This document shows positions 1 to 64,000 of a stretch of 64,000 nucleotides of DNA, piece by piece; position 1 is the stretch's first letter; each line of letters begins with the position of its first letter. This DNA is from a virus (Duplodnaviria > Heunggongvirae > Uroviricota > Caudoviricetes). Location of the stretch: IMG/VR virus record IMGVR_UViG_3300033075_000957, positions 64,001 to 128,000 of that record; one strand, 5' to 3'. The notes under the pieces were generated by a model, which saw only the letters and a program-made list of their open reading frames with translations, was not told the DNA's origin and searched no databases. The position numbers were made by a program, and so were the translations under genes.

Positions 1-97
1 GATCAGGAAGCGTTTAAAGCTAAAGCAAATTCTGTACAGAATCAATCTACTCGAAATATAGTATCCAACATTCAAAAAAGCATTAAAAAGGAAAAGA

Positions 98-355
98 ATG
101 CAGCAGGCAAAACGGGAACATTGGGGCGTATTATTAATAAACTTCGGTGATAAAACCCCTTTAGAAGTTAAAACAGGAATTGCTAAATATTTAGAAGATA
201 ATAAAATTGTTGAAATCGAATTGCCAGATTTAAACTTTATTTACGCTAATAAATTTGAAATGGAAAAAGAATTAAAAGATATGCTGCGTAAATTTGTAGA
301 AGCAATGAGAGCAGAGGACGAGAAGTGCCTATCTACGTGTACAGAGATACAATAA
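98..355 (+). CDS. hypothetical protein
   Basis: 85-aa ATG ORF, first of a tightly packed plus-strand gene string. Confidence 0.5.
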   Translation: MQQAKREHWGVLLINFGDKTPLEVKTGIAKYLEDNKIVEIELPDLNFIYANKFEMEKELKDMLRKFVEAMRAEDEKCLSTCTEIQ

Positions 356-654
356 CTAACGAAGAATTTGAGATTTTTCAAAAAATGTCAGATGACGCTT
401 TAACCATTCATCCAGAAAATGGTCATCCGATTATTAAATGTATAATCGCCCCCAATATTCGTACAGAAGACAATATGACAATTGGTACTTTAGCAGAAAA
501 AAATACCAATCGTATGATTGCTAACGGCGATTCGCGTATTCAGAAAAAACAAAAAAATCCTTGGTGGAGAAAAGACAAGGACAAACCCGTGAATACGTCT
601 AAATGGACTAAAAAGCAAAAACGAAAATATATTATGGAAGGCAAGCACCCGTGA
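325..654 (+). CDS. FmdB-family zinc-ribbon-like protein, Cys-less variant
   Basis: N-terminus MPIYVYRD..NEEFEIFQKMSDDALTIHPENGHPI matches the FmdB pattern MPxYxY-CxxC-FE-QxMSDxPL-CPxCG, but the Cys positions are replaced. Confidence 0.6.
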   Translation: MPIYVYRDTITNEEFEIFQKMSDDALTIHPENGHPIIKCIIAPNIRTEDNMTIGTLAEKNTNRMIANGDSRIQKKQKNPWWRKDKDKPVNTSKWTKKQKRKYIMEGKHP

Positions 655-929
655 GCGAAATCGAAATTGCATCAGAGTTCAGGGAAAATACTATCTCCTG
701 TCCTTCTTGTGAAAAAAAATTAATAAATTATGCCCTCGTCGCACCTAATGAACCTGTTGTTCATTCATTTATAATTAGTTGTCCCTTTTGTAAAGGAAAA
801 ACCGATTGTATTAAAATAAAAGGTTTGATTAGTATGGGACCGATAGGATCAGATCAATCCTATCCAACAACTATACTTGACGAATATCTTGATGAAAATG
901 AGATATGGCATATTGAGTTAGGTAAATAA
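651..929 (+). CDS. zinc-ribbon protein (CPSC...CPFC)
   Basis: two CxxC pairs; GTGA overlap with upstream gene. Confidence 0.55.
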   Translation: MSEIEIASEFRENTISCPSCEKKLINYALVAPNEPVVHSFIISCPFCKGKTDCIKIKGLISMGPIGSDQSYPTTILDEYLDENEIWHIELGK

Positions 930-930
930 A

Positions 931-1335
931 ATGTCAAAAAAACCAAATAGTATTCTTTCGAATGAAGATATCCAAAATGGCGTGATGCCGATCTCTAAGT
1001 TAGATGAGTCTACTGGATATCAACCGTCTCATTATCGAGAAACTCTTTATAATATTGTCGGTAAAGAAGATAATAAAATTAACGAGACAGATGTTTACGC
1101 AAAAAAAATCGTTAATGGTAATCAACAGGTTAAATATTTCATTAAAATCGATAGTCAGGGAATGCCCGTGAATCCTTCCGATAAAGAAATGAACAAAATA
1201 ACACGAAAATATAGCTCATTACTAGGAACTCCCGCTACAAGATTAGTTCCTGTAACGCCAGCTACCTTCGCTAGTTATATTGCATTTTTAGAAACCGGTA
1301 ATATGGGTAAATATCATAACGCTTGTAGAGTATAA
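931..1335 (+). CDS. hypothetical protein
   Basis: 134-aa ORF tiling the operon. Confidence 0.55.
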   Translation: MSKKPNSILSNEDIQNGVMPISKLDESTGYQPSHYRETLYNIVGKEDNKINETDVYAKKIVNGNQQVKYFIKIDSQGMPVNPSDKEMNKITRKYSSLLGTPATRLVPVTPATFASYIAFLETGNMGKYHNACRV

Positions 1336-1337
1336 TC

Positions 1338-1646
1338 ATGTTAACACAAAAAGAATTTGACGCACTTGTAGAATATCAGGCAAATAAACCAACGCTTTTA
1401 GCAAAATCATTTCTTCGATATATTAAAAATAATTATGTCGAAGAGACTGTAACCGAAGAACCTAAAAAGAAAAATGCCGCAGCCGAGGCCGCAAAAGCGG
1501 TTCGCAAAGGTGATACGTATATTCATAATCCTAATCGGACGGGATATACGCAAACGGACGACGGTAAACGCGGCGTTCATATACGCACACAAGTAGACTC
1601 AGAGATCGCTGATGAAGCAAGAAAACACTACCGTCGTAGCACCTAA
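1338..1646 (+). CDS. hypothetical protein
   Basis: 102-aa ORF tiling the operon. Confidence 0.55.
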   Translation: MLTQKEFDALVEYQANKPTLLAKSFLRYIKNNYVEETVTEEPKKKNAAAEAAKAVRKGDTYIHNPNRTGYTQTDDGKRGVHIRTQVDSEIADEARKHYRRST

Positions 1647-2163
1647 ACAGTACCAATCGGTCTTCGTACCAGAACATTTAATAGATTTACCAAATTTTAT
1701 TGCAGAATTAATGATTAGGAACTGGCTCTTGATTAATAAGAAACCGGTTCCTAATTGTCCATTTTGGCGTAAAGATATTGCTTCGCAATCAGTAGAATTG
1801 ACTGATCTGGCGAAACGTTATGTGACTGAGGTTGCAGCGGCCAGAAACTTACTTAAAGTTTTTGGTCCCGGCGTGATAATGAAATATTATCAGGAAAATA
1901 AGATGCCGGGATTTACCATGCTAACCAACGAAACCAAGGGAAAAGTACTTTTAGAGTTATTTAAACGCCAGATAAAAGCCAAAGAGGCTATAATCCAATT
2001 AGAGCAGGAAACGATACAGAAAGGGCAGCCTGTTACGGAAGCCCCTCCTATCCCAACCATATGGAACACGGAGGCTCCAGTGGCTACGCAGGACGATCAT
2101 GACATGCTTTCTGTACCGTCTACTCCTTCTCCAAAGAAAACAAATAGATTTAATTCACTATGA
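1612..2163 (+). CDS. hypothetical protein
   Basis: 183-aa ORF; ATGA overlap with next gene. Confidence 0.55.
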   Translation: MKQENTTVVAPKQYQSVFVPEHLIDLPNFIAELMIRNWLLINKKPVPNCPFWRKDIASQSVELTDLAKRYVTEVAAARNLLKVFGPGVIMKYYQENKMPGFTMLTNETKGKVLLELFKRQIKAKEAIIQLEQETIQKGQPVTEAPPIPTIWNTEAPVATQDDHDMLSVPSTPSPKKTNRFNSL

Positions 2164-2564
2164 ACAATTTATTAAATGAGCTATCCAAATATCAATTAGA
2201 TGGTATGAAGTGGGTTTGTCGAAAATCAACTACCGGTTGTGGATTAAGAATCCACCAGTCTCCAAGCGGGGAATTTTTAACTCCCGCAGATGCGGTGAAA
2301 AATTTTCTAGAGGACAATCCTTCTAAATGCGAAGCATATACTGGCCCTTGTTTTCGTATTAAACCAGAATTTTCTGGAGAAACGTTCGCGTGGCCGTGTG
2401 AACGCGAACCTGATAGGATAATCGAGTTATTTGATACAGATGTTTTAACTCAGGATGATAATGGTACATGGGCCAAGCACACAGGAATTTACTGCTGTAA
2501 CATTATTATTCCAAACGATCGACTAGAGCGTTGGCCGTATGAACCTCAATTAAAATTTATATGA
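2160..2564 (+). CDS. hypothetical protein (possibly two small fused domains)
   Basis: 134-aa ORF with ATGA coupling on both sides. Confidence 0.5.
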   Translation: MNNLLNELSKYQLDGMKWVCRKSTTGCGLRIHQSPSGEFLTPADAVKNFLEDNPSKCEAYTGPCFRIKPEFSGETFAWPCEREPDRIIELFDTDVLTQDDNGTWAKHTGIYCCNIIIPNDRLERWPYEPQLKFI

Positions 2565-2827
2565 TTAAATATATAAAAAATAAACCAACTTTGTATACAT
2601 TAAATGAATTATTGGATAATCCATCCGCAAAATGTGGTATTTATAGTTCTATTAGGACAGAAATGGCCGATATGTTGCTGCTTCGAGCAGAGTCGCATCC
2701 TCGACCTAACATACCTATCTGGTTCTATCAAAGTGGCAACATCCAAGCAGGACCACAATCTAATTGCAAAGAACGTGTATGGTATTTTGTCGGAGACGCA
2801 ACAATTGCAATGTCAGCTTCATCCTGA
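2561..2827 (+). CDS. hypothetical protein
   Basis: 88-aa ORF, ATGA coupling upstream. Confidence 0.45.
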   Translation: MIKYIKNKPTLYTLNELLDNPSAKCGIYSSIRTEMADMLLLRAESHPRPNIPIWFYQSGNIQAGPQSNCKERVWYFVGDATIAMSASS

Positions 2828-3011
2828 TCAAATTATTGAGAAATGGGCAGACGGATATTGGCACTGCCCAAAATGTCCCGGCAACACCGTTATTGTCGGA
2901 GAGAGCGGCTGGGCGTTTAAATGCGATGTATGCGGACGTTTAGCAGATGATTTTGTTTGCAGAAACTGTACATGGCAACTAGACGAAGATGGTGAAGAAT
3001 ATGAAGAATAA
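2805..3011 (+). CDS. small multi-CxxC zinc-ribbon protein
   Basis: 3' part of ORF 2604..3011; TTG at 2805 preceded by GGAGAC; CPKC, CDVC and CRNC motifs and an acidic tail. Confidence 0.5.
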   Translation: MQCQLHPDQIIEKWADGYWHCPKCPGNTVIVGESGWAFKCDVCGRLADDFVCRNCTWQLDEDGEEYEE

Positions 3012-3429
3012 AATATCGATTTTTCATGTTAACGATTATCCCGAACTCTTTGAATATGTTAGGGAAACGCTTTCTCCAGAGCATTACGAAATTACAAATT
3101 TCGAAGACATTATGGATGCGACTACCTCTCCGAAGCGGGTCGATCTTCTAATCATCGACATGTCTTGTGTGGCACCTATTTATTTTGGTGCCGCTGGTTC
3201 GTATAGTCAAATGTATCGATGGATTTGTAAGCATCCTAATGTACCGATCATTATTCAGTCTGGTGTCTCCATCGAATTTGTAGAAGAATTAAGAGAAAGA
3301 CTTAAAGAACTTGGCGGAGTTGGCAGCGAAGCAATAATTGAGTATGCACCTACTGGATCAGATTTCAAAACTAATCTATTGTTAGTTATGGAAGGACTAG
3401 GATTTGATGTCAAAGCCAAAATATCTTAA
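3001..3429 (+). CDS. stand-alone response-regulator receiver (CheY-like REC) domain, atypical
   Basis: beta1 IFHVND, beta3 DLLIIDMS (phosphoacceptor Asp), beta4 PIIIQSG (conserved Ser); the beta5 Lys appears absent (EYAP). Confidence 0.6.
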   Translation: MKNKISIFHVNDYPELFEYVRETLSPEHYEITNFEDIMDATTSPKRVDLLIIDMSCVAPIYFGAAGSYSQMYRWICKHPNVPIIIQSGVSIEFVEELRERLKELGGVGSEAIIEYAPTGSDFKTNLLLVMEGLGFDVKAKIS

Positions 3430-3745
3430 ACCTGAAACTATCCGCCAATGGATAATTAACGCAAATCGTAATTATCAATTAGCAAACGCCTTACGCGTTA
3501 CTGAATTAGAAAATCAAATTAAATCGATTCAAGAGCGATGCAAACACGAGTGGCAGTTGTGTCAAGAGCTAAACGGCGATTATACTGTCACTACATGGCA
3601 ACGATGTAAAATTTGCGGATACGAAAAGAACAAAAACACAAAAGAATGTTGCCATGATTGGCATTTCTTGCCTGATCCATCTGGTAATAACGATAGTGAA
3701 TATATCTGTGATAATTGTGGAAAATACTCGCGAACGAGAGAATAA
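3404..3745 (+). CDS. small Cys/His zinc-binding protein with two CxHxW..CxxCG units
   Basis: CKHEW..CKICG and CCHDW..CDNCG. Confidence 0.5.
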   Translation: MMSKPKYLKPETIRQWIINANRNYQLANALRVTELENQIKSIQERCKHEWQLCQELNGDYTVTTWQRCKICGYEKNKNTKECCHDWHFLPDPSGNNDSEYICDNCGKYSRTRE

Positions 3746-4131
3746 TGATACCAATGCTTTCTAAAGAACGAATTGAAAAACTTCGTAAGACAATAAAAAC
3801 CGAAGGCGAAACTTCTGTCGAATTGACCCAGCAAGATTTTAAAGAAAATTTGCCAAAAGTTATTGAATGTCTAACACAAATTCTCAACACATATAAAAAA
3901 CCAAACAGCGTATCTTGTTATAAAGACGACTACTCTGACAATGATTTTGATCTAACATTCTGGATACCTTACCTCAAAACGCCTGAACAAATCGAAGCTG
4001 AATTACAAGAACTTATTCGTCGGGAAAATGAGAAAATTGAAACGAATCAATTTATCGAATACCGTGAACAACAAGAATTGGCGAGATTAATGAAAAAATA
4101 TCCTCATTTACTTCCGGAGCGAAAGCAATGA
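3745..4131 (+). CDS. hypothetical protein
   Basis: TAATG-coupled start at 3745 within ORF 3715..4131. Confidence 0.5.
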   Translation: MIPMLSKERIEKLRKTIKTEGETSVELTQQDFKENLPKVIECLTQILNTYKKPNSVSCYKDDYSDNDFDLTFWIPYLKTPEQIEAELQELIRRENEKIETNQFIEYREQQELARLMKKYPHLLPERKQ

Positions 4132-4436
4132 TAAGATTTAGTAATACCGAATTAATTACAGCAACTCCGATCTATAGTATTAAAGATTTAGTATTGGGCC
4201 AAAATATTCGGTATGGTATTTATCGTGATATTAATGGCGACATATGCCCGATAATTATAATTAAAACAGACGATTCTCAAAATAGGAACGGTATAATTAG
4301 TACGTTATTTGATGGAAGACTGGTTTTAGACACCGATCCTCTTCGTAATTCTCAATGGTGCGAAAATCCACGATGGGTTTATGATGGTGATATCGTGATA
4401 ACTCGTTGCCCGAAGGACAAATTATCCGGAGGATAA
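4128..4436 (+). CDS. hypothetical protein
   Basis: 102-aa ORF, ATGA coupling. Confidence 0.5.
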   Translation: MIRFSNTELITATPIYSIKDLVLGQNIRYGIYRDINGDICPIIIIKTDDSQNRNGIISTLFDGRLVLDTDPLRNSQWCENPRWVYDGDIVITRCPKDKLSGG

Positions 4437-4712
4437 GTGGGACTTAATACTAAGCAACAAGAACTACTGCGTAGGCTACGAACCATGTTTCCGCAGGAAA
4501 CAATAGATATAACCAAAAATAAACATGGTAACGATTGCTGTCTTATCGTTTCTCGAAAATTCGACAAATATCTCGTCGCATTAAAACGCGACGATGATAG
4601 GGCAGAGGATATCCGAGCATACTTGCTCGATCAGGGTTTCGATCCTGAATATGTCCGAAGGACAGTATTCATTTTAATATCACCAGAGGAAATTTACTTT
4701 TCAGAAAAGTAG
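4437..4712 (+). CDS. hypothetical protein
   Basis: 91-aa GTG ORF abutting the previous stop. Confidence 0.45.
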   Translation: MGLNTKQQELLRRLRTMFPQETIDITKNKHGNDCCLIVSRKFDKYLVALKRDDDRAEDIRAYLLDQGFDPEYVRRTVFILISPEEIYFSEK

Positions 4713-4732
4713 AGTAAAAAGATTACAAAATT

Positions 4733-5017
4733 ATGAAAATTTATAAAAAACGAGCATTAGAATTAGCATGTTGGGAACAAGAACTTAGAAATGGAACGAA
4801 TTTACCATACGAGAAGAATCCGTTATGGACATGGAAAGACGAATGTGAACAAGAGGGTTATCAACATTGGATTGATACGCCAGAATCTATGATAGCAACA
4901 ATGGCTTATGACGGATATTTTCACGGAGCAAATCTTAAAAAGCTAAAGAAATTTCTTGGTGAAAAACTCTATTATGCAGCATTAGAAGCTTATTTTGTAG
5001 GTGACCATGACACATAA
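4733..5017 (+). CDS. hypothetical protein
   Basis: 94-aa ATG ORF. Confidence 0.5.
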   Translation: MKIYKKRALELACWEQELRNGTNLPYEKNPLWTWKDECEQEGYQHWIDTPESMIATMAYDGYFHGANLKKLKKFLGEKLYYAALEAYFVGDHDT

Positions 5018-5459
5018 TGGAACAACCCGCGAAGAAATGTTAAAATATATGGAAGAAGCCTCGCGAATCGTCGCGAGTTGGCCTGAGTGGAAAAGAAATA
5101 TACTAGGAAGAACAGAATCTATGAGTGAAAAATCAGATAAAGATTTTTTAACACGATTGAGACAACAAAATCGTTCGCGTAGTAACCGATGGACCGGTGG
5201 TGCTGATGGTCCCGAGTTTAAAGCCATTGAATTTGGTGGCGAGTGCGGCGAACTACTTAACGCCATCAAAAAACGAATTCGTTTTCTAAACGGATGGAAG
5301 GCTGGCGTAGATAATCGTGAGAATCTGGAAGACGAATTCGGAGATGTTCTTATCTGTCTGGATAGACTGGCAGACGCTTTTGAAGTCGATTTGACAGCCG
5401 TAGCAGCGGCCAAGTTTAATAAAACCAGTACAAATTATGGGTTTCCAGAACGCTTATGA
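5001..5459 (+). CDS. mazG: MazG-like nucleotide pyrophosphohydrolase with N-terminal extension
   Basis: EFGGECGELLNAIKK...LEDEFGDVLICLDRLA..FEVDL..AAAKFNK is the MazG ExxE..ExxD signature. Confidence 0.85.
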   Translation: MTMTHNGTTREEMLKYMEEASRIVASWPEWKRNILGRTESMSEKSDKDFLTRLRQQNRSRSNRWTGGADGPEFKAIEFGGECGELLNAIKKRIRFLNGWKAGVDNRENLEDEFGDVLICLDRLADAFEVDLTAVAAAKFNKTSTNYGFPERL

Positions 5460-5866
5460 AAATATCACTCAAACAAATTAAAGAATACGATGCTAAATAT
5501 TTGAATATCTGGTTTCCTATCGAAGACGATGATGAAAGAGAAAACGTACCCGGTCAATCTAATGATTATATCCATTGGATGATTGATTTAGGCCAAAAGC
5601 AAATATTAAACTATTCGTATAATAATGAACTTTTTCTTTATGAAAAAATTCGTGATGAATTTAGTTGTCGTTTATTCGATAGAAATGGCGATATGATTTT
5701 AGAATTAATTGATGAATATGTGCCATCGGGTATAGGCGAATATGGCGATTACATAAATATGAAAATTTCACCAGATGGATATCTTTTAAACTGTAATCTA
5801 AAGCGAGCCGTAGATGATATCGCGATGACATGGGAGCATATTCAATATGGCAATAACGAAAGGTGA
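5456..5866 (+). CDS. conserved-looking phage hypothetical protein
   Basis: 136-aa ORF with a DEYVP..GEYGDYINMKISPDG motif. Confidence 0.5.
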   Translation: MKISLKQIKEYDAKYLNIWFPIEDDDERENVPGQSNDYIHWMIDLGQKQILNYSYNNELFLYEKIRDEFSCRLFDRNGDMILELIDEYVPSGIGEYGDYINMKISPDGYLLNCNLKRAVDDIAMTWEHIQYGNNER

Positions 5867-6446
5867 TTTCGTAAAAGATACATGCAATAATGAATGGTAT
5901 GTAGTATCTGCATATACTAAAATTATTCTTTTGATGAATCTTTTTACCGGAGAGCATTGGCACGCCTCTATCTACGAACCATTAACAGTTATTCCAACTA
6001 CATCAAATCATATATTAAGACTTCAAGCGTGCCATCAAAGACGGGTTGGAACGCTATTAAATAAAATAGCATCTAATCTTAATAACCGTGCAATTTATCA
6101 CGACGCGTCAAAATGGCAGGACGCAGAATTGGTACCATTATTATTTATTGCTGATCAGTATAATCGGGTTGAATATAATTCTCCTGCGTATCACTCGCTT
6201 CGTAAACTTATTGCCCCAGCGATCGAGCACCATGAAAAGGGTAACCGTCACCATTTAGGCCACTTCAATAACGATATATCGAAAATGAATTTATTAGATA
6301 TTATCGAAATGCTTGCCGATTGGAAAGCGGCGTCAGAAAAGAACGGCGGAGATGTCTATAATGCATTAGAACGAACAGCAGAGCAGTATAAATGGCCGAA
6401 AGAGCTAATCTCGATATTGCAAAACACACTGCCGTTTTTAAGCTAG
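5847..6446 (+). CDS. DUF5662-like HD-type putative metal-dependent hydrolase (paralog 1)
   Basis: HDASK...HH..GNRHH...EMLADWKAAS motif set; extra N-terminal ~50-aa beta domain. Confidence 0.65.
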   Translation: MAITKGDFVKDTCNNEWYVVSAYTKIILLMNLFTGEHWHASIYEPLTVIPTTSNHILRLQACHQRRVGTLLNKIASNLNNRAIYHDASKWQDAELVPLLFIADQYNRVEYNSPAYHSLRKLIAPAIEHHEKGNRHHLGHFNNDISKMNLLDIIEMLADWKAASEKNGGDVYNALERTAEQYKWPKELISILQNTLPFLS

Positions 6447-6456
6447 AAATAAATTT

Positions 6457-7557
6457 ATGGCTAAAGTAAAATCAAACGATACAGAAAAGGTAGTCGATAA
6501 TAAAAAGGACAACCGCACCATAGAAGCTATCGTCAAAGAATTTGGCGAAGTATTCTATAGCGGAGAGCGGGTTGAAGCGTCATCCGGCGTTCTTATTCCT
6601 TTAACATTGTCTCTTGATATCGCTCTTAGTGGTGGCATTAAAGAAGGTACAATTACAATATTTGCAACTTTACCAAAAGTCGGTAAAACAACTGTTATGC
6701 TTGAGTTTGTTAAAAATGCTCAGCGTATTTTTAAGAAACGTTGTTTCTATTTTGATGTAGAAGCACGTTTACAACCAGATTTGCTTAAAACAATAAATGA
6801 TTTAGTATATACTTCTGAACAAGAGCAGGCTACCGGTATCCCGGCGATGCAAATTATCCGTTCGAGCGAAGGTAATATTCTAACCGCTGAAAAATTCTTA
6901 GAAATTGCTGACCGTCTAATCAAAGATGTTCCCGGATGCGTTATTATTATTGATTCGGTTGCAGCCTTATGCACGGAAGACGCTTTTACTAAATCTCTTA
7001 CCGACAATGCCAAAATGGCAGATGTACAAAAGCTAATGTACTTTTTCTTTAGAAAAATCAGTCAGATATTGCCAATTACAAAAGCATGTATTGTTGGAAT
7101 TACGCACTTACAGGCCAATCCCGGTTCGTATTCGGGAGCCCCTAAAAAGTACGGCGGTGCTGCATTAGAATATTTTGCTTCTAATAGATTAGAAAGTTAT
7201 TCGGGAGGAAAAGAAGTTCCTGAAACTGGCACACCAAAAATTGGTAAGAATACCAACGTGAAGATTACCGCTTCTGCTGTTGGCGGTCCCTCAAATGAGG
7301 GAATGATATATATTAAATATGGGCACGGACACGATAACATTGCTGATCTTGTAGACAATGCTGATAGATATGGTTATATTACTCGTAAAGGTGCGTGGTA
7401 TTCATTCAAGAGTTCTGCTGGCGAAGATATCCAGTTGCAAGGCAAAGAATCGGTTGAAGAATATTTTCGTGTGAATAAAAAGGAATTTGTAGAATTAACT
7501 AATATCATCAGAAAGGCTCTTATACCTAATGCTATTTTGCTTCCTAGCCCCTCCTAA
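6457..7557 (+). CDS. recA: RecA/UvsX-like recombinase
   Basis: SLDIALSGGI, Walker A LPKVGKTT, IIIDSVAAL, ITHLQANPG, GGAALEYFAS, KGAWYS. Confidence 0.92.
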   Translation: MAKVKSNDTEKVVDNKKDNRTIEAIVKEFGEVFYSGERVEASSGVLIPLTLSLDIALSGGIKEGTITIFATLPKVGKTTVMLEFVKNAQRIFKKRCFYFDVEARLQPDLLKTINDLVYTSEQEQATGIPAMQIIRSSEGNILTAEKFLEIADRLIKDVPGCVIIIDSVAALCTEDAFTKSLTDNAKMADVQKLMYFFFRKISQILPITKACIVGITHLQANPGSYSGAPKKYGGAALEYFASNRLESYSGGKEVPETGTPKIGKNTNVKITASAVGGPSNEGMIYIKYGHGHDNIADLVDNADRYGYITRKGAWYSFKSSAGEDIQLQGKESVEEYFRVNKKEFVELTNIIRKALIPNAILLPSPS

Positions 7558-7780
7558 TTGCAGTTCTGATCCAAGAATCGAACAAATCCTAAAGGAACAT
7601 ATTAAGAAAAACGATGTGTTTCTTTATGACGATCTTCAGCCAAAACCTTATGAAATAAGTACTAAAAAACTATGTGAAGCTAGAGGAATTAAAACAAAAG
7701 CGACAATAAGACCTACAATGACTGCTGATTTAATTTATGCTTTGTTTAAAGATGATTTCGACATAGTAAAGAATAGATAA
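7529..7780 (+). CDS. hypothetical protein
   Basis: 83-aa ORF between recA and the nuclease gene. Confidence 0.45.
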   Translation: MLFCFLAPPNCSSDPRIEQILKEHIKKNDVFLYDDLQPKPYEISTKKLCEARGIKTKATIRPTMTADLIYALFKDDFDIVKNR

Positions 7781-7782
7781 TT

Positions 7783-8175
7783 ATGAAATTATTTGGTACA
7801 AATTTACAGCCAATTAAAGCAGATTTGAAACAATCATCTTTCCCGATGCGGAGCGAAGATTTATGCAAGTCTAAAATCCAGTATTCTTGTGGATGCCTCT
7901 TGCGTACCCGTTTCCCCTTTGACGCGATTCTCGAAGAGTGGTTTGTACCAGAAGAACATCTGTATATCGACTTTTTTCTACCTAATAGAAAATTAGCAAT
8001 CGAAGTAGATGGTGGGCAGCACGATAAGTATACCCCATTCTTCCACGGTTCCCCACAAGGTTTCGCGGCAGCACAAGCAAGAGACTCGGCAAAAAATTAT
8101 TTTTGCAAGATCAATAATATCACACTCATTCGAGTCAAATCTCTAGAGGAATTAGAAGCATGTCTGAATCAGTAG
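7783..8175 (+). CDS. DUF559/Vsr-like PD-(D/E)xK endonuclease
   Basis: YIDFFLPNRKLAIEVDGGQH..RD..KN.FC..NNITLIRV. Confidence 0.8.
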   Translation: MKLFGTNLQPIKADLKQSSFPMRSEDLCKSKIQYSCGCLLRTRFPFDAILEEWFVPEEHLYIDFFLPNRKLAIEVDGGQHDKYTPFFHGSPQGFAAAQARDSAKNYFCKINNITLIRVKSLEELEACLNQ

Positions 8176-8669
8176 AAAATCAATTTGACGAGAAACAGAT
8201 TGCGGCTGCGATTGGAATTTATGATTCCGAATTGCAGTTTCCATCTTTTCCTAACAATAATAACATGACAGAAGTTCTTGGCCGCGTAGTTTCTGGAAAG
8301 TACGCGAAAACTGCATCCGTACAGGATATGCTTGACGATTTATTGATGATTGAAAATTACGCAGTTTTCTTAATGGATCAAGAAAATAAACAAAAACGTA
8401 TCATTAACTGGTGTCAATCAAATTTAGAAAATTTAGTTGGACACGAGGCCGATAATATTCCAGATTATATTGGTACATATCTACAAAACAGAATCTGCTA
8501 CGTCAAAGGCAATAGCCCTAAAGGACAGATTTTGGATCGCCAAAGAATTGTGGCACAAGTAAAATTAGATAGTATTTCTCGTATCCAATACGGATTACAG
8601 CGTATAGCAGATGCTATTAAAGTTGCCATTAATATGAGAAAAGAAAGATATAATGCTTTTGTGGAGTAG
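8160..8669 (+). CDS. helical protein, possibly a UvsY-like recombination mediator
   Basis: 169-aa helical ORF close to recA; resemblance only. Confidence 0.35.
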   Translation: MSESVENQFDEKQIAAAIGIYDSELQFPSFPNNNNMTEVLGRVVSGKYAKTASVQDMLDDLLMIENYAVFLMDQENKQKRIINWCQSNLENLVGHEADNIPDYIGTYLQNRICYVKGNSPKGQILDRQRIVAQVKLDSISRIQYGLQRIADAIKVAINMRKERYNAFVE

Positions 8670-9690
8670 GAGCGGCGAGCGATGAGCGGCACAGGATGCG
8701 ATTACGACAGCCAGTGGCGTGCCTTTGTGTCTAACGCACAAGACAGCACGAACAAGCGGTGTAGCGACGATCACCTTGGAATCGAGTGGGGCGTGGCGTT
8801 GGCTGGAGGTTCACGATCGCATCCGTGCCACCCTCACCCCGCCCGCCCCGCAGGAACCTCACCAATAAAAGGATCGAGTATGACATGTAACAATTCCGGT
8901 ATTGTGCAAACCTCTTTTCACATTGCAAACGGGCTATTTGTCGGCGTCACTCCTGACCGCAAACTCGTTCAGATCATAAAGACGGACGGACCAAGCCCAT
9001 ACGAAGGTGGGAGGGTGCTGTTCTCGCAGGAATTTCCTAGCGAAGTCTTCATTAGCGCGTTTCTGGCTACCTCTCGCACCGGAAATACGGATGACTGGTG
9101 GGTGCTGTTTGCTCACTGGTGCGGAGAGTTGGATATGTTCAAGCAAGAAAGAGATGCCGTCCTGCGGGCACTCACAAGAATGCCCAAGGTAGACGATCCC
9201 GTCATCGGGGCTGTCTACCGGGATAGGCAAAAATCTCGCGTCATTGCGACGGTCACGGACAATCCTGGGAGTAAGGATTGCGTACACAGGGGCAACGGTG
9301 CGTACGGCATGCTAGTGGACACGGGGAAATCTGATGGGTTTGGAGCTCGGCTTCGGTGTGATTACTGCACATACGCAGCACACACCGTGACTTTACAATG
9401 CCGTCACGAATGGGTGACGGCGGCGTTCTTCCCTCACAACATGGAGCAGCGGTACAGGTGCCGCCTGTGCGGACAGTCTATGTCCACGGGGGGTTGCGCC
9501 CTTGACGATCCGCGTCGTAGCGATCCGGCGGAGCGACTTGATGTAACAAATACCACACACCCCGAAGGAGGCTCCCGGTGATTTACCACATCCTCTGGAT
9601 CGTCGTCCTGCAAGCAAAGGAATCCAAGCGGTGAAAGACCCGAAATCGAAGCCCGCCTCCGCCTCCGCGTGGCCGTGGAGCGAGAAAATT
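8670..9690. other. GC-rich island (~55-60% GC against ~33% in flanks)
   Basis: hand counts of sampled 60-mers gave 32-37 G+C inside and about 20 in the left flank. Confidence 0.85.
8682..9581 (+). CDS. hypothetical protein in GC-rich island (alternative start ATG ~8880; frame continues past TGA 9579 to TAA 9710)
   Basis: 299-aa ORF with C-terminal CDYC/CRHEW/CRLC motifs; same frame open for 42 more codons after the TGA. Confidence 0.45.
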   Translation: MSGTGCDYDSQWRAFVSNAQDSTNKRCSDDHLGIEWGVALAGGSRSHPCHPHPARPAGTSPIKGSSMTCNNSGIVQTSFHIANGLFVGVTPDRKLVQIIKTDGPSPYEGGRVLFSQEFPSEVFISAFLATSRTGNTDDWWVLFAHWCGELDMFKQERDAVLRALTRMPKVDDPVIGAVYRDRQKSRVIATVTDNPGSKDCVHRGNGAYGMLVDTGKSDGFGARLRCDYCTYAAHTVTLQCRHEWVTAAFFPHNMEQRYRCRLCGQSMSTGGCALDDPRRSDPAERLDVTNTTHPEGGSR

Positions 9691-9709
9691 ATAAAAGAAA
9701 GAATATATA

Positions 9710-10273
9710 ATGGTACCAATTAAACAAATTCGAAAAGGTATTGAAAAAGGTGATTGGTCTTTAGTTGTTAAAGGCTATATCGCCCTGACGGGCGAAGACA
9801 TAGAAATACCTATCGGCAAGACACTAGAATCCAGTCCGATAACATTATCAGAAATTATTGAAGCACTTCAAAATTTAGACAATGGCAAATCGCCAGAAGT
9901 GTCAGAAAAACCTGACAAACCAGAAAAGAAAACCCGTCGTAAAAAAGTAAAAAATAATTTTGAAGTTATAGCCGATGATGACAAAGAATACGGTAAACCG
10001 AGTGCCATAGGAGTTGGCTCTGACGTTATCCGCGAGAAACAGGTAAAAGCTATTACTCTAGATCAAGAAGACGCTAAAACACAGAAAATCAATAATAAAA
10101 TAAAAACTGCAAGAATTCCGAGAGATGCCTATAAACCCGATCTGATTGAATGTATCGGATGTAAAAAAGAATATGATGGAAATAAATATGGTACTATAAT
10201 AATGGGTGGAAATCGAGAAACTGGTACTCATAAATACAAATGTCCATATTGCAAAGAGGTAATCATTGAATAA
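9710..10273 (+). CDS. hypothetical protein with C-terminal zinc ribbon
   Basis: CIGC...CPYC at the C-terminus; precedes the helicase. Confidence 0.6.
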   Translation: MVPIKQIRKGIEKGDWSLVVKGYIALTGEDIEIPIGKTLESSPITLSEIIEALQNLDNGKSPEVSEKPDKPEKKTRRKKVKNNFEVIADDDKEYGKPSAIGVGSDVIREKQVKAITLDQEDAKTQKINNKIKTARIPRDAYKPDLIECIGCKKEYDGNKYGTIIMGGNRETGTHKYKCPYCKEVIIE

Positions 10274-11711
10274 AACTCGACAAAAACAACCTCCAAATAC
10301 CAATAATCTTGTTCAAGTTTCGGCAGAACGTATTGTTATTACTGGTCTGGTCCATTTTGGAGAAGATGTATATTACGATATCAATACTATTGCATCCGTA
10401 GATGATTTTTCTGCTCCTGAAAATCAAATTATTTACGAGGTATTTTCCGATTTAATTGTCAACGAAAAAAATCCTAAACCAAGTATACCCGCAATACTAA
10501 GTACTATTGCTCGTAAATATCCCGGTGCTCAAAGCGAATATGACATTCCTAGCTATTTAAAGACTCTTCAAAACTTATCCGTAAGTCAAGAAGAGTCCGT
10601 AGCTTTTGCACGAAAAATTGCTCGTTTAGGATGGGCACGTAAATCTGTACTTGCCTTACAGCAAGGTATCGATCAGGTCAACGTAGTTACCGGAGACGAA
10701 TCGTTGGCAACGATTCTAGCCGCTGCCGAAGGACCACTGCTTAATCTCGCAAATACATCTCTACAAGCAACCGATATTGTAGATTTACGTACATACGTAA
10801 ATACGTTTCTACAAGAGCTTATCAAAGCCGAAGGAACACTTACAGGTATCTCGACAGGTCTGACACGTTTAGATGCTGCTATCGGAGGACTTCGTTTCGG
10901 TGTACATTTAATTGGTGCTAGAACAAAACAGGGTAAAAGCCACCTCGCCGGACAAATTGGCGACAACATAGCGAGTCAGGGAACCCCCGTTCTGTATCTT
11001 GATACAGAAATGGACGAGCAGAGTACCTTAACTCGTAGATTAGCTAGATTAAGTCAAGTTGAGATTAATGACCTTGAAGGAAAAAAATTCCTTAATAAAG
11101 AATCTGAAAAAGTCAAGGTTCGCGGGGCGGCACAAAAACTTAAAGAATTACCGTTTTATTATTACAATATTTCAGGTAAAAGCCACGAGGAATGGATTAG
11201 CGTAATGCGTCGTTGGATATTTAAAACCGTAGGTTTTAATGATGACGGTACAGCAAAGCCATGCTTAATAATCCTCGACTATATCAAGACCATGAATTTA
11301 GGGGAACTTGGAGACAATCAAGAGTTCCAGTATTTAGGTCAGATTACTACCGATCTTCATAATTTCTGTCGTAAATATCATTTACCTATCCTTGCATTAG
11401 TACAATTAAATCGTGACGGTCTAAGTAGTAGTGGTCAGGGAGTGTTCGCTGGTTCAGATCGTATAGCGTGGCTATGCTCGTCGCTTATTATCTTCCGTAA
11501 GAAAGAAGATGTGGATTTTGCCGATGACCCACCGCAAAATGGTAATCGTAAATTAGAAGTGATTGATTGCCGATATGGTCCGGGATTACAGCACGGTGAA
11601 TACATAAATATATATGCAGATTTTGCTCGATCGACGATTAAAGAAGGTCGTACTAATATAGAAAATAGATCGGCGGCATCCGTTCCTCCTATCAAACCTG
11701 TAGCAATATGA
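10266..11711 (+). CDS. dnaB: replicative DNA helicase DnaB
   Basis: GISTGLTRLD, Walker A GARTKQGKS, LYLDTEM, IILDYIK, LVQLNRD, GSDRI. Confidence 0.95.
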   Translation: MNKTRQKQPPNTNNLVQVSAERIVITGLVHFGEDVYYDINTIASVDDFSAPENQIIYEVFSDLIVNEKNPKPSIPAILSTIARKYPGAQSEYDIPSYLKTLQNLSVSQEESVAFARKIARLGWARKSVLALQQGIDQVNVVTGDESLATILAAAEGPLLNLANTSLQATDIVDLRTYVNTFLQELIKAEGTLTGISTGLTRLDAAIGGLRFGVHLIGARTKQGKSHLAGQIGDNIASQGTPVLYLDTEMDEQSTLTRRLARLSQVEINDLEGKKFLNKESEKVKVRGAAQKLKELPFYYYNISGKSHEEWISVMRRWIFKTVGFNDDGTAKPCLIILDYIKTMNLGELGDNQEFQYLGQITTDLHNFCRKYHLPILALVQLNRDGLSSSGQGVFAGSDRIAWLCSSLIIFRKKEDVDFADDPPQNGNRKLEVIDCRYGPGLQHGEYINIYADFARSTIKEGRTNIENRSAASVPPIKPVAI

Positions 11712-12697
11712 CGACTCAAAAAGAACTTCTTCCAGATTTTCACCAAGCAAAAATTCTAGCAGAAGCTTATGAGCAAATAATCCTTGAAGATTTAGGATTG
11801 GAATTAGATCGTTATGGTGACTGCAAAGGCCCTTGCCCCGTTCACTGCGGAGATAACCCAAGGGCTTTTTCTTATTCTTCCAAGCGTCATACGTGGCAAT
11901 GTTTTACTAAAAAATGTCATCTTGAATATAAAACCTCGATCTTAGGTCTTATACGCGGTATAAAAGATTGTACTTGGGATGAGGTAATAGACTATGTTGA
12001 AAACATTACCGGAAAAAAGATTAAGGAAATTAGTCAGGCGGATATAGAACGCAAAAGTTTTATTAAACAACATACGCCTACGCAGGAAGATTATAAACCA
12101 ACCATATATCCAGAATCAATCCTGAGTTCAGCTACGAAAGACTATAGTTATTTTTTAGGAAGAGGATTTAGTGAAGAAATACTAAAAGAATACGATAATT
12201 TTGTTTGTCTTGATAAAACCAAAGCCCTATCTAATCGGTCATGTTTCCCTATCCGAGATTTATACGGAAGAATAGTAGGATTTACCGGAAGAACGCTGGT
12301 TGGAGAGGAACCGAAATGGAAAACCATTGCTAGCAAATATACGCTGCAAAACAATCTCTTCGGATTACACAAAGCCAAATATCATATTTCCAATAGGACT
12401 ATAATACTCGTAGAAGGGCCGCTAGATCATATAAAATTAGCCCAATATGGCATACTACATTCCGTATCGTCCTGTGGAATCCAGCTTTATCAAGAACAAA
12501 TAAATGCGTTATTGAACGTAGGTATTCAAAAAATTAAAATAGCTTACGATCCAGATGACGCTGGAAAAGTCGCCACAAAAAGAATCGCAGATTCGCTAAG
12601 ACTTATGTTTGATATCGAATCTCTGTCTTTTAATTTACCGTGCGATCCGGGAGAGATGACGCAAGAACAAATTATGGAGCATTTCGTCGATGACTAA
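11708..12697 (+). CDS. dnaG: DNA primase DnaG
   Basis: zinc finger CPVH..DN..WQCF..C; FPIRD..GRIVGFTGR; TOPRIM VEGPLD and YDPDDAG. Confidence 0.93.
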   Translation: MTTQKELLPDFHQAKILAEAYEQIILEDLGLELDRYGDCKGPCPVHCGDNPRAFSYSSKRHTWQCFTKKCHLEYKTSILGLIRGIKDCTWDEVIDYVENITGKKIKEISQADIERKSFIKQHTPTQEDYKPTIYPESILSSATKDYSYFLGRGFSEEILKEYDNFVCLDKTKALSNRSCFPIRDLYGRIVGFTGRTLVGEEPKWKTIASKYTLQNNLFGLHKAKYHISNRTIILVEGPLDHIKLAQYGILHSVSSCGIQLYQEQINALLNVGIQKIKIAYDPDDAGKVATKRIADSLRLMFDIESLSFNLPCDPGEMTQEQIMEHFVDD

Positions 12698-13322
12698 AGT
12701 TATTTTATTAACCGGCAAGGCACAATCTGGTAAGGATACTTCCTGTGATTATATTATTTGTAAATTGACTGAAAATGGAAGAGTGGCTCGTAAATATAGC
12801 TTCGCTGACCCTCTTAAAGAATTCTTAATGAAAGTATTTGGTTGTACATATAATCAAATGTATGGCAGCAATGCAGATAAGGATACTTTTACGAAAATTC
12901 GATGGGAAAATCTTCCTAAATTACCAGAATGGTACGCCGAGGTTTCTCCTAAAGGTCTATTTTTAACTGCACGCCAATTAATGCAGTATTTTGGTACTGA
13001 AATTATTCGCACTATGTACGAAAGTGCATGGGTACAAGCAACGATACAAAAGATTCAGGACGAGTCAGTAGATTATGCTATAATCTGCGATTGTCGTTTC
13101 CCTAACGAAATTGAATTATTGATTGAGAAATTTGGAGGACAGACGACTATAATTCGTCTGGAGCGTAATCATTTGAAGGGACGGCATAAAAGCGAAATCG
13201 CTCTAGACAAATATCCTTTCGATACTGTACCTTCGTATGTCTCTATTAATAATAAAGACATAACCTGTGATGAAAAGAATCGGCTTGTATGGGAAGCCGT
13301 AGAAAGCACGCTTAAAGCATGA
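12690..13322 (+). CDS. deoxynucleoside monophosphate kinase
   Basis: P-loop LTGKAQSGKDT, SFADPLKE, RQLMQYFGTE, ICDCRFPNE. Confidence 0.9.
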   Translation: MTKVILLTGKAQSGKDTSCDYIICKLTENGRVARKYSFADPLKEFLMKVFGCTYNQMYGSNADKDTFTKIRWENLPKLPEWYAEVSPKGLFLTARQLMQYFGTEIIRTMYESAWVQATIQKIQDESVDYAIICDCRFPNEIELLIEKFGGQTTIIRLERNHLKGRHKSEIALDKYPFDTVPSYVSINNKDITCDEKNRLVWEAVESTLKA

Positions 13323-14437
13323 AATTTATAGATGCTAATTGGGTAGAATATAGTCCTGTACGCTGGTTAACTTATGATGATGTTATGCTGCTGCCGCAGC
13401 ATTCAAAACTTGTTTCTCGTAAAGATAATAGAATAAATCTACAAACTCCGTTTACTTCTATTACGTCTATGTCTACTCCGTTAGTATCTGCCAACATGGA
13501 TACTGTAACAGAAGCAGATATGGCGATAGCCATGAGTAAAGCTGGCGGATATGGAATCTTGCATCGATTTTATCAATCTAAATATGGCAACGATGCTTAT
13601 GATAAATTCATGTCAGATATTAAAAAATTACACGAAGCTCAAATAACACCGGCTTTTAGCATCGGTTTGAATCCAGAAGATTTTAAAGTTATCGAGGCAG
13701 TTCTTCAGCTAACCAAACGGGCAATCGTCTGTGTTGATGTTGCACACGGTGATCAGGAACAGGTATGCAATCATATCCATAAATTATCTCTTGGATTTCG
13801 CGGACATATCGAAATAATCGGCGGGAATGTAGCAACACCCGAAGGTGTAGCTGCGTTAGTTCAGGCCGGTTGTCACGGCATTAAGATCGGAATTGGCGGA
13901 GGTTCGATGTGTTCTACACGCATTCAAACCGGACACGGCGTACCAAATCTTTCAACCATTATGCACTGTCGGCGAGCAGTCAATGGACTGAGAAGTAATG
14001 TCGCTTTAATTGCTGATGGCGGTATTCGTAACAGCGGTGATATTGTAAAAGCATTGGCTGCTGGTGCTAATTCGGTTATGATCGGTAATCTTTTAGCGGG
14101 AACAAACGAATGCCCCGGAGTACGTTATAATTGCCTATCTGGTATTGGCGGAACTTTTTATGAGGAAAATACTGAAGGTAATTATAAAAAATATCGCGGT
14201 CAATCTTCTAAAGAATTTAATGAAGAATTAGGCAAAACGGACGTAACGCCGGAAGGCATATCTACATATGTTAAATATAAAGGCCCAGTCGGGCCGATTT
14301 TGGCTGATTTAATAGGTGGAATACGCTCCGGTATGACTTATAGTGGTGCTAAAACACTTAAAGAACTATTTGATAAATCAATATTTATGGAAATCAGTCA
14401 TGCTGGACTAATGGAGTCTCATCCTCATGGCATCTAA
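13319..14437 (+). CDS. guaB: IMP dehydrogenase / GMP reductase family (no CBS domains)
   Basis: LTYDDVMLLP, SANMDTVT, VDVAHG, GIGGGSMCSTR catalytic Cys loop, IADGGIRNSGDIVKALAAGA, SGMTYSGA. Confidence 0.9.
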   Translation: MKFIDANWVEYSPVRWLTYDDVMLLPQHSKLVSRKDNRINLQTPFTSITSMSTPLVSANMDTVTEADMAIAMSKAGGYGILHRFYQSKYGNDAYDKFMSDIKKLHEAQITPAFSIGLNPEDFKVIEAVLQLTKRAIVCVDVAHGDQEQVCNHIHKLSLGFRGHIEIIGGNVATPEGVAALVQAGCHGIKIGIGGGSMCSTRIQTGHGVPNLSTIMHCRRAVNGLRSNVALIADGGIRNSGDIVKALAAGANSVMIGNLLAGTNECPGVRYNCLSGIGGTFYEENTEGNYKKYRGQSSKEFNEELGKTDVTPEGISTYVKYKGPVGPILADLIGGIRSGMTYSGAKTLKELFDKSIFMEISHAGLMESHPHGI

Positions 14438-14942
14438 TCCGGCACCGTCTTCTGTTGGTATTCTTAGTACTCCCATATATTTTATTGGAGGCTATGACCG
14501 CAATTCTCCTGAACGTAATATAGTACTAGAGCGTATCAAACAGTTATACAATGATTTACGGTGTTATAACGAAATTACTTTCAATTTACCGGTTACTAAT
14601 GGTATTCCATTAGAAGTGGCAGAATTTTGTCGAAACAATAATATTGTATATAATAGCTATAACGCATTTGGACGTTTTCAAGAATTCTATTCAAAAACAC
14701 CATCGGTTATTGATGATTTAGTCTATATGAATAAAATGGCCAGTCAAAACTTTTGGCCAAACGGTTCATATAGTAAATATGGTCCTAATAAAATAATTAA
14801 ATGTGATAAAGCTATCATAAATGATAGTAATATGGTAGTAATTATTCACCACAAATTAGTATATGCACAATGGATTCCATATCTTGCAGATAAAAAACAT
14901 CTTTTTATAGATGTAGAAAAATTTGGTTCATGCAACCCTTAA
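14427..14942 (+). CDS. degenerate YspA/DUF1273 (SLOG)-like protein
   Basis: NGIPLEVAEFC resembles LGVDxWAAExV; KCDKAIINDSNMVVII resembles RNxxMVDxSDxLIAV; glycine motifs eroded. Confidence 0.35.
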   Translation: MASNPAPSSVGILSTPIYFIGGYDRNSPERNIVLERIKQLYNDLRCYNEITFNLPVTNGIPLEVAEFCRNNNIVYNSYNAFGRFQEFYSKTPSVIDDLVYMNKMASQNFWPNGSYSKYGPNKIIKCDKAIINDSNMVVIIHHKLVYAQWIPYLADKKHLFIDVEKFGSCNP

Positions 14943-15328
14943 ACTTATACTTCGACGGTGGCTCTGCCGCTGATGGCAAGTCAATTACTTACGGTTTTGT
15001 TCTAAAAGATCACCAAGATTCTGTCATAGTTAAACTTGGAAGAAAATTATTAGGAAAAGGTCTGACCAGTAATCAGGCAGAATATCTTGGTCTTATTTTT
15101 GGTCTTACTTATTGTTTAGCAAAAAATAATCGACGTATTAGAGTTTTTTCTGATAGTCAATTAGTCGTTAAGCAAATAATGAAAGAGTTTAAAACTAATG
15201 AGGAAAAATTAATTCCGCTACACACAGTGGCTTCTACGCTTATAGAAGCGTTCGAATCTTTTTCAATTGAATGGATTCCTCGCGAAATGAATTCGGAAGC
15301 AGATCGGCAAACTAGAGGACACGATTAA
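14930..15328 (+). CDS. rnhA: ribonuclease HI
   Basis: YFDGGS, TSNQAEY, FSDSQLVVKQ, WIPREMNSEAD. Confidence 0.9.
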   Translation: MQPLNLYFDGGSAADGKSITYGFVLKDHQDSVIVKLGRKLLGKGLTSNQAEYLGLIFGLTYCLAKNNRRIRVFSDSQLVVKQIMKEFKTNEEKLIPLHTVASTLIEAFESFSIEWIPREMNSEADRQTRGHD

Positions 15329-16398
15329 TGGAATGTAAGTCACTACGATGCAGTTCAATTGTCACTTGGAGAGATTGCGAATTCCGTTGGTGGCTGCATA
15401 ATAACTGTAACATCGAATCAATTGCTGGTAAAAAAGCCGAACTTGGTACGTGCGTACATCTTGTTCTGGAGTTAATGGCGAAAGCCAAGAAAACTGGTAG
15501 ACATACTAAAGTAAGTAAATTCAATGATCCAGACTATCTTTTAGATGTGGCTTGGAATCAAATGATCAAGAATCGTCCCGACGATTATACTCAAGAGGAT
15601 TACTTATTCTGTCGTCAACAAGTTTACACCGTACTTGATAGTAATTTTCACCCGCATAAATTACCAATTATTGATGTTGAAAAACAGTTTGAACTTCGTA
15701 TTGAGCGTCCGGGTTTCGACGGACTCTTATTTCGAGGAACAGTTGACTTGGTGACACAGCCAGATAAATCGGTTATTGAATTATGTGACTACAAAACTGG
15801 TAAGCGTCTAGACTGGATTAGTGGAGAGATCAAAGAGTATGAAAAACTAGAAAAAGATATTCAGTTACGTGGTTATAATTTGGCGGTTAGGTATATTTAT
15901 AATCCATCACCAGAAGTGGTGCTTTTCACAATTAATTACACACAAGACGGTGGACCATTTACTGTTCCGTTCAGCGATCAGGACGCGGAAGAAACTTTGG
16001 AAGAAATACGACTGGTTTATAATGACATCCTCAATACCCGAGAACCAAAACGTCTTATCGATAATCGTCGTAGAAACAAAGAATTCTTCAAATGTAAATA
16101 TGTGTGTCAATTCGGTACAACCGGAGAATTAGAATATTCTAATGGTGAAGAGACTATTATAGTCGAAGATAAAATTTCAAAACCGAAAGAAATACCTCAA
16201 GCAATCGAACGCGATAATAAAACATATTTTCTTTTAGGTGTTAAACAAAGTTTATGTCAAAAATATCATCGAATTATGAAAAAATACGGACCCGATCTGG
16301 CTCAGGGAACAATACAAGACCTAACCGTTAAGGGTAAACCTATTTCTGCTAGAAACGATTATTCTGCCGCTGGCATTTATAAAGGATCAATCACTTGA
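15328..16398 (+). CDS. RecB/Cas4-like PD-(D/E)xK exonuclease
   Basis: SSI..W.DC, LGT.VH, RGTVDLV, LCDYKTG, QLRGY, C-terminal KC..VC. Confidence 0.85.
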   Translation: MECKSLRCSSIVTWRDCEFRWWLHNNCNIESIAGKKAELGTCVHLVLELMAKAKKTGRHTKVSKFNDPDYLLDVAWNQMIKNRPDDYTQEDYLFCRQQVYTVLDSNFHPHKLPIIDVEKQFELRIERPGFDGLLFRGTVDLVTQPDKSVIELCDYKTGKRLDWISGEIKEYEKLEKDIQLRGYNLAVRYIYNPSPEVVLFTINYTQDGGPFTVPFSDQDAEETLEEIRLVYNDILNTREPKRLIDNRRRNKEFFKCKYVCQFGTTGELEYSNGEETIIVEDKISKPKEIPQAIERDNKTYFLLGVKQSLCQKYHRIMKKYGPDLAQGTIQDLTVKGKPISARNDYSAAGIYKGSIT

Positions 16399-16577
16399 CC
16401 TTAGAAGAAATTATTCATGATCTAGAAAGAATCAAACGCGAAAGCTATATTTGTCCCGGATGCTATAACGCTAATATTTATCACGATTATGCCAAAATGG
16501 CATATGAAATGAATCAAAAATTAATCGATCTTAATCTCGCACTTATTCGTTTATTACAAAAAACCACCATTCAATGA
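16395..16577 (+). CDS. small hypothetical protein (CPGC)
   Basis: TTGA/ATGA coupling on both sides. Confidence 0.45.
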   Translation: MTLEEIIHDLERIKRESYICPGCYNANIYHDYAKMAYEMNQKLIDLNLALIRLLQKTTIQ

Positions 16578-18340
16578 ATTTTCCCATACTTTGTCACACA
16601 CATTATTCGGTTGGAGAGGCTTTCGCTCATCCTGATAAGCTTGTTGCCAAAGCTGTCGAGATGGGGTTTTCTGCTATAGCAATCGCAGATAAACACACGT
16701 TATCGGGCGTTCCCGAGTTTCTACAAACGGTACAGAAGTTCAATGATAAAGGTAAACAAATCAAACCCATAGTTGGATGCCAGTTCCGTATCTATGAGAA
16801 ATATTTCATTACTCTGTATGCTAAGAATCTTGTTGGATGGAAGAATTTGATTCGTATTTTAGGATGTTCCTTTATTAATAATGACGGAAAGCCTGAAGTT
16901 GGATTACAAAATATTCTTCAGTTTTCTGATAATCTCTTGTGCGGCATAGGCGGAATTGATAGCATTCATCATCATTCTTCCTTCACTAATCTTTTTCTTC
17001 CATCTCTTAAAGAAAAATTTGGCGAAAATTTATTCACGATTATTGTTGATAATAATCTGGTAACAGATGCGGAGATTAATGATCATCTGCCTAAATTCGC
17101 AAATAGTATTAAAACGATTCCTTTGTATTACATTGAAGCAGAAGATCAGATATGCCAACAAATTCTTATCTGTGGTCGCCATCAAAAAACTTTTTCTAAT
17201 TATCAAGACATTTTTATTACAGAACCATCAGCCAAACTTTTTTGGGATTCATCGTACAATTATCTGCATACTGAATACCCTTCTGTACCGTCATGGTTTG
17301 TCAATCAAATCGAAAGTTTTTCAATCGCTGGAAAGCCGAATATTCCTAAATACTCCAATAATTCTACAGAATTATTAAAACAGTTATGTCGGCAAGGTTG
17401 GAAGGATCGTAAAATTCAAGAAAAATACGCTAAACAGCCTGACATTTATCAGGTATATGTTGATCGTATTAAGATGGAATTAGAGATATTCTGTAATCCA
17501 AATTTAGTACTTGCTGATTATATGTTGATTATCTATGACGTAATGAAATTTATCCGCGACAATAAAAAACTTGCAGGACTACGTGGATCAGCGAGTGCCT
17601 GTTTGGTTTCCTACCTTATAGGAATTTCAGACGTTGATCCTGTAATACCTGATCCGACACTACCATACCATTCCGGACGCAGTTTAATTTTCGAGCGTTT
17701 TTTCAATAAGGCTCGTGCCGCCGCCTTACCGGATATAGATTTGGATCTATGCCCCTCTTTCCGTCCACAGCTTAAAGAATATCTTTCTCAAAAATGGGGT
17801 CAGAACAACGTTTCTCCATATATCGTTACCTATAATCGATTGGACGGCAGAGGCGTCGTGCGTGAAGTAATGCGAGTACTCGAATCTGCCACTCCAGATG
17901 TTATTACACAAATCTCTACAAAAATGCTCGACAAGGCAAAAATTCAGGACGATCTGGAAGATTTACGAGAAAAAAATCCTGAATATAGCACGGTTCAATT
18001 TAATATAGACAATATACCGGATATAGCTGCTGCCGCCGAAGAGTACAAGAGAGAATTCGGTTTGGCAATCAAAATGAGTGATACGATAGTTTCTATAGGC
18101 AAGCATGCGGCGGCGATTGTCATTTCTTCAACTCCTATTAGAGATTCTTTCCCAATCATGCTCACGGATACAAACGAAGCGATGGTTGGTGTAGAGATGG
18201 AATTTGCAGAAATGTGCGGGGCAGTTAAGTATGATTTGCTTTGTGTTACAGCATATGAAAAGATATTACGTATTCTAGAAATGGTTCATTCGAATACGCT
18301 TGAACCGATTGTAGTAGAAAGCAAGGAAGACGACGAATGA
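16574..18340 (+). CDS. dnaE: DNA polymerase III alpha subunit, N-terminal part (PHP + palm)
   Basis: PHP HTHYS..AIADKH; RGSASACLVSYLIGISDVDP; FERF; catalytic PDIDLD; GKHAAAIV; KYDLL (equivalent of KxDFLG). Confidence 0.92.
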   Translation: MNFPILCHTHYSVGEAFAHPDKLVAKAVEMGFSAIAIADKHTLSGVPEFLQTVQKFNDKGKQIKPIVGCQFRIYEKYFITLYAKNLVGWKNLIRILGCSFINNDGKPEVGLQNILQFSDNLLCGIGGIDSIHHHSSFTNLFLPSLKEKFGENLFTIIVDNNLVTDAEINDHLPKFANSIKTIPLYYIEAEDQICQQILICGRHQKTFSNYQDIFITEPSAKLFWDSSYNYLHTEYPSVPSWFVNQIESFSIAGKPNIPKYSNNSTELLKQLCRQGWKDRKIQEKYAKQPDIYQVYVDRIKMELEIFCNPNLVLADYMLIIYDVMKFIRDNKKLAGLRGSASACLVSYLIGISDVDPVIPDPTLPYHSGRSLIFERFFNKARAAALPDIDLDLCPSFRPQLKEYLSQKWGQNNVSPYIVTYNRLDGRGVVREVMRVLESATPDVITQISTKMLDKAKIQDDLEDLREKNPEYSTVQFNIDNIPDIAAAAEEYKREFGLAIKMSDTIVSIGKHAAAIVISSTPIRDSFPIMLTDTNEAMVGVEMEFAEMCGAVKYDLLCVTAYEKILRILEMVHSNTLEPIVVESKEDDE

Positions 18341-18711
18341 TCCCCACGATTTCGACCCGTGATGCAAACAACGAACAAATCTTTGTAAAAGACTTAGTTT
18401 ACTTAACACAATATGACACGACTACAATCTTACATTTTAAACCGTGTGTTATTGGTAAAATCGTACCAGCACTAAATGAAATTCAAGTTGTTACACATGG
18501 GCCGAATGGTCCACAGACTTTGAAGGTCAAAGGCACCGAGATCTACAGAAATCCTATTTTATTATTAGAAAAAACTCTAAACGATTTGAATAAGTTTAAA
18601 ACAACAATAGATACAAATATTCAAAATATGAATACAATCCTAAAAGAAGCAAAAAATGGAAAACAATTTGATCTTCCCGGAGTAGAATCGTCTCAGGAAA
18701 CTACTATTTGA
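18337..18711 (+). CDS. hypothetical protein inside the split dnaE locus
   Basis: 124-aa ORF coupled on both sides. Confidence 0.5.
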   Translation: MIPTISTRDANNEQIFVKDLVYLTQYDTTTILHFKPCVIGKIVPALNEIQVVTHGPNGPQTLKVKGTEIYRNPILLLEKTLNDLNKFKTTIDTNIQNMNTILKEAKNGKQFDLPGVESSQETTI

Positions 18712-19475
18712 TGCTTTCTAAAAACATACAATCTGAAATTTATTCATTATATTGCAATGATTTATTAACAATCGGAGAGATATCAAAAAGATTAAAAATT
18801 ACTTATTATCAAGTAAGAAAATATCTAATTCAAAATCAAATTCCCATACGATGCGGACATAGACCGTTAAAAACAAAAAACAGATTTGTCAATTTGAATA
18901 AAGAAGATTATTATTGGCTTGGTTTTTTCTATAATCGAAAAATTATTATCGGTAAGTCTTTAACTTTCAAGTCCAGTGACAATCATACAAAACGATTTAA
19001 AAAATTCTTAGGAATTTCCGATAAATTACATCAATTTCGTTTAGTTGCCCCTCAAATTGTTCAATCTCTTAAAAATATAGGAATTGGATCAAGTAATATT
19101 CCTCAAATACCACAACGCCATATTATTACTTTTTTACGCGGATGGATTGACGGTTGTGGATCAATTAGACAAAACGTAGTTGAATATAAAGGATACAATG
19201 TCTTTATGTCATCGGTTCGTTTTAGATGCAAGAGTTTCCTACAAGCACAAAATTTACAACGAATTCTTGATAAATTAAATATCAAATTTGATATTTGGTA
19301 TAGAAACGACAACGCTCTTTCGTGTTATTATCTAATTTCGAGAAAACAAGTAGAACAATTAAAATTGTTAATTTTGTTATACGGGGATGCCGACGAGCCG
19401 AAAAGAAAAGCACGTTATAAACAAGCAATTAATCTTCTTAGAAAACTTAAAACAAAAACAGCGGTAAAAGGATAA
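18708..19475 (+). CDS. free-standing LAGLIDADG homing-endonuclease-like protein with N-terminal HTH, degenerate active sites
   Basis: IGEISKRLKITYYQVRKYL (HTH); motif 1 YWLGFFYNRK (ADG lost); motif 2 FLRGWIDGCGSI. Confidence 0.7.
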   Translation: MMLSKNIQSEIYSLYCNDLLTIGEISKRLKITYYQVRKYLIQNQIPIRCGHRPLKTKNRFVNLNKEDYYWLGFFYNRKIIIGKSLTFKSSDNHTKRFKKFLGISDKLHQFRLVAPQIVQSLKNIGIGSSNIPQIPQRHIITFLRGWIDGCGSIRQNVVEYKGYNVFMSSVRFRCKSFLQAQNLQRILDKLNIKFDIWYRNDNALSCYYLISRKQVEQLKLLILLYGDADEPKRKARYKQAINLLRKLKTKTAVKG

Positions 19476-19476
19476 A

Positions 19477-20145
19477 ATGAACTATAGACCTTATTTAGTA
19501 CTTGACACAGAAACAACCGGACTAAATCCGGACGATGGACACGAAATAACACAGTTATCGGCACTTGCTCTAAACGCAACGAATCTCAAAATTCACCCTG
19601 CTGGTAAGTTTAATGTATTCATTAAACCACAAAAACCTGAACTAGCTTCTCCAGAAGCCATAGCTGTAGCCGAAGCCTCTTGGAAAAAGGCAAATGAATC
19701 CGGCGTTCACCCGAAAGTGGCCGCACAAAAATTCATGGATTGGGCAGCGTCATTAAACCCAAAGGGCACAAGTATTTACAAGCCAATTTTTTCAGGATGG
19801 AACGTCCCGTTCGATTTAAAATTTGTCAATCATCTATTAACTACTACCGGTGTTGCTAAAACCGAAAAAGAAAGACCATATCACTATAATAGCGTAGATG
19901 TTATGACCATGTATTTTGCACTACTTGAATCGCATCCCGATATCCGTGACAATCGGATGGATACCGTTATGAAAGCTTTTGGTATGACAAGAAAAAGCGA
20001 GTCACACGACGCTATGGAAGACGTAGAGTTGTGTGCCGAACTGCTTCAACGCGGACTTTCGTTTTTCCGCCGATGCCAAAAGTCAATGAAAATTATAGCA
20101 CCGCAAGATGCTAGGCAAATGATTGCGGAGGAATCTGGTGTATAA
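19477..20145 (+). CDS. dnaQ: DEDDh 3'-5' exonuclease (DnaQ/epsilon-like)
   Basis: LVLDTETTGL, GWNVPFDLKF, HDAMEDV. Confidence 0.88.
   Translation: MNYRPYLVLDTETTGLNPDDGHEITQLSALALNATNLKIHPAGKFNVFIKPQKPELASPEAIAVAEASWKKANESGVHPKVAAQKFMDWAASLNPKGTSIYKPIFSGWNVPFDLKFVNHLLTTTGVAKTEKERPYHYNSVDVMTMYFALLESHPDIRDNRMDTVMKAFGMTRKSESHDAMEDVELCAELLQRGLSFFRRCQKSMKIIAPQDARQMIAEESGV
20137..20144 (+). promoter_or_regulatory. candidate late-promoter motif GGTGTATA
   Basis: same 8-mer as upstream of minus-strand structural genes; 7 nt before ATG 20152. Confidence 0.35.
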
Positions 20146-20151
20146 CAGATT

Positions 20152-20649
20152 ATGGACTATAGAAAAGACAAACGCACAGAAAAACAATTTGCTAAAGATA
20201 TTAAAGAATGCACAAAAACAGAACGTATTTTAATGAATAAATACGTTGATTGGTTAAATAAAACCAAGGGTGATGGTAAAATTATCTATAACTTTGTAGA
20301 TAATGGCGTAAATAATCAAGGTAATTTATTACGAGATAAAGACGTTGACGCCAGAGCGGATTTTATTTTAGTTAAAAATGGTGCTCGACCAAAACTAATT
20401 GATGTTAAATTTAGTCGTAAGCCGTCAAATAAATTTAGAATAAAAACCAATCATGTTAAACGGTACATGAGAGATGATGTAGCTATAATCGTCTTTATGA
20501 ATCTTGATGATCCATCTTTCTGTATCGTCACTCCTGCTACCATGAAGAAATGGGTAGAAAATAAAAAACCGATTAAATTCGCAGGATGGGGATTTAAAGA
20601 AGTCTACGAAATAGATGTATCGGAAGTAACATGGTATCAAACACAGTAA
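20152..20649 (+). CDS. putative PD-(D/E)xK endonuclease
   Basis: RADFIL....IDVKF motif. Confidence 0.55.
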   Translation: MDYRKDKRTEKQFAKDIKECTKTERILMNKYVDWLNKTKGDGKIIYNFVDNGVNNQGNLLRDKDVDARADFILVKNGARPKLIDVKFSRKPSNKFRIKTNHVKRYMRDDVAIIVFMNLDDPSFCIVTPATMKKWVENKKPIKFAGWGFKEVYEIDVSEVTWYQTQ

Positions 20650-22217
20650 CGATAGAAACCATTAATTTTGATGACACCCGAGTATGGGACTTAATATGTT
20701 CGGGACACTCCAGAGGAATTTTTCAATGCGAATCGGCTCTGGTTTCTAATTGGCTAAAGAAAATTAAACCACGTAATTTAACAGAATTATCTGCCGTGAT
20801 TGCCGCCGTGCGTCCCGGTGCTCTGGAATCTGGCGGTACTGAAGAATATCTCGGTTACAAAAATGGAACACTCACATACGAAAATATTCATCCTATTGTA
20901 GACGATATATTAAAAGCAACACACCACTCGCTCTTGTATCAAGAGCAGCTAATCCTTTTGGGGCGGCGTTTAGCATGGCAACACTTAGATGAGACTCAGC
21001 AACTATTTAAAGCCGATGAGTTACGCAAGGCCGTGGGTAAAAAGAATCAGGAAAAGATTCTTAAGATCGGTAAAGAATTCATTGAAGGATGTTTGATCAA
21101 TAAGGTAGATCAGTCTATTGCCGATGATCTCTTTCAGATTATTCGTAATTCAGGGCGTTATTTATTCAATCTCGCACACTCGTTTAAATATGCAGTTGTT
21201 GCGTATTATACCGCATGGTTAAAATATCATTATCCATTACAATTTTTCGCTACATATCTCAGTTACGCTAGATATAAAGCAACCATTAAGAAATATGGAA
21301 AAGAAATATCCAGTAAATGGATTGAAATTAATGATTTCCATCGCGAGATGAAGAGATTCGAAATTCCGCTTTTACCACCTAATATTAACGCACGAAATTT
21401 ACACTTTAAAATTGAAGATAAATCTATCCGATATGCTTTGTCTGAAATTAAATTTGTAAGTACCGCTGTTTCTAAAATCGTTGATTTAGATCAGAAAATT
21501 ACTAAATGGCAACATTTTGTATTATTAGCGTTTAGCGAACATTATGGTTTTAAATTAAAGGCTAATGCTACTGAGGCACTGATTAAATCAGGATCATTTT
21601 CTGATATCAATTGGTCAAGAACAGATCTTCTCTGTCTTACATCATTTTTACAAGAATTACCGGGAAAGCCTCTATCGGTCTTTTTAGAATGGGTTAATGA
21701 AAACATCAATACTAATTTAACCGGTAAAGATATTATTGATTTTGTTAATTCGGAGAGATTCCAGTCTTCTGTTCAAAAGAAGCAGCGTGGTATTATCAAC
21801 GATTTTGCTAAATTTTTAAAGTTTGATCAAGAAGATAATCCAGATATTATCGAGGATTACGAATGGCAATATTTAGGTGTTAATCTCACATTATCAAAGC
21901 TTGATAACATCGTAGCTGCTGGGCACGAGTCTTTCATTAATGAGTGTACCGCAGAATTATGCCGTCCTTTTGAAAAGAAAACCATTAATGTTATTATTGA
22001 TGATGTGAAACAAACTACAACAAAAACCGGAAAAAATCCCGGTCAAAAAATGGCAATGATTGGAGTACATGATGGTACTGGTAACCTTACTAAATTGCCA
22101 GTATTTCCAGAGGCATACTTAAATTATTCTGAAATGTTAGTTGCTGGCAATACAATACAATTATTAATAACAAATGCAAAAAAAGGATGGGTAATCGATA
22201 AAATTACTCAAATATGA
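20631..22217 (+). CDS. dnaE: DNA polymerase III alpha subunit, C-terminal part (fingers, HhH, OB)
   Basis: begins INFDDTRVWDLICSG..GIFQCES; AAVRPG; LLYQEQL; ADELRKAVGKK; YLFNLAH; WLKYHYP; LPPNIN; C-terminal OB-like region. Confidence 0.92.
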   Translation: MVSNTVTIETINFDDTRVWDLICSGHSRGIFQCESALVSNWLKKIKPRNLTELSAVIAAVRPGALESGGTEEYLGYKNGTLTYENIHPIVDDILKATHHSLLYQEQLILLGRRLAWQHLDETQQLFKADELRKAVGKKNQEKILKIGKEFIEGCLINKVDQSIADDLFQIIRNSGRYLFNLAHSFKYAVVAYYTAWLKYHYPLQFFATYLSYARYKATIKKYGKEISSKWIEINDFHREMKRFEIPLLPPNINARNLHFKIEDKSIRYALSEIKFVSTAVSKIVDLDQKITKWQHFVLLAFSEHYGFKLKANATEALIKSGSFSDINWSRTDLLCLTSFLQELPGKPLSVFLEWVNENINTNLTGKDIIDFVNSERFQSSVQKKQRGIINDFAKFLKFDQEDNPDIIEDYEWQYLGVNLTLSKLDNIVAAGHESFINECTAELCRPFEKKTINVIIDDVKQTTTKTGKNPGQKMAMIGVHDGTGNLTKLPVFPEAYLNYSEMLVAGNTIQLLITNAKKGWVIDKITQI

Positions 22218-22693
22218 ACAAACGTGAACAAATTCTACAAATTTTAGAGCGTGCTAATTATTATATTACGTATGAGTTTGATGCTGTCAATGAGGTTGGG
22301 ACTATCACCCAACATTGGGATAAAAAACAATATTTTATATCATATGACAAGAAAAAAGGACAAATTACAGGTTCCTTGCTATCGGAACCCATCAAATGTC
22401 CAGCCTATTTTTTACCAGCGGTACTCAAATTTAAATTAATTGAACTATGTGAAAATAGAAAATACTCATACAAATATATAAAATTCTATAAAAACGGAGA
22501 GGAAACACAGTTTCCTTATTTTGCTTTTACTGATAGCGAAGAAGAAGCGAGTAAAGCTATTTTGTTCGCAGAGATTTATGCCGATGTTGTTAGATATGGT
22601 TTGCAACCGGATGCAGCCGCTGCGGCTTCGCACGAAGAATTAGAATTTATTTTAAAGCAAATCTATAATATTAACGCAAAAATTAAAAACTAA
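22214..22693 (+). CDS. hypothetical protein
   Basis: 159-aa ORF, ATGA coupling. Confidence 0.55.
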   Translation: MNKREQILQILERANYYITYEFDAVNEVGTITQHWDKKQYFISYDKKKGQITGSLLSEPIKCPAYFLPAVLKFKLIELCENRKYSYKYIKFYKNGEETQFPYFAFTDSEEEASKAILFAEIYADVVRYGLQPDAAAAASHEELEFILKQIYNINAKIKN

Positions 22694-22710
22694 ACGATAT
22701 AATAACCTAT

Positions 22711-24399
22711 ATGAAAAAACGCGTCTTATTAGTCAATGAATTTCATCAACTCTCTACCGGTTACGCCACTTATTTTAAACATATTCTTCCCCATCTTTTT
22801 CAGTGTTCAGATATCGAAATTGCAGAATTAGCAGTCTTTTTATCTCCGGGACACCCTCAAAAAGATCAATGGTTAGCCACAACTCCGTGGAAAGTTTATT
22901 TGAACGAACCGCCAGCAGAAGCACCGCTGGAAGTACATCAGTCTTATAGATCAGATCCATTAAATCAATTGGGTAAATTTAGATTTGACGAAGTTTTGCT
23001 TGATTTTAAACCTGATTTTGTAATTACTATTCGCGATCCTTTCGTAGATGTATTTATCGATCATTCTGTTTATCGTCCCTATTTTAAGCATATTCACATG
23101 CCGACGATCGATAGTGAACCTTTAAAACAGGAATGGATTGATCAATATAAGAAAGCAGATGTTCTTTTAACATATTCGTATTTTGGTAAACGCGTATTAG
23201 AACAGCAATCTGGAAATATATTAAAAGTGTCTGCTGTCGCATCGCCCGGAGCGGAAACGGATAGTTTTAAACCCTTAGATAAAAAGGAATTACGCAAACG
23301 TTTTGGCATCGACGAAGACGCGTTTATCATCCAAACAGTTATGAGGAATCAGCCTCGTAAACTATTCCCGGAACTATTCAAAGCTTTTGCTGAATTTCTT
23401 TACAAATGCGAAGTTGAAGGAAATTATGATTTAGCAGCAAGATCATATTTACATATTCATACTACTTATCCAGATTTAGGTTGGAATTTATCCAGTGAAA
23501 TTCGTAATCATAAATTAGGCCATAAAATATTATGGACCTATATGTGTAGTAGTTGCAAGCGGCACGAATTAAATTTCTTTAGAGATTCAGCAACAGTATG
23601 TCATGCCTGTCGTGCATCTGCATATCATCTTCCGAATACAGCTATTGGACTAACTCGCGACCAGCTTTGCGAAATAATGAATATTCCAGACGTATATATA
23701 CAATACGCCAGTTGTGAAGGATGGGGATTACCAATTAGTGATGCCAAATCATGTGGTATACCTACTATAGTCACCGACTACTCGGCTTTATCTGAACAGG
23801 GCCATGCACCGGGTGGCATTCCAATCGAACCAGAATTATTTGGGCAAGAACCATATACCACAAGTACTGGTCAAACAAGAGTTGTTAAGATTAATCATAA
23901 GCAATTAATAGATAAACTCTATGAGCTAGCAACCACAGAAGATTTGTGTCAAGAGATTGGTAAAGCTGGACGTAAACTGATGGAAGACGTTTATGACTGG
24001 AAAAAGGTATCTAAAATTTGGGAATCAGTAATTCGCGAAACGCCAATTCTTGAACGAACCAATACATGGTTTGGTCCTCCGCGAATTATTTCTGGTCAAA
24101 TTGAAATGAATCCTAAATCGAATAATCAGGAATTCGTCAGAGATTGTTTTTCTAAGATTTTACAACAAAATCCTGATCAGCATGCTGCGGAAATCGCTAG
24201 ACTGGTTGGACTTCTTAATCAGGGTTTCGAACAGGGTCGCGATATGCACGGACGAGAATTTAAAGCTACATTTAATCGTCAAATTTTACTACAAAGATTT
24301 GTAGAGGAACTTAAAAAACGCAATCAAGCTGATGAAAAACGTTTAATTTCTGTTTTTGGCTATGTGCAAAACAACGGTATTCAAATAATTAGATTATGA
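22711..24399 (+). CDS. glycosyltransferase (GT-B, GT4-like) with CxxC..CxxC insertion
   Basis: STGYATY, VMRNQPRKLFPELF, EGWGLPISDAKSCGIP.IVTDYSA; CSSC and CHAC insert. Confidence 0.88.
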   Translation: MKKRVLLVNEFHQLSTGYATYFKHILPHLFQCSDIEIAELAVFLSPGHPQKDQWLATTPWKVYLNEPPAEAPLEVHQSYRSDPLNQLGKFRFDEVLLDFKPDFVITIRDPFVDVFIDHSVYRPYFKHIHMPTIDSEPLKQEWIDQYKKADVLLTYSYFGKRVLEQQSGNILKVSAVASPGAETDSFKPLDKKELRKRFGIDEDAFIIQTVMRNQPRKLFPELFKAFAEFLYKCEVEGNYDLAARSYLHIHTTYPDLGWNLSSEIRNHKLGHKILWTYMCSSCKRHELNFFRDSATVCHACRASAYHLPNTAIGLTRDQLCEIMNIPDVYIQYASCEGWGLPISDAKSCGIPTIVTDYSALSEQGHAPGGIPIEPELFGQEPYTTSTGQTRVVKINHKQLIDKLYELATTEDLCQEIGKAGRKLMEDVYDWKKVSKIWESVIRETPILERTNTWFGPPRIISGQIEMNPKSNNQEFVRDCFSKILQQNPDQHAAEIARLVGLLNQGFEQGRDMHGREFKATFNRQILLQRFVEELKKRNQADEKRLISVFGYVQNNGIQIIRL

Positions 24400-25514
24400 A
24401 GAAAATACTTTATATCGCTCCTATACATGACGGTACTGGCTATGCCCATATGGCCAATAATACCATTCTCATTCTTGACGCTGCCGGTCATGATGTAACG
24501 GTACGAAAGCAGAAGCTTACTGGACAAACTATTAGCCCGCCAAATAAAGTGATCGAAATGGAACGCAAAGATGTCCCACAGGATATCGATGTTGTTATTC
24601 AGCATACTCTTCCTCCTCATTTTATTCGCTATGAAGGCGTGAAAAATATCGGTTACTTCCATTGGGAAACTGATAATATCATGCCGTCAGGATGGCATCT
24701 TCCAATTAGCTTAATGGACGAGCTATGGGTTTCTTGGGAAGATAATGCAAATATGCTTCAAAGAATGATGGATCAGGGGGATTTGCCGTCTATACCGATA
24801 CGCGTAGTAACCGGTGCAGTTTCCCAAAATCGACCGGTTGACGGATTTGTCAATCCTATGCCTTTTAGTAAACTACCATATACCTTTTATCATATTGGAG
24901 ACTGTTCTGCTCGCAAAGGAACAGAGGCTTTGTTGACAGCTTTTTATCGCGAGTTTACCGCATCTGATAATGTACAGCTTATACTTAAAAGCTATGTAGA
25001 TGGCAAATCGACACAAGAATCTATTAATCATATTCGCGAAATGACTGAGAATATTAAAATGTCCTTGCGGGATAGAACAAATGGAAACTGGCCGACAGTA
25101 CATCTTATAGCACAGTATCTTACGGACGATGGAATCGCCGCTATTCATGAGACAGGCGACTGTTTTGTAACATTAGAGCGTGGAGCCGCATGGAACATTC
25201 CGGCGTTTGAAGCATGGCAAATGGGCAAGTCGGTAATAGCTCCTAATTATGGTGGACAGACCGCGTTTCTGCAAGAAAAAAATAATAATGGTATTCAATT
25301 ACTACATACCCAACCGGCTTTTGTTTACGGAATGAAAACGTGCGGCTATCCCGGTGTGTATACAAGTTATGAAAACTGGAGAGTGCCATTAATTGATAAC
25401 GCACAATATGCTATGCGTTTTGCATATAATACTGGTAAAAAAACCTATAATCGTAGCGATGAAATATCTCTGTTTTCATTAGAAAACATAGCCAAAGAAA
25501 TGGTAGAAATTTAA
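24396..25514 (+). CDS. glycosyltransferase (GT4-like)
   Basis: GTGYA, RKGTEALL.AF..EF, RGAAWNIPAFEAWQMGKSVIAPNYGG. Confidence 0.85.
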   Translation: MKKILYIAPIHDGTGYAHMANNTILILDAAGHDVTVRKQKLTGQTISPPNKVIEMERKDVPQDIDVVIQHTLPPHFIRYEGVKNIGYFHWETDNIMPSGWHLPISLMDELWVSWEDNANMLQRMMDQGDLPSIPIRVVTGAVSQNRPVDGFVNPMPFSKLPYTFYHIGDCSARKGTEALLTAFYREFTASDNVQLILKSYVDGKSTQESINHIREMTENIKMSLRDRTNGNWPTVHLIAQYLTDDGIAAIHETGDCFVTLERGAAWNIPAFEAWQMGKSVIAPNYGGQTAFLQEKNNNGIQLLHTQPAFVYGMKTCGYPGVYTSYENWRVPLIDNAQYAMRFAYNTGKKTYNRSDEISLFSLENIAKEMVEI

Positions 25515-25517
25515 ATC

Positions 25518-26507
25518 ATGCAAACCTTAACCACTTCTATCTTCAACAGGATTAAACCTTCAAAAAATTTGAAGGTTCTTACACTGGCAACCCACGAAGG
25601 ATATCAGTCCCTGTTTTCTAAAACGGGACACGAGCAGCATCTTATTGTAGCACCGGGACTGAAAAACTGGGATTTCCAGACCCGGCCCTTGCCACCAAAT
25701 ACTTATCTAATCAAAATCAATAAGATCGAAGAGTTTGTACCGACAGAACAGTATGATGTCGTACTGTCGCAAAATCGATTGCAGCACTATGGAATTCTCG
25801 CCCCTATAGCACAACGTTACAACATCCCATTTGTTCAAATAGATCACACTGAACCTCCGCCCGGCATTGTTGGAGAATATCTATCAAGATTGAATTCGAT
25901 GAGAGGGATGACAAATGTATTCATCACAGACTTTAACAAATCTTCATGGGAAGGCTTGCCAGATGATCCAGTGATTCCTCACGGAATCGATACTGACGTA
26001 TTTAAAGGCTGGGAAGGTAATGATAGCAGAGGGTTATCGGTTGTAAATTTCTTTCCACAACGGGATGTCTTCTGCGGGTGGGCTTTATGGCAACAGATTA
26101 GCAAAAACGTTCCACTCAAACTTGTCGGAGAAAATCCCGGAATATCCAAGTCTATCAATAAAGTAGAGGATTTAGTTAAGGAATATTGTTCAGCAAGATT
26201 TTTCCTGAATACTAGCCAGCTATCTCCTGTACCGTTATCTCTGATTGAAGCCATGGCCTGTGGTTGTCCAGTAGTTACCACTGCCAAACAAGAAATTCCA
26301 AATATCATTGTAAATGGCGTAAACGGGATTATTTCTAACGATCCGAACGAATTGATTCGTGGATGTACCCGTCTATTGGAAGACAAGGCGTATGCTAAAT
26401 TTTTAGGCGATAATGCTCGTCGAACTATACAAGAGCGATATAATATAGAACAATTCGTTAATAAATGGAACGAAGTATTGTATAGTGCTATTAGAAAATA
26501 TCGATAG
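25518..26507 (+). CDS. glycosyltransferase (GT4-like)
   Basis: VIPHGIDTDVF, FFLNTS..SPVPLSLIEAMACGCPVVT, ENARRTI.ERY-type ending. Confidence 0.88.
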   Translation: MQTLTTSIFNRIKPSKNLKVLTLATHEGYQSLFSKTGHEQHLIVAPGLKNWDFQTRPLPPNTYLIKINKIEEFVPTEQYDVVLSQNRLQHYGILAPIAQRYNIPFVQIDHTEPPPGIVGEYLSRLNSMRGMTNVFITDFNKSSWEGLPDDPVIPHGIDTDVFKGWEGNDSRGLSVVNFFPQRDVFCGWALWQQISKNVPLKLVGENPGISKSINKVEDLVKEYCSARFFLNTSQLSPVPLSLIEAMACGCPVVTTAKQEIPNIIVNGVNGIISNDPNELIRGCTRLLEDKAYAKFLGDNARRTIQERYNIEQFVNKWNEVLYSAIRKYR

Positions 26508-26532
26508 ACATACAAAGATGGAATGAGATCAA

Positions 26533-26754
26533 ATGGGTAATTTTTCAATAACTATAAACGGATCAGGAAGTTACGATACTCCAGAATTTAGACAGGCAAT
26601 CTATGGATTTCTGCAAAATCTTACTCGACTAAAGTTAAATATTTCGCAAGCCACCGCTATTTTTGGTGGTCATCAAGATTTCTTAAGGAATTTTGTATCG
26701 CGAGAAATAGTCGTAGACTATAATTCAACATCAATCGAACGGAGCGAATCTTGA
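26533..26754 (+). CDS. small hypothetical protein
   Basis: 73-aa ORF, TTGA coupling downstream. Confidence 0.45.
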   Translation: MGNFSITINGSGSYDTPEFRQAIYGFLQNLTRLKLNISQATAIFGGHQDFLRNFVSREIVVDYNSTSIERSES

Positions 26755-27155
26755 AGATATATTATCGTAGAAACGGTACCGAAGTACAAGGTGCTGTTAA
26801 CATCAAGCATTTCAATGATCTAAATCAATATAATGAAATTGAGTTTTTAGAACTTGACAATGTTCTGAATCAATTAAATTTAAATAATGTATTAATCGTG
26901 ATGCAGGCTGTTTATGCTAAAATGGCTACAAATGGAGAGATCTATATCCATGATTTAGATGCTCATGCGATTGCCAATAAAGTCAAGTTTAATCATTCCT
27001 CTTTAGAAGATTTTAATAACATTTTATTCCAACAAGGAACGGTTAGCTGTTTAGCTTTATATTGGATTAAAATTCAATTAGAACAAATTGGTTTTAAAAC
27101 CATTGAATGCGGCTATGGTTATGCAAATGATTTTTGGATTAGAATGCTCAAATGA
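26751..27155 (+). CDS. truncated/degenerate class I methyltransferase-like protein
   Basis: LDNVLNQL..V..KMATNGEIYIHDLD resembles the MTase C-terminal half; no GxGxG motif. Confidence 0.4.
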   Translation: MKIYYRRNGTEVQGAVNIKHFNDLNQYNEIEFLELDNVLNQLNLNNVLIVMQAVYAKMATNGEIYIHDLDAHAIANKVKFNHSSLEDFNNILFQQGTVSCLALYWIKIQLEQIGFKTIECGYGYANDFWIRMLK

Positions 27156-27865
27156 AAACTAACGTTGTTATTACAAACTACAATCAGGGGAAATTTGCCT
27201 ATTCAGCACTGGATAGTATATATAAACAAACGCATTTACCGACAAAAATTATTATTGTTGACGATTGTTCTACCGATAATTCTGTCGAGCTTATCAAACA
27301 AGCGATGGCAAAATTTAAGAATAAGATTGCAACAGAACTCATCGTCAGAGAAACGAACGGTAAACCCGCTGGTGCTCGTAACTCAGGAATTCGCAATCTC
27401 GAATCTGACTGCGAAGTTGTAGCCTTTCTAGACATTGATGATTTTTATGCTCCTGAAAAAATTCAGGCATCGATTAATGTACTTCGCAAGTATCCTCTAG
27501 TTGGATTAGTGTACACAGACTATAATATGTATGATGTACAAAAAAATAATTTTGTACGCGAATTTAAACATCCTTTCGATTTTAATATTCTAGCACAAGT
27601 TTGCATCGTATCAACCAATTCTATCATTCGTAGAAAAGTATTAGATAAAGTAGGTTTATTTGACGAAAAATATTATGGCGTAGAAGATTACCAAATGTGG
27701 TTACGTATTGCTTTAGAAAGCATGGTGCATCATATCGCCGAACCATTATTTACATATCGTATACACGGAGGTAATTTGAGCACAAATAATACTAAATTTA
27801 TGGAATCACAAATTCCACAATTAAAACAGGAACTATTTAGTGGAAACTATAAACCTCCCCGCTGA
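27152..27865 (+). CDS. glycosyltransferase family 2
   Basis: VVITNYNQG, IIVDDCSTD, NGKPAGARNSG, FLDIDD, EDYQMWLR. Confidence 0.92.
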   Translation: MKTNVVITNYNQGKFAYSALDSIYKQTHLPTKIIIVDDCSTDNSVELIKQAMAKFKNKIATELIVRETNGKPAGARNSGIRNLESDCEVVAFLDIDDFYAPEKIQASINVLRKYPLVGLVYTDYNMYDVQKNNFVREFKHPFDFNILAQVCIVSTNSIIRRKVLDKVGLFDEKYYGVEDYQMWLRIALESMVHHIAEPLFTYRIHGGNLSTNNTKFMESQIPQLKQELFSGNYKPPR

Positions 27866-28379
27866 AATATTAGAAAAATGTCATCAACCTATTAAACTAA
27901 GATATACTCCATATTTAAAAAACGGATTTGGAATTATTATTCAGCGTTTAACGCAGACTCAAATAACTTACTCATTATTTGAGCAAATAGCACGGTTCCA
28001 TAAACAAAACCCATTTGATGAAATTATTTTCTATACCGCTACAAATGAACTATCTATAATGAATGTGCCAACGTCGATTTTTCCAATTACGTCGCTAGGA
28101 GAACACATTGGGCCAGTAATTGCTACCTGTCCCCAAACTTGGTACGCAATGAACAATACTATTGGTGATATTGAGAAGTATTATTATGTTTTTGATCCTT
28201 TAATCTTTAGATTATTAAATCCTCAATTATTGAATCAAATCAGCGAAAGTAACACAAAATTTATACTACGATGTCAAGAACATCAGGAATTGGTGAAATT
28301 TATTCCACAGGATAAGATTATTAAAAATTATGTTCCTGATGCAGAATTAGAATTATTAAAGGATATTGTAAATGGCTAG
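27840..28379 (+). CDS. GT-B N-terminal-domain-like remnant
   Basis: VIATCPQTW..KYYYVFD pattern seen in GT4 acceptor domains; no donor-binding domain. Confidence 0.35.
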   Translation: METINLPAEILEKCHQPIKLRYTPYLKNGFGIIIQRLTQTQITYSLFEQIARFHKQNPFDEIIFYTATNELSIMNVPTSIFPITSLGEHIGPVIATCPQTWYAMNNTIGDIEKYYYVFDPLIFRLLNPQLLNQISESNTKFILRCQEHQELVKFIPQDKIIKNYVPDAELELLKDIVNG

Positions 28380-29130
28380 ACCAAAGAAAACAAACGGTAC
28401 GGAAGATCAGGCAGCAGTGGTTCAAGCGGAGACTGCTGAAACAGAAATCGTCCCCACCATGAATGATCCGGAATGGACGACGTATGTCCTTAGTCAACTA
28501 GATGAAAAGACAGAATTAGTTGAAAAGCGTCCAAAAGCCGCTGGTTTAAGAAGAATATTTACTCCACTTACCGGCTGGATTGTTAGAAAAAGTTATCCAA
28601 CAGTAATTCAGGCACCAGAGCCAAACAATGAACGCCGTGCAACCGTTATGTTCACTTTGGTTATTGACACTCCGCAAGGGCAAATGGAGTATTCCGATGC
28701 TTCCGATTGCTATTGGGCAAATACCACCAAGCCTTATAACTTACATCCAGTTGCTACCGCTGCAACAATGGCGGAAGGAAGAGTGCTGCGTAAATTAATG
28801 AAGCTTAATTGCGTAACTGTAGAAGAAACATTACAGCCAACCGAAGACGAGGCTGAAATTAATGAAGCAATAACTGACGCTTCTACCCCAATCGAAAAAC
28901 CGCAAGAGGTTGCAATTGAGCAAATTTGTGGAAAAGCCGGAATTGATATTCGTAAGATGTTAATGTGGCACAAGATGCCGGTTCCAGAAAACACTTCTGA
29001 TAAACCAACATCTAAGATGTCTAAGAGAGACGCCCAGCAAATTATTCAGATTTGTTTACAAGGATACCAGCGTGGTAAGGCTAACGGAGGAATCGATATT
29101 CCCGAAGAAATCAAAAGAGGTAATAAATAA
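28372..29130 (+). CDS. putative Rad52/Sak-like single-strand annealing protein
   Basis: GLRRI..RATVMFTL..ATAATMAEGRVLRKLM core followed by an acidic linker. Confidence 0.5.
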   Translation: MARPKKTNGTEDQAAVVQAETAETEIVPTMNDPEWTTYVLSQLDEKTELVEKRPKAAGLRRIFTPLTGWIVRKSYPTVIQAPEPNNERRATVMFTLVIDTPQGQMEYSDASDCYWANTTKPYNLHPVATAATMAEGRVLRKLMKLNCVTVEETLQPTEDEAEINEAITDASTPIEKPQEVAIEQICGKAGIDIRKMLMWHKMPVPENTSDKPTSKMSKRDAQQIIQICLQGYQRGKANGGIDIPEEIKRGNK

Positions 29131-29657
29131 TGGAATTTATCGCACATCGCGGTCTAATGGATGGACCAAATAAGCAATTTGAAAATTCTCCAGAGCAAAT
29201 TATAAATGCCTTAAATGAAGGTTTTACCGTTGAAATGGACATGTGGTCTGTTGACAACAGTGTATGGTTAGGACATAACGAACCTGTCTATTTCATCAAT
29301 AATAGAGATTTTTTAGAAGAAATAATTGAAAAGCGTTCAAACGTATTGATTCATGCTAAAAACGAAGAAGTATTAAATCAACTTAATAATTTAGATATAA
29401 ATATTTTTTGGCATGATTCCGATAAATATACAATTAGTAGCTGGAGTTGGCTCATTGGGAATCTTAACGTGCCGGTTTTAGATGCTATGTTGGTTAATCA
29501 ACCAGAAATGCATCCGTTTTTTGACGATATTTCTCATTTAAACGTTTTATTATGTGAGCAATATATTCGTAAATATGCTATGAATGCCGGTGGCTTTATG
29601 ACTAAATATCCACGCCTTTTTAAAGAAGCATGGGGAAGAATTAAGAATGACCAATAA
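29130..29657 (+). CDS. short glycerophosphodiester phosphodiesterase-like protein
   Basis: IAHRG..ENSP.QI..AL..GF.VEMDMW..LGH. Confidence 0.8.
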   Translation: MEFIAHRGLMDGPNKQFENSPEQIINALNEGFTVEMDMWSVDNSVWLGHNEPVYFINNRDFLEEIIEKRSNVLIHAKNEEVLNQLNNLDINIFWHDSDKYTISSWSWLIGNLNVPVLDAMLVNQPEMHPFFDDISHLNVLLCEQYIRKYAMNAGGFMTKYPRLFKEAWGRIKNDQ

Positions 29658-30279
29658 ATCTATTCAAGCGATCGCTTTTGATCTTGACGGGGTTCTCGTT
29701 GATTCATGTGATTGGCATCGTGATGCTTTGAATATTGCATTGGTAGAAGCAGGATATGCTGAAATCGATGCGATTGCCCATAAAAATATCTATAATGGAT
29801 TACCAACGCGAACGAAATTAGAGAAACTTGGGATTCCTCAAGAGTTTCGTAAAACTATCGAAGATCGCAAACAATTTCATACCAATACTTTGATACAAAA
29901 ATATTGCCATCATGACGAAGAGTTGGTAAAAATTATGTGGTTATTAAAACTGGACGGATATCAACTTGCGTGTGTAACAAATTGCACACCAAATGGTGCT
30001 CGATTGTTGTTGCGTAAGATTGGGGTGCTACCGTTCCTTGATTTGTTAGTAGCTAATGATTTTGGCGGAGAACCGAAGCCGTCTCCTGATCCGTATGTAT
30101 TCTGTTCTAAGAAACTTAATTTATTATCCAATTCCGTTTTAGTTGTCGAAGACAGTTATAAAGGAATTGAAGCAGCAAAACGTGCCGGTTGTAGATTGTT
30201 AGAAGTACCAGCAAGACACGGATTAACGTACCAAAAAATTAAAGAATGCATTTATAATGATCAACAGTTTCTATTTTAA
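29647..30279 (+). CDS. HAD-family phosphatase
   Basis: FDLDGVLVD, VTN, KPSPDPY, VVEDSYKGIEAA. Confidence 0.9.
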   Translation: MTNKSIQAIAFDLDGVLVDSCDWHRDALNIALVEAGYAEIDAIAHKNIYNGLPTRTKLEKLGIPQEFRKTIEDRKQFHTNTLIQKYCHHDEELVKIMWLLKLDGYQLACVTNCTPNGARLLLRKIGVLPFLDLLVANDFGGEPKPSPDPYVFCSKKLNLLSNSVLVVEDSYKGIEAAKRAGCRLLEVPARHGLTYQKIKECIYNDQQFLF

Positions 30280-30293
30280 CATAGAGAGCAAAT

Positions 30294-30431
30294 ATGGTTC
30301 GTCCAATTATCAGACAAATAAGTCTTGCTCGCCGCCGCGAGCAACAATTTCAGCAACAAAAGATTGCAGAACAAGAAAGCAAAGATAAAGAAACCAAAAC
30401 AAGTGATGCCAGAAAAGATTCAAAACAGTAA
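30294..30431 (+). CDS. small unannotated ORF (MVRPIIRQISLARRREQQ..., 45 aa)
   Basis: ATG 30294 to TAA 30431 fills the HAD-WavE gap; not in the ORF track. Confidence 0.4.
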   Translation: MVRPIIRQISLARRREQQFQQQKIAEQESKDKETKTSDARKDSKQ

Positions 30432-31188
30432 AGAACTCACATTTGTCATACAAGGAATTGTTAATGAGCATACGGTTAAAACAATCGATTCAATAAACAG
30501 ATTCTTTCCTGAATCGCTCGTTATTTTAAGTGTTCATAGAAGCGATAGCCCTCGTATTAGATGGGATTCGAACAAGTTTACTTATCAGGAAATTCCTGAT
30601 CCCGGCGAATCTAAAAACAACTTACGTAGACAAATCGCAACCTCTAGAGCGGGACTCAAATTAGTCAACACTAAATTTGCGTGCAAAATACGCTCCGATC
30701 TAGAATTTGTACACGGCGGGCTAATTAATGCTTATAATCAATACCTCCCTTCTGTATCGTCATCAATGGCGTTTATGCAATCAGTAGGAATACTCGATGT
30801 ATTTACATATCATCCGCATGTTCTACCTCTATTTCTTTCTGATTTTATTGCCATCGGACTAACGTTAGATGTACAGAAAATATTTAACTGCCCTCTTCCA
30901 TCGGGGGATATGGACCATATTTATTCAGAAAATGCTCCCGATAAATTAATGGGTCGATTAATCGGTCCAGAACAATATTTAGCATGGCACGGATCTTCAC
31001 GCATGTTTAAAAATGCAAAAACCTTTGCCAATGATATAGAAAAAGGACAGAGTTACGATGCTATTAAAGAAAATTACATTGTCCTAGATATGGGTCCGCA
31101 GGCCGGTTTAATTTGGCACAAAAATCCGTACGTAGAGCAAATGGCTCAAAGAGATTGTCTTCACAATAAAGAATGGAGAAATTTGTGA
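30406..31188 (+). CDS. WavE-like polysaccharide synthesis protein (paralog 1)
   Basis: TFVIQG...NLRRQIATSRAGL..VNTKFACKIRSD..FLSDF..G; ATG 30406 preferred to TTG 30325. Confidence 0.7.
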   Translation: MPEKIQNSKELTFVIQGIVNEHTVKTIDSINRFFPESLVILSVHRSDSPRIRWDSNKFTYQEIPDPGESKNNLRRQIATSRAGLKLVNTKFACKIRSDLEFVHGGLINAYNQYLPSVSSSMAFMQSVGILDVFTYHPHVLPLFLSDFIAIGLTLDVQKIFNCPLPSGDMDHIYSENAPDKLMGRLIGPEQYLAWHGSSRMFKNAKTFANDIEKGQSYDAIKENYIVLDMGPQAGLIWHKNPYVEQMAQRDCLHNKEWRNL

Positions 31189-31721
31189 CGTTTCCTTTCA
31201 AAAGAATAAATTTTTTCGCTGCACCCGGAGCGTCAAAATCAACGACCGCCGCAAAAACTTTCTCCGCTCTGAAAGACGCTGGATATTGTCCAGAACTAGT
31301 ACAGGAAGTCTGCAAAGAATGGGCGTGGGAACAAAAGAAATGGCACGATTTTGATCAATTTTATATTTTTGGCCAACAGATTCGGCGAGAACTTATACCG
31401 TTAAAAGGCGGAGCAGATTGTATAGTTAGCGATTCGCCTTTGCTGCTACAATATTATTATGCTAACAAATATAAGGTACCTGCCGCTGACGCACTGGCCG
31501 ATATTGCTTGTGCTTTTGAAGCACAATATCCTTCTCTTAATTTCTTTGTGCGTCGTAGTAATCGCAAATACGAAACACGAGGACGTTACGAGACATTAGA
31601 GCAGGTCCAAATAATGGACAAAGAAATAAGAAATATAATGCCAAAAATTAATAGTTTTGAAATAGACGCGAGCGATGTGGATAGTGTTATGAAAATTATT
31701 CTACCGATAGTTGGAAAATAA
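31173..31721 (+). CDS. NadR/Ttd14-like P-loop (AAA_28) protein
   Basis: INFFAAPGASKST, ELVQEVCKE, IVSDSPLL, GRYETLEQ; P-loop GK changed to SK. Confidence 0.7.
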   Translation: MEKFVTFPFKRINFFAAPGASKSTTAAKTFSALKDAGYCPELVQEVCKEWAWEQKKWHDFDQFYIFGQQIRRELIPLKGGADCIVSDSPLLLQYYYANKYKVPAADALADIACAFEAQYPSLNFFVRRSNRKYETRGRYETLEQVQIMDKEIRNIMPKINSFEIDASDVDSVMKIILPIVGK

Positions 31722-31962
31722 AATGCCCAAAATTAAAGCAAAATACTTAGGTTGTTTTACAAACTTGGCGGTAATACAATATGGAAAAACAATTTATTTA
31801 ACTGATAATATGTACATAGAATGGGACGAAAATTCTTTTTATTTAGATGACGTGCCTAAAGGCACTACTTTTCCTATTTCTGCACTTAGCGAATGGCAAT
31901 GGTCTGGCTCGATAAACGACCTTAAGAAACTTATGAAACTGGTAGGTTTATCCTCATGTTAA
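31711..31962 (+). CDS. hypothetical protein
   Basis: 83-aa ORF tiling the operon. Confidence 0.45.
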   Translation: MENKMPKIKAKYLGCFTNLAVIQYGKTIYLTDNMYIEWDENSFYLDDVPKGTTFPISALSEWQWSGSINDLKKLMKLVGLSSC

Positions 31963-32723
31963 ACATTTTAATCCCAATGGCTGGCAAAGGTAAACGCTTT
32001 GCCGAAGCCGGTTATGCAGAACTAAAACCCTTCATTCAAATTGACGGTAAACCGATGGTAGAGCATGTCATTGCCAATCTTACTGGATGGATGTATTTTG
32101 GCGAGCATGTTATGCCGCATCAAGTTATTTTAGTCGTTGATCCGGATATTGAGGAACGGTACGCAAAGGAACTAGCCTCATTAAGCGATAAATACAATGT
32201 TCGCGTAGTTTCCACCAATGGCGAAGTGCAACATGGACAAGCATGGTCGTGTCGTGTTGCCGAATCACTTATTGATAATGAAACACCGTTGTTGATTGCT
32301 AATTCGGATCAAATTTTAATGGATTATTCTGAAAACTGGCTTAATGAATGGCTGGCTTTTATTCACGCAAATCCGTGCGACGGATCGGTTGCTCTATTCT
32401 GGAACAATCATCCAAAATGGTCATATGCAAAAGTGGCCAATGGTCTTATCGTAGAAACCGCTGAAAAACAAGTTATTAGCGAACACGCAACCGTTGGGCT
32501 CTATTATTTCAATAAAGGTCATGATTTTATAACATATAGCGATCAAATGATCGTCGAACAGGAAACTGTAAATGGCGAATACTATGTTTGCCCTGTATAT
32601 AATCGTATGATCCAAGAAGGGGCACAGATTAAACCTTATTGGTTCAATCAAGTATGGGGTATTGGGACTCCTGTTGATTTAAACAAGTTCGCAAAACAAT
32701 TTAATCTTGAGGTTAAAAAATAA
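31956..32723 (+). CDS. BcbE-like sugar nucleotidyltransferase
   Basis: LIPMAGKGKRFAEAGY..KPFI..GKPMVEHVI, IANSDQ, WSYA, EK..IS..ATVGLYYF, NGEYYVCPVYN, GIGTPVDL. Confidence 0.85.
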   Translation: MLNILIPMAGKGKRFAEAGYAELKPFIQIDGKPMVEHVIANLTGWMYFGEHVMPHQVILVVDPDIEERYAKELASLSDKYNVRVVSTNGEVQHGQAWSCRVAESLIDNETPLLIANSDQILMDYSENWLNEWLAFIHANPCDGSVALFWNNHPKWSYAKVANGLIVETAEKQVISEHATVGLYYFNKGHDFITYSDQMIVEQETVNGEYYVCPVYNRMIQEGAQIKPYWFNQVWGIGTPVDLNKFAKQFNLEVKK

Positions 32724-32931
32724 AATGGCGTGCGGTGATTTTCTCTGTAAACATGGAAATTGGTTAGCGAAATGTACAATTTGCAATTTACATCATGATT
32801 ATTACTATGATCCTATCTCATTAGCTTTTCATATAATATATGAATCTTACGTTTATGTACCCGATCCGCTAAAATCAAAAGATATATTCGAAAAAATGTA
32901 TGATGATGCCTACCGAAAACACAAAAATTGA
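32707..32931 (+). CDS. small hypothetical protein
   Basis: 74-aa ORF tiling the operon. Confidence 0.4.
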   Translation: MRLKNKMACGDFLCKHGNWLAKCTICNLHHDYYYDPISLAFHIIYESYVYVPDPLKSKDIFEKMYDDAYRKHKN

Positions 32932-33394
32932 TTCCCGTCCAGAAACTTATAAACATATTCAGACTGTTCAGCAAAATATGAATCGTGCGATTCAGAATTT
33001 AATGAAACGATCTGAGGTACATGATCAATCAAAACTTAATGCTCCAGAACTAGAAATATTTGATGAATATACTTCAAAACTTCGTGGATGCACTTATGGT
33101 TCTAAAGAATATGAAGATTATCGCGAAAAGATGAAATCTGCTCTTGATCATCATTATGCAGTTAATGATCATCATCCAGAACACAATATTAATGGTGTTC
33201 AAGGAATGAGTTTAATGTCTCTTCAAGAAATGATTTGTGATTGGTACGCTGCTACTCAACGTCATGCTGACGGCGATCTGATGAAGAGTATCGAAATAAA
33301 CCAAAAACGTTTTGGTTATAGCGATGAATTAAAACAAATTTTACTTAATACAGTAAAAGAACTCGGTTTCTTTCATACAAATGTTATACGATAA
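32900..33394 (+). CDS. DUF5662-like HD-type putative hydrolase (paralog 2)
   Basis: HIQTV...HDQSK...HHYAVNDHHPEH...EMICDW.AA..RH. Confidence 0.75.
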   Translation: MMMPTENTKIDSRPETYKHIQTVQQNMNRAIQNLMKRSEVHDQSKLNAPELEIFDEYTSKLRGCTYGSKEYEDYREKMKSALDHHYAVNDHHPEHNINGVQGMSLMSLQEMICDWYAATQRHADGDLMKSIEINQKRFGYSDELKQILLNTVKELGFFHTNVIR

Positions 33395-34199
33395 TTTATC
33401 TTTTGTAATTCAAGGAATACTCGATCGTCGTACTACTGCTTTGACAGCGAGTATTGTTCAGCATTTTCCCGGTGCTGAAATTATTCAATCAACTAATATT
33501 GAAAATGCTCAAGCACAAGGAATTTGTGATAAATTAATCATCACTGATAATCCTCCAGAATTATCCGGAGAAAATAATAAACACTTGAATAGACTAATTA
33601 CTACTTCTTTTAAAGGAATAGAAGCGGCTAGTAATCCATTAGTAATTAAATTACGAAGTGATTTGTTTTTTACAAATGATCATTTATATCATACTTGGTA
33701 TAAATATTTAGAGATATATGAGCGGCAATTTGGACAAGAATTTAGAATTTTTAATATTCCTGTAGGTATTGTAAATTATTACACTATAGACCCTAGGTCA
33801 AGTGGTAGTCTAGCTTTACCATATCATCCCTCAGACTGGCTTATGATAGGGCAGAAGAAAGACATCCTAGAATATTATCGTATACCATTTAAAGACGCGG
33901 AAAAGGTTTACGATACAGGAGGCAGGCACACGAGCAGGATCGAGCAATACCCCGCTATAACCAATCTACAGGCTCATGGCTTTTCTGTACCGTTCTCTCA
34001 TGAATTTGACGCTTCGGAAATAAATATTCAAAATACACTTAGATTCTTCGTCAATAATTTCATCGTCTTTAATCTTGATCATGCCGGTATCTTTAGCCAA
34101 AAATATCGAATGCCTACTACCGCTCCGATTCTTTTCGACTGGGATAAGTGGCAATATTTCTCTAATTTTTTCTATCAGCAGCGATTAGATGGACTATAA
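33381..34199 (+). CDS. WavE-like polysaccharide synthesis protein (paralog 2)
   Basis: SFVIQG...NRLITTSFKGI..ASNPLVIKLRSD...HPSDWL.IG...EQY. Confidence 0.75.
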   Translation: MLYDNLSFVIQGILDRRTTALTASIVQHFPGAEIIQSTNIENAQAQGICDKLIITDNPPELSGENNKHLNRLITTSFKGIEAASNPLVIKLRSDLFFTNDHLYHTWYKYLEIYERQFGQEFRIFNIPVGIVNYYTIDPRSSGSLALPYHPSDWLMIGQKKDILEYYRIPFKDAEKVYDTGGRHTSRIEQYPAITNLQAHGFSVPFSHEFDASEINIQNTLRFFVNNFIVFNLDHAGIFSQKYRMPTTAPILFDWDKWQYFSNFFYQQRLDGL

Positions 34200-34206
34200 T
34201 TAATGT

Positions 34207-34545
34207 ATGCTAAAAAGCATCGTGCAAAAGTTTAAAGACAAAAACAAGGGATGGATAATAGGAAAATTTGCGGGTGCTTTGCTACAAGAAAACTTCGAAA
34301 TAGGCATTAAAGAATATAAATGCGGCGATACAAATCCTCGGCATTTACACAAACTGGCTAAGGAAATAAATATTATTATTTCTGGCAAAGCAAAATTTAT
34401 CTTTGACGACAAAACCGTTGCCGTTTCAGACGGTGATATAGTCGTTATTGAGGAAAACGAGCCTTCTGCTTTTGAAGCAGAAGCGGATACAATACTTTTG
34501 GTAATTAAAACTGTAAGTGATATAAATGACAAATACACTTCCTAA
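34207..34545 (+). CDS. cupin-fold protein
   Basis: KGWIIGKF..EIGIKEYKCGD..PRHLHKLAKEINIIISG; H-x-H..E cupin motif. Confidence 0.8.
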   Translation: MLKSIVQKFKDKNKGWIIGKFAGALLQENFEIGIKEYKCGDTNPRHLHKLAKEINIIISGKAKFIFDDKTVAVSDGDIVVIEENEPSAFEAEADTILLVIKTVSDINDKYTS

Positions 34546-35251
34546 ACGTGGAATTCTTTACATGGTATGGGGCGGTCCCGAACACCGTATCCAGCTTAAT
34601 GAATCGGTCGATTCTGTTAGAAATCAATATCCCGACATGCCTATTTGTATTTGCGATTTAGATCAGCAGTTTCCAAATACTAAACCGCGATTAGGTATAA
34701 AGTCATGGATGTATGATATATCACCTTTTGAAGAAACCCTATTTCTAGATACAGATACTAAAGTTTTAGGTGATTTATCTTTCGGTTTCGACAAAGCAAA
34801 ACAGTACGGGATGGCGGTCGCTATAGACCATGCTTGTTACGCCCGAAGATGGCATGAAGTACGGAAATTAGTACCTACAGAAATACATCAGGATATTGTT
34901 GAGTATAATACTGGCGTAATATTTTTCAATAAGCAGGTAAAAGTTAAAGCCGTTTTTGATCAATGGAAATCGTGGGAACATATATCATGGAATGACCAGC
35001 CCGGTTTCGCGGTAGCTATCGAAAAAGCAAATTTCTGTCCTTTCGTCCTTCCAGATCATATATGGAACTATCGCGTCTATAATGCAGATAGGTTATTCGG
35101 ACCAATAAAAATATGGCATACGGAAAAACCAAATCATTTGACAGAAACAATAAAACAGGCTATTACACAAGAACACAACTGGAGAATGTATCAGGTACCA
35201 GAATTACAGGCACAGCATCCAGAAGATAGAGAAACAATACTTAAATGTTAG
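34526..35251 (+). CDS. GT-A fold (GT8-like) glycosyltransferase
   Basis: TLFLDTDT (DxD), EYNTGVIFF, WNDQPGF, IWNYR. Confidence 0.75.
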   Translation: MTNTLPKRGILYMVWGGPEHRIQLNESVDSVRNQYPDMPICICDLDQQFPNTKPRLGIKSWMYDISPFEETLFLDTDTKVLGDLSFGFDKAKQYGMAVAIDHACYARRWHEVRKLVPTEIHQDIVEYNTGVIFFNKQVKVKAVFDQWKSWEHISWNDQPGFAVAIEKANFCPFVLPDHIWNYRVYNADRLFGPIKIWHTEKPNHLTETIKQAITQEHNWRMYQVPELQAQHPEDRETILKC

Positions 35252-35259
35252 ATTACAAC

Positions 35260-35343
35260 GTTGAATCCGATGTAGGAATCAACCAGAAGTAAGAAAATCC
35301 CTAATAGGGTTCAGAAGAAATTCTGATTAGGCGGTTAGTCCGC
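35260..35343 (+). promoter_or_regulatory. hairpin-rich leader upstream of the SSB-like gene
   Basis: stems GTTGA-TCC/GGA-TCAAC, TCAGAA-GAAA-TTCTGA and GCGG/CCGC within a 107-nt gap. Confidence 0.35.
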
Positions 35344-35358
35344 AAAGGTTAGTAGTGT

Positions 35359-36003
35359 ATGAGCGATCGTTATGAATTATCGTTTTGGCGTCCAAATAAA
35401 AGCAATAATGGTGCGGCAGCAATTTTCACGCTGCAACAGGATGGAAGCACTTGGCTCAAGATGATGCCACAAAACGGAGACGGTGAGCGTTCTTTTGATA
35501 ACGCCGCGTCGATCAACGTCAAGATTGGATTGGGCGACATTGGTCCAATGCTTGCTGTTATTAATGGTCAGGTAGATGGTATCGGAACCAAGGCCGAAGG
35601 CAGCAAGTTCTGGTCAGGCATCTTGCACAAATTTGGCGAATCCAGCACCGCTGTTAACTTTGCCAAGAACGACAAGGGAGGTTATTATTTTGGTATCAGC
35701 CGCAAGGTCGGTGCAGGCGAGCCTGTCCGCATGAATATCTCATTATCTGTCGGAGACGGTCAAAACTTCCGTGTATTCCTTGAGCGTGCTGCGTGGGCTG
35801 CGATGTTTAATGAATACAACAACGGCGGAGGAAACGACGGTGGCGAGCCCGAGCAGGCGGAAACCCCTGCGACCGCCCCAGCCAAGCCTGCGGCAGCGAA
35901 AACTTCTAAAGTTTCTAAAGTTGCGAAGCCTGCGGCCAAGCAGCCCGTAGCGGCAGGCGTCACTCCTGACTCTGGTCAGCCAACTGACGATATTCCCTTC
36001 TAA
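35359..36003 (+). CDS. single-stranded DNA-binding protein, Whirly/PC4-like core with bacterial-type acidic DDIPF tail
   Basis: FWRPNK..GAAAIF, STWLKMMPQ..RSFD..INVKIGLGDIG (Whirly-like); Ala/Pro/Lys linker; C-terminal DDIPF. Confidence 0.65.
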   Translation: MSDRYELSFWRPNKSNNGAAAIFTLQQDGSTWLKMMPQNGDGERSFDNAASINVKIGLGDIGPMLAVINGQVDGIGTKAEGSKFWSGILHKFGESSTAVNFAKNDKGGYYFGISRKVGAGEPVRMNISLSVGDGQNFRVFLERAAWAAMFNEYNNGGGNDGGEPEQAETPATAPAKPAAAKTSKVSKVAKPAAKQPVAAGVTPDSGQPTDDIPF

Positions 36004-36607
36004 CATAGCCTAGCCAACCAACTATCTGCCCCTTGGGTGAAACTAAGGGGTAGGATTCACAAAATACAGTCATCGGATGATCGCGATTCACCCGATAGGT
36101 CATTTCAAAACGCCGTTTATCTTTAACGGCGTTATACCATTCTTTAACAACGTCTTCACGGTCGTCTATATAAACACCGTTAATCCAACCTCTACCAATA
36201 GCGTCGTCCGAAGATAATCCGTAAGTTTCTTGCCAGCCTTTAGATACCCAAATCGTGTTACCATCAGCATCGGTTTCAAAACTAATTTCGCCCGGATGTT
36301 CAGCAAAATAACGCGAACGCTGTTCACTGAGTGCTACGCGACGATCGATCCTATCAATCGCATCTCTTAAAGACGATCCACCATTTGGTTTTAAATCTTC
36401 ATTTAATTTAAGAACAAGTGGATATAATTCTTCCACTTGTGTAATTGTTTTATTAATATTTGTAGAAAAAGTTTTTAAATTTTTGAACGTGGTTATCATT
36501 ATTCTAATTCCTGCAACTATTGGTTTCCAGAAAATAGCTACAACTCCGGCGAGCAATGTAATAAGACCGGCGTATTCTTTGATTTCTTCAATAGATAGTA
36601 ATTGCAT
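35960..36607 (-). CDS. membrane-anchored holin-like/DUF2746-like protein fused to a PAS domain
   Basis: N-terminal TM (AGLITLLAGVVAIFW), coiled coil with PNGGSSLRDAIDRI, then PAS FETDADG..WVSKGW..TYG....AIGRGW..VY.DDRE.V..EW. Confidence 0.75.
   Translation of the reverse strand: MQLLSIEEIKEYAGLITLLAGVVAIFWKPIVAGIRIMITTFKNLKTFSTNINKTITQVEELYPLVLKLNEDLKPNGGSSLRDAIDRIDRRVALSEQRSRYFAEHPGEISFETDADGNTIWVSKGWQETYGLSSDDAIGRGWINGVYIDDREDVVKEWYNAVKDKRRFEMTYRVNRDHPMTVFCESYPLVSPKGQIVGWLGYVRREYRQLADQSQE
36027..36052 (+). terminator. stem-loop after the last plus-strand gene (no U-tract)
   Basis: TGCCCCTTGG-GTGAAA-CTAAGGGGTA; two G-U wobbles work only on the plus strand; lies inside the antisense CDS. 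Confidence 0.4.
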
Positions 36608-36616
36608 AGCATACTT

Positions 36617-36624
36617 TATACACC
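36617..36624 (-). promoter_or_regulatory. candidate late-promoter motif GGTGTATA
   Basis: in a 20-nt intergenic gap, 9 nt before ATG 36607. Confidence 0.45.
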
Positions 36625-36627
36625 TAA

Positions 36628-37068
36628 TTACTTGCCATTAATCGTCAATTCTGTCCATTTTTTCAGTTGACATTCGCCAACTTGTGTTTTACAAAGTATA
36701 AAGCAGCCACACGCTGCACCATTACGAGCGGGATCGGGGGCCATACACTGTGAACCTGTGGTCAAGTTGCCATTTTTCTTTGTAGAAAACTCACATTTAC
36801 GGCAAATATCTCTATGAGCAGAAATTTGGTCATCATTATACTTTATTTCATTTGTAAAACATTTAGCAAGTCCGGTAATACCATCTTTAAACCACAATAA
36901 TAAATTGGATTGACTCGCAGCCGCTTCAAAAGTATTTACTATCGGATTAGATTGAAAAGTTTTTGTAACTTTTGGAACGGTATTAGCCGCTTTTGGATCG
37001 TGTACAACGGACTCAACTGGTGTTTTACTAAACATTGGTTTTGATTTATTATTTCCACAACAACCCAT
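36628..37068 (-). CDS. small Cys-rich protein (MGCCG...; CRKC..C..CGCF..KT..C..KKW)
   Basis: ATG 37068 one base after the upstream stop; DUF6171-like C-terminal Cys pattern. Confidence 0.6.
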   Translation of the reverse strand: MGCCGNNKSKPMFSKTPVESVVHDPKAANTVPKVTKTFQSNPIVNTFEAAASQSNLLLWFKDGITGLAKCFTNEIKYNDDQISAHRDICRKCEFSTKKNGNLTTGSQCMAPDPARNGAACGCFILCKTQVGECQLKKWTELTINGK

Positions 37069-37069
37069 A

Positions 37070-40000
37070 TTACGCTCCCAAACAATACGGTCCAAAGAAC
37101 CTTAAATCATTTTGTCCACTACCACTTAAAAACAGACCGGCATAACCACAAACAAATCCATGACTAGACTCCCACCCGAATATATAGTCAATGGTTTGCG
37201 GAGTAGGAGTAGTTGTAGTATCATCACACGTACTCCAATCACGATGTCCTATAGAATAGCCACCGCTCTCTGCCGACGTAGGCGGATTAATCGTAGCCGG
37301 ATTAAGACACTCAGAATCGCCACCGGTAATAACGTAATTTTGATCTGTGCTTCGCGTGTACGAGCAGGTATACATACCATCACACGGGTCAGGGGTCGTT
37401 TCAGAAAATGTTGAAGTTTCTGTAAAGATATAATCATAAGCTATCCCCCAACCGGGTAGTCCCACGCAACCCTCATCAAAACTAACGGTACCGGAAGTGA
37501 CGGTGGTGCCGTTATCCAAAATCAAACACCCTAAATTACTATTGCAATCAAAGCATTCGGGAGTAGGGGATGGGTTGGGTGAAGCGGTAAATGTTACGCA
37601 TCCGGGATCGCCACAGGTTAAAGAATAACCACAGTCGCTCGTATAAGCATATACATGGTCTTCGCACACTGGAACGAGATCACACCCGCACGGCGATAAA
37701 TTGTAAGAAAGCGACACGGAAAATGATTCGCTCAAATAACCCTGATTAACACAAATAGGCTTTGGACATGTGCCCGGCATCGAACTAACGCATACTCCGG
37801 GAGCATATCCTAAGCAGGCGGGATTTGATCCATTTACCTGTGCTTCACAACCATTCATACCAACAGCATAGGTATACGAGTTTGACGTTTTGCTATACGT
37901 AATACTTTGGGTATAATATCCATTATTCTTAGAATCCAAACAGTTGGCATCTGTATCACAAGAAAATCCGCATTCTGCACAAACTGTACTACAGTCAATA
38001 TCAATACGGTTGCATCCATAGCTGTTTCCAGCACATACATCCTCGGCAGTAGTATCTTGAATAATCGGTCTAAACAACGCACACAACGTTGTTGGATCAT
38101 TCATATAATCAATAAAATTACCATACACCACGCCTAAATTACAAATCTTATCCCATCCATCACATGAAAAACAAAAATAAGTCGGAGCCGAACAGTCTAT
38201 AGCATCCGCATAGCCCGGATCACCAGTGTCAACACAACCATCAGGAAAATTAAAGTAGGAATAAGTACTGCCCATAGGAACCATAAGACTACTAGGCACA
38301 GTATTCTTTTTAGTAATTCTAGGATCAAAATTCCAAGGATGTGTCGAGCAAAACGCCCCAGCGGTTCTACCGGCAATAAAAGCGTATGGCAGATCATCGC
38401 GAGGAATTTCATCCAATCGCACCTTTTGTGCCGTTGGATCAAAATATTGGCACCATCCCTGATTATTTGAATAAATCGGGGCGGTAACGTCGCAAAATTC
38501 AACTTTGCCCGGCATAGACACTTCGCCGCCATTTTGGAATCCAATTAGTACGCCATTATGTACTACCGCAAATGGTACTTTTACCATACATGGAATATCA
38601 CAATCGGGATGGAAATCGTATTCACATACGTATAGTAAAGGTTGATACACTGAAGTATCAGGATATCCAGCCTGAGCCCAGTAAGCATCATTTAAGTTGG
38701 GACGGGCCTGATTAAACGGGTGCGGATACGACGTAATATTGCCATCTGTACATCTCTGTACCGTTTCTGCCGTACACCTTCCGGCAGGAATAAACCATTG
38801 TGTTAAACAATTAGGACTTGTGCAACCATAAGCAATTCGCCAGCTTCCAGCAATTACGTTATCGCCCTCGCAATTGAGCGTAGTACCATTAATAACAGTC
38901 GCATCGGTTGGAAGACATGGTGGCAACCATGGGTCATTTTCAGCGGTTGCACCCCAATAGCACAGGCGTCTGGTATTACTATATAAAGAGGCATATGCAG
39001 CCGTACCGATATTCGTTTGTACCAAATCTAGCAAAGGTTCTTTATACGAGAAGTTGTAAGTAGTAGGGTTGATTGTTGAATATGAATACGTGCCAGCGTC
39101 TATACTGGTAACGTCGCTTAACCAGCATTCGTTTGGAAGATCTGTAACTCCTGTAAACGGGGTGTAGCTGCCAGATGCCCATGTAAATGTAGCACCGGCC
39201 AATTCTGCGATCAGATCAGAAACAGTAAATTCTGAATTTGGTACCGTGTCAATACCAGTGGTCGCAACATGCATGCCACTAGCGTATAGTAATAATCTGC
39301 CAGTTGTTACTTTAACCCATGCTTCAGTAAATTGTGGGTCAACAGACGGTTCAAGCGGATTAAGACCGATACTAACAACATTGGTTTTACACAATGGCAT
39401 TGTGGTCCACCACATAGAGTTACCGCGTACAGCTACGCCATAATCTACATTGTCTTTGGGCACATGGTATGTTAAAGCTCTACAAAATGGCGGCGTGGAA
39501 GCTACGGCATTAGGACCGGGCGTAATGGGCTGATAATATTGTGTTACTACACCAAGATCGTCAGCAAGTGATAGTGAATTGCTGAAATACTTATTGTATT
39601 CCTTTGGCATTACAATATGCGAACCACTACGCAAATTACTTGAATCGCCGTAAGGATTACCCAATGCGTCTCCGTTAAATCCGCCAACATTGGATTCGAA
39701 CACTTCTGCCGAAGTATTCATGATGCGTGATGCTGGAATAGATCGGGCGTCCGTACTTCCAACGCAAAATTCAAAAATTGTGCAACCAGATAGAGCAGAA
39801 ATTCCACTTGTGCGTAGATTGTTAATAGCGTCTACATAATCACCAATCGTCTTTCCTGAACAGTTAAATCCAATCTGAATTGGACCGCAGCCGTTCCCGG
39901 CAGAATAACTCACATTTAAATTAGGACTGATAGTCGTTTCGTCGATCGCAATATATTGATCAAGATCGTCGAATTCATCATCACCAACAGCAAACGGAAT

Positions 40001-41533
40001 GGGCCGGAAAGCATAAAAATAAATGTTTATTTCTTTTGTCTCTGTCCATTCGCCTACGGTTTCAATAAAACCATAAGGACGGTAATCCCACCCCGAACGA
40101 GGGGCTCCGGGATATCCTGACGAAAGAAAACTTTGATAACCGTGGCCATAAGGATTAGCGGTAGTACTGTACGGTTCTTCCCATGCTGGATGGGGAGCTA
40201 ATTCAATATCTTTATAATAAGACCCGAACGGTCCCCAAGTTATATTTTTGTGCCACATCGGGATAAATAATTCGACGGCACAATTACACGGTACGGAAGA
40301 GGCGCAACTATCAGGATAATTACAATCCGACGTTACATGTAACGCCTTGTCATTGTAATAGTCGTTTTTTGGTCGTCCATCCATGCCAAATAGGAAAAAG
40401 GATTTGGTCATTGAATAGCAATCGGTATTGTGCAGATAGGTGTTTTCTAGATTATCTAATGATCCATTGCCTATACAACTCTCGATGCAGTATCCGGTCA
40501 CTTCTGGCAATATTGGCTGATTGGCACCCATCAGCAAGCCTTTTTGCGGAGAACATTGTGTTCCGTTATAATATGCAGGCCCATAGCCATATGTATCTTC
40601 ATAAGGGCACCAAGTGCCAGTACCGGCAATATAATATTCTTTTGATCCGGCAGATGGATTTAAATACGAATCATTAGGATCGCTGTCGTGATATGTCCAA
40701 GCCGTAGTTGTTCCGGGACACACGTTTGCATAGGTTGTGATTTCAGGCTGTGTTATACCACATAACGCATCGGCAAAAATAATATCGACAATAAAACTGC
40801 CGAAATATGTGCCTTCCATATATTCGTTTCGCACCACATCTATACCGGCTCCAATAGTCGTCTGTAACGCTGTCTCAAGATTGGCTTTGAAGGTGTTGAC
40901 ATTGGTACTTGGAGCAACATAGATAATGTTTCCATTCCATTCAAGATATAGTCCAGAAGTCTTGCTGTCTAAATATTCTATCGTGCCATTCAAGAAATGC
41001 AACGAGGCCGTAGCTATACTATAGGACGAAACTCCACTGAAATCACCATTTAGAAGCGATATTGACCAACGTCCGGGATGATTGGTAGTCGTCTCCGACC
41101 CCATCTCAGATATGACATCGCTTACAGTTTTGTTCGCGAGCGAAATAACAATATCAGGCAGGCCAGTACTACTGATAGTCACGTTGGTACCGTCCCAAAC
41201 TACATCACCGGTAACACCTACGCCAGTGAATTGAAAATAAATAACATCGGTATAAACAGTAGGATCGGTCATGGTGGCGATACCACCGATACGCAATCTT
41301 TGTGCTTCGCAAATACGTATTACACCATCGCAGGTAGCATCATATTGCACAAATACACGCTGACCAAACTGACACTGTTCCCACTCGGAGCAAATACCGT
41401 TCCGAGGGTCGGTGTTTATTGGACAAGGCACCGATTCCCAAAATACACCAGTAGCATGATCACAGCAGCATTCTGATAATAAATAGAACTTTGATACCAG
41501 TAAAGAATTTGAATACTTAAGAGTATCGGTCAT
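37070..41533 (-). CDS. 1487-aa Cys-rich putative virion/tail-associated protein
   Basis: about 70 Cys by manual count, CCC near the N-terminus, dense Cys in the last ~400 aa; located in the tail operon. Confidence 0.7.
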   Translation of the reverse strand: MTDTLKYSNSLLVSKFYLLSECCCDHATGVFWESVPCPINTDPRNGICSEWEQCQFGQRVFVQYDATCDGVIRICEAQRLRIGGIATMTDPTVYTDVIYFQFTGVGVTGDVVWDGTNVTISSTGLPDIVISLANKTVSDVISEMGSETTTNHPGRWSISLLNGDFSGVSSYSIATASLHFLNGTIEYLDSKTSGLYLEWNGNIIYVAPSTNVNTFKANLETALQTTIGAGIDVVRNEYMEGTYFGSFIVDIIFADALCGITQPEITTYANVCPGTTTAWTYHDSDPNDSYLNPSAGSKEYYIAGTGTWCPYEDTYGYGPAYYNGTQCSPQKGLLMGANQPILPEVTGYCIESCIGNGSLDNLENTYLHNTDCYSMTKSFFLFGMDGRPKNDYYNDKALHVTSDCNYPDSCASSVPCNCAVELFIPMWHKNITWGPFGSYYKDIELAPHPAWEEPYSTTANPYGHGYQSFLSSGYPGAPRSGWDYRPYGFIETVGEWTETKEINIYFYAFRPIPFAVGDDEFDDLDQYIAIDETTISPNLNVSYSAGNGCGPIQIGFNCSGKTIGDYVDAINNLRTSGISALSGCTIFEFCVGSTDARSIPASRIMNTSAEVFESNVGGFNGDALGNPYGDSSNLRSGSHIVMPKEYNKYFSNSLSLADDLGVVTQYYQPITPGPNAVASTPPFCRALTYHVPKDNVDYGVAVRGNSMWWTTMPLCKTNVVSIGLNPLEPSVDPQFTEAWVKVTTGRLLLYASGMHVATTGIDTVPNSEFTVSDLIAELAGATFTWASGSYTPFTGVTDLPNECWLSDVTSIDAGTYSYSTINPTTYNFSYKEPLLDLVQTNIGTAAYASLYSNTRRLCYWGATAENDPWLPPCLPTDATVINGTTLNCEGDNVIAGSWRIAYGCTSPNCLTQWFIPAGRCTAETVQRCTDGNITSYPHPFNQARPNLNDAYWAQAGYPDTSVYQPLLYVCEYDFHPDCDIPCMVKVPFAVVHNGVLIGFQNGGEVSMPGKVEFCDVTAPIYSNNQGWCQYFDPTAQKVRLDEIPRDDLPYAFIAGRTAGAFCSTHPWNFDPRITKKNTVPSSLMVPMGSTYSYFNFPDGCVDTGDPGYADAIDCSAPTYFCFSCDGWDKICNLGVVYGNFIDYMNDPTTLCALFRPIIQDTTAEDVCAGNSYGCNRIDIDCSTVCAECGFSCDTDANCLDSKNNGYYTQSITYSKTSNSYTYAVGMNGCEAQVNGSNPACLGYAPGVCVSSMPGTCPKPICVNQGYLSESFSVSLSYNLSPCGCDLVPVCEDHVYAYTSDCGYSLTCGDPGCVTFTASPNPSPTPECFDCNSNLGCLILDNGTTVTSGTVSFDEGCVGLPGWGIAYDYIFTETSTFSETTPDPCDGMYTCSYTRSTDQNYVITGGDSECLNPATINPPTSAESGGYSIGHRDWSTCDDTTTTPTPQTIDYIFGWESSHGFVCGYAGLFLSGSGQNDLRFFGPYCLGA

Positions 41534-41667
41534 GACAGAATGATCGTTTCTTTGTTTGGTATGCGTCCAATCAATTCGCTATAACCAAACGTAGCACCGG
41601 CTAAGGTGCCAATTTCTGGCGTAAACTCCATCAGAAAAAAACCAAAATCGAATATTACATCATTCAT
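41530..41667 (-). CDS. small unannotated ORF (MNDVIFDFGFFLMEFTPEIG..., 45 aa)
   Basis: exact ATGA overlaps with both neighbours, filling a 130-nt gap. Confidence 0.65.
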   Translation of the reverse strand: MNDVIFDFGFFLMEFTPEIGTLAGATFGYSELIGRIPNKETIILS

Positions 41668-43784
41668 TGTGTTATCGACACTTTCGCGTTAATTCCATCA
41701 GGTAAGGAAGATGCGGTATAACGTATATAGTTACCAACCGTATCCGCTGCCGCTGACCACGAATTCCATGTTGTTCCATCGGTCGAATACTGCCATGTTC
41801 CAGATACACCCGCTGAAGTTGTATCACTAAGCACCAGCGATGATGTATCGGCGTTGTATACACGAATCGTAAGAGTGGGTATTGTTCCTCCCCAAGATGT
41901 TTGCTGTCTGAAGGCGAAAATACGGCTCGCAATACTTGACTTGCCAACCGATGGTATATAGTGCGAATCAGTAGACGAATCTTCATACACTACGCCCACA
42001 GCGTAAATACGTGATGGCAGCATTGTAAATCCAATTGTTCTAAACTCAAACATAAACTGAATACTAGAAGCAGGCGTTACGCCGCTTAAATCGTTGACAT
42101 CTGTGAGTAAAACCCATGACCCGCTATCATCGCTTATTCCAGAAGTGCGGTAGTACAAACGATAACCGTCATCTGGAATCGTTAATGCATCGCTACCATA
42201 AAACTTTTTGTCAATAACATATGCACGATATAATTTAACAGCATTGGATGTTGAAATTTCTGGAGTAATTAACCTTTGTTCTGTTGAAGACGCGTATTGC
42301 CAATCGGCACCGGTAGGTAAGGCGTATAATAGATTATTTGTTGCGGCAGTACCATTTCTACAAACATAGAAGACGCCCACTTCGCTCCAGATGGATACCG
42401 CCGTAGCGTTAATAGAAGGAACTGGTGTCGAATTCGAATCGGCGGTAGATTGATCAAGCTGCTTCATATCAATTAGGAATAAGTGATCAAGCCGACCGCT
42501 ATCTGTGCGATACTGCGTTATGTAACTACGTATGCCCGCAGCACCGCTGGACATGACAATCAGACGATCGATCGAGTCTGAATAATCGACAGCCTGCATC
42601 GCACCACCCGCTGCATATGTATTCGTGCCTCCGGGCGGAATCTCTAACATGCTATCCGATAGAAAGTTAGTAACGCCGGTTAGAATGCCACTTTCCGCTA
42701 CTCTATAAACACGAGTTGTAGTAGCAAAGTAAATACTCTTGACTCCGCTTCCCGGACCATGATTTAATGTCGCCAATCTTCCGTTATTAACCTGAGTAAT
42801 TGTACCAGTTAACGTAGGAGAGGTTCCTGTTGCAAACTGAAATGCCGAAGTAGACTTGCCGGACGACAAACTTCCCAGTGCGGCACGAATATCGTACTTG
42901 TAAAACTTTGCCGTAGTAGTTCCGTCAAGAACCCATACGTAATGCGAAGTCGCACTTGAAGTGCTATTTAATGCTAAACCGGCAGCAACAGTATTCGTTA
43001 CAGTGCTCGCATCAGCAAGCCAATAAATACCACGTATATTGTCAGCAGTAGAAGCTTCAGCGATGTTCGTTCCGCCTGTTTGAAAAGTAGTGTAGTTTAA
43101 ACCTTTTACTACAAACAAACCTCCGTTGGCAGCCGTTGCATTGGTAATCGCTACTACCGCCCGCAACTCCTCAATGACATAAGCACTGCCCGAACCAATG
43201 GTGCCAGCCGAAGACGATAATGTAATCGAAGTATCACTGGCTATCGAAGAAATTTCATACCAAGTAGTTATTTGCGTCGGATCGGTTGATCCAAAACCTA
43301 TACGGGCACCCGCTCCGATACGATCAGTAGTGAATTGTGTACTCGTTCCTGTTACACCTGTACCAGAAACCGCTACGGTTCCTGAACTATGTGTCGTACG
43401 AACCATACGAAAACCACGGATTGTCTTGTTACCAGTATTGGTAACAAAGTTCATTGTAATAAAGCCCTTCCAATTAAACGTAGAAGTTGAAAGAGTGTAC
43501 TCGTAAAAATTAATACGGCGAGTCGCAGCGGCGGTTGCGTTATCGGCTAAAAATACCCAATGCTTGTCACTGGACCACGCGATAACCGAGGGGAAAGCAC
43601 TTGCAATCGTTGTAGACTGCTCCATTGGACGGGCAACAGCAATTGGCATTGGTCCAGCAAAATTATCAAGTGATGTAGCACCGCTTCGCTGTTGAATTAA
43701 CGAACCGAGCAGGGTTTTCGTACTATCATACGAACTTATACTTGCCGTCGTTCCTGTAAAAACATGTTCAGATGCAACTCTCAT
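41664..43784 (-). CDS. Ser/Thr/Gly-rich beta-structured tail-associated protein
   Basis: 706 aa; VSGTGVTGTSTQF fibre-like segment; position in the tail operon. Confidence 0.6.
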   Translation of the reverse strand: MRVASEHVFTGTTASISSYDSTKTLLGSLIQQRSGATSLDNFAGPMPIAVARPMEQSTTIASAFPSVIAWSSDKHWVFLADNATAAATRRINFYEYTLSTSTFNWKGFITMNFVTNTGNKTIRGFRMVRTTHSSGTVAVSGTGVTGTSTQFTTDRIGAGARIGFGSTDPTQITTWYEISSIASDTSITLSSSAGTIGSGSAYVIEELRAVVAITNATAANGGLFVVKGLNYTTFQTGGTNIAEASTADNIRGIYWLADASTVTNTVAAGLALNSTSSATSHYVWVLDGTTTAKFYKYDIRAALGSLSSGKSTSAFQFATGTSPTLTGTITQVNNGRLATLNHGPGSGVKSIYFATTTRVYRVAESGILTGVTNFLSDSMLEIPPGGTNTYAAGGAMQAVDYSDSIDRLIVMSSGAAGIRSYITQYRTDSGRLDHLFLIDMKQLDQSTADSNSTPVPSINATAVSIWSEVGVFYVCRNGTAATNNLLYALPTGADWQYASSTEQRLITPEISTSNAVKLYRAYVIDKKFYGSDALTIPDDGYRLYYRTSGISDDSGSWVLLTDVNDLSGVTPASSIQFMFEFRTIGFTMLPSRIYAVGVVYEDSSTDSHYIPSVGKSSIASRIFAFRQQTSWGGTIPTLTIRVYNADTSSLVLSDTTSAGVSGTWQYSTDGTTWNSWSAAADTVGNYIRYTASSLPDGINAKVSITQ

Positions 43785-44539
43785 TATATACTCTCTATCT
43801 TAATAAACAAAGTAGACTCGTGGATTTCTCCAACGACATTCGTAACAGAAATTCGGATCAAATCGTCCGCGAGTAGGCCGGTAGCAAACCAGTTATTAAA
43901 ATTACTCGCACTAATAGCATTACTCATGCCGTCAGTGATAATAGGTGTACCTGTACCTACCATACTAATAAAAGACGGGTATTCGTCAACGATACCTTTG
44001 GTGATATCGTATTGAATCGTGCCTGTTCCGTCAGTCAAAATTGACCAATTAGTAATTTTACAATTATACGGAATGCGTTTTAATGCCTTAACGCCGGTGG
44101 CAATGGCGGAATCATTAATAATTTGCAAACCTATTTGGTCATATAAAGTCGTCGTACCTCCACCCAAACCGGTTGCATTAAGCACCCCGTTGCTATATAG
44201 AGTTAATTTATCGCCTAATTGTAATTCTTGTACTACACCAGCTACACCGGACACACGCCCTAATATTCGATTGCCTGAAACGGCCTGAAATTTAGAGTAC
44301 GATACGGAAGAGTTAGTAATAGTTCCGCCTAACTGCCCCACCGATCCGCTGATATAAATATCGCCGGTAACGGCAATATATCCTCCCGCCCCTCCGACGC
44401 CGTTAGAAGCGGCGATGATTAAACCTCCGCTCACGGTAATGTTTGAATTGGTATAACTTCCGCTCGGCACCACGCCAGAAACGAGTAGGTTCGTATCTAG
44501 TGTATAAGGCTGAATTTGATTGCCATGAATTTTAGTCAT
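43784..44539 (-). CDS. putative tail fibre/collar protein
   Basis: 251 aa; ITVSGGLIIAASNG and other fibre-like segments. Confidence 0.5.
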   Translation of the reverse strand: MTKIHGNQIQPYTLDTNLLVSGVVPSGSYTNSNITVSGGLIIAASNGVGGAGGYIAVTGDIYISGSVGQLGGTITNSSVSYSKFQAVSGNRILGRVSGVAGVVQELQLGDKLTLYSNGVLNATGLGGGTTTLYDQIGLQIINDSAIATGVKALKRIPYNCKITNWSILTDGTGTIQYDITKGIVDEYPSFISMVGTGTPIITDGMSNAISASNFNNWFATGLLADDLIRISVTNVVGEIHESTLFIKIESI

Positions 44540-46482
44540 TACAATATCCGCTGATAAACAGCCTTAAGAATATCTCCGCTCGCAGGTCCAAAACCGGTAT
44601 TAAATATTATACCTGTCAAATTAGATAAAACAAAATCCTCGCCCGCCCCTTGTCCTTGCAGCAGGCCGTTCCTAAAGACCATTAGTACTCCGGTATTATA
44701 TACACTATATCGGGTATAAAATGTTAAATTTGAGCCATCGGCAATGCCAGATAATGATTCCGGACCTACCAGATGACTATAAACAAAAACCGTATTCGGA
44801 ATATCTCCACCCGAAGGAAGATGGGAAACATGATTTCCGTTTACGCCCGTAGCTACTAATATTGTAGTAGAGTTCCCGACAGGTCCAAATTGTATTCCTG
44901 TTGCACCTAAATAAAGATTTCCTGTACCGTTTACATCCTCGACCACAAACGGATAGGCCGTGCTGCCTACCGTTGGCTTAATAATGACAGCAGGATTTAC
45001 GGCGTCTACGTCGTTTTTAGCAATCAAGCGTCCCCAAGACCGAGCACCCGTTGCGTTTACGCTAAAATAACCAGTACCTAAATACGTACTCATTAAACCT
45101 TGGCCCGATGGATCGACAAACAAACCAATCGTTGCCAATTTGTTATAGGCCACAGCTAATTGTGTACGAGTACCTTCGCCAAAACGAACTTGACTGACAA
45201 AAGTTTTAATTCCGCTTACAGTTTCATTACCGGTAGTCGCAACCCAAACCCGTGTTGTTGAATTTGTTCCACCTTGCTGTATTGATAAGGGCGTAGTAAG
45301 TCCGGATAGGGATGTAATGTTTAAATTATTACCAGCAGTTGCCCATACGCCAGAGACATCGGACATTGTAAGAACGATACCAGTAGCGTTATAAGAAACT
45401 GAAATTCCGCTGACGCCTAATATTTGTTTGGTTTCAAAAGTATTTCCTGTTGTACCAATAGGAATCTGATACTGTTCTACAGTGTTAATACCTAATCCGC
45501 CATATTCCAACGACATTGGAAATGTTGCGAAACCGTTTGCTAAACCACTACCAGTTAAATAGTCTGTACTAGTAAACGGGTCGCCGCCGACAGCACCGCT
45601 ATAAGTCGGAATCGACGATAACATAGAAAGCAATCCGGCGTCAGACGCACATTCGTCTGTTCCGGGAAGTTCCATCAACCACAATCCGTAGCGAGGTACG
45701 TTGCCGCTTACATAACGAACCATGAAACAGAAATCGCCGCTAGAATACGGCTTAATCTTATAGCTTCCTGACGGAGCCGGGCCAATATGAGAAATGTTTG
45801 CTATAGTTAACGGATTTGCCAAACCGTCTACGATTTGAGCGTCATATTTAACAGTTCCTGCCCAAAAGAATCCGGTACTCGGATTAACCTGACTATCAGC
45901 CACTGTTCGCGTTATTCTTGCCGGAAAAACTCCAATAGGAGATGTCCAGATCGCTCTTTCTTGATCCCAACGTAAATCAAGTGGACCGGCTTTCCACAAT
46001 GGAGTGGGTACATCGCGTAAATGGGCAACAGCCGTGGTTCCTGTTCCAGCAAAATTGCTGCTGGGCACTTGCGATCCAAGAATACCGCTTACGTCCCAAG
46101 TTGAGTTAAAATTGGGAGATGGGAAACCCCATGTGTCATAGCCCACACCCACCATAGTCATTGGCGTCTTTAAACCGTGTAGGCGAGCATTTTTAGCATC
46201 TATATCGTCTAAATCAATATTGGACGGCATCGTTGAGCCGTGAAGAATATTTTCGTTTAGAGTATATGTACCTAATGGGTTTAAACCAGAAGGTATCGCA
46301 GCCAAACCGGTGCCGCGAAGAGGTTCGCGATAATGAGGAACGCCGTTTCCGCTTACACTCGTAGTGAACGCTTTAAAAAAAGTACTTAAAGTACCGCCGT
46401 AAGTACTAGCATAACCAGCTTTGGTACTTAAAGCACGGTCTAAACCTAGATTATCGGTGTTGAACTGCTTGCCATAATTCAT
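44539..46482 (-). CDS. putative tail fibre / tail tip protein
   Basis: 647 aa, Gly/Thr/Ser rich; LSGLTTPLSIQQGGT, ETVSGIKTF and DGSNLTF fibre-like motifs. Confidence 0.55.
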   Translation of the reverse strand: MNYGKQFNTDNLGLDRALSTKAGYASTYGGTLSTFFKAFTTSVSGNGVPHYREPLRGTGLAAIPSGLNPLGTYTLNENILHGSTMPSNIDLDDIDAKNARLHGLKTPMTMVGVGYDTWGFPSPNFNSTWDVSGILGSQVPSSNFAGTGTTAVAHLRDVPTPLWKAGPLDLRWDQERAIWTSPIGVFPARITRTVADSQVNPSTGFFWAGTVKYDAQIVDGLANPLTIANISHIGPAPSGSYKIKPYSSGDFCFMVRYVSGNVPRYGLWLMELPGTDECASDAGLLSMLSSIPTYSGAVGGDPFTSTDYLTGSGLANGFATFPMSLEYGGLGINTVEQYQIPIGTTGNTFETKQILGVSGISVSYNATGIVLTMSDVSGVWATAGNNLNITSLSGLTTPLSIQQGGTNSTTRVWVATTGNETVSGIKTFVSQVRFGEGTRTQLAVAYNKLATIGLFVDPSGQGLMSTYLGTGYFSVNATGARSWGRLIAKNDVDAVNPAVIIKPTVGSTAYPFVVEDVNGTGNLYLGATGIQFGPVGNSTTILVATGVNGNHVSHLPSGGDIPNTVFVYSHLVGPESLSGIADGSNLTFYTRYSVYNTGVLMVFRNGLLQGQGAGEDFVLSNLTGIIFNTGFGPASGDILKAVYQRIL

Positions 46483-46486
46483 ATGA

Positions 46487-49093
46487 TTACGCTATATATA
46501 CACCCTGCGGCGAAGCTTTCTGTATCGTAATAAGATTAGACTGACTCGGCATAGAATCGCGAATACGCTTGTTGCCAATTTTCACTCTAAATTCGGACTG
46601 GTATTTTAAACGCGACAACGCCTCCTTTTCTTTCTTAAGCATAGCGAACGTACCATTCGGATTCGACCGATTCATAAAGTTAAAATCAATAGTAGCAGTA
46701 TTAGGAGGGCGTTGGAATCTGCCCAAGCCTCCAGCAAAACCAAACTTATCTTGTAGTGTTTTTGTCAGTGCAGTTCTTGGATAATTGAATGTTTTAATCG
46801 TATAATTCGTCGTTAAACCATCGGGACCAAGAGAAATACTAATCGCGGTGATGTTGGCGTTTTCACCAAATTTCTCTCCGATATTATACACCGGTATTCC
46901 GGCAATACTGATTTGAGCCGATTCGACAGAAGTGGTACTATTGAATGCACGACCTACGATTCCGCTACACGCATCGTTAAACACAGAAGCGTTGCCATAG
47001 GTCCACGGAGCAAGTGAATCGTCGTGGATCACATTGACGCCACCGTGACGCGTACCTGTTGCGAACACTCCCGCGAAGTTCTTCTCGTTTCTTTGTACAG
47101 GAATAAAGAATCCGTATGCATTGCTGCTAAGCGGAATATTATGATGTAACCGGCGAGGAGCTAAACCGTAATTCAGATTATCATCGCCTTTGTCAAGCAT
47201 ATGGAAGCCGGTGATTTGTGCATGAGTGTAGCCTATAGCCAAGAGGAAATCGTAATGAGGATTATTGCGAACATAACCAGAACCTACGGTTAATTCTGTC
47301 AGAGGTCTGCTTACTCGTACAATAGCTTTGCTCGGTTCCTTTTGATACACATCGACTGATATAGGAACTACGAGTTTATCATTACTGTCGAACAGCCATT
47401 CGCCCGGAGTGTAATCTGAAATGTCTACCGGCCACGGGAAATAAGTAGGGTCTACTACTGTATCATAATCATTTATCGACAAAAACGCTTTTGTCAATCC
47501 TAAATCTGTCTTCAGGTTTAAATTCGAACTAGACATTAGGACTGGATGGTTTTGCGTAGCACCACTTGGAACATCTTTATATGGTTCAGACCATGCGGCT
47601 GACACGGCTTCGAATTCTAATCTAGGAGTGAGTTCGCTGCTGTCATACGTGTTCTCCGCTAGCCAATTCGAACTTCCCGCACGAACCAGCCAAGTAGTTC
47701 CGTAATAATTTTCAGCCACTTCTCTGGTGGCGTTATAAACATTGCTAATAAGATTCTTAGTTGTATCATCTATATCCGTAATACCACTACCACGACGAGC
47801 AATGCCCATAGCGGCAGCAATATCTGAAGGCCGACTAATCAATTCATTAGGACCGTTGTAAGGCTGAACGACCATACCAAGCTGTCCGCTGGCAAAATCC
47901 TGATGGTCCTTGAACAGCATCGCTTCCCACGATTCTTGACTATATAATGCGGCACGCAATGTGTTTTCGGATGGCTGATAACCTTTGATATTTGTCGTAC
48001 TAACGGTACGTATAACCTGTGGTGGATACGAAAGTCCTGTAGGATGCTTGAAGAAGTCAATATTCTGTACCGTTACAGTATTGGTAATTCTATCGAAACC
48101 AGAACATTTAATATTTTCTAACGATACTATTCCGCTCGTACCAGTAAAGTTATTAACAATTAAAGTTCCGTTTGGCGTTTCACCCCATACACGTTGAATT
48201 TCAGATGACGAAGGGCATTTCCAATAGGTAAGTGCCGGTCCGCACGCGACAACTTCTGTGGGATCAGAACGCAATTCTTTACCATACTGATAGCTTAAAC
48301 GTACTCCAGAATTTAATGCACCTGAGAGAAATGCCTGAATTTCTTTGCTGCCCGCAGCATCGTTATTACGAAAAATATGCTGAACTAGAATTCGATTAGT
48401 CGCTCCGGGCGTATATGTGGACGGATCAATATAGGCATGATAATCGAAGTTAAAATCATTAGAAATCTGTTGAAATAATTGATCCAGACTAACCTGACCG
48501 GCAGGTATACGGTACCAAGAGGGGATGCCACTAGGATTAGTTACTCCCGTGGTCATCGTCTGAAACCCGCTAGCAAAGCTAAGTATGAATTTATTACCCC
48601 AAGCGTCTATAACGCCGGTAGTTTCTAAAAATTCTCTAATCTTTGAGAAGGTCATTCCATAACGATTACTATCGGCAGCCTGTGGACTTCCGTAATAATT
48701 AAAAACATTAAAATAGTTTGGAATATAAACGCCTGTTCCAACACCAAATCCGTCTAATGAAAGGACGACATTTGGGAAAATAATACGAGGATCGACCAAA
48801 CTCACGTTAAATTTACGACCATCTGATCCAAAATTTTCTGAATACGAACGTACGTGTCCAATAAAATCCAAGGCTCCAAAGCGAAAACGGTTTAACGTCC
48901 CCGGTTCGCCCGATGCATAAATAAAGCCCGTAGCGTTGTTAGCAATATCTATAGCACTTGCCGCACTACCGGGAATTAAATCTATTTCAATTTGTGTGGG
49001 CGACGAATTAAGACCGAATGACGCAGAAAATCTCTGCATATAACAGCCTAATAAAGTCGTGACGCCCGTAATATTCTGAACGAACGCTGGCAT
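46487..49093 (-). CDS. putative tail hub/tip protein
   Basis: 868 aa, second gene after the tape measure; beta-rich N-terminus typical of hub-type proteins. Confidence 0.5.
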   Translation of the reverse strand: MPAFVQNITGVTTLLGCYMQRFSASFGLNSSPTQIEIDLIPGSAASAIDIANNATGFIYASGEPGTLNRFRFGALDFIGHVRSYSENFGSDGRKFNVSLVDPRIIFPNVVLSLDGFGVGTGVYIPNYFNVFNYYGSPQAADSNRYGMTFSKIREFLETTGVIDAWGNKFILSFASGFQTMTTGVTNPSGIPSWYRIPAGQVSLDQLFQQISNDFNFDYHAYIDPSTYTPGATNRILVQHIFRNNDAAGSKEIQAFLSGALNSGVRLSYQYGKELRSDPTEVVACGPALTYWKCPSSSEIQRVWGETPNGTLIVNNFTGTSGIVSLENIKCSGFDRITNTVTVQNIDFFKHPTGLSYPPQVIRTVSTTNIKGYQPSENTLRAALYSQESWEAMLFKDHQDFASGQLGMVVQPYNGPNELISRPSDIAAAMGIARRGSGITDIDDTTKNLISNVYNATREVAENYYGTTWLVRAGSSNWLAENTYDSSELTPRLEFEAVSAAWSEPYKDVPSGATQNHPVLMSSSNLNLKTDLGLTKAFLSINDYDTVVDPTYFPWPVDISDYTPGEWLFDSNDKLVVPISVDVYQKEPSKAIVRVSRPLTELTVGSGYVRNNPHYDFLLAIGYTHAQITGFHMLDKGDDNLNYGLAPRRLHHNIPLSSNAYGFFIPVQRNEKNFAGVFATGTRHGGVNVIHDDSLAPWTYGNASVFNDACSGIVGRAFNSTTSVESAQISIAGIPVYNIGEKFGENANITAISISLGPDGLTTNYTIKTFNYPRTALTKTLQDKFGFAGGLGRFQRPPNTATIDFNFMNRSNPNGTFAMLKKEKEALSRLKYQSEFRVKIGNKRIRDSMPSQSNLITIQKASPQGVYIA
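46497..46504 (-). promoter_or_regulatory. candidate late-promoter motif GGTGTATA
   Basis: in the last codons of the upstream gene, 14 nt before ATG 46482. Confidence 0.35.
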
Positions 49094-49098
49094 TTCCT

Positions 49099-51189
49099 TT
49101 AAACTCCGCTAGGGGCTATGGTACTAAAACTAGCATTAAATACCCCATTTTTCCAATCCCAATTTTCATTTTTCCCAACAATAAACCAGTCAGTACCATA
49201 TACACCTAAATCAGCCATAACGTTCGAAAAATATCCGGACGCAACACCTCGTGGACCGGTGCGATCGGAAAATGTCCAATGAGTTGTCCCGTTAGGCCCC
49301 ATGATCAAGGTAACCGATACATTTCTACGATATTCTGTTTTGGTACCGATATTTTGTATGATCGGCCCAGCGGCTCTGCCGGGAATAATCTGTGGGACTA
49401 CAACGTCCTGCGGCCAAACTTCTTCTACAGAAATGTCGGCAATAGCTACGTTTGTTCCACTAGCCTGTAGCGAATTGTTATACGTGAAGTTATAGCCAAT
49501 TTGTCCAGCATTACGATTGACACTAATTTGGCGGGTGACAGGACGGTTCTTAATGCCGGGAGTATTAGGAGCATATGTAGCCACATAGCCGCTAACAGTA
49601 TTATATATTGTTCCTAAAACAGTAGACCACGCGGCACTGGCGTTATCATAACGTCCTGACGGACTGTCACTTGTTTGTAGCCCCTGAACGGTTCCGTTGA
49701 TAGTTGCGTTTACAAGATAACCACCATTTGTACCGATCGCATTCTGTGTACTTACGTCTATGCTATAAATATTTGTGTACGCATCACCGGCAGAACCTTC
49801 GGTATATCCAAAAGTATAACTATAGCTAATTACGCCATTAGGCTTGTTGTGCGAAATTGTCTTAGCAACAGGGTTGTTGCTAAAATTGCTTGCCGTTAAG
49901 CCTGACCCGAAGATAGTGTTATTACCATAAGCAAATGCTAGGGTCTTTAATGTTGGTTGTAAAGCCTGCCATCCGGTAATAGCGGCGTTAAACTTCTCGC
50001 CGTTTGGACCCCAAAAACCATCTAAAGTTATTCCCTCAATTTGTCCGGCAATAGTAACAGACGGTACGGAAGAGGTGTCATTATTAAACGAAACATCATA
50101 GCTATGCCGATAAAAGCTGCCGGTGTTGTTTACGTAGTTAATGCCGTAGCTTAGTGTGCCATTAGTCCAGTCTTCGTCTAGTGAAATAAGTTGTCCTGAT
50201 CCATACGCACCTACCAGCGAGCCAAGGACATCTTTGATACTGTTCCAGTATGTGTACGCATTAACCAGTCTTCCGGAAACCGAGTTCCCCGTAGAGAATC
50301 CTTGGATCGTTCCGTTCACGCTGATATTTGTTATAGTAGCGGACAGATCGCCTAAAAGTGGGTACTGAGTGCTCTTTGAAACTCGACGATTTTCTATATA
50401 CGGCTGTGTCCCGTAGTTATATCTTTGGGTAACAGTGTATGAACCTGCTGTCTTGTCTACCGTTTCCTCTTCAATAAAATTACTGTACCCGGTCATGGAA
50501 ATCGTGCCAGTAGGAAGGTTGAAATAGTTGTCTTCCATGCCTACGGAGGTAATTCTGGCTGTAACCCATGCCTTGGCATTTTTCCACGCTTCCCCGTTCG
50601 CGATACCACTGACGTTCCAGACGGTTTGTGCTGTAGCCGCAACGGTTCTGGCAATGTTATATGAAGTCAAACTGTCTTCGCGGCGAGCAATGCTAAAAGA
50701 ATCCGACACGCGGACCAGACCGTAGCCAGAAGAATTCAAATACCAATTGTCTTCAATGCCGGACGACCCTACCTTATTAAGATAGTTGGCCGATAAATCG
50801 ATAGTATAGTCGCATTTTTGTACCCATACTCCCGGATCAAACGAAATTGCATTAAGACGAGCGTAGCACTCAACGGCGTTTTGACCTGACGGAGCATAGT
50901 AGAAATATAGTCCGGTGTTTGCGAATAACTCTCGCATATATTCTTGTTTGAGCAAGATGGCGTTGTGCGAAGCATCAACTGTAACTATTGTTGTATCATT
51001 CGGTACATCGGTTTCAGACGCATGCCATCCGCTCACGCGGGGCGAGCCCATATCCGGCAGCAGGGTTCCGCGTAAACCAATCTGATACTGAGTATTTACT
51101 AACCGACCATCATCTGAAAAGATTCCCTGCTTGTTGATTGTAACGAGCGGAGCGGGCACTATTCTTTTATTGTTGATCCATAAAGTCAT
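49099..51189 (-). CDS. putative distal-tail-region protein with ~100-aa internal repeats
   Basis: directly follows the tape measure; repeated (I/V)NGT(I/V)QG..SGR..NA..W units. Confidence 0.55.
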   Translation of the reverse strand: MTLWINNKRIVPAPLVTINKQGIFSDDGRLVNTQYQIGLRGTLLPDMGSPRVSGWHASETDVPNDTTIVTVDASHNAILLKQEYMRELFANTGLYFYYAPSGQNAVECYARLNAISFDPGVWVQKCDYTIDLSANYLNKVGSSGIEDNWYLNSSGYGLVRVSDSFSIARREDSLTSYNIARTVAATAQTVWNVSGIANGEAWKNAKAWVTARITSVGMEDNYFNLPTGTISMTGYSNFIEEETVDKTAGSYTVTQRYNYGTQPYIENRRVSKSTQYPLLGDLSATITNISVNGTIQGFSTGNSVSGRLVNAYTYWNSIKDVLGSLVGAYGSGQLISLDEDWTNGTLSYGINYVNNTGSFYRHSYDVSFNNDTSSVPSVTIAGQIEGITLDGFWGPNGEKFNAAITGWQALQPTLKTLAFAYGNNTIFGSGLTASNFSNNPVAKTISHNKPNGVISYSYTFGYTEGSAGDAYTNIYSIDVSTQNAIGTNGGYLVNATINGTVQGLQTSDSPSGRYDNASAAWSTVLGTIYNTVSGYVATYAPNTPGIKNRPVTRQISVNRNAGQIGYNFTYNNSLQASGTNVAIADISVEEVWPQDVVVPQIIPGRAAGPIIQNIGTKTEYRRNVSVTLIMGPNGTTHWTFSDRTGPRGVASGYFSNVMADLGVYGTDWFIVGKNENWDWKNGVFNASFSTIAPSGV

Positions 51190-54100
51190 TAATATCCTCC
51201 ATACGACATATTAGGATTATCAAGGCGAGGCTTAGAAGATTGCAACTTACTTGCTTTATCAGGCTCATCCGCAAAAACTTCTGACAATTTGGAACTAATT
51301 GCTTCTTCAATGTTTTTCTGAATTTCCGGTCCAAGAATTTCAAGAATACCATCTGAAAACACTTTGACATTCACAAGCATCGGTTCAACGGCAACACTAT
51401 GTTCCATTTTATTTGCGGCAGCCATCTGCTCAAATCTATTAGAAGTCATAGACGGTATATCTGGAGCGGAAATGGGACGCATCTGCGAATCAACAATAGC
51501 AACTTTTTGTGCCGCATCACCAAATAGTTTATCTACCTGATTCTTGATACCGTTCAACGCACCGATACCTTGATCGGCAATCATCTGTAGGACAACCGTC
51601 TGATCAAGCAAAGCTTTCTTTTGTTCGATCATTACGTTTTTCTGTACGTCTAGCGACCGTACCATTTGTTCACGTAACTGTGTTTCTAATTTAGAAGCGT
51701 CTCGCTGTGCTTGGAAACTTTGTAGTAATTGCGACTCAATGTCTTTGGAAGATACGTTTTTACCAGTGAAAGCGGTTAGTGCTGCTGCGATTGCAGGGCC
51801 GCCGAAAGATGAGTTGATCTTGTCGTTAATCTGATTTCCTGTGAGATTTGTTCCTTTAATGTTGAAGTCACCGATAGTAGAAAATAATCCGGTTACCCTA
51901 TCAAGTCCGCCCGGACCTAATGCGGCAAAACCTTTATTTAAAGCAGCACTGCCGGTTGATCCTCCTGTAGCCTTGCCAAACTTACGCAAGTCGCTTAAAG
52001 CAATAGCGAAATCTTTCTTCGTCATCTGGCGAACAGATTGACCGGCCTCGATAACCGTTGACTTCAGTGTTGTGAATACTTCGCGTAAGCTATCGGTTGC
52101 ACTAGCAGCATTATCAATACGATACTGTAAATCTTCTAGGCTTTGATTGAATAACTGCTGAACACGATTGAACGCGGAGGCCGACTCCTGTGCCTTACGC
52201 TCTAAATTAAAGGCTTGTTGCGTAGGATTACCGCTTGATTGTGCCGCACGGTTCTGGTCACGTATCAATTGTTTTTGGGCAAATTCTAAAGCACCGGTAA
52301 AATCACCACTGGAAGTATTGGCTCGACGCAAAAAGGCCGCTGCCCGTTCACGCTGAGTGTCTACTCCAGAACCACCGGATAAGAGATTAAATCTACTACC
52401 TTCTATTCTACGGTCTTCGCTCGCGTCTTTGAAATTACGGATTCCATCGGATGCCTGCTTGATAGCATCGTCCATTTGTAATAACGATGCCGCAAGCCGT
52501 GATCGCACCTCTAGTTCGGCGGCAACCGCCTCCGCTTGTGCTCGTAAAACATTTGCGACTGAATCGCCTACATCTTTCACGCGTGTAAGTTCGTCAGCCG
52601 CTGCCCCGGCATTATTGCCTATCTTATCAAGAAACTGTAAAACATCATTTAAAGTTGACTCCGGTCCTAACAATCCTTGTACAGCAGCAAGAACCGGCTC
52701 GGCAATTGCTTTTGTAGCATCGTCTCCAAGATTTTCAATAAACGTACCGATAGTAGCAATTTGCGAAGTGTCTTCGCCACTAGCAAAATTCTTGCTCAAA
52801 CCATTTTTAACAGCATCAGTAAAGTTTTTGTTAGATAATATCTTCGAAAGATTTTGTGTAAGAGCATCTCGGATGTTAAAGATTCGCCCAAAACCACTTT
52901 GGTCGAGTAATTGACGGTTATTACTAGTAAGATTTGGTTTAATCAAATCTGTAAAATTAGTAATAACTTTTGCGAATTGAGAAGATATATCAATCTTCCC
53001 TAATTGCTCGTCAAAATCACGCAGCGACTGCACGGTTCTATCCAGTGAAAACCCAAGTTTATCAAAGAAATTAGACGTATCTTCGTTTCGTTGATCGACG
53101 CGACCAGTCTTTACACGTTTTTCTAAATCCGATAGTGTGCCTAACTTACCTTGCGATGTAAGATCGGCAAGTACTTTACGGATTGCGTTATCACCGCCTC
53201 CGGTACCACCAGATATCTTTCCGAAAAGATTCTTAATAGCCTGATCGCGTACTTTAGTTAAATCCTGATCGCCTCCGCGAGCGATATTTTTAATAATCTT
53301 GTCTTCCTCGGCACGAATAAGTTTGGCAAAATTATCAGCGTTCTGCGGAGAAGCCTTAATGAAATTCGCTATTCCGTTTGGATTGCTTACCGTTCTTGTT
53401 TCTGTTGTTACAGATTCGCCAAGACGCCTATCAAAGACGGTGCGTCCCGGAATAACCGTTGGCGAGCCAGCACCAGCAATTGCCCGTAAGAAACTCGTTG
53501 GGTCACCAGCGTTTATCTGTTTGGTAAACTCATCCGCCTGTTTCTCTATTTGTGCTTTAGTGTTCGCCTCCATAGCACGCATGAGGCCAATAGTAGCACC
53601 AGTCAGCCCGCCTATAGCCGCCCCCCACGGACCTATCAACGATCCAAGACCTGCACCAATACCAGCACCTTGTAAAGCACCATTGAATAAATTTTGACCT
53701 GCGGACGGACGATCCCCACCAACATTAAGAGCACCTGATCCGGCTATCAACCCGCCGATTCCCAAAGCAGACAGTGCTGTGCTTCCAAGACCTGCCCTAG
53801 CAGCCAGAGCACCGATTCCAAATCTACGCGTATATCTTGCCCCCAAAGCAAGCGGATTTCTTTGACGACGAGCAAGAGAGGCAAGTGCTCCTTCTGACCC
53901 AGCACGGTCTTCCAGAATAGAAAAAGCCTGCTGGGCAGAAATTCCGTTATTCATCGCGATACGATTTACAATTCCACGATTCTTAAACGACCCTAAGAAT
54001 CCAGAACCGAATTCTTTAACTCTTGGGAGTGCCCATGCCGCACCTAAACCAGCAAGCACGGCAATCAAAACTTTACCATTCTTTACAACATCAGAAAAAC

Positions 54101-56276
54101 CAACTGCAAGATCAGCTAAATCTTTAACCAATTTCTTAATCGTAGAATCACGCGATAGAGTTTCTATCATGTCAGCAAACGCCGCAGCGATGCGATTAAA
54201 ACTTGTTGCTACATTATCACCGGCAGCCTGAGCATCTTTTTCGACCGACCCAGCAGATCGTGCGATAAGATCAAAAACCGTAGTTTGACCCTGACCCTTC
54301 TTGATAGCTTCGGAATTGATTTCTTCCAACAGCTTTCCAAAACGAGCCAACTGACGAACATCAACAAGAGGAGAAAGTAAATTGTTCTTCTGCTGTGAAG
54401 AAAGTTTGGCATATTTGTCAGCTAAAACATCTAACTGTTGTATAACAGTCAGATTACGTATATCTGATCCAAATATCGATTCTAAGAAATCTTGCGACTT
54501 GTTACTCTGTAATTTGACCAGCGTTGTACGGAAGAACGTAGAAACTACAGCCGCTGATTCACGAGTCTTACTGCGTAACAACGTTGTAAGTTCAATAAAC
54601 TTATTAAGATCAGCACCGGCAGAAGTAAAAGCGGAACCTGATTTCGACGCAGCTTCAATCAAGTCGCGAGATTCGATAGCGGTTTCTTTGGCGACATAGT
54701 TAAAACGATCAAGAATACTCACGGTATCCGTCAATCCAAGTCCGAACTGACCGAATACGGCGACCAGACCTTCGGCGGTAGATTTCACATCGTCGAAACT
54801 CGGAGTCAGAGGTAGGTCAGCGAGAATCTTAGTAACAGACTTTAATTGTTCAACACTATCATAACCAGCCTGTGCAAATACCAGCAAACCCTCAGAAATA
54901 TCGTTTATGCCAGTACCAGTATCTTTCGCAGACGCGAAAATAGCACGGCCAAGATTCTCCATATCGTCTTTGGTACCGCCGGTAACCTGACGTAGTTTAG
55001 TTAGATTCTTATCAAATTCTTTTGTCTGCTCAATGCCCGAGTAGAATAAGCTTGACAGCTTTTGAAATGCGAATGTGCCAAGTACGAATGCGGAATAACG
55101 CTTGAATGCCAACGCAGTATTCTCGCCGAAACGCCTAGCACTAAAAGCGGAATTTTCATAAGCACGCTTTACTTTACCTAGCTCGCTAACCGCGTTTCGA
55201 ACATTGGTGAAGTACTGTTGACCGAACGGATTTTTCTGCGACTCAATAGGTGATTTTGCACCCTGACCAGCACCACGCAGCATCGCGATTTCTCGCGGAT
55301 TCTGCTGAGTAAACTTGCGAGCCTGCTGAAGAGTGCTATTATTCCGGCTTATACCAGCGGCTTCCGCCTTATTAATCTCGTGCTGTAAAGCAAGTTGTTG
55401 TTGCTTTACACGCGATTCTTCTTTATCAAGTTCGATATTCTGACGTATTAAAGTTTTTCTCTCTAATTCCGTACGCGATTCATCTGCCGCAATATTTGCC
55501 CGAACGATTCGTTCAGTGCTCAATTGCTCACCACGTTTTTGAGCGGCATTATCAGATAATAATTGACGCTGACGTTCAGCAAGCTGATCCCGATTTTTCT
55601 GTTGAAACTCGTTTCTCTCTAGAAATTCTGGCAAACCTCGATTGCGGCGAGCATTAGCTTTCTTTTCGTTTTCAGCCGCCTGCAAGTCTGCTAAACGAGC
55701 CTGCTCTATGGCTCGCTGCTTATTCAAAGCAACTTGTGCCGCAGCAGCAGTCTTTTCATAAGATTTTGCCTCTTTTACTTTCGTAGAAGTTATTTGTTTT
55801 TCAGCAGTTTGAATTAAACGTACTTGATCATTAACTGTATCAGCCAAGCGTTCTGCAACTAAACTTTTAAAATCTATACCCTCGAAAATACCTACATATT
55901 TACCAATTACAGATTTTAACTTTCCAGAATCGCCTTCCAGAGCTACCCGGCCAACTTTACGCAGAGCCGCTTCCACTTGTCGAATCTGAGTTACACTATT
56001 TTTTAACTCTAAAGCGGCAAGCCCGCCTCCAAAAATACTTTTGAAAAGTTTGTTTTTCCCACCACCAATACCCTGTAATCGTATAAGCGACTTACCGAGT
56101 TTTTCGGTTGAAGATGTCATCTCGTTAAAGACATTAGCGTTGAATTTGGTTAAATCATCAACGCGAACATTCTTAAACGCATTACTAGCAGCCGCAGCCA
56201 GCGTAGCCTGAAATTTTTCAATGCCACGTATCTGCTCAATAGTTAATGTTGATGGAATATTAATTCTATCCGCCAC
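51189..56276 (-). CDS. tail tape measure protein
   Basis: 1695 aa, helical and Ala/Gly-rich; TP901-type FDKNLTKLRQVTG..IFASAKDTG..FAQAG region; central hydrophobic GAGLGSLIGPWGAAIGG segment. Confidence 0.92.
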   Translation of the reverse strand: MADRINIPSTLTIEQIRGIEKFQATLAAAASNAFKNVRVDDLTKFNANVFNEMTSSTEKLGKSLIRLQGIGGGKNKLFKSIFGGGLAALELKNSVTQIRQVEAALRKVGRVALEGDSGKLKSVIGKYVGIFEGIDFKSLVAERLADTVNDQVRLIQTAEKQITSTKVKEAKSYEKTAAAAQVALNKQRAIEQARLADLQAAENEKKANARRNRGLPEFLERNEFQQKNRDQLAERQRQLLSDNAAQKRGEQLSTERIVRANIAADESRTELERKTLIRQNIELDKEESRVKQQQLALQHEINKAEAAGISRNNSTLQQARKFTQQNPREIAMLRGAGQGAKSPIESQKNPFGQQYFTNVRNAVSELGKVKRAYENSAFSARRFGENTALAFKRYSAFVLGTFAFQKLSSLFYSGIEQTKEFDKNLTKLRQVTGGTKDDMENLGRAIFASAKDTGTGINDISEGLLVFAQAGYDSVEQLKSVTKILADLPLTPSFDDVKSTAEGLVAVFGQFGLGLTDTVSILDRFNYVAKETAIESRDLIEAASKSGSAFTSAGADLNKFIELTTLLRSKTRESAAVVSTFFRTTLVKLQSNKSQDFLESIFGSDIRNLTVIQQLDVLADKYAKLSSQQKNNLLSPLVDVRQLARFGKLLEEINSEAIKKGQGQTTVFDLIARSAGSVEKDAQAAGDNVATSFNRIAAAFADMIETLSRDSTIKKLVKDLADLAVGFSDVVKNGKVLIAVLAGLGAAWALPRVKEFGSGFLGSFKNRGIVNRIAMNNGISAQQAFSILEDRAGSEGALASLARRQRNPLALGARYTRRFGIGALAARAGLGSTALSALGIGGLIAGSGALNVGGDRPSAGQNLFNGALQGAGIGAGLGSLIGPWGAAIGGLTGATIGLMRAMEANTKAQIEKQADEFTKQINAGDPTSFLRAIAGAGSPTVIPGRTVFDRRLGESVTTETRTVSNPNGIANFIKASPQNADNFAKLIRAEEDKIIKNIARGGDQDLTKVRDQAIKNLFGKISGGTGGGDNAIRKVLADLTSQGKLGTLSDLEKRVKTGRVDQRNEDTSNFFDKLGFSLDRTVQSLRDFDEQLGKIDISSQFAKVITNFTDLIKPNLTSNNRQLLDQSGFGRIFNIRDALTQNLSKILSNKNFTDAVKNGLSKNFASGEDTSQIATIGTFIENLGDDATKAIAEPVLAAVQGLLGPESTLNDVLQFLDKIGNNAGAAADELTRVKDVGDSVANVLRAQAEAVAAELEVRSRLAASLLQMDDAIKQASDGIRNFKDASEDRRIEGSRFNLLSGGSGVDTQRERAAAFLRRANTSSGDFTGALEFAQKQLIRDQNRAAQSSGNPTQQAFNLERKAQESASAFNRVQQLFNQSLEDLQYRIDNAASATDSLREVFTTLKSTVIEAGQSVRQMTKKDFAIALSDLRKFGKATGGSTGSAALNKGFAALGPGGLDRVTGLFSTIGDFNIKGTNLTGNQINDKINSSFGGPAIAAALTAFTGKNVSSKDIESQLLQSFQAQRDASKLETQLREQMVRSLDVQKNVMIEQKKALLDQTVVLQMIADQGIGALNGIKNQVDKLFGDAAQKVAIVDSQMRPISAPDIPSMTSNRFEQMAAANKMEHSVAVEPMLVNVKVFSDGILEILGPEIQKNIEEAISSKLSEVFADEPDKASKLQSSKPRLDNPNMSYGGY

Positions 56277-56297
56277 TTTCCGACAACCTTTCCTAAA

Positions 56298-56328
56298 TTA
56301 AAAATCCGCCGTAAATATACGACGGATT
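56298..56328 (-). terminator. intrinsic terminator-like hairpin upstream of the tape measure gene
   Basis: minus strand AATCCGTCGTA-TATT-TACGGCGGATT followed by TTT; G-U wobble is minus-strand specific. Confidence 0.6.
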
Positions 56329-56334
56329 ATACAC
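56328..56334 (-). promoter_or_regulatory. candidate late-promoter motif GTGTATA abutting the hairpin
   Basis: intergenic; 7/8 match to the recurrent motif. Confidence 0.4.
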
Positions 56335-56359
56335 TTTTTCAGAAAAAATGTTTAAATCA

Positions 56360-57139
56360 TTACGGTACACGAGCAGGTGACTCGACTGCCTTCTCGTCTG
56401 ACCACCCGTCTTCAACCTGTAATTCGCCATTGGCGTCTAATAGGTTGCCAAAATAATCTACACGGTTACCGTCTTCATTAATATAGTTTCCATTTTCATC
56501 AATTAATTTACCGTCTTCGCTAACAACACGACCTTTGGGATCGAGTAATTGATATCTATCATTCATGAACCCATGCTTAATAAGCCAAGAATTTTCATAC
56601 AGATGCTTCTCAAAATCGGTATTTACGCCAACCAGAAGTTTCATTACTTCTTCCATTGCTTTTCCGGCGACCTCGTTGCCATTGTCGGCCTTATAATCTT
56701 CGAATGTTGGCCAGTATTGTGTACCGTCCTCTTTCTTGGTACATGCCCAAACAAGATACATAATACGTTCCAACGCGGCTAAGGACTCGGCTGTAGCATT
56801 AAAATACTGACTGACACCCGCGTTAACATCAGCAATCTTCTGGCGTAGTTTCCGCATCTCTAACGCGAGTCCACGACCATCCGATAGAGACATTTTTGAA
56901 CCATCCGGATTCTTCGCTTTGCGTAACCGTAACTCCATAGATCGAAGTTCTTTACGCATGTCTTCTTCTTTTTGATTCTCGGCAACAACATCGAGTAGCC
57001 CTTGCTTATTAAGCAACTGCTCGACTTTGATACGGGGAGGTGCCTCGCCTGTTTCCCATAATCTCATAAATGTCTTAGAATAAAGCCGCTCACCCTCTTG
57101 CCGAATAGAACTTGTTGGTTTAATTACTTTAAAACTCAT
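56360..57139 (-). CDS. putative tail assembly chaperone with C-terminal 7-aa DxxG repeats
   Basis: immediately upstream of the tape measure; LDPKGRV/VSEDGKL/IDENGNY/INEDGNR/VDYFGNL/LDANGEL. Confidence 0.55.
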   Translation of the reverse strand: MSFKVIKPTSSIRQEGERLYSKTFMRLWETGEAPPRIKVEQLLNKQGLLDVVAENQKEEDMRKELRSMELRLRKAKNPDGSKMSLSDGRGLALEMRKLRQKIADVNAGVSQYFNATAESLAALERIMYLVWACTKKEDGTQYWPTFEDYKADNGNEVAGKAMEEVMKLLVGVNTDFEKHLYENSWLIKHGFMNDRYQLLDPKGRVVSEDGKLIDENGNYINEDGNRVDYFGNLLDANGELQVEDGWSDEKAVESPARVP

Positions 57140-57456
57140 GATTGATCCTTTTGCCCTATCATACTATGTAACCTACGAATTTCTGCATTACCCAAATCCA
57201 AAACACTCTTACGACACTCTTCGAATTTTCGAAGCATCTTTTCTTCTTCCGGTGTTAGCGGAATATCCTCGTCCTTAAACTCGCCCCATAAATCTCCGAA
57301 GAAATCCTCAAATTTAGACAGACTGCCTATCATAGTGGTTTTTAAACACCTTTCAGCAATCTGTGCTATATCATTTATACCCCTTTTTTTATTTATTTGC
57401 TGACGAAATTTCTTATTACTTTCGTTCAAATGTCGATAATCTGATCCGTTATTCAT
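57136..57456 (-). CDS. hypothetical protein (tail operon)
   Basis: 106 aa, coupled to both neighbours. Confidence 0.55.
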   Translation of the reverse strand: MNNGSDYRHLNESNKKFRQQINKKRGINDIAQIAERCLKTTMIGSLSKFEDFFGDLWGEFKDEDIPLTPEEEKMLRKFEECRKSVLDLGNAEIRRLHSMIGQKDQS

Positions 57457-58532
57457 TAACCAACTCCCGGATTTTTAATCTGTGCGGCCTTCATGCGAAG
57501 TAATTGTTGAGCATCTGGTAACATACCCGCTTCAATCTGACCCCTTTCGGCAATCACTTTATTGTTTTTAACTATATTCTTTTTAACTGTGGTATTGTTC
57601 ATGGCGTATACACGCTGTGCATCTTCAACTGTTTCGGCCATAATACCTATATCGGTTCCATCCGTATCTTTCAATATTCTTGGGCCATGATCATTTTTAT
57701 CATCTCTGTTCGATTGCGAAGCGAGCCAAGCGTCAAAAGCGTCATCGTCGTCAAATATTTCTGCGGATGGACAATTTGTAGATTCTTTTGCGGCATCGTA
57801 AATCAGCGACCATGTTATTAATGCACGCTGTAAATCTGTTATTTCTATAGAAGGCTTGCCAAATAAGTTACCGGTCTTTTGAGCAGTAAGCCAAACGCTT
57901 CTCCATGGCTCACTTCTTGCAAGTTTACGAATATCTTTTTCTTCAATATTTTTTGGATAAAAGCCGTGATCAAGTATTTCTTGCACTTCGCGATCATAAA
58001 CATCTAAATATTCTTCAAAAGATACATTACTAAAATATTGCTTCATATTAATATTGTACGTTAATAAGTAAATCAAATACTTGTGTTTAATATGATTGGC
58101 TATTGCGTCTGCCGAATTATGAAGCATACTATTCTTAATTCTTTGAATTTCAGAATATTTCTTTTCAAGATTTTCTTTTCGTCTAATTAAAGCCGATTTA
58201 CTAATTGATCTAAATTTACATTTAGCAATTTCTTCGCTTACAGAACGAATCTCTATTGGTATTTGTTTTTCTAATGTTGTATATTCTGTAGTCCATAAGC
58301 CATATTTTTGCATTTTCTCCATTACTTCTTCTGATGTATAAAGACCGTCGTCAAGAAGCGTTTCCATTTCTTGATCGTACATAACATCGGCCAATTGCTT
58401 TTCAAAAATTGAGGGGTCTTTAAGAATCACCTGAGTTTTATTTGAAAGTGCAATCACGGCCTGTCCTGTTACTATTCTCGCGAATAGCCTATCAAGGTCT
58501 AGCTTTTCCTCTGAAATAAGCGGCAAGTGCAA
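57456..58532 (-). CDS. hypothetical protein, possible tail assembly chaperone
   Basis: 358 aa; acidic FDDDDAFDAWL segment; located between tail tube and tape measure genes. Confidence 0.5.
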   Translation of the reverse strand: MHLPLISEEKLDLDRLFARIVTGQAVIALSNKTQVILKDPSIFEKQLADVMYDQEMETLLDDGLYTSEEVMEKMQKYGLWTTEYTTLEKQIPIEIRSVSEEIAKCKFRSISKSALIRRKENLEKKYSEIQRIKNSMLHNSADAIANHIKHKYLIYLLTYNINMKQYFSNVSFEEYLDVYDREVQEILDHGFYPKNIEEKDIRKLARSEPWRSVWLTAQKTGNLFGKPSIEITDLQRALITWSLIYDAAKESTNCPSAEIFDDDDAFDAWLASQSNRDDKNDHGPRILKDTDGTDIGIMAETVEDAQRVYAMNNTTVKKNIVKNNKVIAERGQIEAGMLPDAQQLLRMKAAQIKNPGVG

Positions 58533-59196
58533 ATCCTGTATGATATTCTACAACTTTAAAACCTAATGATTCCATCATCGCACGAGTCTGCGGATGGGCA
58601 CACTGAAAATCATGATAAAAAACAACACAATCTTCACCCATGTACGGTAGTAATACAAGAGTATCGGCGTGAATCTGTTCGAACGAATGGCCACCGTCTA
58701 TAAAGAAGTAATCAAGCTTAACACCTTTGCCAAATGTTTTTTCGATTACGTCGGGCACCGCGTCAGGGGACCATCCGACAGCCAACGATACGGAAGAGTC
58801 GATTCCAAGTTCCTTGTGTAAAGCCGATGCCATCTTATATCCATCCGCCTGTCCTGCTTCCTGTACCGTCCTCGTATTAATGTCATACGCTCCACAGTGG
58901 TTTAATTTCTCTTCAATATAAGCATCTAGCGTCACTAATTGCCCAGCGGTTTCTTTGAACGCTTGGCCAGCTACCGCAGAAGATATGCCAAATGCTGTAG
59001 CAACCTCAAAGCCTTTTTGTAAATTATTTTTACGAATGACATCATATACAATTTTCGCTTCTGTTTCTCGTAGTGACCACGGATGGAAGTGGTTGGTGAG
59101 TTTGATAGAATCGGCAAATTCTCCTCCAACAGATTCTAACTCGAAATTCAGCCCAAAATTCTTTGATAAATCGATCATTTCCTTAAATGTTTTCAT
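58492..59196 (-). CDS. class I SAM-dependent methyltransferase (Methyltransf_24-like)
   Basis: FEVATAFGISS, YFFIDGGHSFE..HAD, VVFYHD. Confidence 0.8.
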   Translation of the reverse strand: MKTFKEMIDLSKNFGLNFELESVGGEFADSIKLTNHFHPWSLRETEAKIVYDVIRKNNLQKGFEVATAFGISSAVAGQAFKETAGQLVTLDAYIEEKLNHCGAYDINTRTVQEAGQADGYKMASALHKELGIDSSVSLAVGWSPDAVPDVIEKTFGKGVKLDYFFIDGGHSFEQIHADTLVLLPYMGEDCVVFYHDFQCAHPQTRAMMESLGFKVVEYHTGFALAAYFRGKARP

Positions 59197-59197
59197 T

Positions 59198-59452
59198 TCA
59201 ATTTCCTTTTTTTTCTTGTGGACGTTTATCTAGGCCCTTTTCCTTCAATATCTGTAACAGATCGTCAATATGCAAACAGTCGCACAAATACGCCCCGGTA
59301 ATTACATTTTGTATTGGAGCAATGCTTCCGTTGCAATAATTATTTCCCGAAATTGCTGAGTGTAAAACTCCTAAAGAGACTATCTTTCCCTCATGATCCA
59401 TCTGTACAATTTTATCTCCATTTTTTGCTTCTCGTCCGTTTCTATAATGCAT
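59198..59452 (-). CDS. small conserved-looking hypothetical protein (MHYRNGREAK..YCNG..CDCLHIDD)
   Basis: ATG 59452 directly after the upstream stop. Confidence 0.55.
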   Translation of the reverse strand: MHYRNGREAKNGDKIVQMDHEGKIVSLGVLHSAISGNNYCNGSIAPIQNVITGAYLCDCLHIDDLLQILKEKGLDKRPQEKKGN

Positions 59453-59453
59453 A

Positions 59454-60086
59454 TCAGTTCCTTTCAATAATCCAAAATCGACGTTTTCCAAATTCTAATT
59501 CTTTAGTATTTTTGTCTTCCCAGTCGTATACATGTGGTAATGAATTAAGTTTACTGGTGGTGTATTTAGTATATTTCACGCCACATTCTTTAAAAATATC
59601 TTCAACATAATTGGTAGTTGGATATCCTCCACGATCACTTAAAGACTGATCCTCGCCCGCTTCTCTGTGATAATGGATATCAGATTCGTCTTTATCCCAA
59701 ATAACGCTTTCTAAAAATAATAAATTGCAATTATTTATACAATTAATAATATGTTCTTTATTGTATTTTTCTAGATGATAAATTAGTCCAAAATTGATAA
59801 TGATATCAAATTTTCCCCATTCCCAATCTTTGACATCAAGATTAGCACAATGCGTTTTTAGATATGGATAAGTATGTTGTATTTTATGAACGTTTTTAGA
59901 ACGGCCTTCAATACATGTAACATCCGCTCCAAGACGATAAAAACAATCGCCTATCCAACCATTATAAGCACCAAGTTCAAGAATTCGTTTTCCTTTAAAA
60001 AATTCTTCACCGAATAAATCAATAAGAAAAAGAACTCTAGACTTTTGCCATCCGCCCCAATATTCGGAAGTCTTATTTATATCCAA
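59454..60086 (-). CDS. class I SAM-dependent methyltransferase
   Basis: KRILELGAYNGWIG, VTCIEGR, FDIIINFGLIYHL, LLFLES. Confidence 0.85.
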   Translation of the reverse strand: MDINKTSEYWGGWQKSRVLFLIDLFGEEFFKGKRILELGAYNGWIGDCFYRLGADVTCIEGRSKNVHKIQHTYPYLKTHCANLDVKDWEWGKFDIIINFGLIYHLEKYNKEHIINCINNCNLLFLESVIWDKDESDIHYHREAGEDQSLSDRGGYPTTNYVEDIFKECGVKYTKYTTSKLNSLPHVYDWEDKNTKELEFGKRRFWIIERN

Positions 60087-60104
60087 AATATCCTCCGTCT
60101 ATCC

Positions 60105-60137
60105 AAAATAAATCGGTTGAGTTTTCACCCAACCGAT
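60105..60137 (-). terminator. intrinsic terminator after the major tail gene
   Basis: ATCGGTTGGGT-GAAA-ACTCAACCGAT followed by TTATTTT on the minus strand. Confidence 0.75.
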
Positions 60138-60150
60138 ATTAAAATTAGGT

Positions 60151-61227
60151 TTAAGATGTGAGTCCAGCAGGGTCGCCCGAGGCAATAACCTTTAAGCTGT
60201 TGAAGTTAACATATTCGTATGAAGTTGTTACGTTGCCGCCGCCTGTATCGCCACCACTAGTACCTACTGTACGAAGCTTATTCCTCGTGCCTAAATCAAT
60301 CGTAACGCCCTGATCTAAACAAATCTTAATAGGCTGATCTGAAAGGTTAGTCGTAGATTCCTGTGCCGCATTAATATTGTCACCGAATTCGTTTGCGGTT
60401 ACTTCAATAGTTGTAGTAACTTCGGTTGGGAAGCTGGCATATCGGAAATATGGACCACGCTTACCAAGTTCAAACAGTTCTTGGCGACCAAGGTTAACGC
60501 TGACGCTGACGTTTTGGATGTGAGCACCGTAACTACCATCGGACATAGTTGGGTTGCGGTTATTACCAGAAATACCGGGGATTTCGTTCGGCCACAGAGA
60601 ATTCGTCATATTTACATTCTGACGACGCTGAGCCGTGCCTGTGGACGGGAATACGCCCGTAGCGTAAGGAGATTCTGTACCAGCAAACTGTGTACCAGTT
60701 GTAAAGAGTCTGCCAGAAGGAACGTTGTACCAAGTCTTATCGTTACCTACGAAAGTAACCGATTCGGTAACAAGACCTTGTACCGGAATATTCCAGTTAA
60801 TAGTATTAACATACATGCCTGACATAACGGTAATACTAAGCGGAGTGCCGCTAGCAAAATCTTGTGTCAGAGGCCAGTATGCGATAGCAATTTGTACACG
60901 AGAGTTGTTATAACGACCGGCTAGTGTAGAAGCGGTGGCTCCAAGCGAGCCTAAATGCTCAAGAAGGGGACGACCGTCTACAACCTTCTCGGCTGTAAAT
61001 TCTACCGCAGGAATGCTTTCAACCTGCTCGTACAACTCTAACTGACCAAGCTGGAAAACCGGCTCTAACTGAAAGTTAATATTTGAAGAACAACTTTGTA
61101 CACCTTTTGCAGCTAAATAACCACTAATACCAGTAGTTAAATAAGCAGTGAGTACAGGTAAGCCTAGAGGGGCAAACCCAACTGCGTTAACAGCGTAATA
61201 AACTCTTTGATTTTGGGCTACTGGCAT
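60151..61227 (-). CDS. major tail (tube) protein
   Basis: 358 aa beta-rich; GVQSCSSNINF..VFQLGQLELYE; has its own upstream motif and terminator; follows the tail terminator-like gene. Confidence 0.7.
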   Translation of the reverse strand: MPVAQNQRVYYAVNAVGFAPLGLPVLTAYLTTGISGYLAAKGVQSCSSNINFQLEPVFQLGQLELYEQVESIPAVEFTAEKVVDGRPLLEHLGSLGATASTLAGRYNNSRVQIAIAYWPLTQDFASGTPLSITVMSGMYVNTINWNIPVQGLVTESVTFVGNDKTWYNVPSGRLFTTGTQFAGTESPYATGVFPSTGTAQRRQNVNMTNSLWPNEIPGISGNNRNPTMSDGSYGAHIQNVSVSVNLGRQELFELGKRGPYFRYASFPTEVTTTIEVTANEFGDNINAAQESTTNLSDQPIKICLDQGVTIDLGTRNKLRTVGTSGGDTGGGNVTTSYEYVNFNSLKVIASGDPAGLTS

Positions 61228-61259
61228 GATTTACCACCTATTTTTATGAACTAGAAACT

Positions 61260-61267
61260 TATACACC
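61260..61267 (-). promoter_or_regulatory. candidate late-promoter motif GGTGTATA
   Basis: intergenic, 32 nt before ATG 61227 of the major tail gene. Confidence 0.5.
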
Positions 61268-61290
61268 AAAACACTTAATTTATTTGAAAA

Positions 61291-62217
61291 TTATGAAGGA
61301 ATAACATCAACTTCTAAGCCAATTGATACTTTAGCATACTTAATAGGCAAATAGTCTTTAACTGTCTTAGAAATTTTTGCATCTTCTCTAAAAATCGCCT
61401 GACCGATTCTCCACGAAGGATTCATGGTTCCCCACGTTACACCAGAAACAAGTTGTCCTTGATAATTTAATGCTCGCGGAGCATTTTTATAGTCTAATAT
61501 CGGCAACGCTTTAGTTTCTAGAAAATAACAGACATCCTGTAGAATGGCCCTCTCGTTTGGATTAGTTGTAAAAATATCAAATGTTATTTGTGCAGACATG
61601 ACTTTCGCCCGCGAACCAAGATGCATTCCACGGAGAGTATTATATGAAGGAATAGAAACAAACATACATGGTAGATAAGCAAACTGTTCTAATGACACCA
61701 TAGTTCCGCTAGTATTTGTACCAAACCAATCCATGGATGAAACAAGTTTAAAATATTCTTGAGATTCTTTAGGATAAACGCTAACCCATCGATCTGAATG
61801 CGGACATTGTACCACACTACCACTTGGTATAGGATTAGCAAAAACAACATGTCCGCGAGAGAAATCGATGTAATAACCAGTTCCAGCGACAGGCGTCCCT
61901 GTGGGAACGAATGACCCGTTAAATACAATTCCAGAAGGAATAATCGGAGCGGTCACTCCGGCAGATTTTGGAGTCACTGATTCATAAACCCAATCCGGTT
62001 TGGCACCAGTGTAAACGGTATACGGAACATAACCGGTAACTGTAACAGGACTTAATCTGGATTGATCTTGTCCATTTGGACCAACCATTCCGCTGGTAAC
62101 GTTATAATAAGCACCTAATTCGAGCAGTCCATAACGCATAAATTGCATAATATTCTGCATTAATAAATGCTCTAAAGTATAATCTCCGTAATATTGAATG
62201 CCATCTAAATTACTCAT
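61291..62217 (-). CDS. putative tail terminator / neck protein
   Basis: 308 aa; C-terminal YLPCMFVS..QITFDIF..ER..LQD pattern; gene order. Confidence 0.5.
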   Translation of the reverse strand: MSNLDGIQYYGDYTLEHLLMQNIMQFMRYGLLELGAYYNVTSGMVGPNGQDQSRLSPVTVTGYVPYTVYTGAKPDWVYESVTPKSAGVTAPIIPSGIVFNGSFVPTGTPVAGTGYYIDFSRGHVVFANPIPSGSVVQCPHSDRWVSVYPKESQEYFKLVSSMDWFGTNTSGTMVSLEQFAYLPCMFVSIPSYNTLRGMHLGSRAKVMSAQITFDIFTTNPNERAILQDVCYFLETKALPILDYKNAPRALNYQGQLVSGVTWGTMNPSWRIGQAIFREDAKISKTVKDYLPIKYAKVSIGLEVDVIPS

Positions 62218-62870
62218 TATCCTACTACTTTCTGAATATTTTCAGTAATTATACGAATCGCCTTTTCCTTGAACGATTCACTATTAAGCAATTCTGCAAT
62301 AAATCCACCCGAAGACGAAGCTGGGAAAACATCATAATCTGATGCTTGCCAATCACCCCGTCCAAGATGCAACATGATACCGCGACCCGAGCGAGATTCA
62401 TCAAAGGCACCGATAATTAAATTGGCGTCAACTCTACCGTCAAACAATATCCAATTAAGCCAATCGACTCTTGCACCGGAATCCGTATCATAGCTTCCGC
62501 CCGGATAATTATCTCGTAAAAAATCTGATAGATTTTCACTAGTTAATTGAAAATAGATAGCGTTATTTCTAGAAATAAATTTTGTAAACTTTAAAGAATC
62601 ACCTAATATATTTCCAATTTTCTCATCGATGTCATCTACGTCAAATGGATAGAAACCTAAAATTGCCATTACATCACGATCTACATCTCCAGCATATCCA
62701 CCGCGTAAACCAATAGAAAAATCAGTTTTTCGATATTCTTCAATAAACGCTCGACGCAATTTGTTGATAGACAACTCTGTGGCTGAGCGAACAATCTTTG
62801 GCAATTCATATTTTGCCATATATTTTTTGATATCTTGTTCAAATGCAGAAAAATCGATTTTAATAGACAT
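62217..62870 (-). CDS. putative tail-completion/neck protein
   Basis: TAATG-coupled start at 62870; gene order between stopper and terminator. Confidence 0.45.
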   Translation of the reverse strand: MSIKIDFSAFEQDIKKYMAKYELPKIVRSATELSINKLRRAFIEEYRKTDFSIGLRGGYAGDVDRDVMAILGFYPFDVDDIDEKIGNILGDSLKFTKFISRNNAIYFQLTSENLSDFLRDNYPGGSYDTDSGARVDWLNWILFDGRVDANLIIGAFDESRSGRGIMLHLGRGDWQASDYDVFPASSSGGFIAELLNSESFKEKAIRIITENIQKVVG

Positions 62871-63337
62871 TAGACGATTCGCTCCCAAAAGCTGATAGAA
62901 TAACGCTTACAAAAACCATAGGGGATTGGATCGCGAATCATTTTAATCTTATAACCATTGATTTGAGCATAAGACGCATTTAAAAGTTTTTGCTGATCGG
63001 TTGTATAAGAATTAATTTGCACTACGTTTAAATTATCACGCAAATCTACTGGAAATTTTGAATTAACACTATTCCAATAAGAACGAACCTTAATAGTTTC
63101 TGATAAAACCGACTGCTGATACCCCGCCCCACCTTCGCTAATTCGGTTGTGAAGATTTTCGATAAAACTCTGTGAATTATAAGCGTCTAAAATACCAGAC
63201 GGTACAGGAGAGTTAGTAACAGAAGTGAGTATCGGATTCTTATAGTATAACGTTAACTCTGCCGCGTTAATAGTTTCTATTAGCTCGTCGGCCTGATCGT
63301 TGTAGATATTTTTCAGACTGTCCCATGGTATTGTCAT
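62870..63337 (-). CDS. putative head-closure (stopper) protein
   Basis: 155 aa, beta-rich; gene order. Confidence 0.45.
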   Translation of the reverse strand: MTIPWDSLKNIYNDQADELIETINAAELTLYYKNPILTSVTNSPVPSGILDAYNSQSFIENLHNRISEGGAGYQQSVLSETIKVRSYWNSVNSKFPVDLRDNLNVVQINSYTTDQQKLLNASYAQINGYKIKMIRDPIPYGFCKRYSISFWERIV

Positions 63338-63340
63338 TAA

Positions 63341-63850
63341 TTACCTCGCCCACGAACGCCCCGTCTCATCCATTGTTGGAAAATTAAGCGAATTATACGG
63401 TTGCAATACCGCCGCACCAGCAAACATATTTCCAGTTTCAAAATCTTCTTTTGCCATTTCGTACTGGTCGGTCCATAACTTACTCTTAATCTTTAAAGAA
63501 TCAACGACGCTAGTCGTATCGATTGTCGATCTGTCGTCTATGATTTTATATCCAGCAGAACCGCTCAGCGTACGCAGTTCAGATGTATTCAGAAGAATCG
63601 CTGCCCGCAAGACAATCAGATTGCCTATTCCTTGTGGTACCGTTGAATCTGTAGGGTCGGGAGTTATAGTTGGAGTATCTGTGTCTATTGTGTATGGACC
63701 GCCAATGTTCCAGTCGTTATACGTACTTAAGACATCGATCGCGGCGATGGCCAATAAAGTTTCTAAAATATTATTTGTGTAAGTATACGTAGGCGTATAG
63801 TCGCCTATATAATAACGAAATCGATTAACTAGTGTGGTAGTCCATGCCAT
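63341..63850 (-). CDS. putative head-tail adaptor (gp6-like)
   Basis: helical; RFRYYIGD...TYT..ILETLL; size and position. Confidence 0.5.
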   Translation of the reverse strand: MAWTTTLVNRFRYYIGDYTPTYTYTNNILETLLAIAAIDVLSTYNDWNIGGPYTIDTDTPTITPDPTDSTVPQGIGNLIVLRAAILLNTSELRTLSGSAGYKIIDDRSTIDTTSVVDSLKIKSKLWTDQYEMAKEDFETGNMFAGAAVLQPYNSLNFPTMDETGRSWAR

Positions 63851-63852
63851 AA

Positions 63853-64000
63853 TTAAATCGTATTATAATTATACTGACGAATTCCGTTATATTCGACTTC
63901 AACCGTACCAGCCAAACTTAGCTGGCCAATATGAGTAACCGGCTGTCGAATCTGAATTGATTGGCCGCTACCAAGTGGAAAACCGCCCTGCTGATCGTAA
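63853..64000 (-). CDS. 3' end of an upstream gene, truncated by the window edge
   Basis: open frame YDQQGGFPLGSGQSIQIRQPV...NYNTI ending TAA at 63853. Confidence 0.55.
   Translation of the reverse strand, partial: YDQQGGFPLGSGQSIQIRQPVTHIGQLSLAGTVEVEYNGIRQYNYNTI

What the first reader, a model, noticed from the sequence alone, without database searches (positions are those of the whole stretch)
22711..35251. A ~12.5-kb phage-encoded glycan-assembly pathway, a candidate virion- or host-surface glycosylation system
Seen: at least five intact glycosyltransferases of three types (3 GT4, 1 GT2, 1 GT8-like), two WavE-like proteins, a BcbE-like nucleotidyltransferase, HAD, GDPD-like and cupin genes, all co-oriented. 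Established: DNA-hypermodifying phage GTs usually come with base-modifying enzymes such as hydroxymethylases, and none is visible here. GT sets of this size are typical of capsule/LPS loci and of giant-virus virion glycosylation. Inference: the phage builds a multi-sugar, possibly methylated glycan. The target could be its Ser/Thr-rich tail proteins (41.7-51.2 kb) or the host envelope (superinfection exclusion). No Wzx/Wzy/ABC exporter or membrane GT was recognised, which favours cytoplasmic glycosylation of virion proteins.
Basis: partly seen in the sequence, partly recalled or inferred. Interest (0 to 1): 0.8.

Follow-up and report, generated by a model that had tools for sequence, protein, structure and literature searches.

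The report
Conserved phage sugar-chain assembly locus
A 156-kb uncultured phage carries a real block of soluble sugar-transferring enzymes whose first half is conserved behind the DNA polymerase genes of at least 119 related uncultured phage contigs, so sugar-chain building looks like a core trait of this phage group, but what gets coated (most likely the virus particle) is still unproven.

Summary
Window 22711-35251 is one co-oriented, tightly packed run of sugar genes: three GT4-type GT-B enzymes (one degenerate), a GT2, a GT8-like GT-A, two WavE proteins, a HAD, an NDP-sugar pyrophosphorylase and a cupin. The "GDPD-like" label failed, and about six ORFs are not recognisably sugar genes.

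The locus has two parts.
- **Core (22711-27865):** GT562-GT372-GT4-u134-GT2. It follows the split DnaE in all 80 loci fetched, out of 119 IMG/VR relatives. GT562 is more conserved than DnaE and carries inteins in some lineages.
- **Accessory module (29130-35251):** inserted between a conserved phage gene and SSB. It is shared only with a 170-kb groundwater phage. Other relatives carry different sugar genes there: Fcl, FkbM methyltransferases, GT8, GT32 and GT47-like.

No cluster protein has a membrane helix, and the genome encodes no polytopic membrane protein. A ThyA homolog is absent from six near-complete genomes; no C5-methylase or tested dioxygenase family was found in this phage, and no TET/JBP in the six (no positive control). 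Gmd sits inside the packaging/head operon in all five genomes checked.

Best reading (about 0.45): cytoplasmic glycosylation of a phage-encoded acceptor, probably virion proteins. Rivals are host-envelope remodelling (0.25) and DNA glycosylation (0.12). Earlier notes of this scan described other sugar modules in the same genome. The acceptor needs experiment.

The parts
22711..24399 (+). GT562: GT4-type GT-B glycosyltransferase with a Cys4 insertion (C279, C282, C297, C300) and an extra C-terminal domain of about 110 aa. It is the anchor gene of the conserved core.
   Evidence: Pfam Glycos_transf_1 at 35 bits. AF2 model with pLDDT 92. Best PDB match is 3oy2, chlorovirus B736L (E 8.8e-19, TMt 0.80), followed by GlgM, PimB', BshA and MshA. 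E336 and E344 form an EX7E motif and are conserved. The gene is present directly after DnaE_C in all 80 loci fetched. At least 415 protein clusters match at E<=1e-20.
24396..25514 (+). GT372: divergent GT-B glycosyltransferase-like protein, the second core gene.
   Evidence: PHROG 2170 at E 1e-7. Pfam Glyco_trans_1_4 scores only 18 bits. It follows GT562 in 73 of 80 loci. The family consensus keeps EX7E, but this phage has Ala at the first Glu.
25518..26507 (+). GT4_329: canonical GT4 glycosyltransferase.
   Evidence: Pfam Glyco_trans_1_4 at 58 bits and Glycos_transf_1 at 55 bits. Present in 59 of 80 loci.
26533..26754 (+). u73: small ORF of unknown function.
   Evidence: No family match. It was not found in the relatives.
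26751..27155 (+). u134: member of a small family conserved inside the GT core. It is weakly SAM-methyltransferase-like and may be degenerate.
   Evidence: hhalign gives 96.8% probability to a family present in 67 of the 80 loci. The profile hits the methyltransferase 3dli at E 0.0095, and some members keep an LGCG motif.
27152..27865 (+). GT2_237: soluble GT-A (GT2) glycosyltransferase.
   Evidence: Pfam Glycos_transf_2 at 88 bits. Best NCBIfam match is TuaG-like at 76 bits, far below its cut-off. Present in 47 of 80 loci.
27840..29130 (+). u179 and u252: conserved phage genes with no sugar-related signature. In many relatives they mark the normal end of the rightward operon.
   Evidence: u252 occurs in 19 loci and belongs to a virus-only ESM cluster. 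u179 is weakly related to family c10. In L006, L007 and L011 these genes are followed directly by SSB.
29130..29657 (+). 175-aa protein (phrog_34507), the first gene of the accessory insertion. The 'GDPD-like' label is not supported.
   Evidence: PHROG 34507 at E 2e-16. No GDPD match at E<=10. No PDB relative.
29647..30279 (+). HAD_2 hydrolase or phosphomutase of the beta-phosphoglucomutase/phosphatase family.
   Evidence: Pfam HAD_2 at 89 bits. NCBIfam PGMB-YQAB subfamily at 69 bits. It is 44% identical to the L004 homolog. Many homologs of the neighbouring NTase are fused to HAD_2.
30325..31188 (+). WavE-like protein 1, a putative transferase.
   Evidence: Pfam WavE at 62 bits. It is 27% identical to WavE-2.
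31173..31721 (+). AAA_28 P-loop protein, a candidate kinase.
   Evidence: Pfam AAA_28 at 28.5 bits against a cut-off of 27. No PDB or NCBIfam match.
31956..32723 (+). NDP-sugar pyrophosphorylase (nucleotidyltransferase).
   Evidence: Pfam NTP_transf_3 and NTP_transferase. PDB 4evw at E 3e-18 over the full length. 2742 homologs, many of them NTase-HAD_2 fusions. It is 38% identical to the L004 homolog.
32900..33394 (+). DUF5662 protein of unknown role.
   Evidence: Pfam DUF5662 at 124 bits.
33381..34199 (+). WavE-like protein 2, a putative transferase.
   Evidence: Pfam WavE at 69 bits. 967 homologs among 1.84 billion representatives, many of them 2-3x tandem WavE fusions. In bacterial loci it is linked to a kinase and an NTase(-HAD).
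34207..34545 (+). Cupin_2 protein, a candidate sugar isomerase or epimerase.
   Evidence: Pfam Cupin_2 at 39 bits. It is 36% identical to the L004 homolog.
34526..35251 (+). GT8/Nucleotid_trans-like GT-A transferase, the last gene before SSB.
   Evidence: ESM Atlas feature score 0.96-0.97 and TM 0.75-0.79 to GT8/Nucleotid_trans clusters. No Pfam hit.
58492..60086 (-). Two class I methyltransferase genes inside the tail operon. They may belong to the same glycan system, but the link is unproven.
   Evidence: Methyltransf_24 at 48 bits. Methyltransf_23 at 26 bits, below its cut-off. The related phage L004 keeps a Methyltransf_24/O-methyltransferase inside its sugar locus, but that protein is not an ortholog.

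Best explanation
The interval is a two-part, fully cytoplasmic glycan-assembly locus.

**Part 1 (22711-27865)** is a conserved core of soluble transferases: GT562, GT372, a GT4, a small methyltransferase-like protein and a GT2. It is transcribed as the continuation of the replication operon. I infer that it builds the invariant inner part of an oligosaccharide on an acceptor the phage itself encodes, most probably virion structural proteins.

**Part 2 (29130-35251)** is a lineage-specific insertion. I infer that it makes an activated sugar: a P-loop kinase and/or HAD mutase-phosphatase, then an NDP-sugar pyrophosphorylase, with a cupin as a possible isomerase. Two WavE proteins and a GT8-like enzyme would then add lineage-specific outer residues.

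A GDP-mannose 4,6-dehydratase in the packaging/head operon, and possibly the methyltransferases in the tail operon, would feed 6-deoxyhexose and methyl decorations at the time of particle assembly.

**Shown:** enzyme families, solubility, synteny and conservation.
**Inferred:** donor chemistry, order of action and the acceptor.
For: - **Conserved core.** The order DnaE_N, g19477, DnaE_C, GT562 holds in all 80 loci fetched from 119 IMG/VR relatives. GT372 follows in 73, the GT4 in 59 and the GT2 in 47. GT562 identity (32-46%) is at or above that of DnaE (26-33% in most loci). Such conservation across very divergent phages fits a conserved, phage-borne acceptor better than variable host glycans.
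- **Importance of GT562.** Some homologs carry inteins at two different conserved sites, one of them the EX7E motif. This fits a highly conserved gene and probably an indispensable one.
- **Variable outer part.** Downstream genes differ between lineages, as in O-antigen loci. Relatives carry NTase3, Glyco_trans_1_2, Fcl, FkbM methyltransferase, GT8, GT32, GT47-like or DUF6492. This phage and L004 carry HAD, NTase, WavE and cupin.
- **Cytoplasmic action.** There are no membrane helices in the cluster and no polytopic membrane protein in the genome.
- **Link to morphogenesis.** Gmd (325-416 bits in four genomes; split at 246 + 125 bits within one ORF in G005) lies in the same string in all 5 genomes checked: TerS-like, Gmd, then packaging genes, then the MCP.
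- **Structural neighbours.** The closest solved structure to GT562 is a chlorovirus GT.
- **Cultured distant relatives.** S-CBS4 has GT, GalT and a SAM methyltransferase between the portal and prohead-protease/capsid genes. TJE1 has an NTase-kinase-epimerase-MT-GT cassette just upstream of TerS, TerL and portal.
- **Donor module.** NTase-HAD_2 Rosetta-stone fusions tie the HAD and NTase together. Bacterial WavE loci carry a kinase, an NTase(-HAD) and WavE.
- **Precedent.** Virion glycosylation of mycobacteriophage capsid and tail tube proteins is described in PMC12619734, citing Freeman 2023.
Against: - No glycoprotein evidence exists.
- The virion proteins show no dense Ser/Thr acceptor tails like those of glycosylated mycobacteriophage proteins. 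The major capsid protein candidate has 12% S+T.
- The locus is co-transcribed with replication genes, not late genes. No late-type motif is enriched.
- In S-EIVl the distant GT homolog follows a primase.
- The homology to the cultured-phage GTs is remote (22-26% identity), so their context is weak evidence.
- GT4 and GT2 folds do not reveal the acceptor class.
Confidence: 0.45

Rival explanations
1. Host-envelope remodelling. The soluble phage GTs act at the inner face of the membrane on host lipid-linked intermediates (LPS core, O-antigen, capsule or teichoic-type polymers). The host's own flippases and exporters then display the altered glycan, giving superinfection exclusion or stopping progeny from sticking to cell debris.
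For: - The enzyme families are those of LPS and capsule loci: GT4, GT2 (TuaG/EpsE-like), WavE and GT8.
- WavE homologs lie in bacterial polysaccharide-type loci.
- Early or middle co-transcription with replication genes would suit a change to the cell surface.
Against: - The core is one of the most conserved gene sets across phages that share only about 30% identity in replication proteins and come from marine, lake and groundwater samples. Host surface acceptors would be expected to differ.
- No membrane-anchored or lipid-carrier-initiating enzyme is encoded.
- Gmd is fixed inside the packaging/head operon.
- No integrase or lysogeny module was seen in the window. Lysogeny is where serotype conversion usually pays off.
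Confidence: 0.25
2. DNA hypermodification. The GT chain builds a mono- to oligosaccharide on a modified base of the phage genome, as in T-even phages, RB69 and DLP3 poly-arabinosyl-5hoC, or MT/TET-dependent 5hmC glycans.
For: - The core sits directly behind the replicative polymerase in all 80 fetched loci.
- Inteins, which are typical of DNA-metabolism genes, occur in GT562 homologs.
- GT562 has a Zn-ribbon-like Cys4 insertion.
- Phage DNA can carry di- and trisaccharides made by GTs that resemble LPS and teichoic-acid enzymes (bioRxiv 10.1101/2023.12.21.572611; PMC13326640).
- Gmd next to the packaging genes would also fit modification just before packaging.
Against: - No ThyA homolog in this genome or in five relatives that are 94-100% complete, while the controls ring.
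- No C5 DNA methyltransferase and no 2OG-FeII_Oxy_3 match.
- No Tet_JBP match, although that search had no positive control.
- The divergent ThyX-like gene of this phage is absent from the five relatives that keep the GT core.
- T4 alpha- and beta-GT are not among the 50 best listed structural matches.
Confidence: 0.12
3. A soluble or lipid product rather than a macromolecular coat. The enzymes would make a cytoplasmic oligosaccharide, glycolipid or glycosylated small molecule, for example a compatible solute or a storage or protective glycan, that reprogrammes host metabolism during infection.
For: - The nearest structural neighbours after the chlorovirus GT are small-molecule or soluble-glucan GT4 enzymes: GlgM, BshA, MshA and sucrose-phosphate synthase.
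- All the enzymes are soluble.
Against: - Five to nine different transferases plus methyltransferases, with lineage-specific diversification, are not expected for a metabolite.
- The conserved placement of Gmd in the head operon also argues against it.
Confidence: 0.06

Closest known systems
Virion glycosylation systems of mycobacteriophages (Che8, Corndog, Myrna; Freeman et al. 2023, as summarised in PMC12619734)
   Same: Tailed phages encode several soluble GTs, some with methyltransferases, that act in the cytoplasm on phage proteins without any exporter.
   Different: - Those systems have few GTs, are accessory, and target Ser/Thr-rich C-termini of capsid and tail tube proteins. No such tracts are seen here.
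- Here the core is fixed behind DnaE in all 80 fetched loci of a large clade and comes with sugar-donor genes.
- No sequence relationship was tested because the paper is not held.
Giant-virus glycan machineries (chlorovirus capsid glycosylation; Megavirinae fibril glycan clusters); structure 3oy2 of chlorovirus NY-2A B736L
   Same: - The virus encodes cytoplasmic GT sets plus nucleotide-sugar enzymes, with clade-specific variation.
- B736L is the best solved structural match of GT562 (E 8.8e-19, TMt 0.80).
   Different: - Those are eukaryotic viruses, and sequence identity is only 16%.
- The function of B736L is itself unproven.
- GT562 has an extra Cys4 insertion and a C-terminal domain.
'LPS gene clusters' of T4-like cyanophages, and the other sugar operons of this same genome (earlier notes e1-1696952, e1-1696953)
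   Same: Aquatic phage operons of GTs, NTases and epimerases whose target is unknown.
   Different: - Those clusters are variable accessory islands.
- The core here is syntenic in all 80 fetched loci and more conserved than the polymerase.
Phage DNA-glycosylation gene clusters (T4 alpha/beta-GT; RB69/DLP3 arabinosyl-5hoC, PMC13326640; MT-TET-GT clusters, bioRxiv 10.1101/2023.12.21.572611)
   Same: GT strings, sometimes with sugar-nucleotide genes, close to replication genes. The products can be di- or trisaccharides.
   Different: The defining base-hydroxylating step (a ThyA homolog, or a methyltransferase plus 5mYOX) was not found in this phage; its five near-complete relatives lack ThyA and gave no Tet_JBP hit.
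Core glycosyltransferase orthogroups of 'moraphages', large aquatic phages (PMC12619734)
   Same: Four putative GT orthogroups belong to the core genome of an uncultured aquatic phage lineage.
   Different: - Moraphages are jumbo phages of up to 307 kb with contractile tails.
- Whether the GTs are homologous to those here could not be tested because no sequences were at hand.
- That paper does not describe synteny with DnaE.
Bacterial WavE-containing polysaccharide loci (Pfam PF07507)
   Same: Both WavE copies pass the family threshold. The bacterial loci combine WavE with a kinase, an NTase(-HAD), an epimerase and GT4/GT2 genes.
   Different: - The bacterial homologs are only 24-31% identical.
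- The biochemical activity of WavE is unknown, and I found no solved structure or paper on it.

Membership tests
CAZy GT4-type retaining GT-B glycosyltransferase (GT562) | Two-Rossmann-domain GT-B fold | tested here: met
   AF2 model with pLDDT 92. Foldseek top hits are all GT4 GT-B enzymes with TMt 0.7-0.8.
CAZy GT4-type retaining GT-B glycosyltransferase (GT562) | EX7E motif in the C-terminal domain and a Glycos_transf_1 score above the gathering threshold | tested here: met
   E336 and E344 are conserved across 64 homologs. Pfam score is 35.3 bits against a cut-off of 26.4.
WavE family (PF07507) | Score above the Pfam gathering threshold over most of the model | tested here: met
   62.1 and 68.7 bits against a cut-off of 27, covering model positions 2-273 of 305.
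GDPD (glycerophosphodiester phosphodiesterase, PF03009), for 29130-29657 | A detectable match to the family profile | tested here: not met
   No match anywhere in the genome at E<=10, while 11 control genomes ring. Pfam and NCBIfam scans of the protein itself are also empty.
Phage DNA-glycosylation pathway | An enzyme that creates the hydroxylated base: a ThyA-homolog hydroxymethylase or 5hoC synthase, or a C5-methyltransferase plus TET/JBP dioxygenase | tested here: not met
   No PF00303 in this genome or in five relatives that are 94-100% complete. No PF00145 or PF13640. No PF12851, but that search had no positive control.
Phage DNA-glycosylation pathway | Glycosylated nucleosides in virion DNA | not testable with these tools
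   This needs LC-MS of virion DNA.
Bacterial Wzx/Wzy- or ABC-dependent polysaccharide locus, or Gtr-type seroconversion module | A membrane-embedded initiating transferase, flippase, polymerase or exporter (or GtrA/B/C) | tested here: not met
   A hydropathy scan of all ORFs of at least 50 aa finds at most four hydrophobic segments in any ORF, and none in the cluster.
Mycobacteriophage-type virion glycosylation | Ser/Thr-rich C-terminal acceptor extensions on the capsid or tail tube subunits | tested here: not met
   The MCP candidate (340 aa) has 12% S+T. No virion protein has a 40-aa window above 42% S+T.
Mycobacteriophage-type virion glycosylation | Glycan mass on purified virion proteins | not testable with these tools
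   This needs a cultured clade member and glycoproteomics.
GT8 / Nucleotid_trans GT-A (34526-35251) | Profile match above the family threshold | tested here: inconclusive
   No Pfam hit. Only language-model and predicted-structure similarity supports it (0.96-0.97; TM 0.75-0.79).

The most novel reading that the evidence does not exclude
Building a glycan coat on the particle is a core, clade-defining trait of a widespread group of uncultured aquatic phages of about 140-180 kb. A conserved, intein-bearing GT set wired to the replication operon would make the inner glycan. Interchangeable outer modules would diversify it the way O-antigen loci do. This would be a 'phage glycocalyx' comparable to that of giant viruses.
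Probability: 0.3. Interest if true: 0.8.

Novelty: new variant of a known kind. Interest (0 to 1): 0.62.

Why it matters
Phage glycosyltransferases are usually treated as accessory 'morons'. Here a GT set is as conserved as the replication proteins in all 80 loci fetched from at least 119 related uncultured phage contigs. It also recruits inteins and is diversified at its distal end.

If the acceptor is the virion, glycan coats would be a general feature of an abundant aquatic phage lineage. That would bear on adsorption, particle stability, grazing, and recognition of particles by defence systems or immune systems. If the acceptor turns out to be DNA, it would imply a new chemistry that needs no known hydroxylated base.

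Either way, the GT562/GT372 pair is a compact, well-modelled and testable target.

Tried and rejected
- **Close relatives in cultured phages.** Megablast of the whole interval and tblastn of a structural protein found nothing in INPHARED. tblastn of GT562 gave only remote hits at 22-26% identity.
- **Single-protein scans of IMG/VR.** GT562 and DnaE_C each found nothing. A scan seeded with a two-sequence alignment succeeded.
- **Single-sequence AF2 of GT562.** The model was useless, with pLDDT 37.
- **WavE function.**
  - Single-sequence and profile searches of the PDB found no relative.
  - Two literature searches were swamped by the ordinary word 'wave'.
It is not enriched in the window: 19 found against 19.05 expected. 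It could not be used to time the cluster.
- **ThyX-like gene as a possible base-modifying partner.** Rejected because it is absent from the five near-complete relatives.
- **GT372 as a non-catalytic, GtfB-like partner of GT562.** Considered and left open. The family consensus keeps EX7E, but this phage's copy has lost the first Glu.
- **Orthology between this phage and L004.** Rejected for the tail-operon Methyltransf_24 against the L004 sugar-locus methyltransferase, and for DUF5662 against the L004 HD-like gene.
- **Identity of the 715-aa packaging-operon protein.** Not confirmed as TerL: no PDB hit and no Terminase_6N match.
- **Host inference from ribosome-binding sites.** Inconclusive: 32% of genes have an SD-like core against an 8.5% background.
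  - Freeman 2023 and the Cell Reports version of Pyle 2024 are not held.

Full report
**Context.** The window is bases 64001-128000 of a single 156,166-bp IMG/VR virus record that CheckV rates 99% complete. It has no close relative among 50,697 deposited phage genomes. Most of its structural proteins match no PHROG or Pfam family; three give only weak PHROG tail-fibre or virion-protein hits.

**Observation.** Between 22711 and 35251 every ORF lies on the + strand. Neighbours overlap or are separated by 17-107 nt.
  - 22711-24399: Glycos_transf_1.
  - 25518-26507: GT4.
  - 27152-27865: GT2.
  - 29647-30279: HAD_2.
  - 30325-31188 and 33381-34199: WavE. The two are 27% identical paralogs.
  - 31173-31721: AAA_28.
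  - 31956-32723: nucleotidyltransferase, matching PDB 4evw at E 3e-18.
  - 32900-33394: DUF5662.
  - 34207-34545: cupin_2.
- 24396-25514 is a degenerate GT-B. It hits PHROG 2170 but scores only 18 bits in Pfam.
- 34526-35251 is GT8/Nucleotid_trans-like only by ESM-Atlas similarity.
- 'GDPD-like' for 29130-29657 is not supported. The GDPD profile finds nothing in the genome even at E<=10.
- u73, u179, u252, u83 and u74 have no sugar-related signature. u252 belongs to a virus-only family.
- None of the cluster proteins has a hydrophobic 19-mer above KD 1.6. No ORF in the whole genome has more than four such segments. There is therefore no Wzx, Wzy, ABC exporter, WecA/WbaP-type initiator or Gtr protein.

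**The locus has two parts.** Two distant relatives came from WavE-seeded scans. An alignment of GT562 with its homolog from one of them (L003) then seeded an IMG/VR scan. That scan returned 119 relatives, of which 80 loci were fetched.
- In all 80 loci GT562 directly follows DnaE_C. In 79 of them the full order DnaE_N, g19477, DnaE_C, GT562 is seen. GT372 follows in 73, the GT4 in 59 and the GT2 in 47.
- Many of the remaining loci are simply cut by contig ends.
- GT562 identity to the window protein (32-46%) is at or above that of the polymerase halves (26-33% in most loci).
- A small protein family that includes window u134 lies inside the core in 67 loci. It is weakly methyltransferase-like.
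- The typical relative continues with a Cys4 protein (c3), an NTP_transf_3 enzyme and a Glyco_trans_1_2 enzyme. After that comes one of two endings:
  - a GDP-fucose-synthase-like gene plus a variable tail of FkbM methyltransferase, GT8, GT32, GT47-like or DUF6492 genes; or
  - a short non-sugar block (c10, HTH, u252, c12) before the strand switch.
- The window phage and its nearest relatives (L006, L007, L011) lack c3, NTase3 and GT1_2. In those three relatives the order runs GT2, (u179), u252, SSB.
- The window's second half (29130-35251) is therefore an insertion between u252 and SSB.
- Its HAD, NTase, WavE and cupin genes are shared, at 36-44% identity and in the same position next to SSB and the convergent late operon, only with a 170-kb contig from Hainich groundwater (L004).
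- L004 additionally keeps the following in that same locus:
  - a Gmd-like gene and a second epimerase;
  - a GT10-like gene;
  - a Methyltransf_24/O-methyltransferase;
  - a Glyco_trans_1_2 gene;
  - an FkbM methyltransferase.
- In the window phage, the counterparts of several of these genes are scattered elsewhere in the genome (earlier notes e1-1696953 and e1-5596050).

**GT562.**
- With a 64-sequence alignment AF2 gives a confident model (pLDDT 92, pTM 0.89).
- It is a GT4-type GT-B with a conserved EX7E motif (E336/E344), a conserved Cys4 insertion and an extra C-terminal domain.
- The best solved match is the putative GT B736L of chlorovirus NY-2A (3oy2; E 8.8e-19; TMt 0.80). GlgM, PimB', BshA and MshA follow. 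T4 DNA glucosyltransferases are not among the 50 best listed matches.
- The family has at least 415 90%-identity clusters at E<=1e-20, on contigs of up to 183 kb from Tara, ENA, JGI and Logan data. None comes from a named cultured phage.
- Four homologs carry inteins at two different sites. One site follows the DIRDxWM motif and the other lies immediately before the EX7E Glu. This fits a very conserved gene and probably an indispensable one.

**Donor module.**
- The NTase has 2742 homologs, and many of them are fused to a HAD_2 domain. One such fusion lies on a 153,711-bp contig, the same length as the contig behind locus L045.
- This Rosetta-stone link argues that HAD210 and NTase255 act in one pathway, as a sugar-phosphate mutase or phosphatase followed by nucleotidyl transfer.
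- The nearest bacterial WavE genes come from a marine Bacteroidetes single-cell genome and from Alphaproteobacteria MAGs. Their loci contain an APH/choline-kinase-like kinase, an NTase(-HAD), an epimerase or GT4+GT2, and then WavE.
- The combination of kinase, NTase, HAD and WavE therefore recurs. In the phage, the AAA_28 P-loop protein may take the kinase role; this is an inference.
- WavE activity itself is unknown. Many database homologs are 2-3x tandem WavE fusions of 600-1300 aa.

**Which acceptor?**

*DNA.*
- A ThyA homolog (hydroxymethylase or 5hoC synthase) is absent from this genome and from five relatives that are 94-100% complete. The control genomes ring.
- No C5 DNA methyltransferase and no 2OG-FeII_Oxy_3 match were found.
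- Tet_JBP was not found either, but that search lacked a positive control.
- The phage's divergent ThyX-like gene is missing from those five relatives.
- The known routes to a glycosylatable base (PMC13326640; bioRxiv 10.1101/2023.12.21.572611) are therefore not visible.

*Host envelope.*
- The enzyme families fit, and soluble GTs could use host exporters.
- However, a core more conserved than the polymerase, across phages from marine, lake and groundwater samples, is hard to reconcile with host-specific acceptors. No lipid-carrier-initiating enzyme is encoded.

*Virion.*
- Gmd (325-416 bits in four genomes; split at 246 + 125 bits within one ORF in G005) is present in this genome and in four relatives, always in the same string: an HTH TerS-like gene, Gmd, a small ORF, then proteins of 159, 715, 623, 515, 162 and 340 aa.
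- The 340-aa protein is the major capsid protein candidate (PDB 6wkk, E 6.6e-5; 48-53% identity between phages).
- A GDP-6-deoxyhexose precursor gene fixed inside the packaging/head operon links the sugar system to particle assembly.
- Two methyltransferase genes lie in the tail operon.
- Context in distant cultured relatives of GT562 is mixed:
  - S-CBS4 places GT, GalT and a SAM methyltransferase between the portal and the prohead protease/capsid genes.
  - TJE1 has an NTase-kinase-epimerase-MT-GT cassette just upstream of TerS, TerL and portal.
  - In S-EIVl the GT follows a primase.
- Against the virion reading, the virion proteins carry no dense Ser/Thr tracts, and the core is co-transcribed with replication genes.

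**Verdict.**
- The new result is that it consists of a clade-wide conserved GT core plus an exchangeable outer module.
- The acceptor remains unproven. My estimates are:
  - virion proteins, about 0.45;
  - host envelope, about 0.25;
  - DNA, about 0.12;
  - a soluble product, about 0.06.
- Phage and giant-virus glycan clusters are known. Core GT orthogroups were recently noted in another aquatic phage lineage (PMC12619734).
- I therefore class this as a new variant of a known kind, with interest of about 0.6.
- Earlier notes of this scan had already described other sugar modules of the same genome. None had described the conserved DnaE-linked core.

Noticed in passing
Homologs of window 22711-24399 (P0274, P0275, P0349, P0362): GT562 homologs of 868-956 aa carry inteins (Hint, LAGLIDADG and Intein_splicing domains) at two different sites. 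One follows the DIRDxWM motif and the other lies immediately before the catalytic EX7E Glu. I know of no earlier report of inteins in a glycosyltransferase (from general knowledge, not searched).
   Followed up: partly
Genome 136360-137370 (window coordinates 72360-73370, beyond the window); L095-L098: A GDP-mannose 4,6-dehydratase gene sits between a TerS-like HTH gene and the packaging/portal/capsid genes. The position is the same in this phage and in four near-complete relatives.
   Followed up: yes
window 16574-22217 and L006-L085: The split DnaE (N part, a conserved 222-aa gene, then the C part) is conserved in essentially all 80 related loci. The split is therefore ancestral to the clade and not a recent disruption.
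   Followed up: partly
Genome 41054-41902 (L001:1444-2292): The ThyX-like protein matches the Thy1 profile in permuted order: profile positions 58-185 come before positions 13-57 in the same ORF. It scores only 60 bits and is absent from five relatives.
   Followed up: partly
L008:14258-15145 and 56 other loci (family c3): A protein of about 264 aa with four invariant Cys in its N-terminal part (C41, C44, C57 and C91 of the first sequence) lies inside the GT core of 57 relatives. It has no Pfam match and is missing from the window phage.
   Followed up: partly
Database homologs of window 33381-34199 (for example P0006, P0017, P0038): Many WavE-family proteins are tandem fusions of two or three WavE domains (600-1300 aa). 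This suggests polymerase-like or multi-step transferases.
   Followed up: no
L004:1-11500: The 170-kb Hainich groundwater phage gathers Gmd-like, GT10-like, O-methyltransferase, FkbM, HAD, NTase and WavE genes in one locus next to SSB. In the window phage the Gmd and GT10-like homologs and same-family methyltransferases lie in separate places elsewhere in the genome.
   Followed up: partly
Genome 63398-64150 (window 1-150 is its 3' end): This is the only ORF in the genome with four predicted hydrophobic segments (250 aa, pI 9.8). It lies just after the other sugar operon noted earlier. Its identity was not determined.
   Followed up: no
L092 (Synechococcus phage S-CBS4, 9916-12282): A glycosyltransferase, a galactosyltransferase and a SAM methyltransferase lie between the portal and the prohead protease/major head protein of a cultured cyanosiphovirus. 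This makes it a tractable model for testing head glycosylation.
   Followed up: no
window, both strands: The proposed late-promoter motif GTGTATW occurs 19 times against 19.05 expected. Several copies do lie just upstream of late genes on the minus strand (36617, 46497, 56328, 61260).
   Followed up: partly

Follow-up and report, generated by a model that had tools for sequence, protein, structure and literature searches.

The 215-aa protein encoded on the minus strand at 35960–36607 of the window (the whole stretch of 64,000 bases analysed, i.e., bases 64001–128000 of a virus record of 156,166 bases with an estimated completeness of 99%) is read here, by tentative preference, as a late single-pass N-out/C-in lysis regulator of the LysF1b/LysA2b kind to which a PAS domain has been added as regulatory input. 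A role in lysis as such is likely and, if it is granted, a true sensory role of the PAS domain appears fairly probable. The wider proposal, put forward with somewhat more reserve, is that such proteins may be widespread phage lysis regulators whose cytoplasmic PAS domain reads a host metabolite or the redox or energy state and so sets lysis time; in this genome the protein would do so from outside any cassette and from a putative late promoter of its own.

Burst size depends on when lysis occurs, and the known control is either a built-in holin clock or superinfection inhibition. The proposal bears on how host physiology feeds into the time of lysis: if it is correct, lysis would be timed by an intracellular chemical cue, beyond the holin clock or superinfection alone. 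A sensor fused to a LysF1b-like regulator would be directly testable; PAS-less siblings occur in cultured phages, and published lysF1b/lysA2b deletion phages exist. No description of PAS-bearing phage lysis proteins was found in the literature searched (most subscription journals lay outside the search); new here are a sequence link to LysF1b/LysA2b that is backed by controls, a linker whose length changes in heptad steps, and an example that lies outside any cassette and has a conserved promoter-like motif of its own. The features are as follows (window coordinates; basis in brackets):

35960–36607, minus strand: whole gene, 215 aa, in the order TM helix, stalk, hinge, linker, PAS (ORF, Pfam, structure model)
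36506–36571, minus strand: single TM helix, approximately residues 13–34, predicted N-out/C-in (hydropathy, charge bias)
36398–36505, minus strand: helical stalk of variable length, residues 35–70 (model, family alignment)
36344–36397, minus strand: conserved helix-break hinge of the ELKPNGGSSLRDAIDRI type, residues 71–88 (alignment with EQVxNxHxTNLRDDIDRL of LysF1b/LysA2b)
36287–36343, minus strand: helical linker of heptad-quantised length, residues 89–107 (D82-to-G116 spacing)
35996–36286, minus strand: predicted cytoplasmic PAS domain, PAS_3 type, residues 108–204 (Pfam, model, Foldseek, conserved columns)
36617–36624, minus strand: RGTGTATA promoter-like motif, 9 nt before the ATG (motif counts, orthologue conservation)
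36026–36053, plus strand: 11-bp hairpin antisense to the PAS codons; the SSB-like gene stops 22 nt before it (z −2.8)

Gene, genome setting and upstream motif

Gene call: The ORF (ATG start; window ORF list) closes the minus-strand structural arm, as the first-pass annotation had stated, and stands tail-to-tail with the plus-strand arm, the convergent SSB-like gene (35359–36003, plus strand) being overlapped by 44 bp. The structural arm includes a tape measure gene (51189–56276) with tail-fibre-like genes after it (Pfam and PHROG scans), and the end-of-arm position of the 215-aa gene is conserved in the syntenic relatives L001 and L007. Comparison with the L001 orthologue (pN 0.21, pS 0.69; identity 98% in the hinge region, 76% in PAS and 34% in the TM helix) indicated a coding gene under purifying selection. 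A chance ORF or a shadow of the SSB gene was excluded by these pN and pS values together with the PAS_3 match above its cut-off (given below). Directly upstream lie genes for two Cys-rich proteins of 1487 aa (37070–41533, minus strand) and 146 aa (36628–37068, minus strand); no Pfam or PHROG family was found for either, and L001 and L007 have similar genes in matching order.

Upstream motif: The sequence at 36617–36624 is GGTGTATA. The gene had been credited on first reading with a motif of its own, which holds in so far as the motif is real and kept upstream of the orthologues in L001, L007 and L055; the consensus has to be restated as RGTGTATA (R being A more often than G), and the exact form is enriched (of 32 sites in the genome, 18 fall in the 60 nt before a start, where 1.5 were expected), whereas the one-mismatch form is not enriched in the window (53 against 47.9). 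The motif stands before structural-arm genes and several others (the one checked encodes an HNH endonuclease), e.g., at window positions 20137, 46497 and 61260. From where the sites fall, we infer that RGTGTATA is a late promoter; a sigma-70 scan gave nothing above chance. The motif often lies just 7 nt before the ATG, a spacing that points to late transcripts with no leader or almost none.

Hairpin on the opposite strand: The stem codons at 36026–36053 are identical in four orthologues and the loop codons vary, so that the stretch would be dual-coded. No U-tract follows; the hairpin is probably a terminator or 3′ stabiliser of the plus-strand arm.

Protein architecture and the PAS domain

Set of relatives: A HMMER search gave about 60 clusters (50% identity) of the same size and layout among the top 150 matches, and a profile search gave 169 proteins; the combined set amounted to at least 117 lineages after dereplication at 55%. 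A 14-sequence alignment was used as query in the locus search.

Domains: The N-terminal hydrophobic helix (KD19 2.03 from residue 16) is the only such helix in the protein. The AlphaFold model (mean pLDDT 89.8) consists of helices 6–72 and 78–103 with a break at PNGG, the motif PNGGSSLRD being residues 74–82, followed by a full PAS fold at 108–204. PF08447 (PAS_3) was matched with 34.1 bits against a Pfam cut-off of 25.6, PAS_4 likewise scored above its cut-off, and the top Foldseek matches in the PDB were PAS domains only; the conserved PAS residues are G116, W141, R150, W157, R165, G197 and G200. C-terminal of PAS nothing is conserved and a median of 8 residues remains (117 lineages); no member with a longer fusion to an output domain was found among these lineages or in a fusion search, the latter being weak evidence. 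The single N-terminal TM helix, the coiled coil with PNGGSSLRD and the complete PAS fold lacking an output domain, all described on first reading, were thus recovered, as was the PAS_3 match for which an HMM search had been proposed. A truncated kinase was rejected as an origin of the gene, the family ending a median of 8 residues after PAS.

Topology: K/R residues are commoner C-terminal than N-terminal of the TM helix in 114 of 117 lineages; the 215-aa protein carries 1 K/R and 3 D/E before the helix and 3 K/R and no D/E after it. This excess supports a predicted N-out/C-in topology, with the N-terminus outside and PAS in the cytoplasm.

Hinge–PAS spacing: The distance from TM helix to hinge varies from 12 to 79 residues across the family, the stalk being its least conserved segment. 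From hinge to PAS (D82 to G116) there are 34 residues in 82 lineages, 41 in 12 and 48 in 2, the choice of relatives by similarity also favouring the 34-residue class. Heptad steps preserve the phase of a coiled coil, as would be expected if PAS acts on the hinge via the linker helix, and the spacing therefore suggests coupled signalling; it is the best evidence, of an indirect kind, that PAS regulates. Since there is no output domain, the sole possible output of PAS would be N-terminal, into the hinge and the membrane anchor. In the longer forms P0023 and P0054 the hinge and PAS unit is present as a tandem duplicate with one TM helix. A homodimer prediction for residues 30–205 scored 0.15 against a mark of 0.42 and was counted neither way.

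Ligand: The LOV, haem and FAD criteria were those of Xing et al. 2023 (PMC10468136), FAD (NifL/Aer/MmoS type) being assigned from a Trp on helix F plus at least one His/Asn determinant; with them, no known cofactor motif was clearly found in the family PAS. The LOV flavin-cysteine motif is absent from the 117 lineages (cysteine exceeds 46% in no column and has no column at the LOV site, which reads GxGW in the family), and so is the FixL/Aer2 haem histidine, the only histidine column above 20% being position 146 (40%; Tyr in the 215-aa protein). W141 is present in 100% of lineages and W157, on the long PAS helix, in 94%; in view of these two residues flavin binding may be considered a possibility. 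The PAS pattern comes closest to that of the largely unstudied H(P)(D/E)D...R type (Xing et al. 2023, PMC10468136): position 146 is H in 40% of lineages, and D149 and R150 complete the pattern.

Relatives, known lysis regulators and gene neighbourhoods

Extent of the family: Atlas clusters of the TM–hinge–PAS shape are 99–100% viral, the largest having 1,142 members. The exact family motif occurred at only 9 loci in 185,579 prokaryote genomes, all of them actinobacterial and of the short form, and tblastn of the 215-aa protein against 50,697 GenBank phages gave no match, so that this search yielded no cultured phage with the PAS form. The hinge motif also finds PAS-less proteins of 64–130 aa; PAS-bearing and PAS-less forms both match PHROG 9869, a family of unknown function, through the N-terminal module. 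The homology of TM helix, stalk and hinge between them is clear, the PAS-less proteins differing in having no PAS; examples are Thermobifida phage P1312 gp40, Arthrobacter phage Sonali gp22 and Streptomyces phage TurkishDelight gp37. P1312_040 (L109:4686–5129; 147 aa), which overlaps the start of an amidase gene, bears the name 'sensory protein kinase CreC', likely a misannotation of a PAS-less family member.

Relation to host PAS domains: PAS and the helix before it match bacterial histidine kinases with approximately 25–33% identity over many matches. Fold, sequence pattern and preceding helix are common to the phage protein and to the PAS_3 domains of kinases and diguanylate cyclases (cluster-8-like, PMC10468136), but a kinase, cyclase or DNA-binding output is missing from the phage protein. 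When phage and kinase PAS domains were placed in one tree, built on 102 columns and therefore of little resolution, 3 label changes were counted against 28 for shuffled labels, and a single phage clade was not rejected (p-AU 0.88). Judged from this tree, the PAS domains of the phages appear to be a single lineage, distinct from those of host kinases.

Comparison with LysF1b and LysA2b: LysF1b (phages Girr and NormanBulbieJr) is a single-pass N-out/C-in protein that is needed for efficient lysis and works with a 2-TM partner (PMC13056207); alone it is toxic and supports lysis (PMC13056207; bioRxiv 10.64898/2026.08.27.747656). LysA2b (gp30) of phage D29, of the same topology and likewise needed for efficient lysis, has its gene among minor tail genes, at a distance from the lysins; it shows toxicity together with its 2-TM partner and none alone (bioRxiv 10.64898/2026.08.27.747656). 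The reference profile was made of D29 gp30 and six homologues (7 sequences), one of the latter being a 124-aa F1-type protein taken as the LysF1b orthologue from its size and position. The segment EQVxNxHxTNLRDDIDRL of this set aligns on ELKPNGGSSLRDAIDRI with no gap, and His is found at the matching position in five lineages. HHalign of the combined PAS-less and PAS-bearing module against the profile gave 78.8% (pairwise E 1.6e-5; reversed control 6%), and PAS-bearing N-termini alone gave 58% with a score of 27.4 (not above 19.0 in 60 heptad-preserving shuffles), all controls being 7% or less; with the full-length profile the value was 28.5%, the match being limited to one short coiled-coil motif. 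The profile score had a median of 6.4 bits in the family, against 0.4 for 33 other charged 1-TM proteins, and was only 5.2 bits for the 215-aa protein itself. The hinge is likely, though not proven, to be a remote homologue of that of LysF1b/LysA2b.

The likeness extends to the single N-terminal TM helix with predicted N-out/C-in topology, the basic residues after it, the helical cytoplasmic part, the in-register hinge motif ending in LRD-x-IDR, the frequent small 2-TM neighbour and a position that can be among tail genes; by analogy the PAS protein probably works like LysF1b/LysA2b. LysF1b and LysA2b differ in their size of 88–150 aa, in having no folded domain and in a C-terminal ERxERIxGD motif, whereas the PAS family has PAS and not that motif. 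Unlike theirs, hosts of the PAS forms reach beyond actinobacteria, several cassettes having spanin-like genes. LysF1b/LysA2b are related to Pfam DUF2746 (PF10874), but the 215-aa protein and all of its 61 relatives gave no Pfam match to it; a further search gave one of 25 module sequences, at E 0.039, and none in 5 records. The DUF2746 match for which a search had been proposed on first reading was thus not obtained, the N-terminal module being that of PHROG 9869, and the PAS family is, by these searches, no member of DUF2746. The comparison suggests that PHROG 9869 proteins would extend the class of 1-TM lysis regulators well beyond mycobacteriophages.

Comparison with T4 holin T: The globular domain of holin T of phage T4 is GAF-like. 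This holin is N-in/C-out, and its periplasmic domain senses superinfection via antiholin RI (PMC11413866). The two proteins are alike in having one TM helix and a globular C-terminal domain that could regulate lysis timing, but the phage PAS protein is predicted N-out/C-in with PAS in the cytoplasm. Class III holins from Proteus phages were matched weakly by Foldseek (E 0.005 and 0.03); no Phage_holin_T sequence match was obtained in the Pfam or PHROG scans.

Neighbourhoods of the family genes: In 6 of 12 records, where 1.39 would be expected, a gene for a lytic enzyme or wall-binding protein stands no more than 2 kb away (P ≈ 0.001, an optimistic value because some lysin families were chosen after the neighbours had been seen). 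In held-out new lineages, lysins made up 4 of the 65 genes close by and none of the 33 distant ones, a difference in the same direction but not significant (p ≈ 0.19). Small TM genes are over-represented in the vicinity of PAS-bearing (p 0.034) as well as PAS-less forms (p 0.004). The lysin is far from the family gene in half of the records tested, and about half of the PAS-bearing lineages, including the 215-aa gene, have no lysis neighbour. Full cassettes were found in L025 (M15 peptidase, 2-TM protein, spanin-like gene) and L018 (3-TM holin, M15 peptidase); a CHAP-like neighbour stands in L033, an amidase in L047, a holin-like gene and an Rz-like gene with an embedded lipoprotein frame in L003, and a holin-like 2-TM gene, the family gene and a lysozyme in a row in L177. 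A separate 2- or 3-TM holin is found beside the family gene in L003, L009, L014, L018, L025 and L177. The family gene of podophage L032 stands between the tail genes and a T7-type terminase, the slot that holin 17.5 occupies in the T7 gene order. In L024, L034, L037, L046 and L123 virion genes surround the family gene and a lysis gene is absent. Three cultured phages were checked (P1312, Sonali, TurkishDelight), and in each of them the PAS-less homologue belongs to a lysis cassette.

The link to lysis made on first reading is thus upheld at the level of the family, by these neighbourhoods and by the remote in-register match to LysF1b/LysA2b; the endolysin association looked for near homologues is present in the 6 of 12 records, but not in the half of the lineages that have no lysis neighbour.

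Other arrangements: In L003 the Rz-like gene (2197–2739), two genes after the family member, fully encloses an out-of-frame, Rz1-like lipoprotein ORF (2468–2656). In some large phages (L008, L011, L036, L140) a peptidase gene (S8; C92 and M10; C1) and small membrane genes come after the family gene, possibly as unusual lysis cassettes.

Proposed mechanism, alternatives and candidate partners

As a regulator of the LysF1b/LysA2b kind, the 215-aa protein would accumulate in the inner membrane late in infection, oligomerise through its coiled coil or hinge helices and activate or license a separately encoded small holin. A small ligand, the redox state or a similar cue at PAS would shift the register of the linker helix and with it the hinge, and lysis would be advanced or delayed. 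The partner holin and the lysin would be encoded elsewhere in this genome, as for D29 LysA2b; that protein works from among minor tail genes, away from the lysins, which matches the tail-arm position here.

The same lysis role may be exercised with a ligand-free PAS serving for dimerisation or docking (to itself, a phage antiholin or a host protein, as the T4 T domain docks RI), a reading that is rather unlikely yet retains some weight. All of the lysis evidence applies to it equally; the LOV cysteine motif and a conserved haem histidine are absent, the domain resembles the largely unstudied H(P)(D/E)D...R type (PMC10468136), and PAS-less siblings are common, so that PAS would be dispensable for the core role. 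Conservation of W141 (100%) and W157 (94%) across very diverse sequences and a heptad-stepped linker typical of signalling helices speak for a sensor, although a purely structural role could explain both. A non-lytic late membrane protein (for superinfection exclusion, sensing of lysis inhibition or anchoring of tail assembly) is improbable. It would fit the end-of-tail-arm position conserved in L001 and L007, the five loci among virion genes named above and the absence of lysis context from about half of the lineages, but LysA2b of cluster A mycobacteriophages stands among minor tail genes and is nevertheless a lysis regulator, and the enrichment near lysins and small holins would be left aside. 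An exclusion protein, offered in the first-pass annotation, would need early expression; no result supports it, and the late-type promoter argues against it.

Quite improbable is a self-sufficient single-helix holin that forms the lesion itself, PAS being a built-in brake or trigger. LysF1b is toxic alone and supports lysis, the genes of L032 and L177 occupy holin-like slots, Foldseek gave the weak class III holin matches (E 0.005 and 0.03), and this genome has no partner holin adjacent to the gene; against this, the TM helix shows the lowest conservation of all parts when close orthologues are compared (34%), many cassettes have a distinct 2- or 3-TM holin next to the gene (the six listed above), the topology is opposite to that of T4 T, and LysA2b, the closest analogue, is not toxic alone and needs its 2-TM partner, so that a holin in the sense of a self-sufficient pore, as on first reading, is not supported. 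For the same reason, absence of toxicity of the protein expressed alone would be a false negative for a lysis role. Hardly probable is a decoy, tethered to the membrane, that would form heterodimers with host kinases or cyclases bearing PAS domains and shut off their signalling (for histidine kinases also proposed at first): PAS and its preceding helix do resemble histidine kinases (approximately 25–33% identity) and no output domain is present, but the phage PAS domains are separate from kinase PAS in the tree, a pattern unlike that expected of decoys, which should follow many host targets. It is the phage-specific hinge, outside PAS and common to the PAS-less forms, that is conserved most strongly, and host takeover does not agree with a late-type promoter and lysis genes nearby.

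Lysis candidates in this genome: No lysis gene is adjacent to the family gene here or in the syntenic L001 and L007, and 14 lysin families were not found in this genome (M15_3, M15_4, Amidase_2, Amidase_3, phage lysozyme, GH108, GH19, for which the positive control gave no match, GH25, PG_binding_1, CHAP, DUF5675, M23, SLT and NlpC/P60). The only lysozyme-like gene found is a destabilase (i-type lysozyme, PF05497 above cut-off) at genome positions 150216–150677 (L099:5216–5677), with a hydrophobic signal-like N-terminus; its closest relatives have small genes around them, neither a family member nor a cassette occurs in their vicinity, and the destabilase is therefore a candidate only for the lysin of this phage. 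Likewise a candidate only, for the partner holin, is a 107-aa membrane protein (genome 58045–58368; L097:1045–1368) with two or three hydrophobic helices, of holin-like size and unlinked to the 215-aa gene, for which no family match and no relatives were found. A further candidate partner, likewise far from the 215-aa gene, is a 250-aa protein (genome 63398–64150; L097:6398–7150), whose gene overlaps the window start and has its own RGTGTATA. It joins a lipoprotein-like signal to a coiled coil and three TM helices at the C-terminus, gave a weak match to an Rz-like spanin PHROG (E 0.007) and could be a one-piece spanin-like protein.

Other anchored sensor domains: Foldseek against BFVD gave weak matches to many Bacteroidota and crAss-like phage proteins of 170–250 aa with PAS/GAF-like folds; a wider set of anchored sensor domains may exist in phages.
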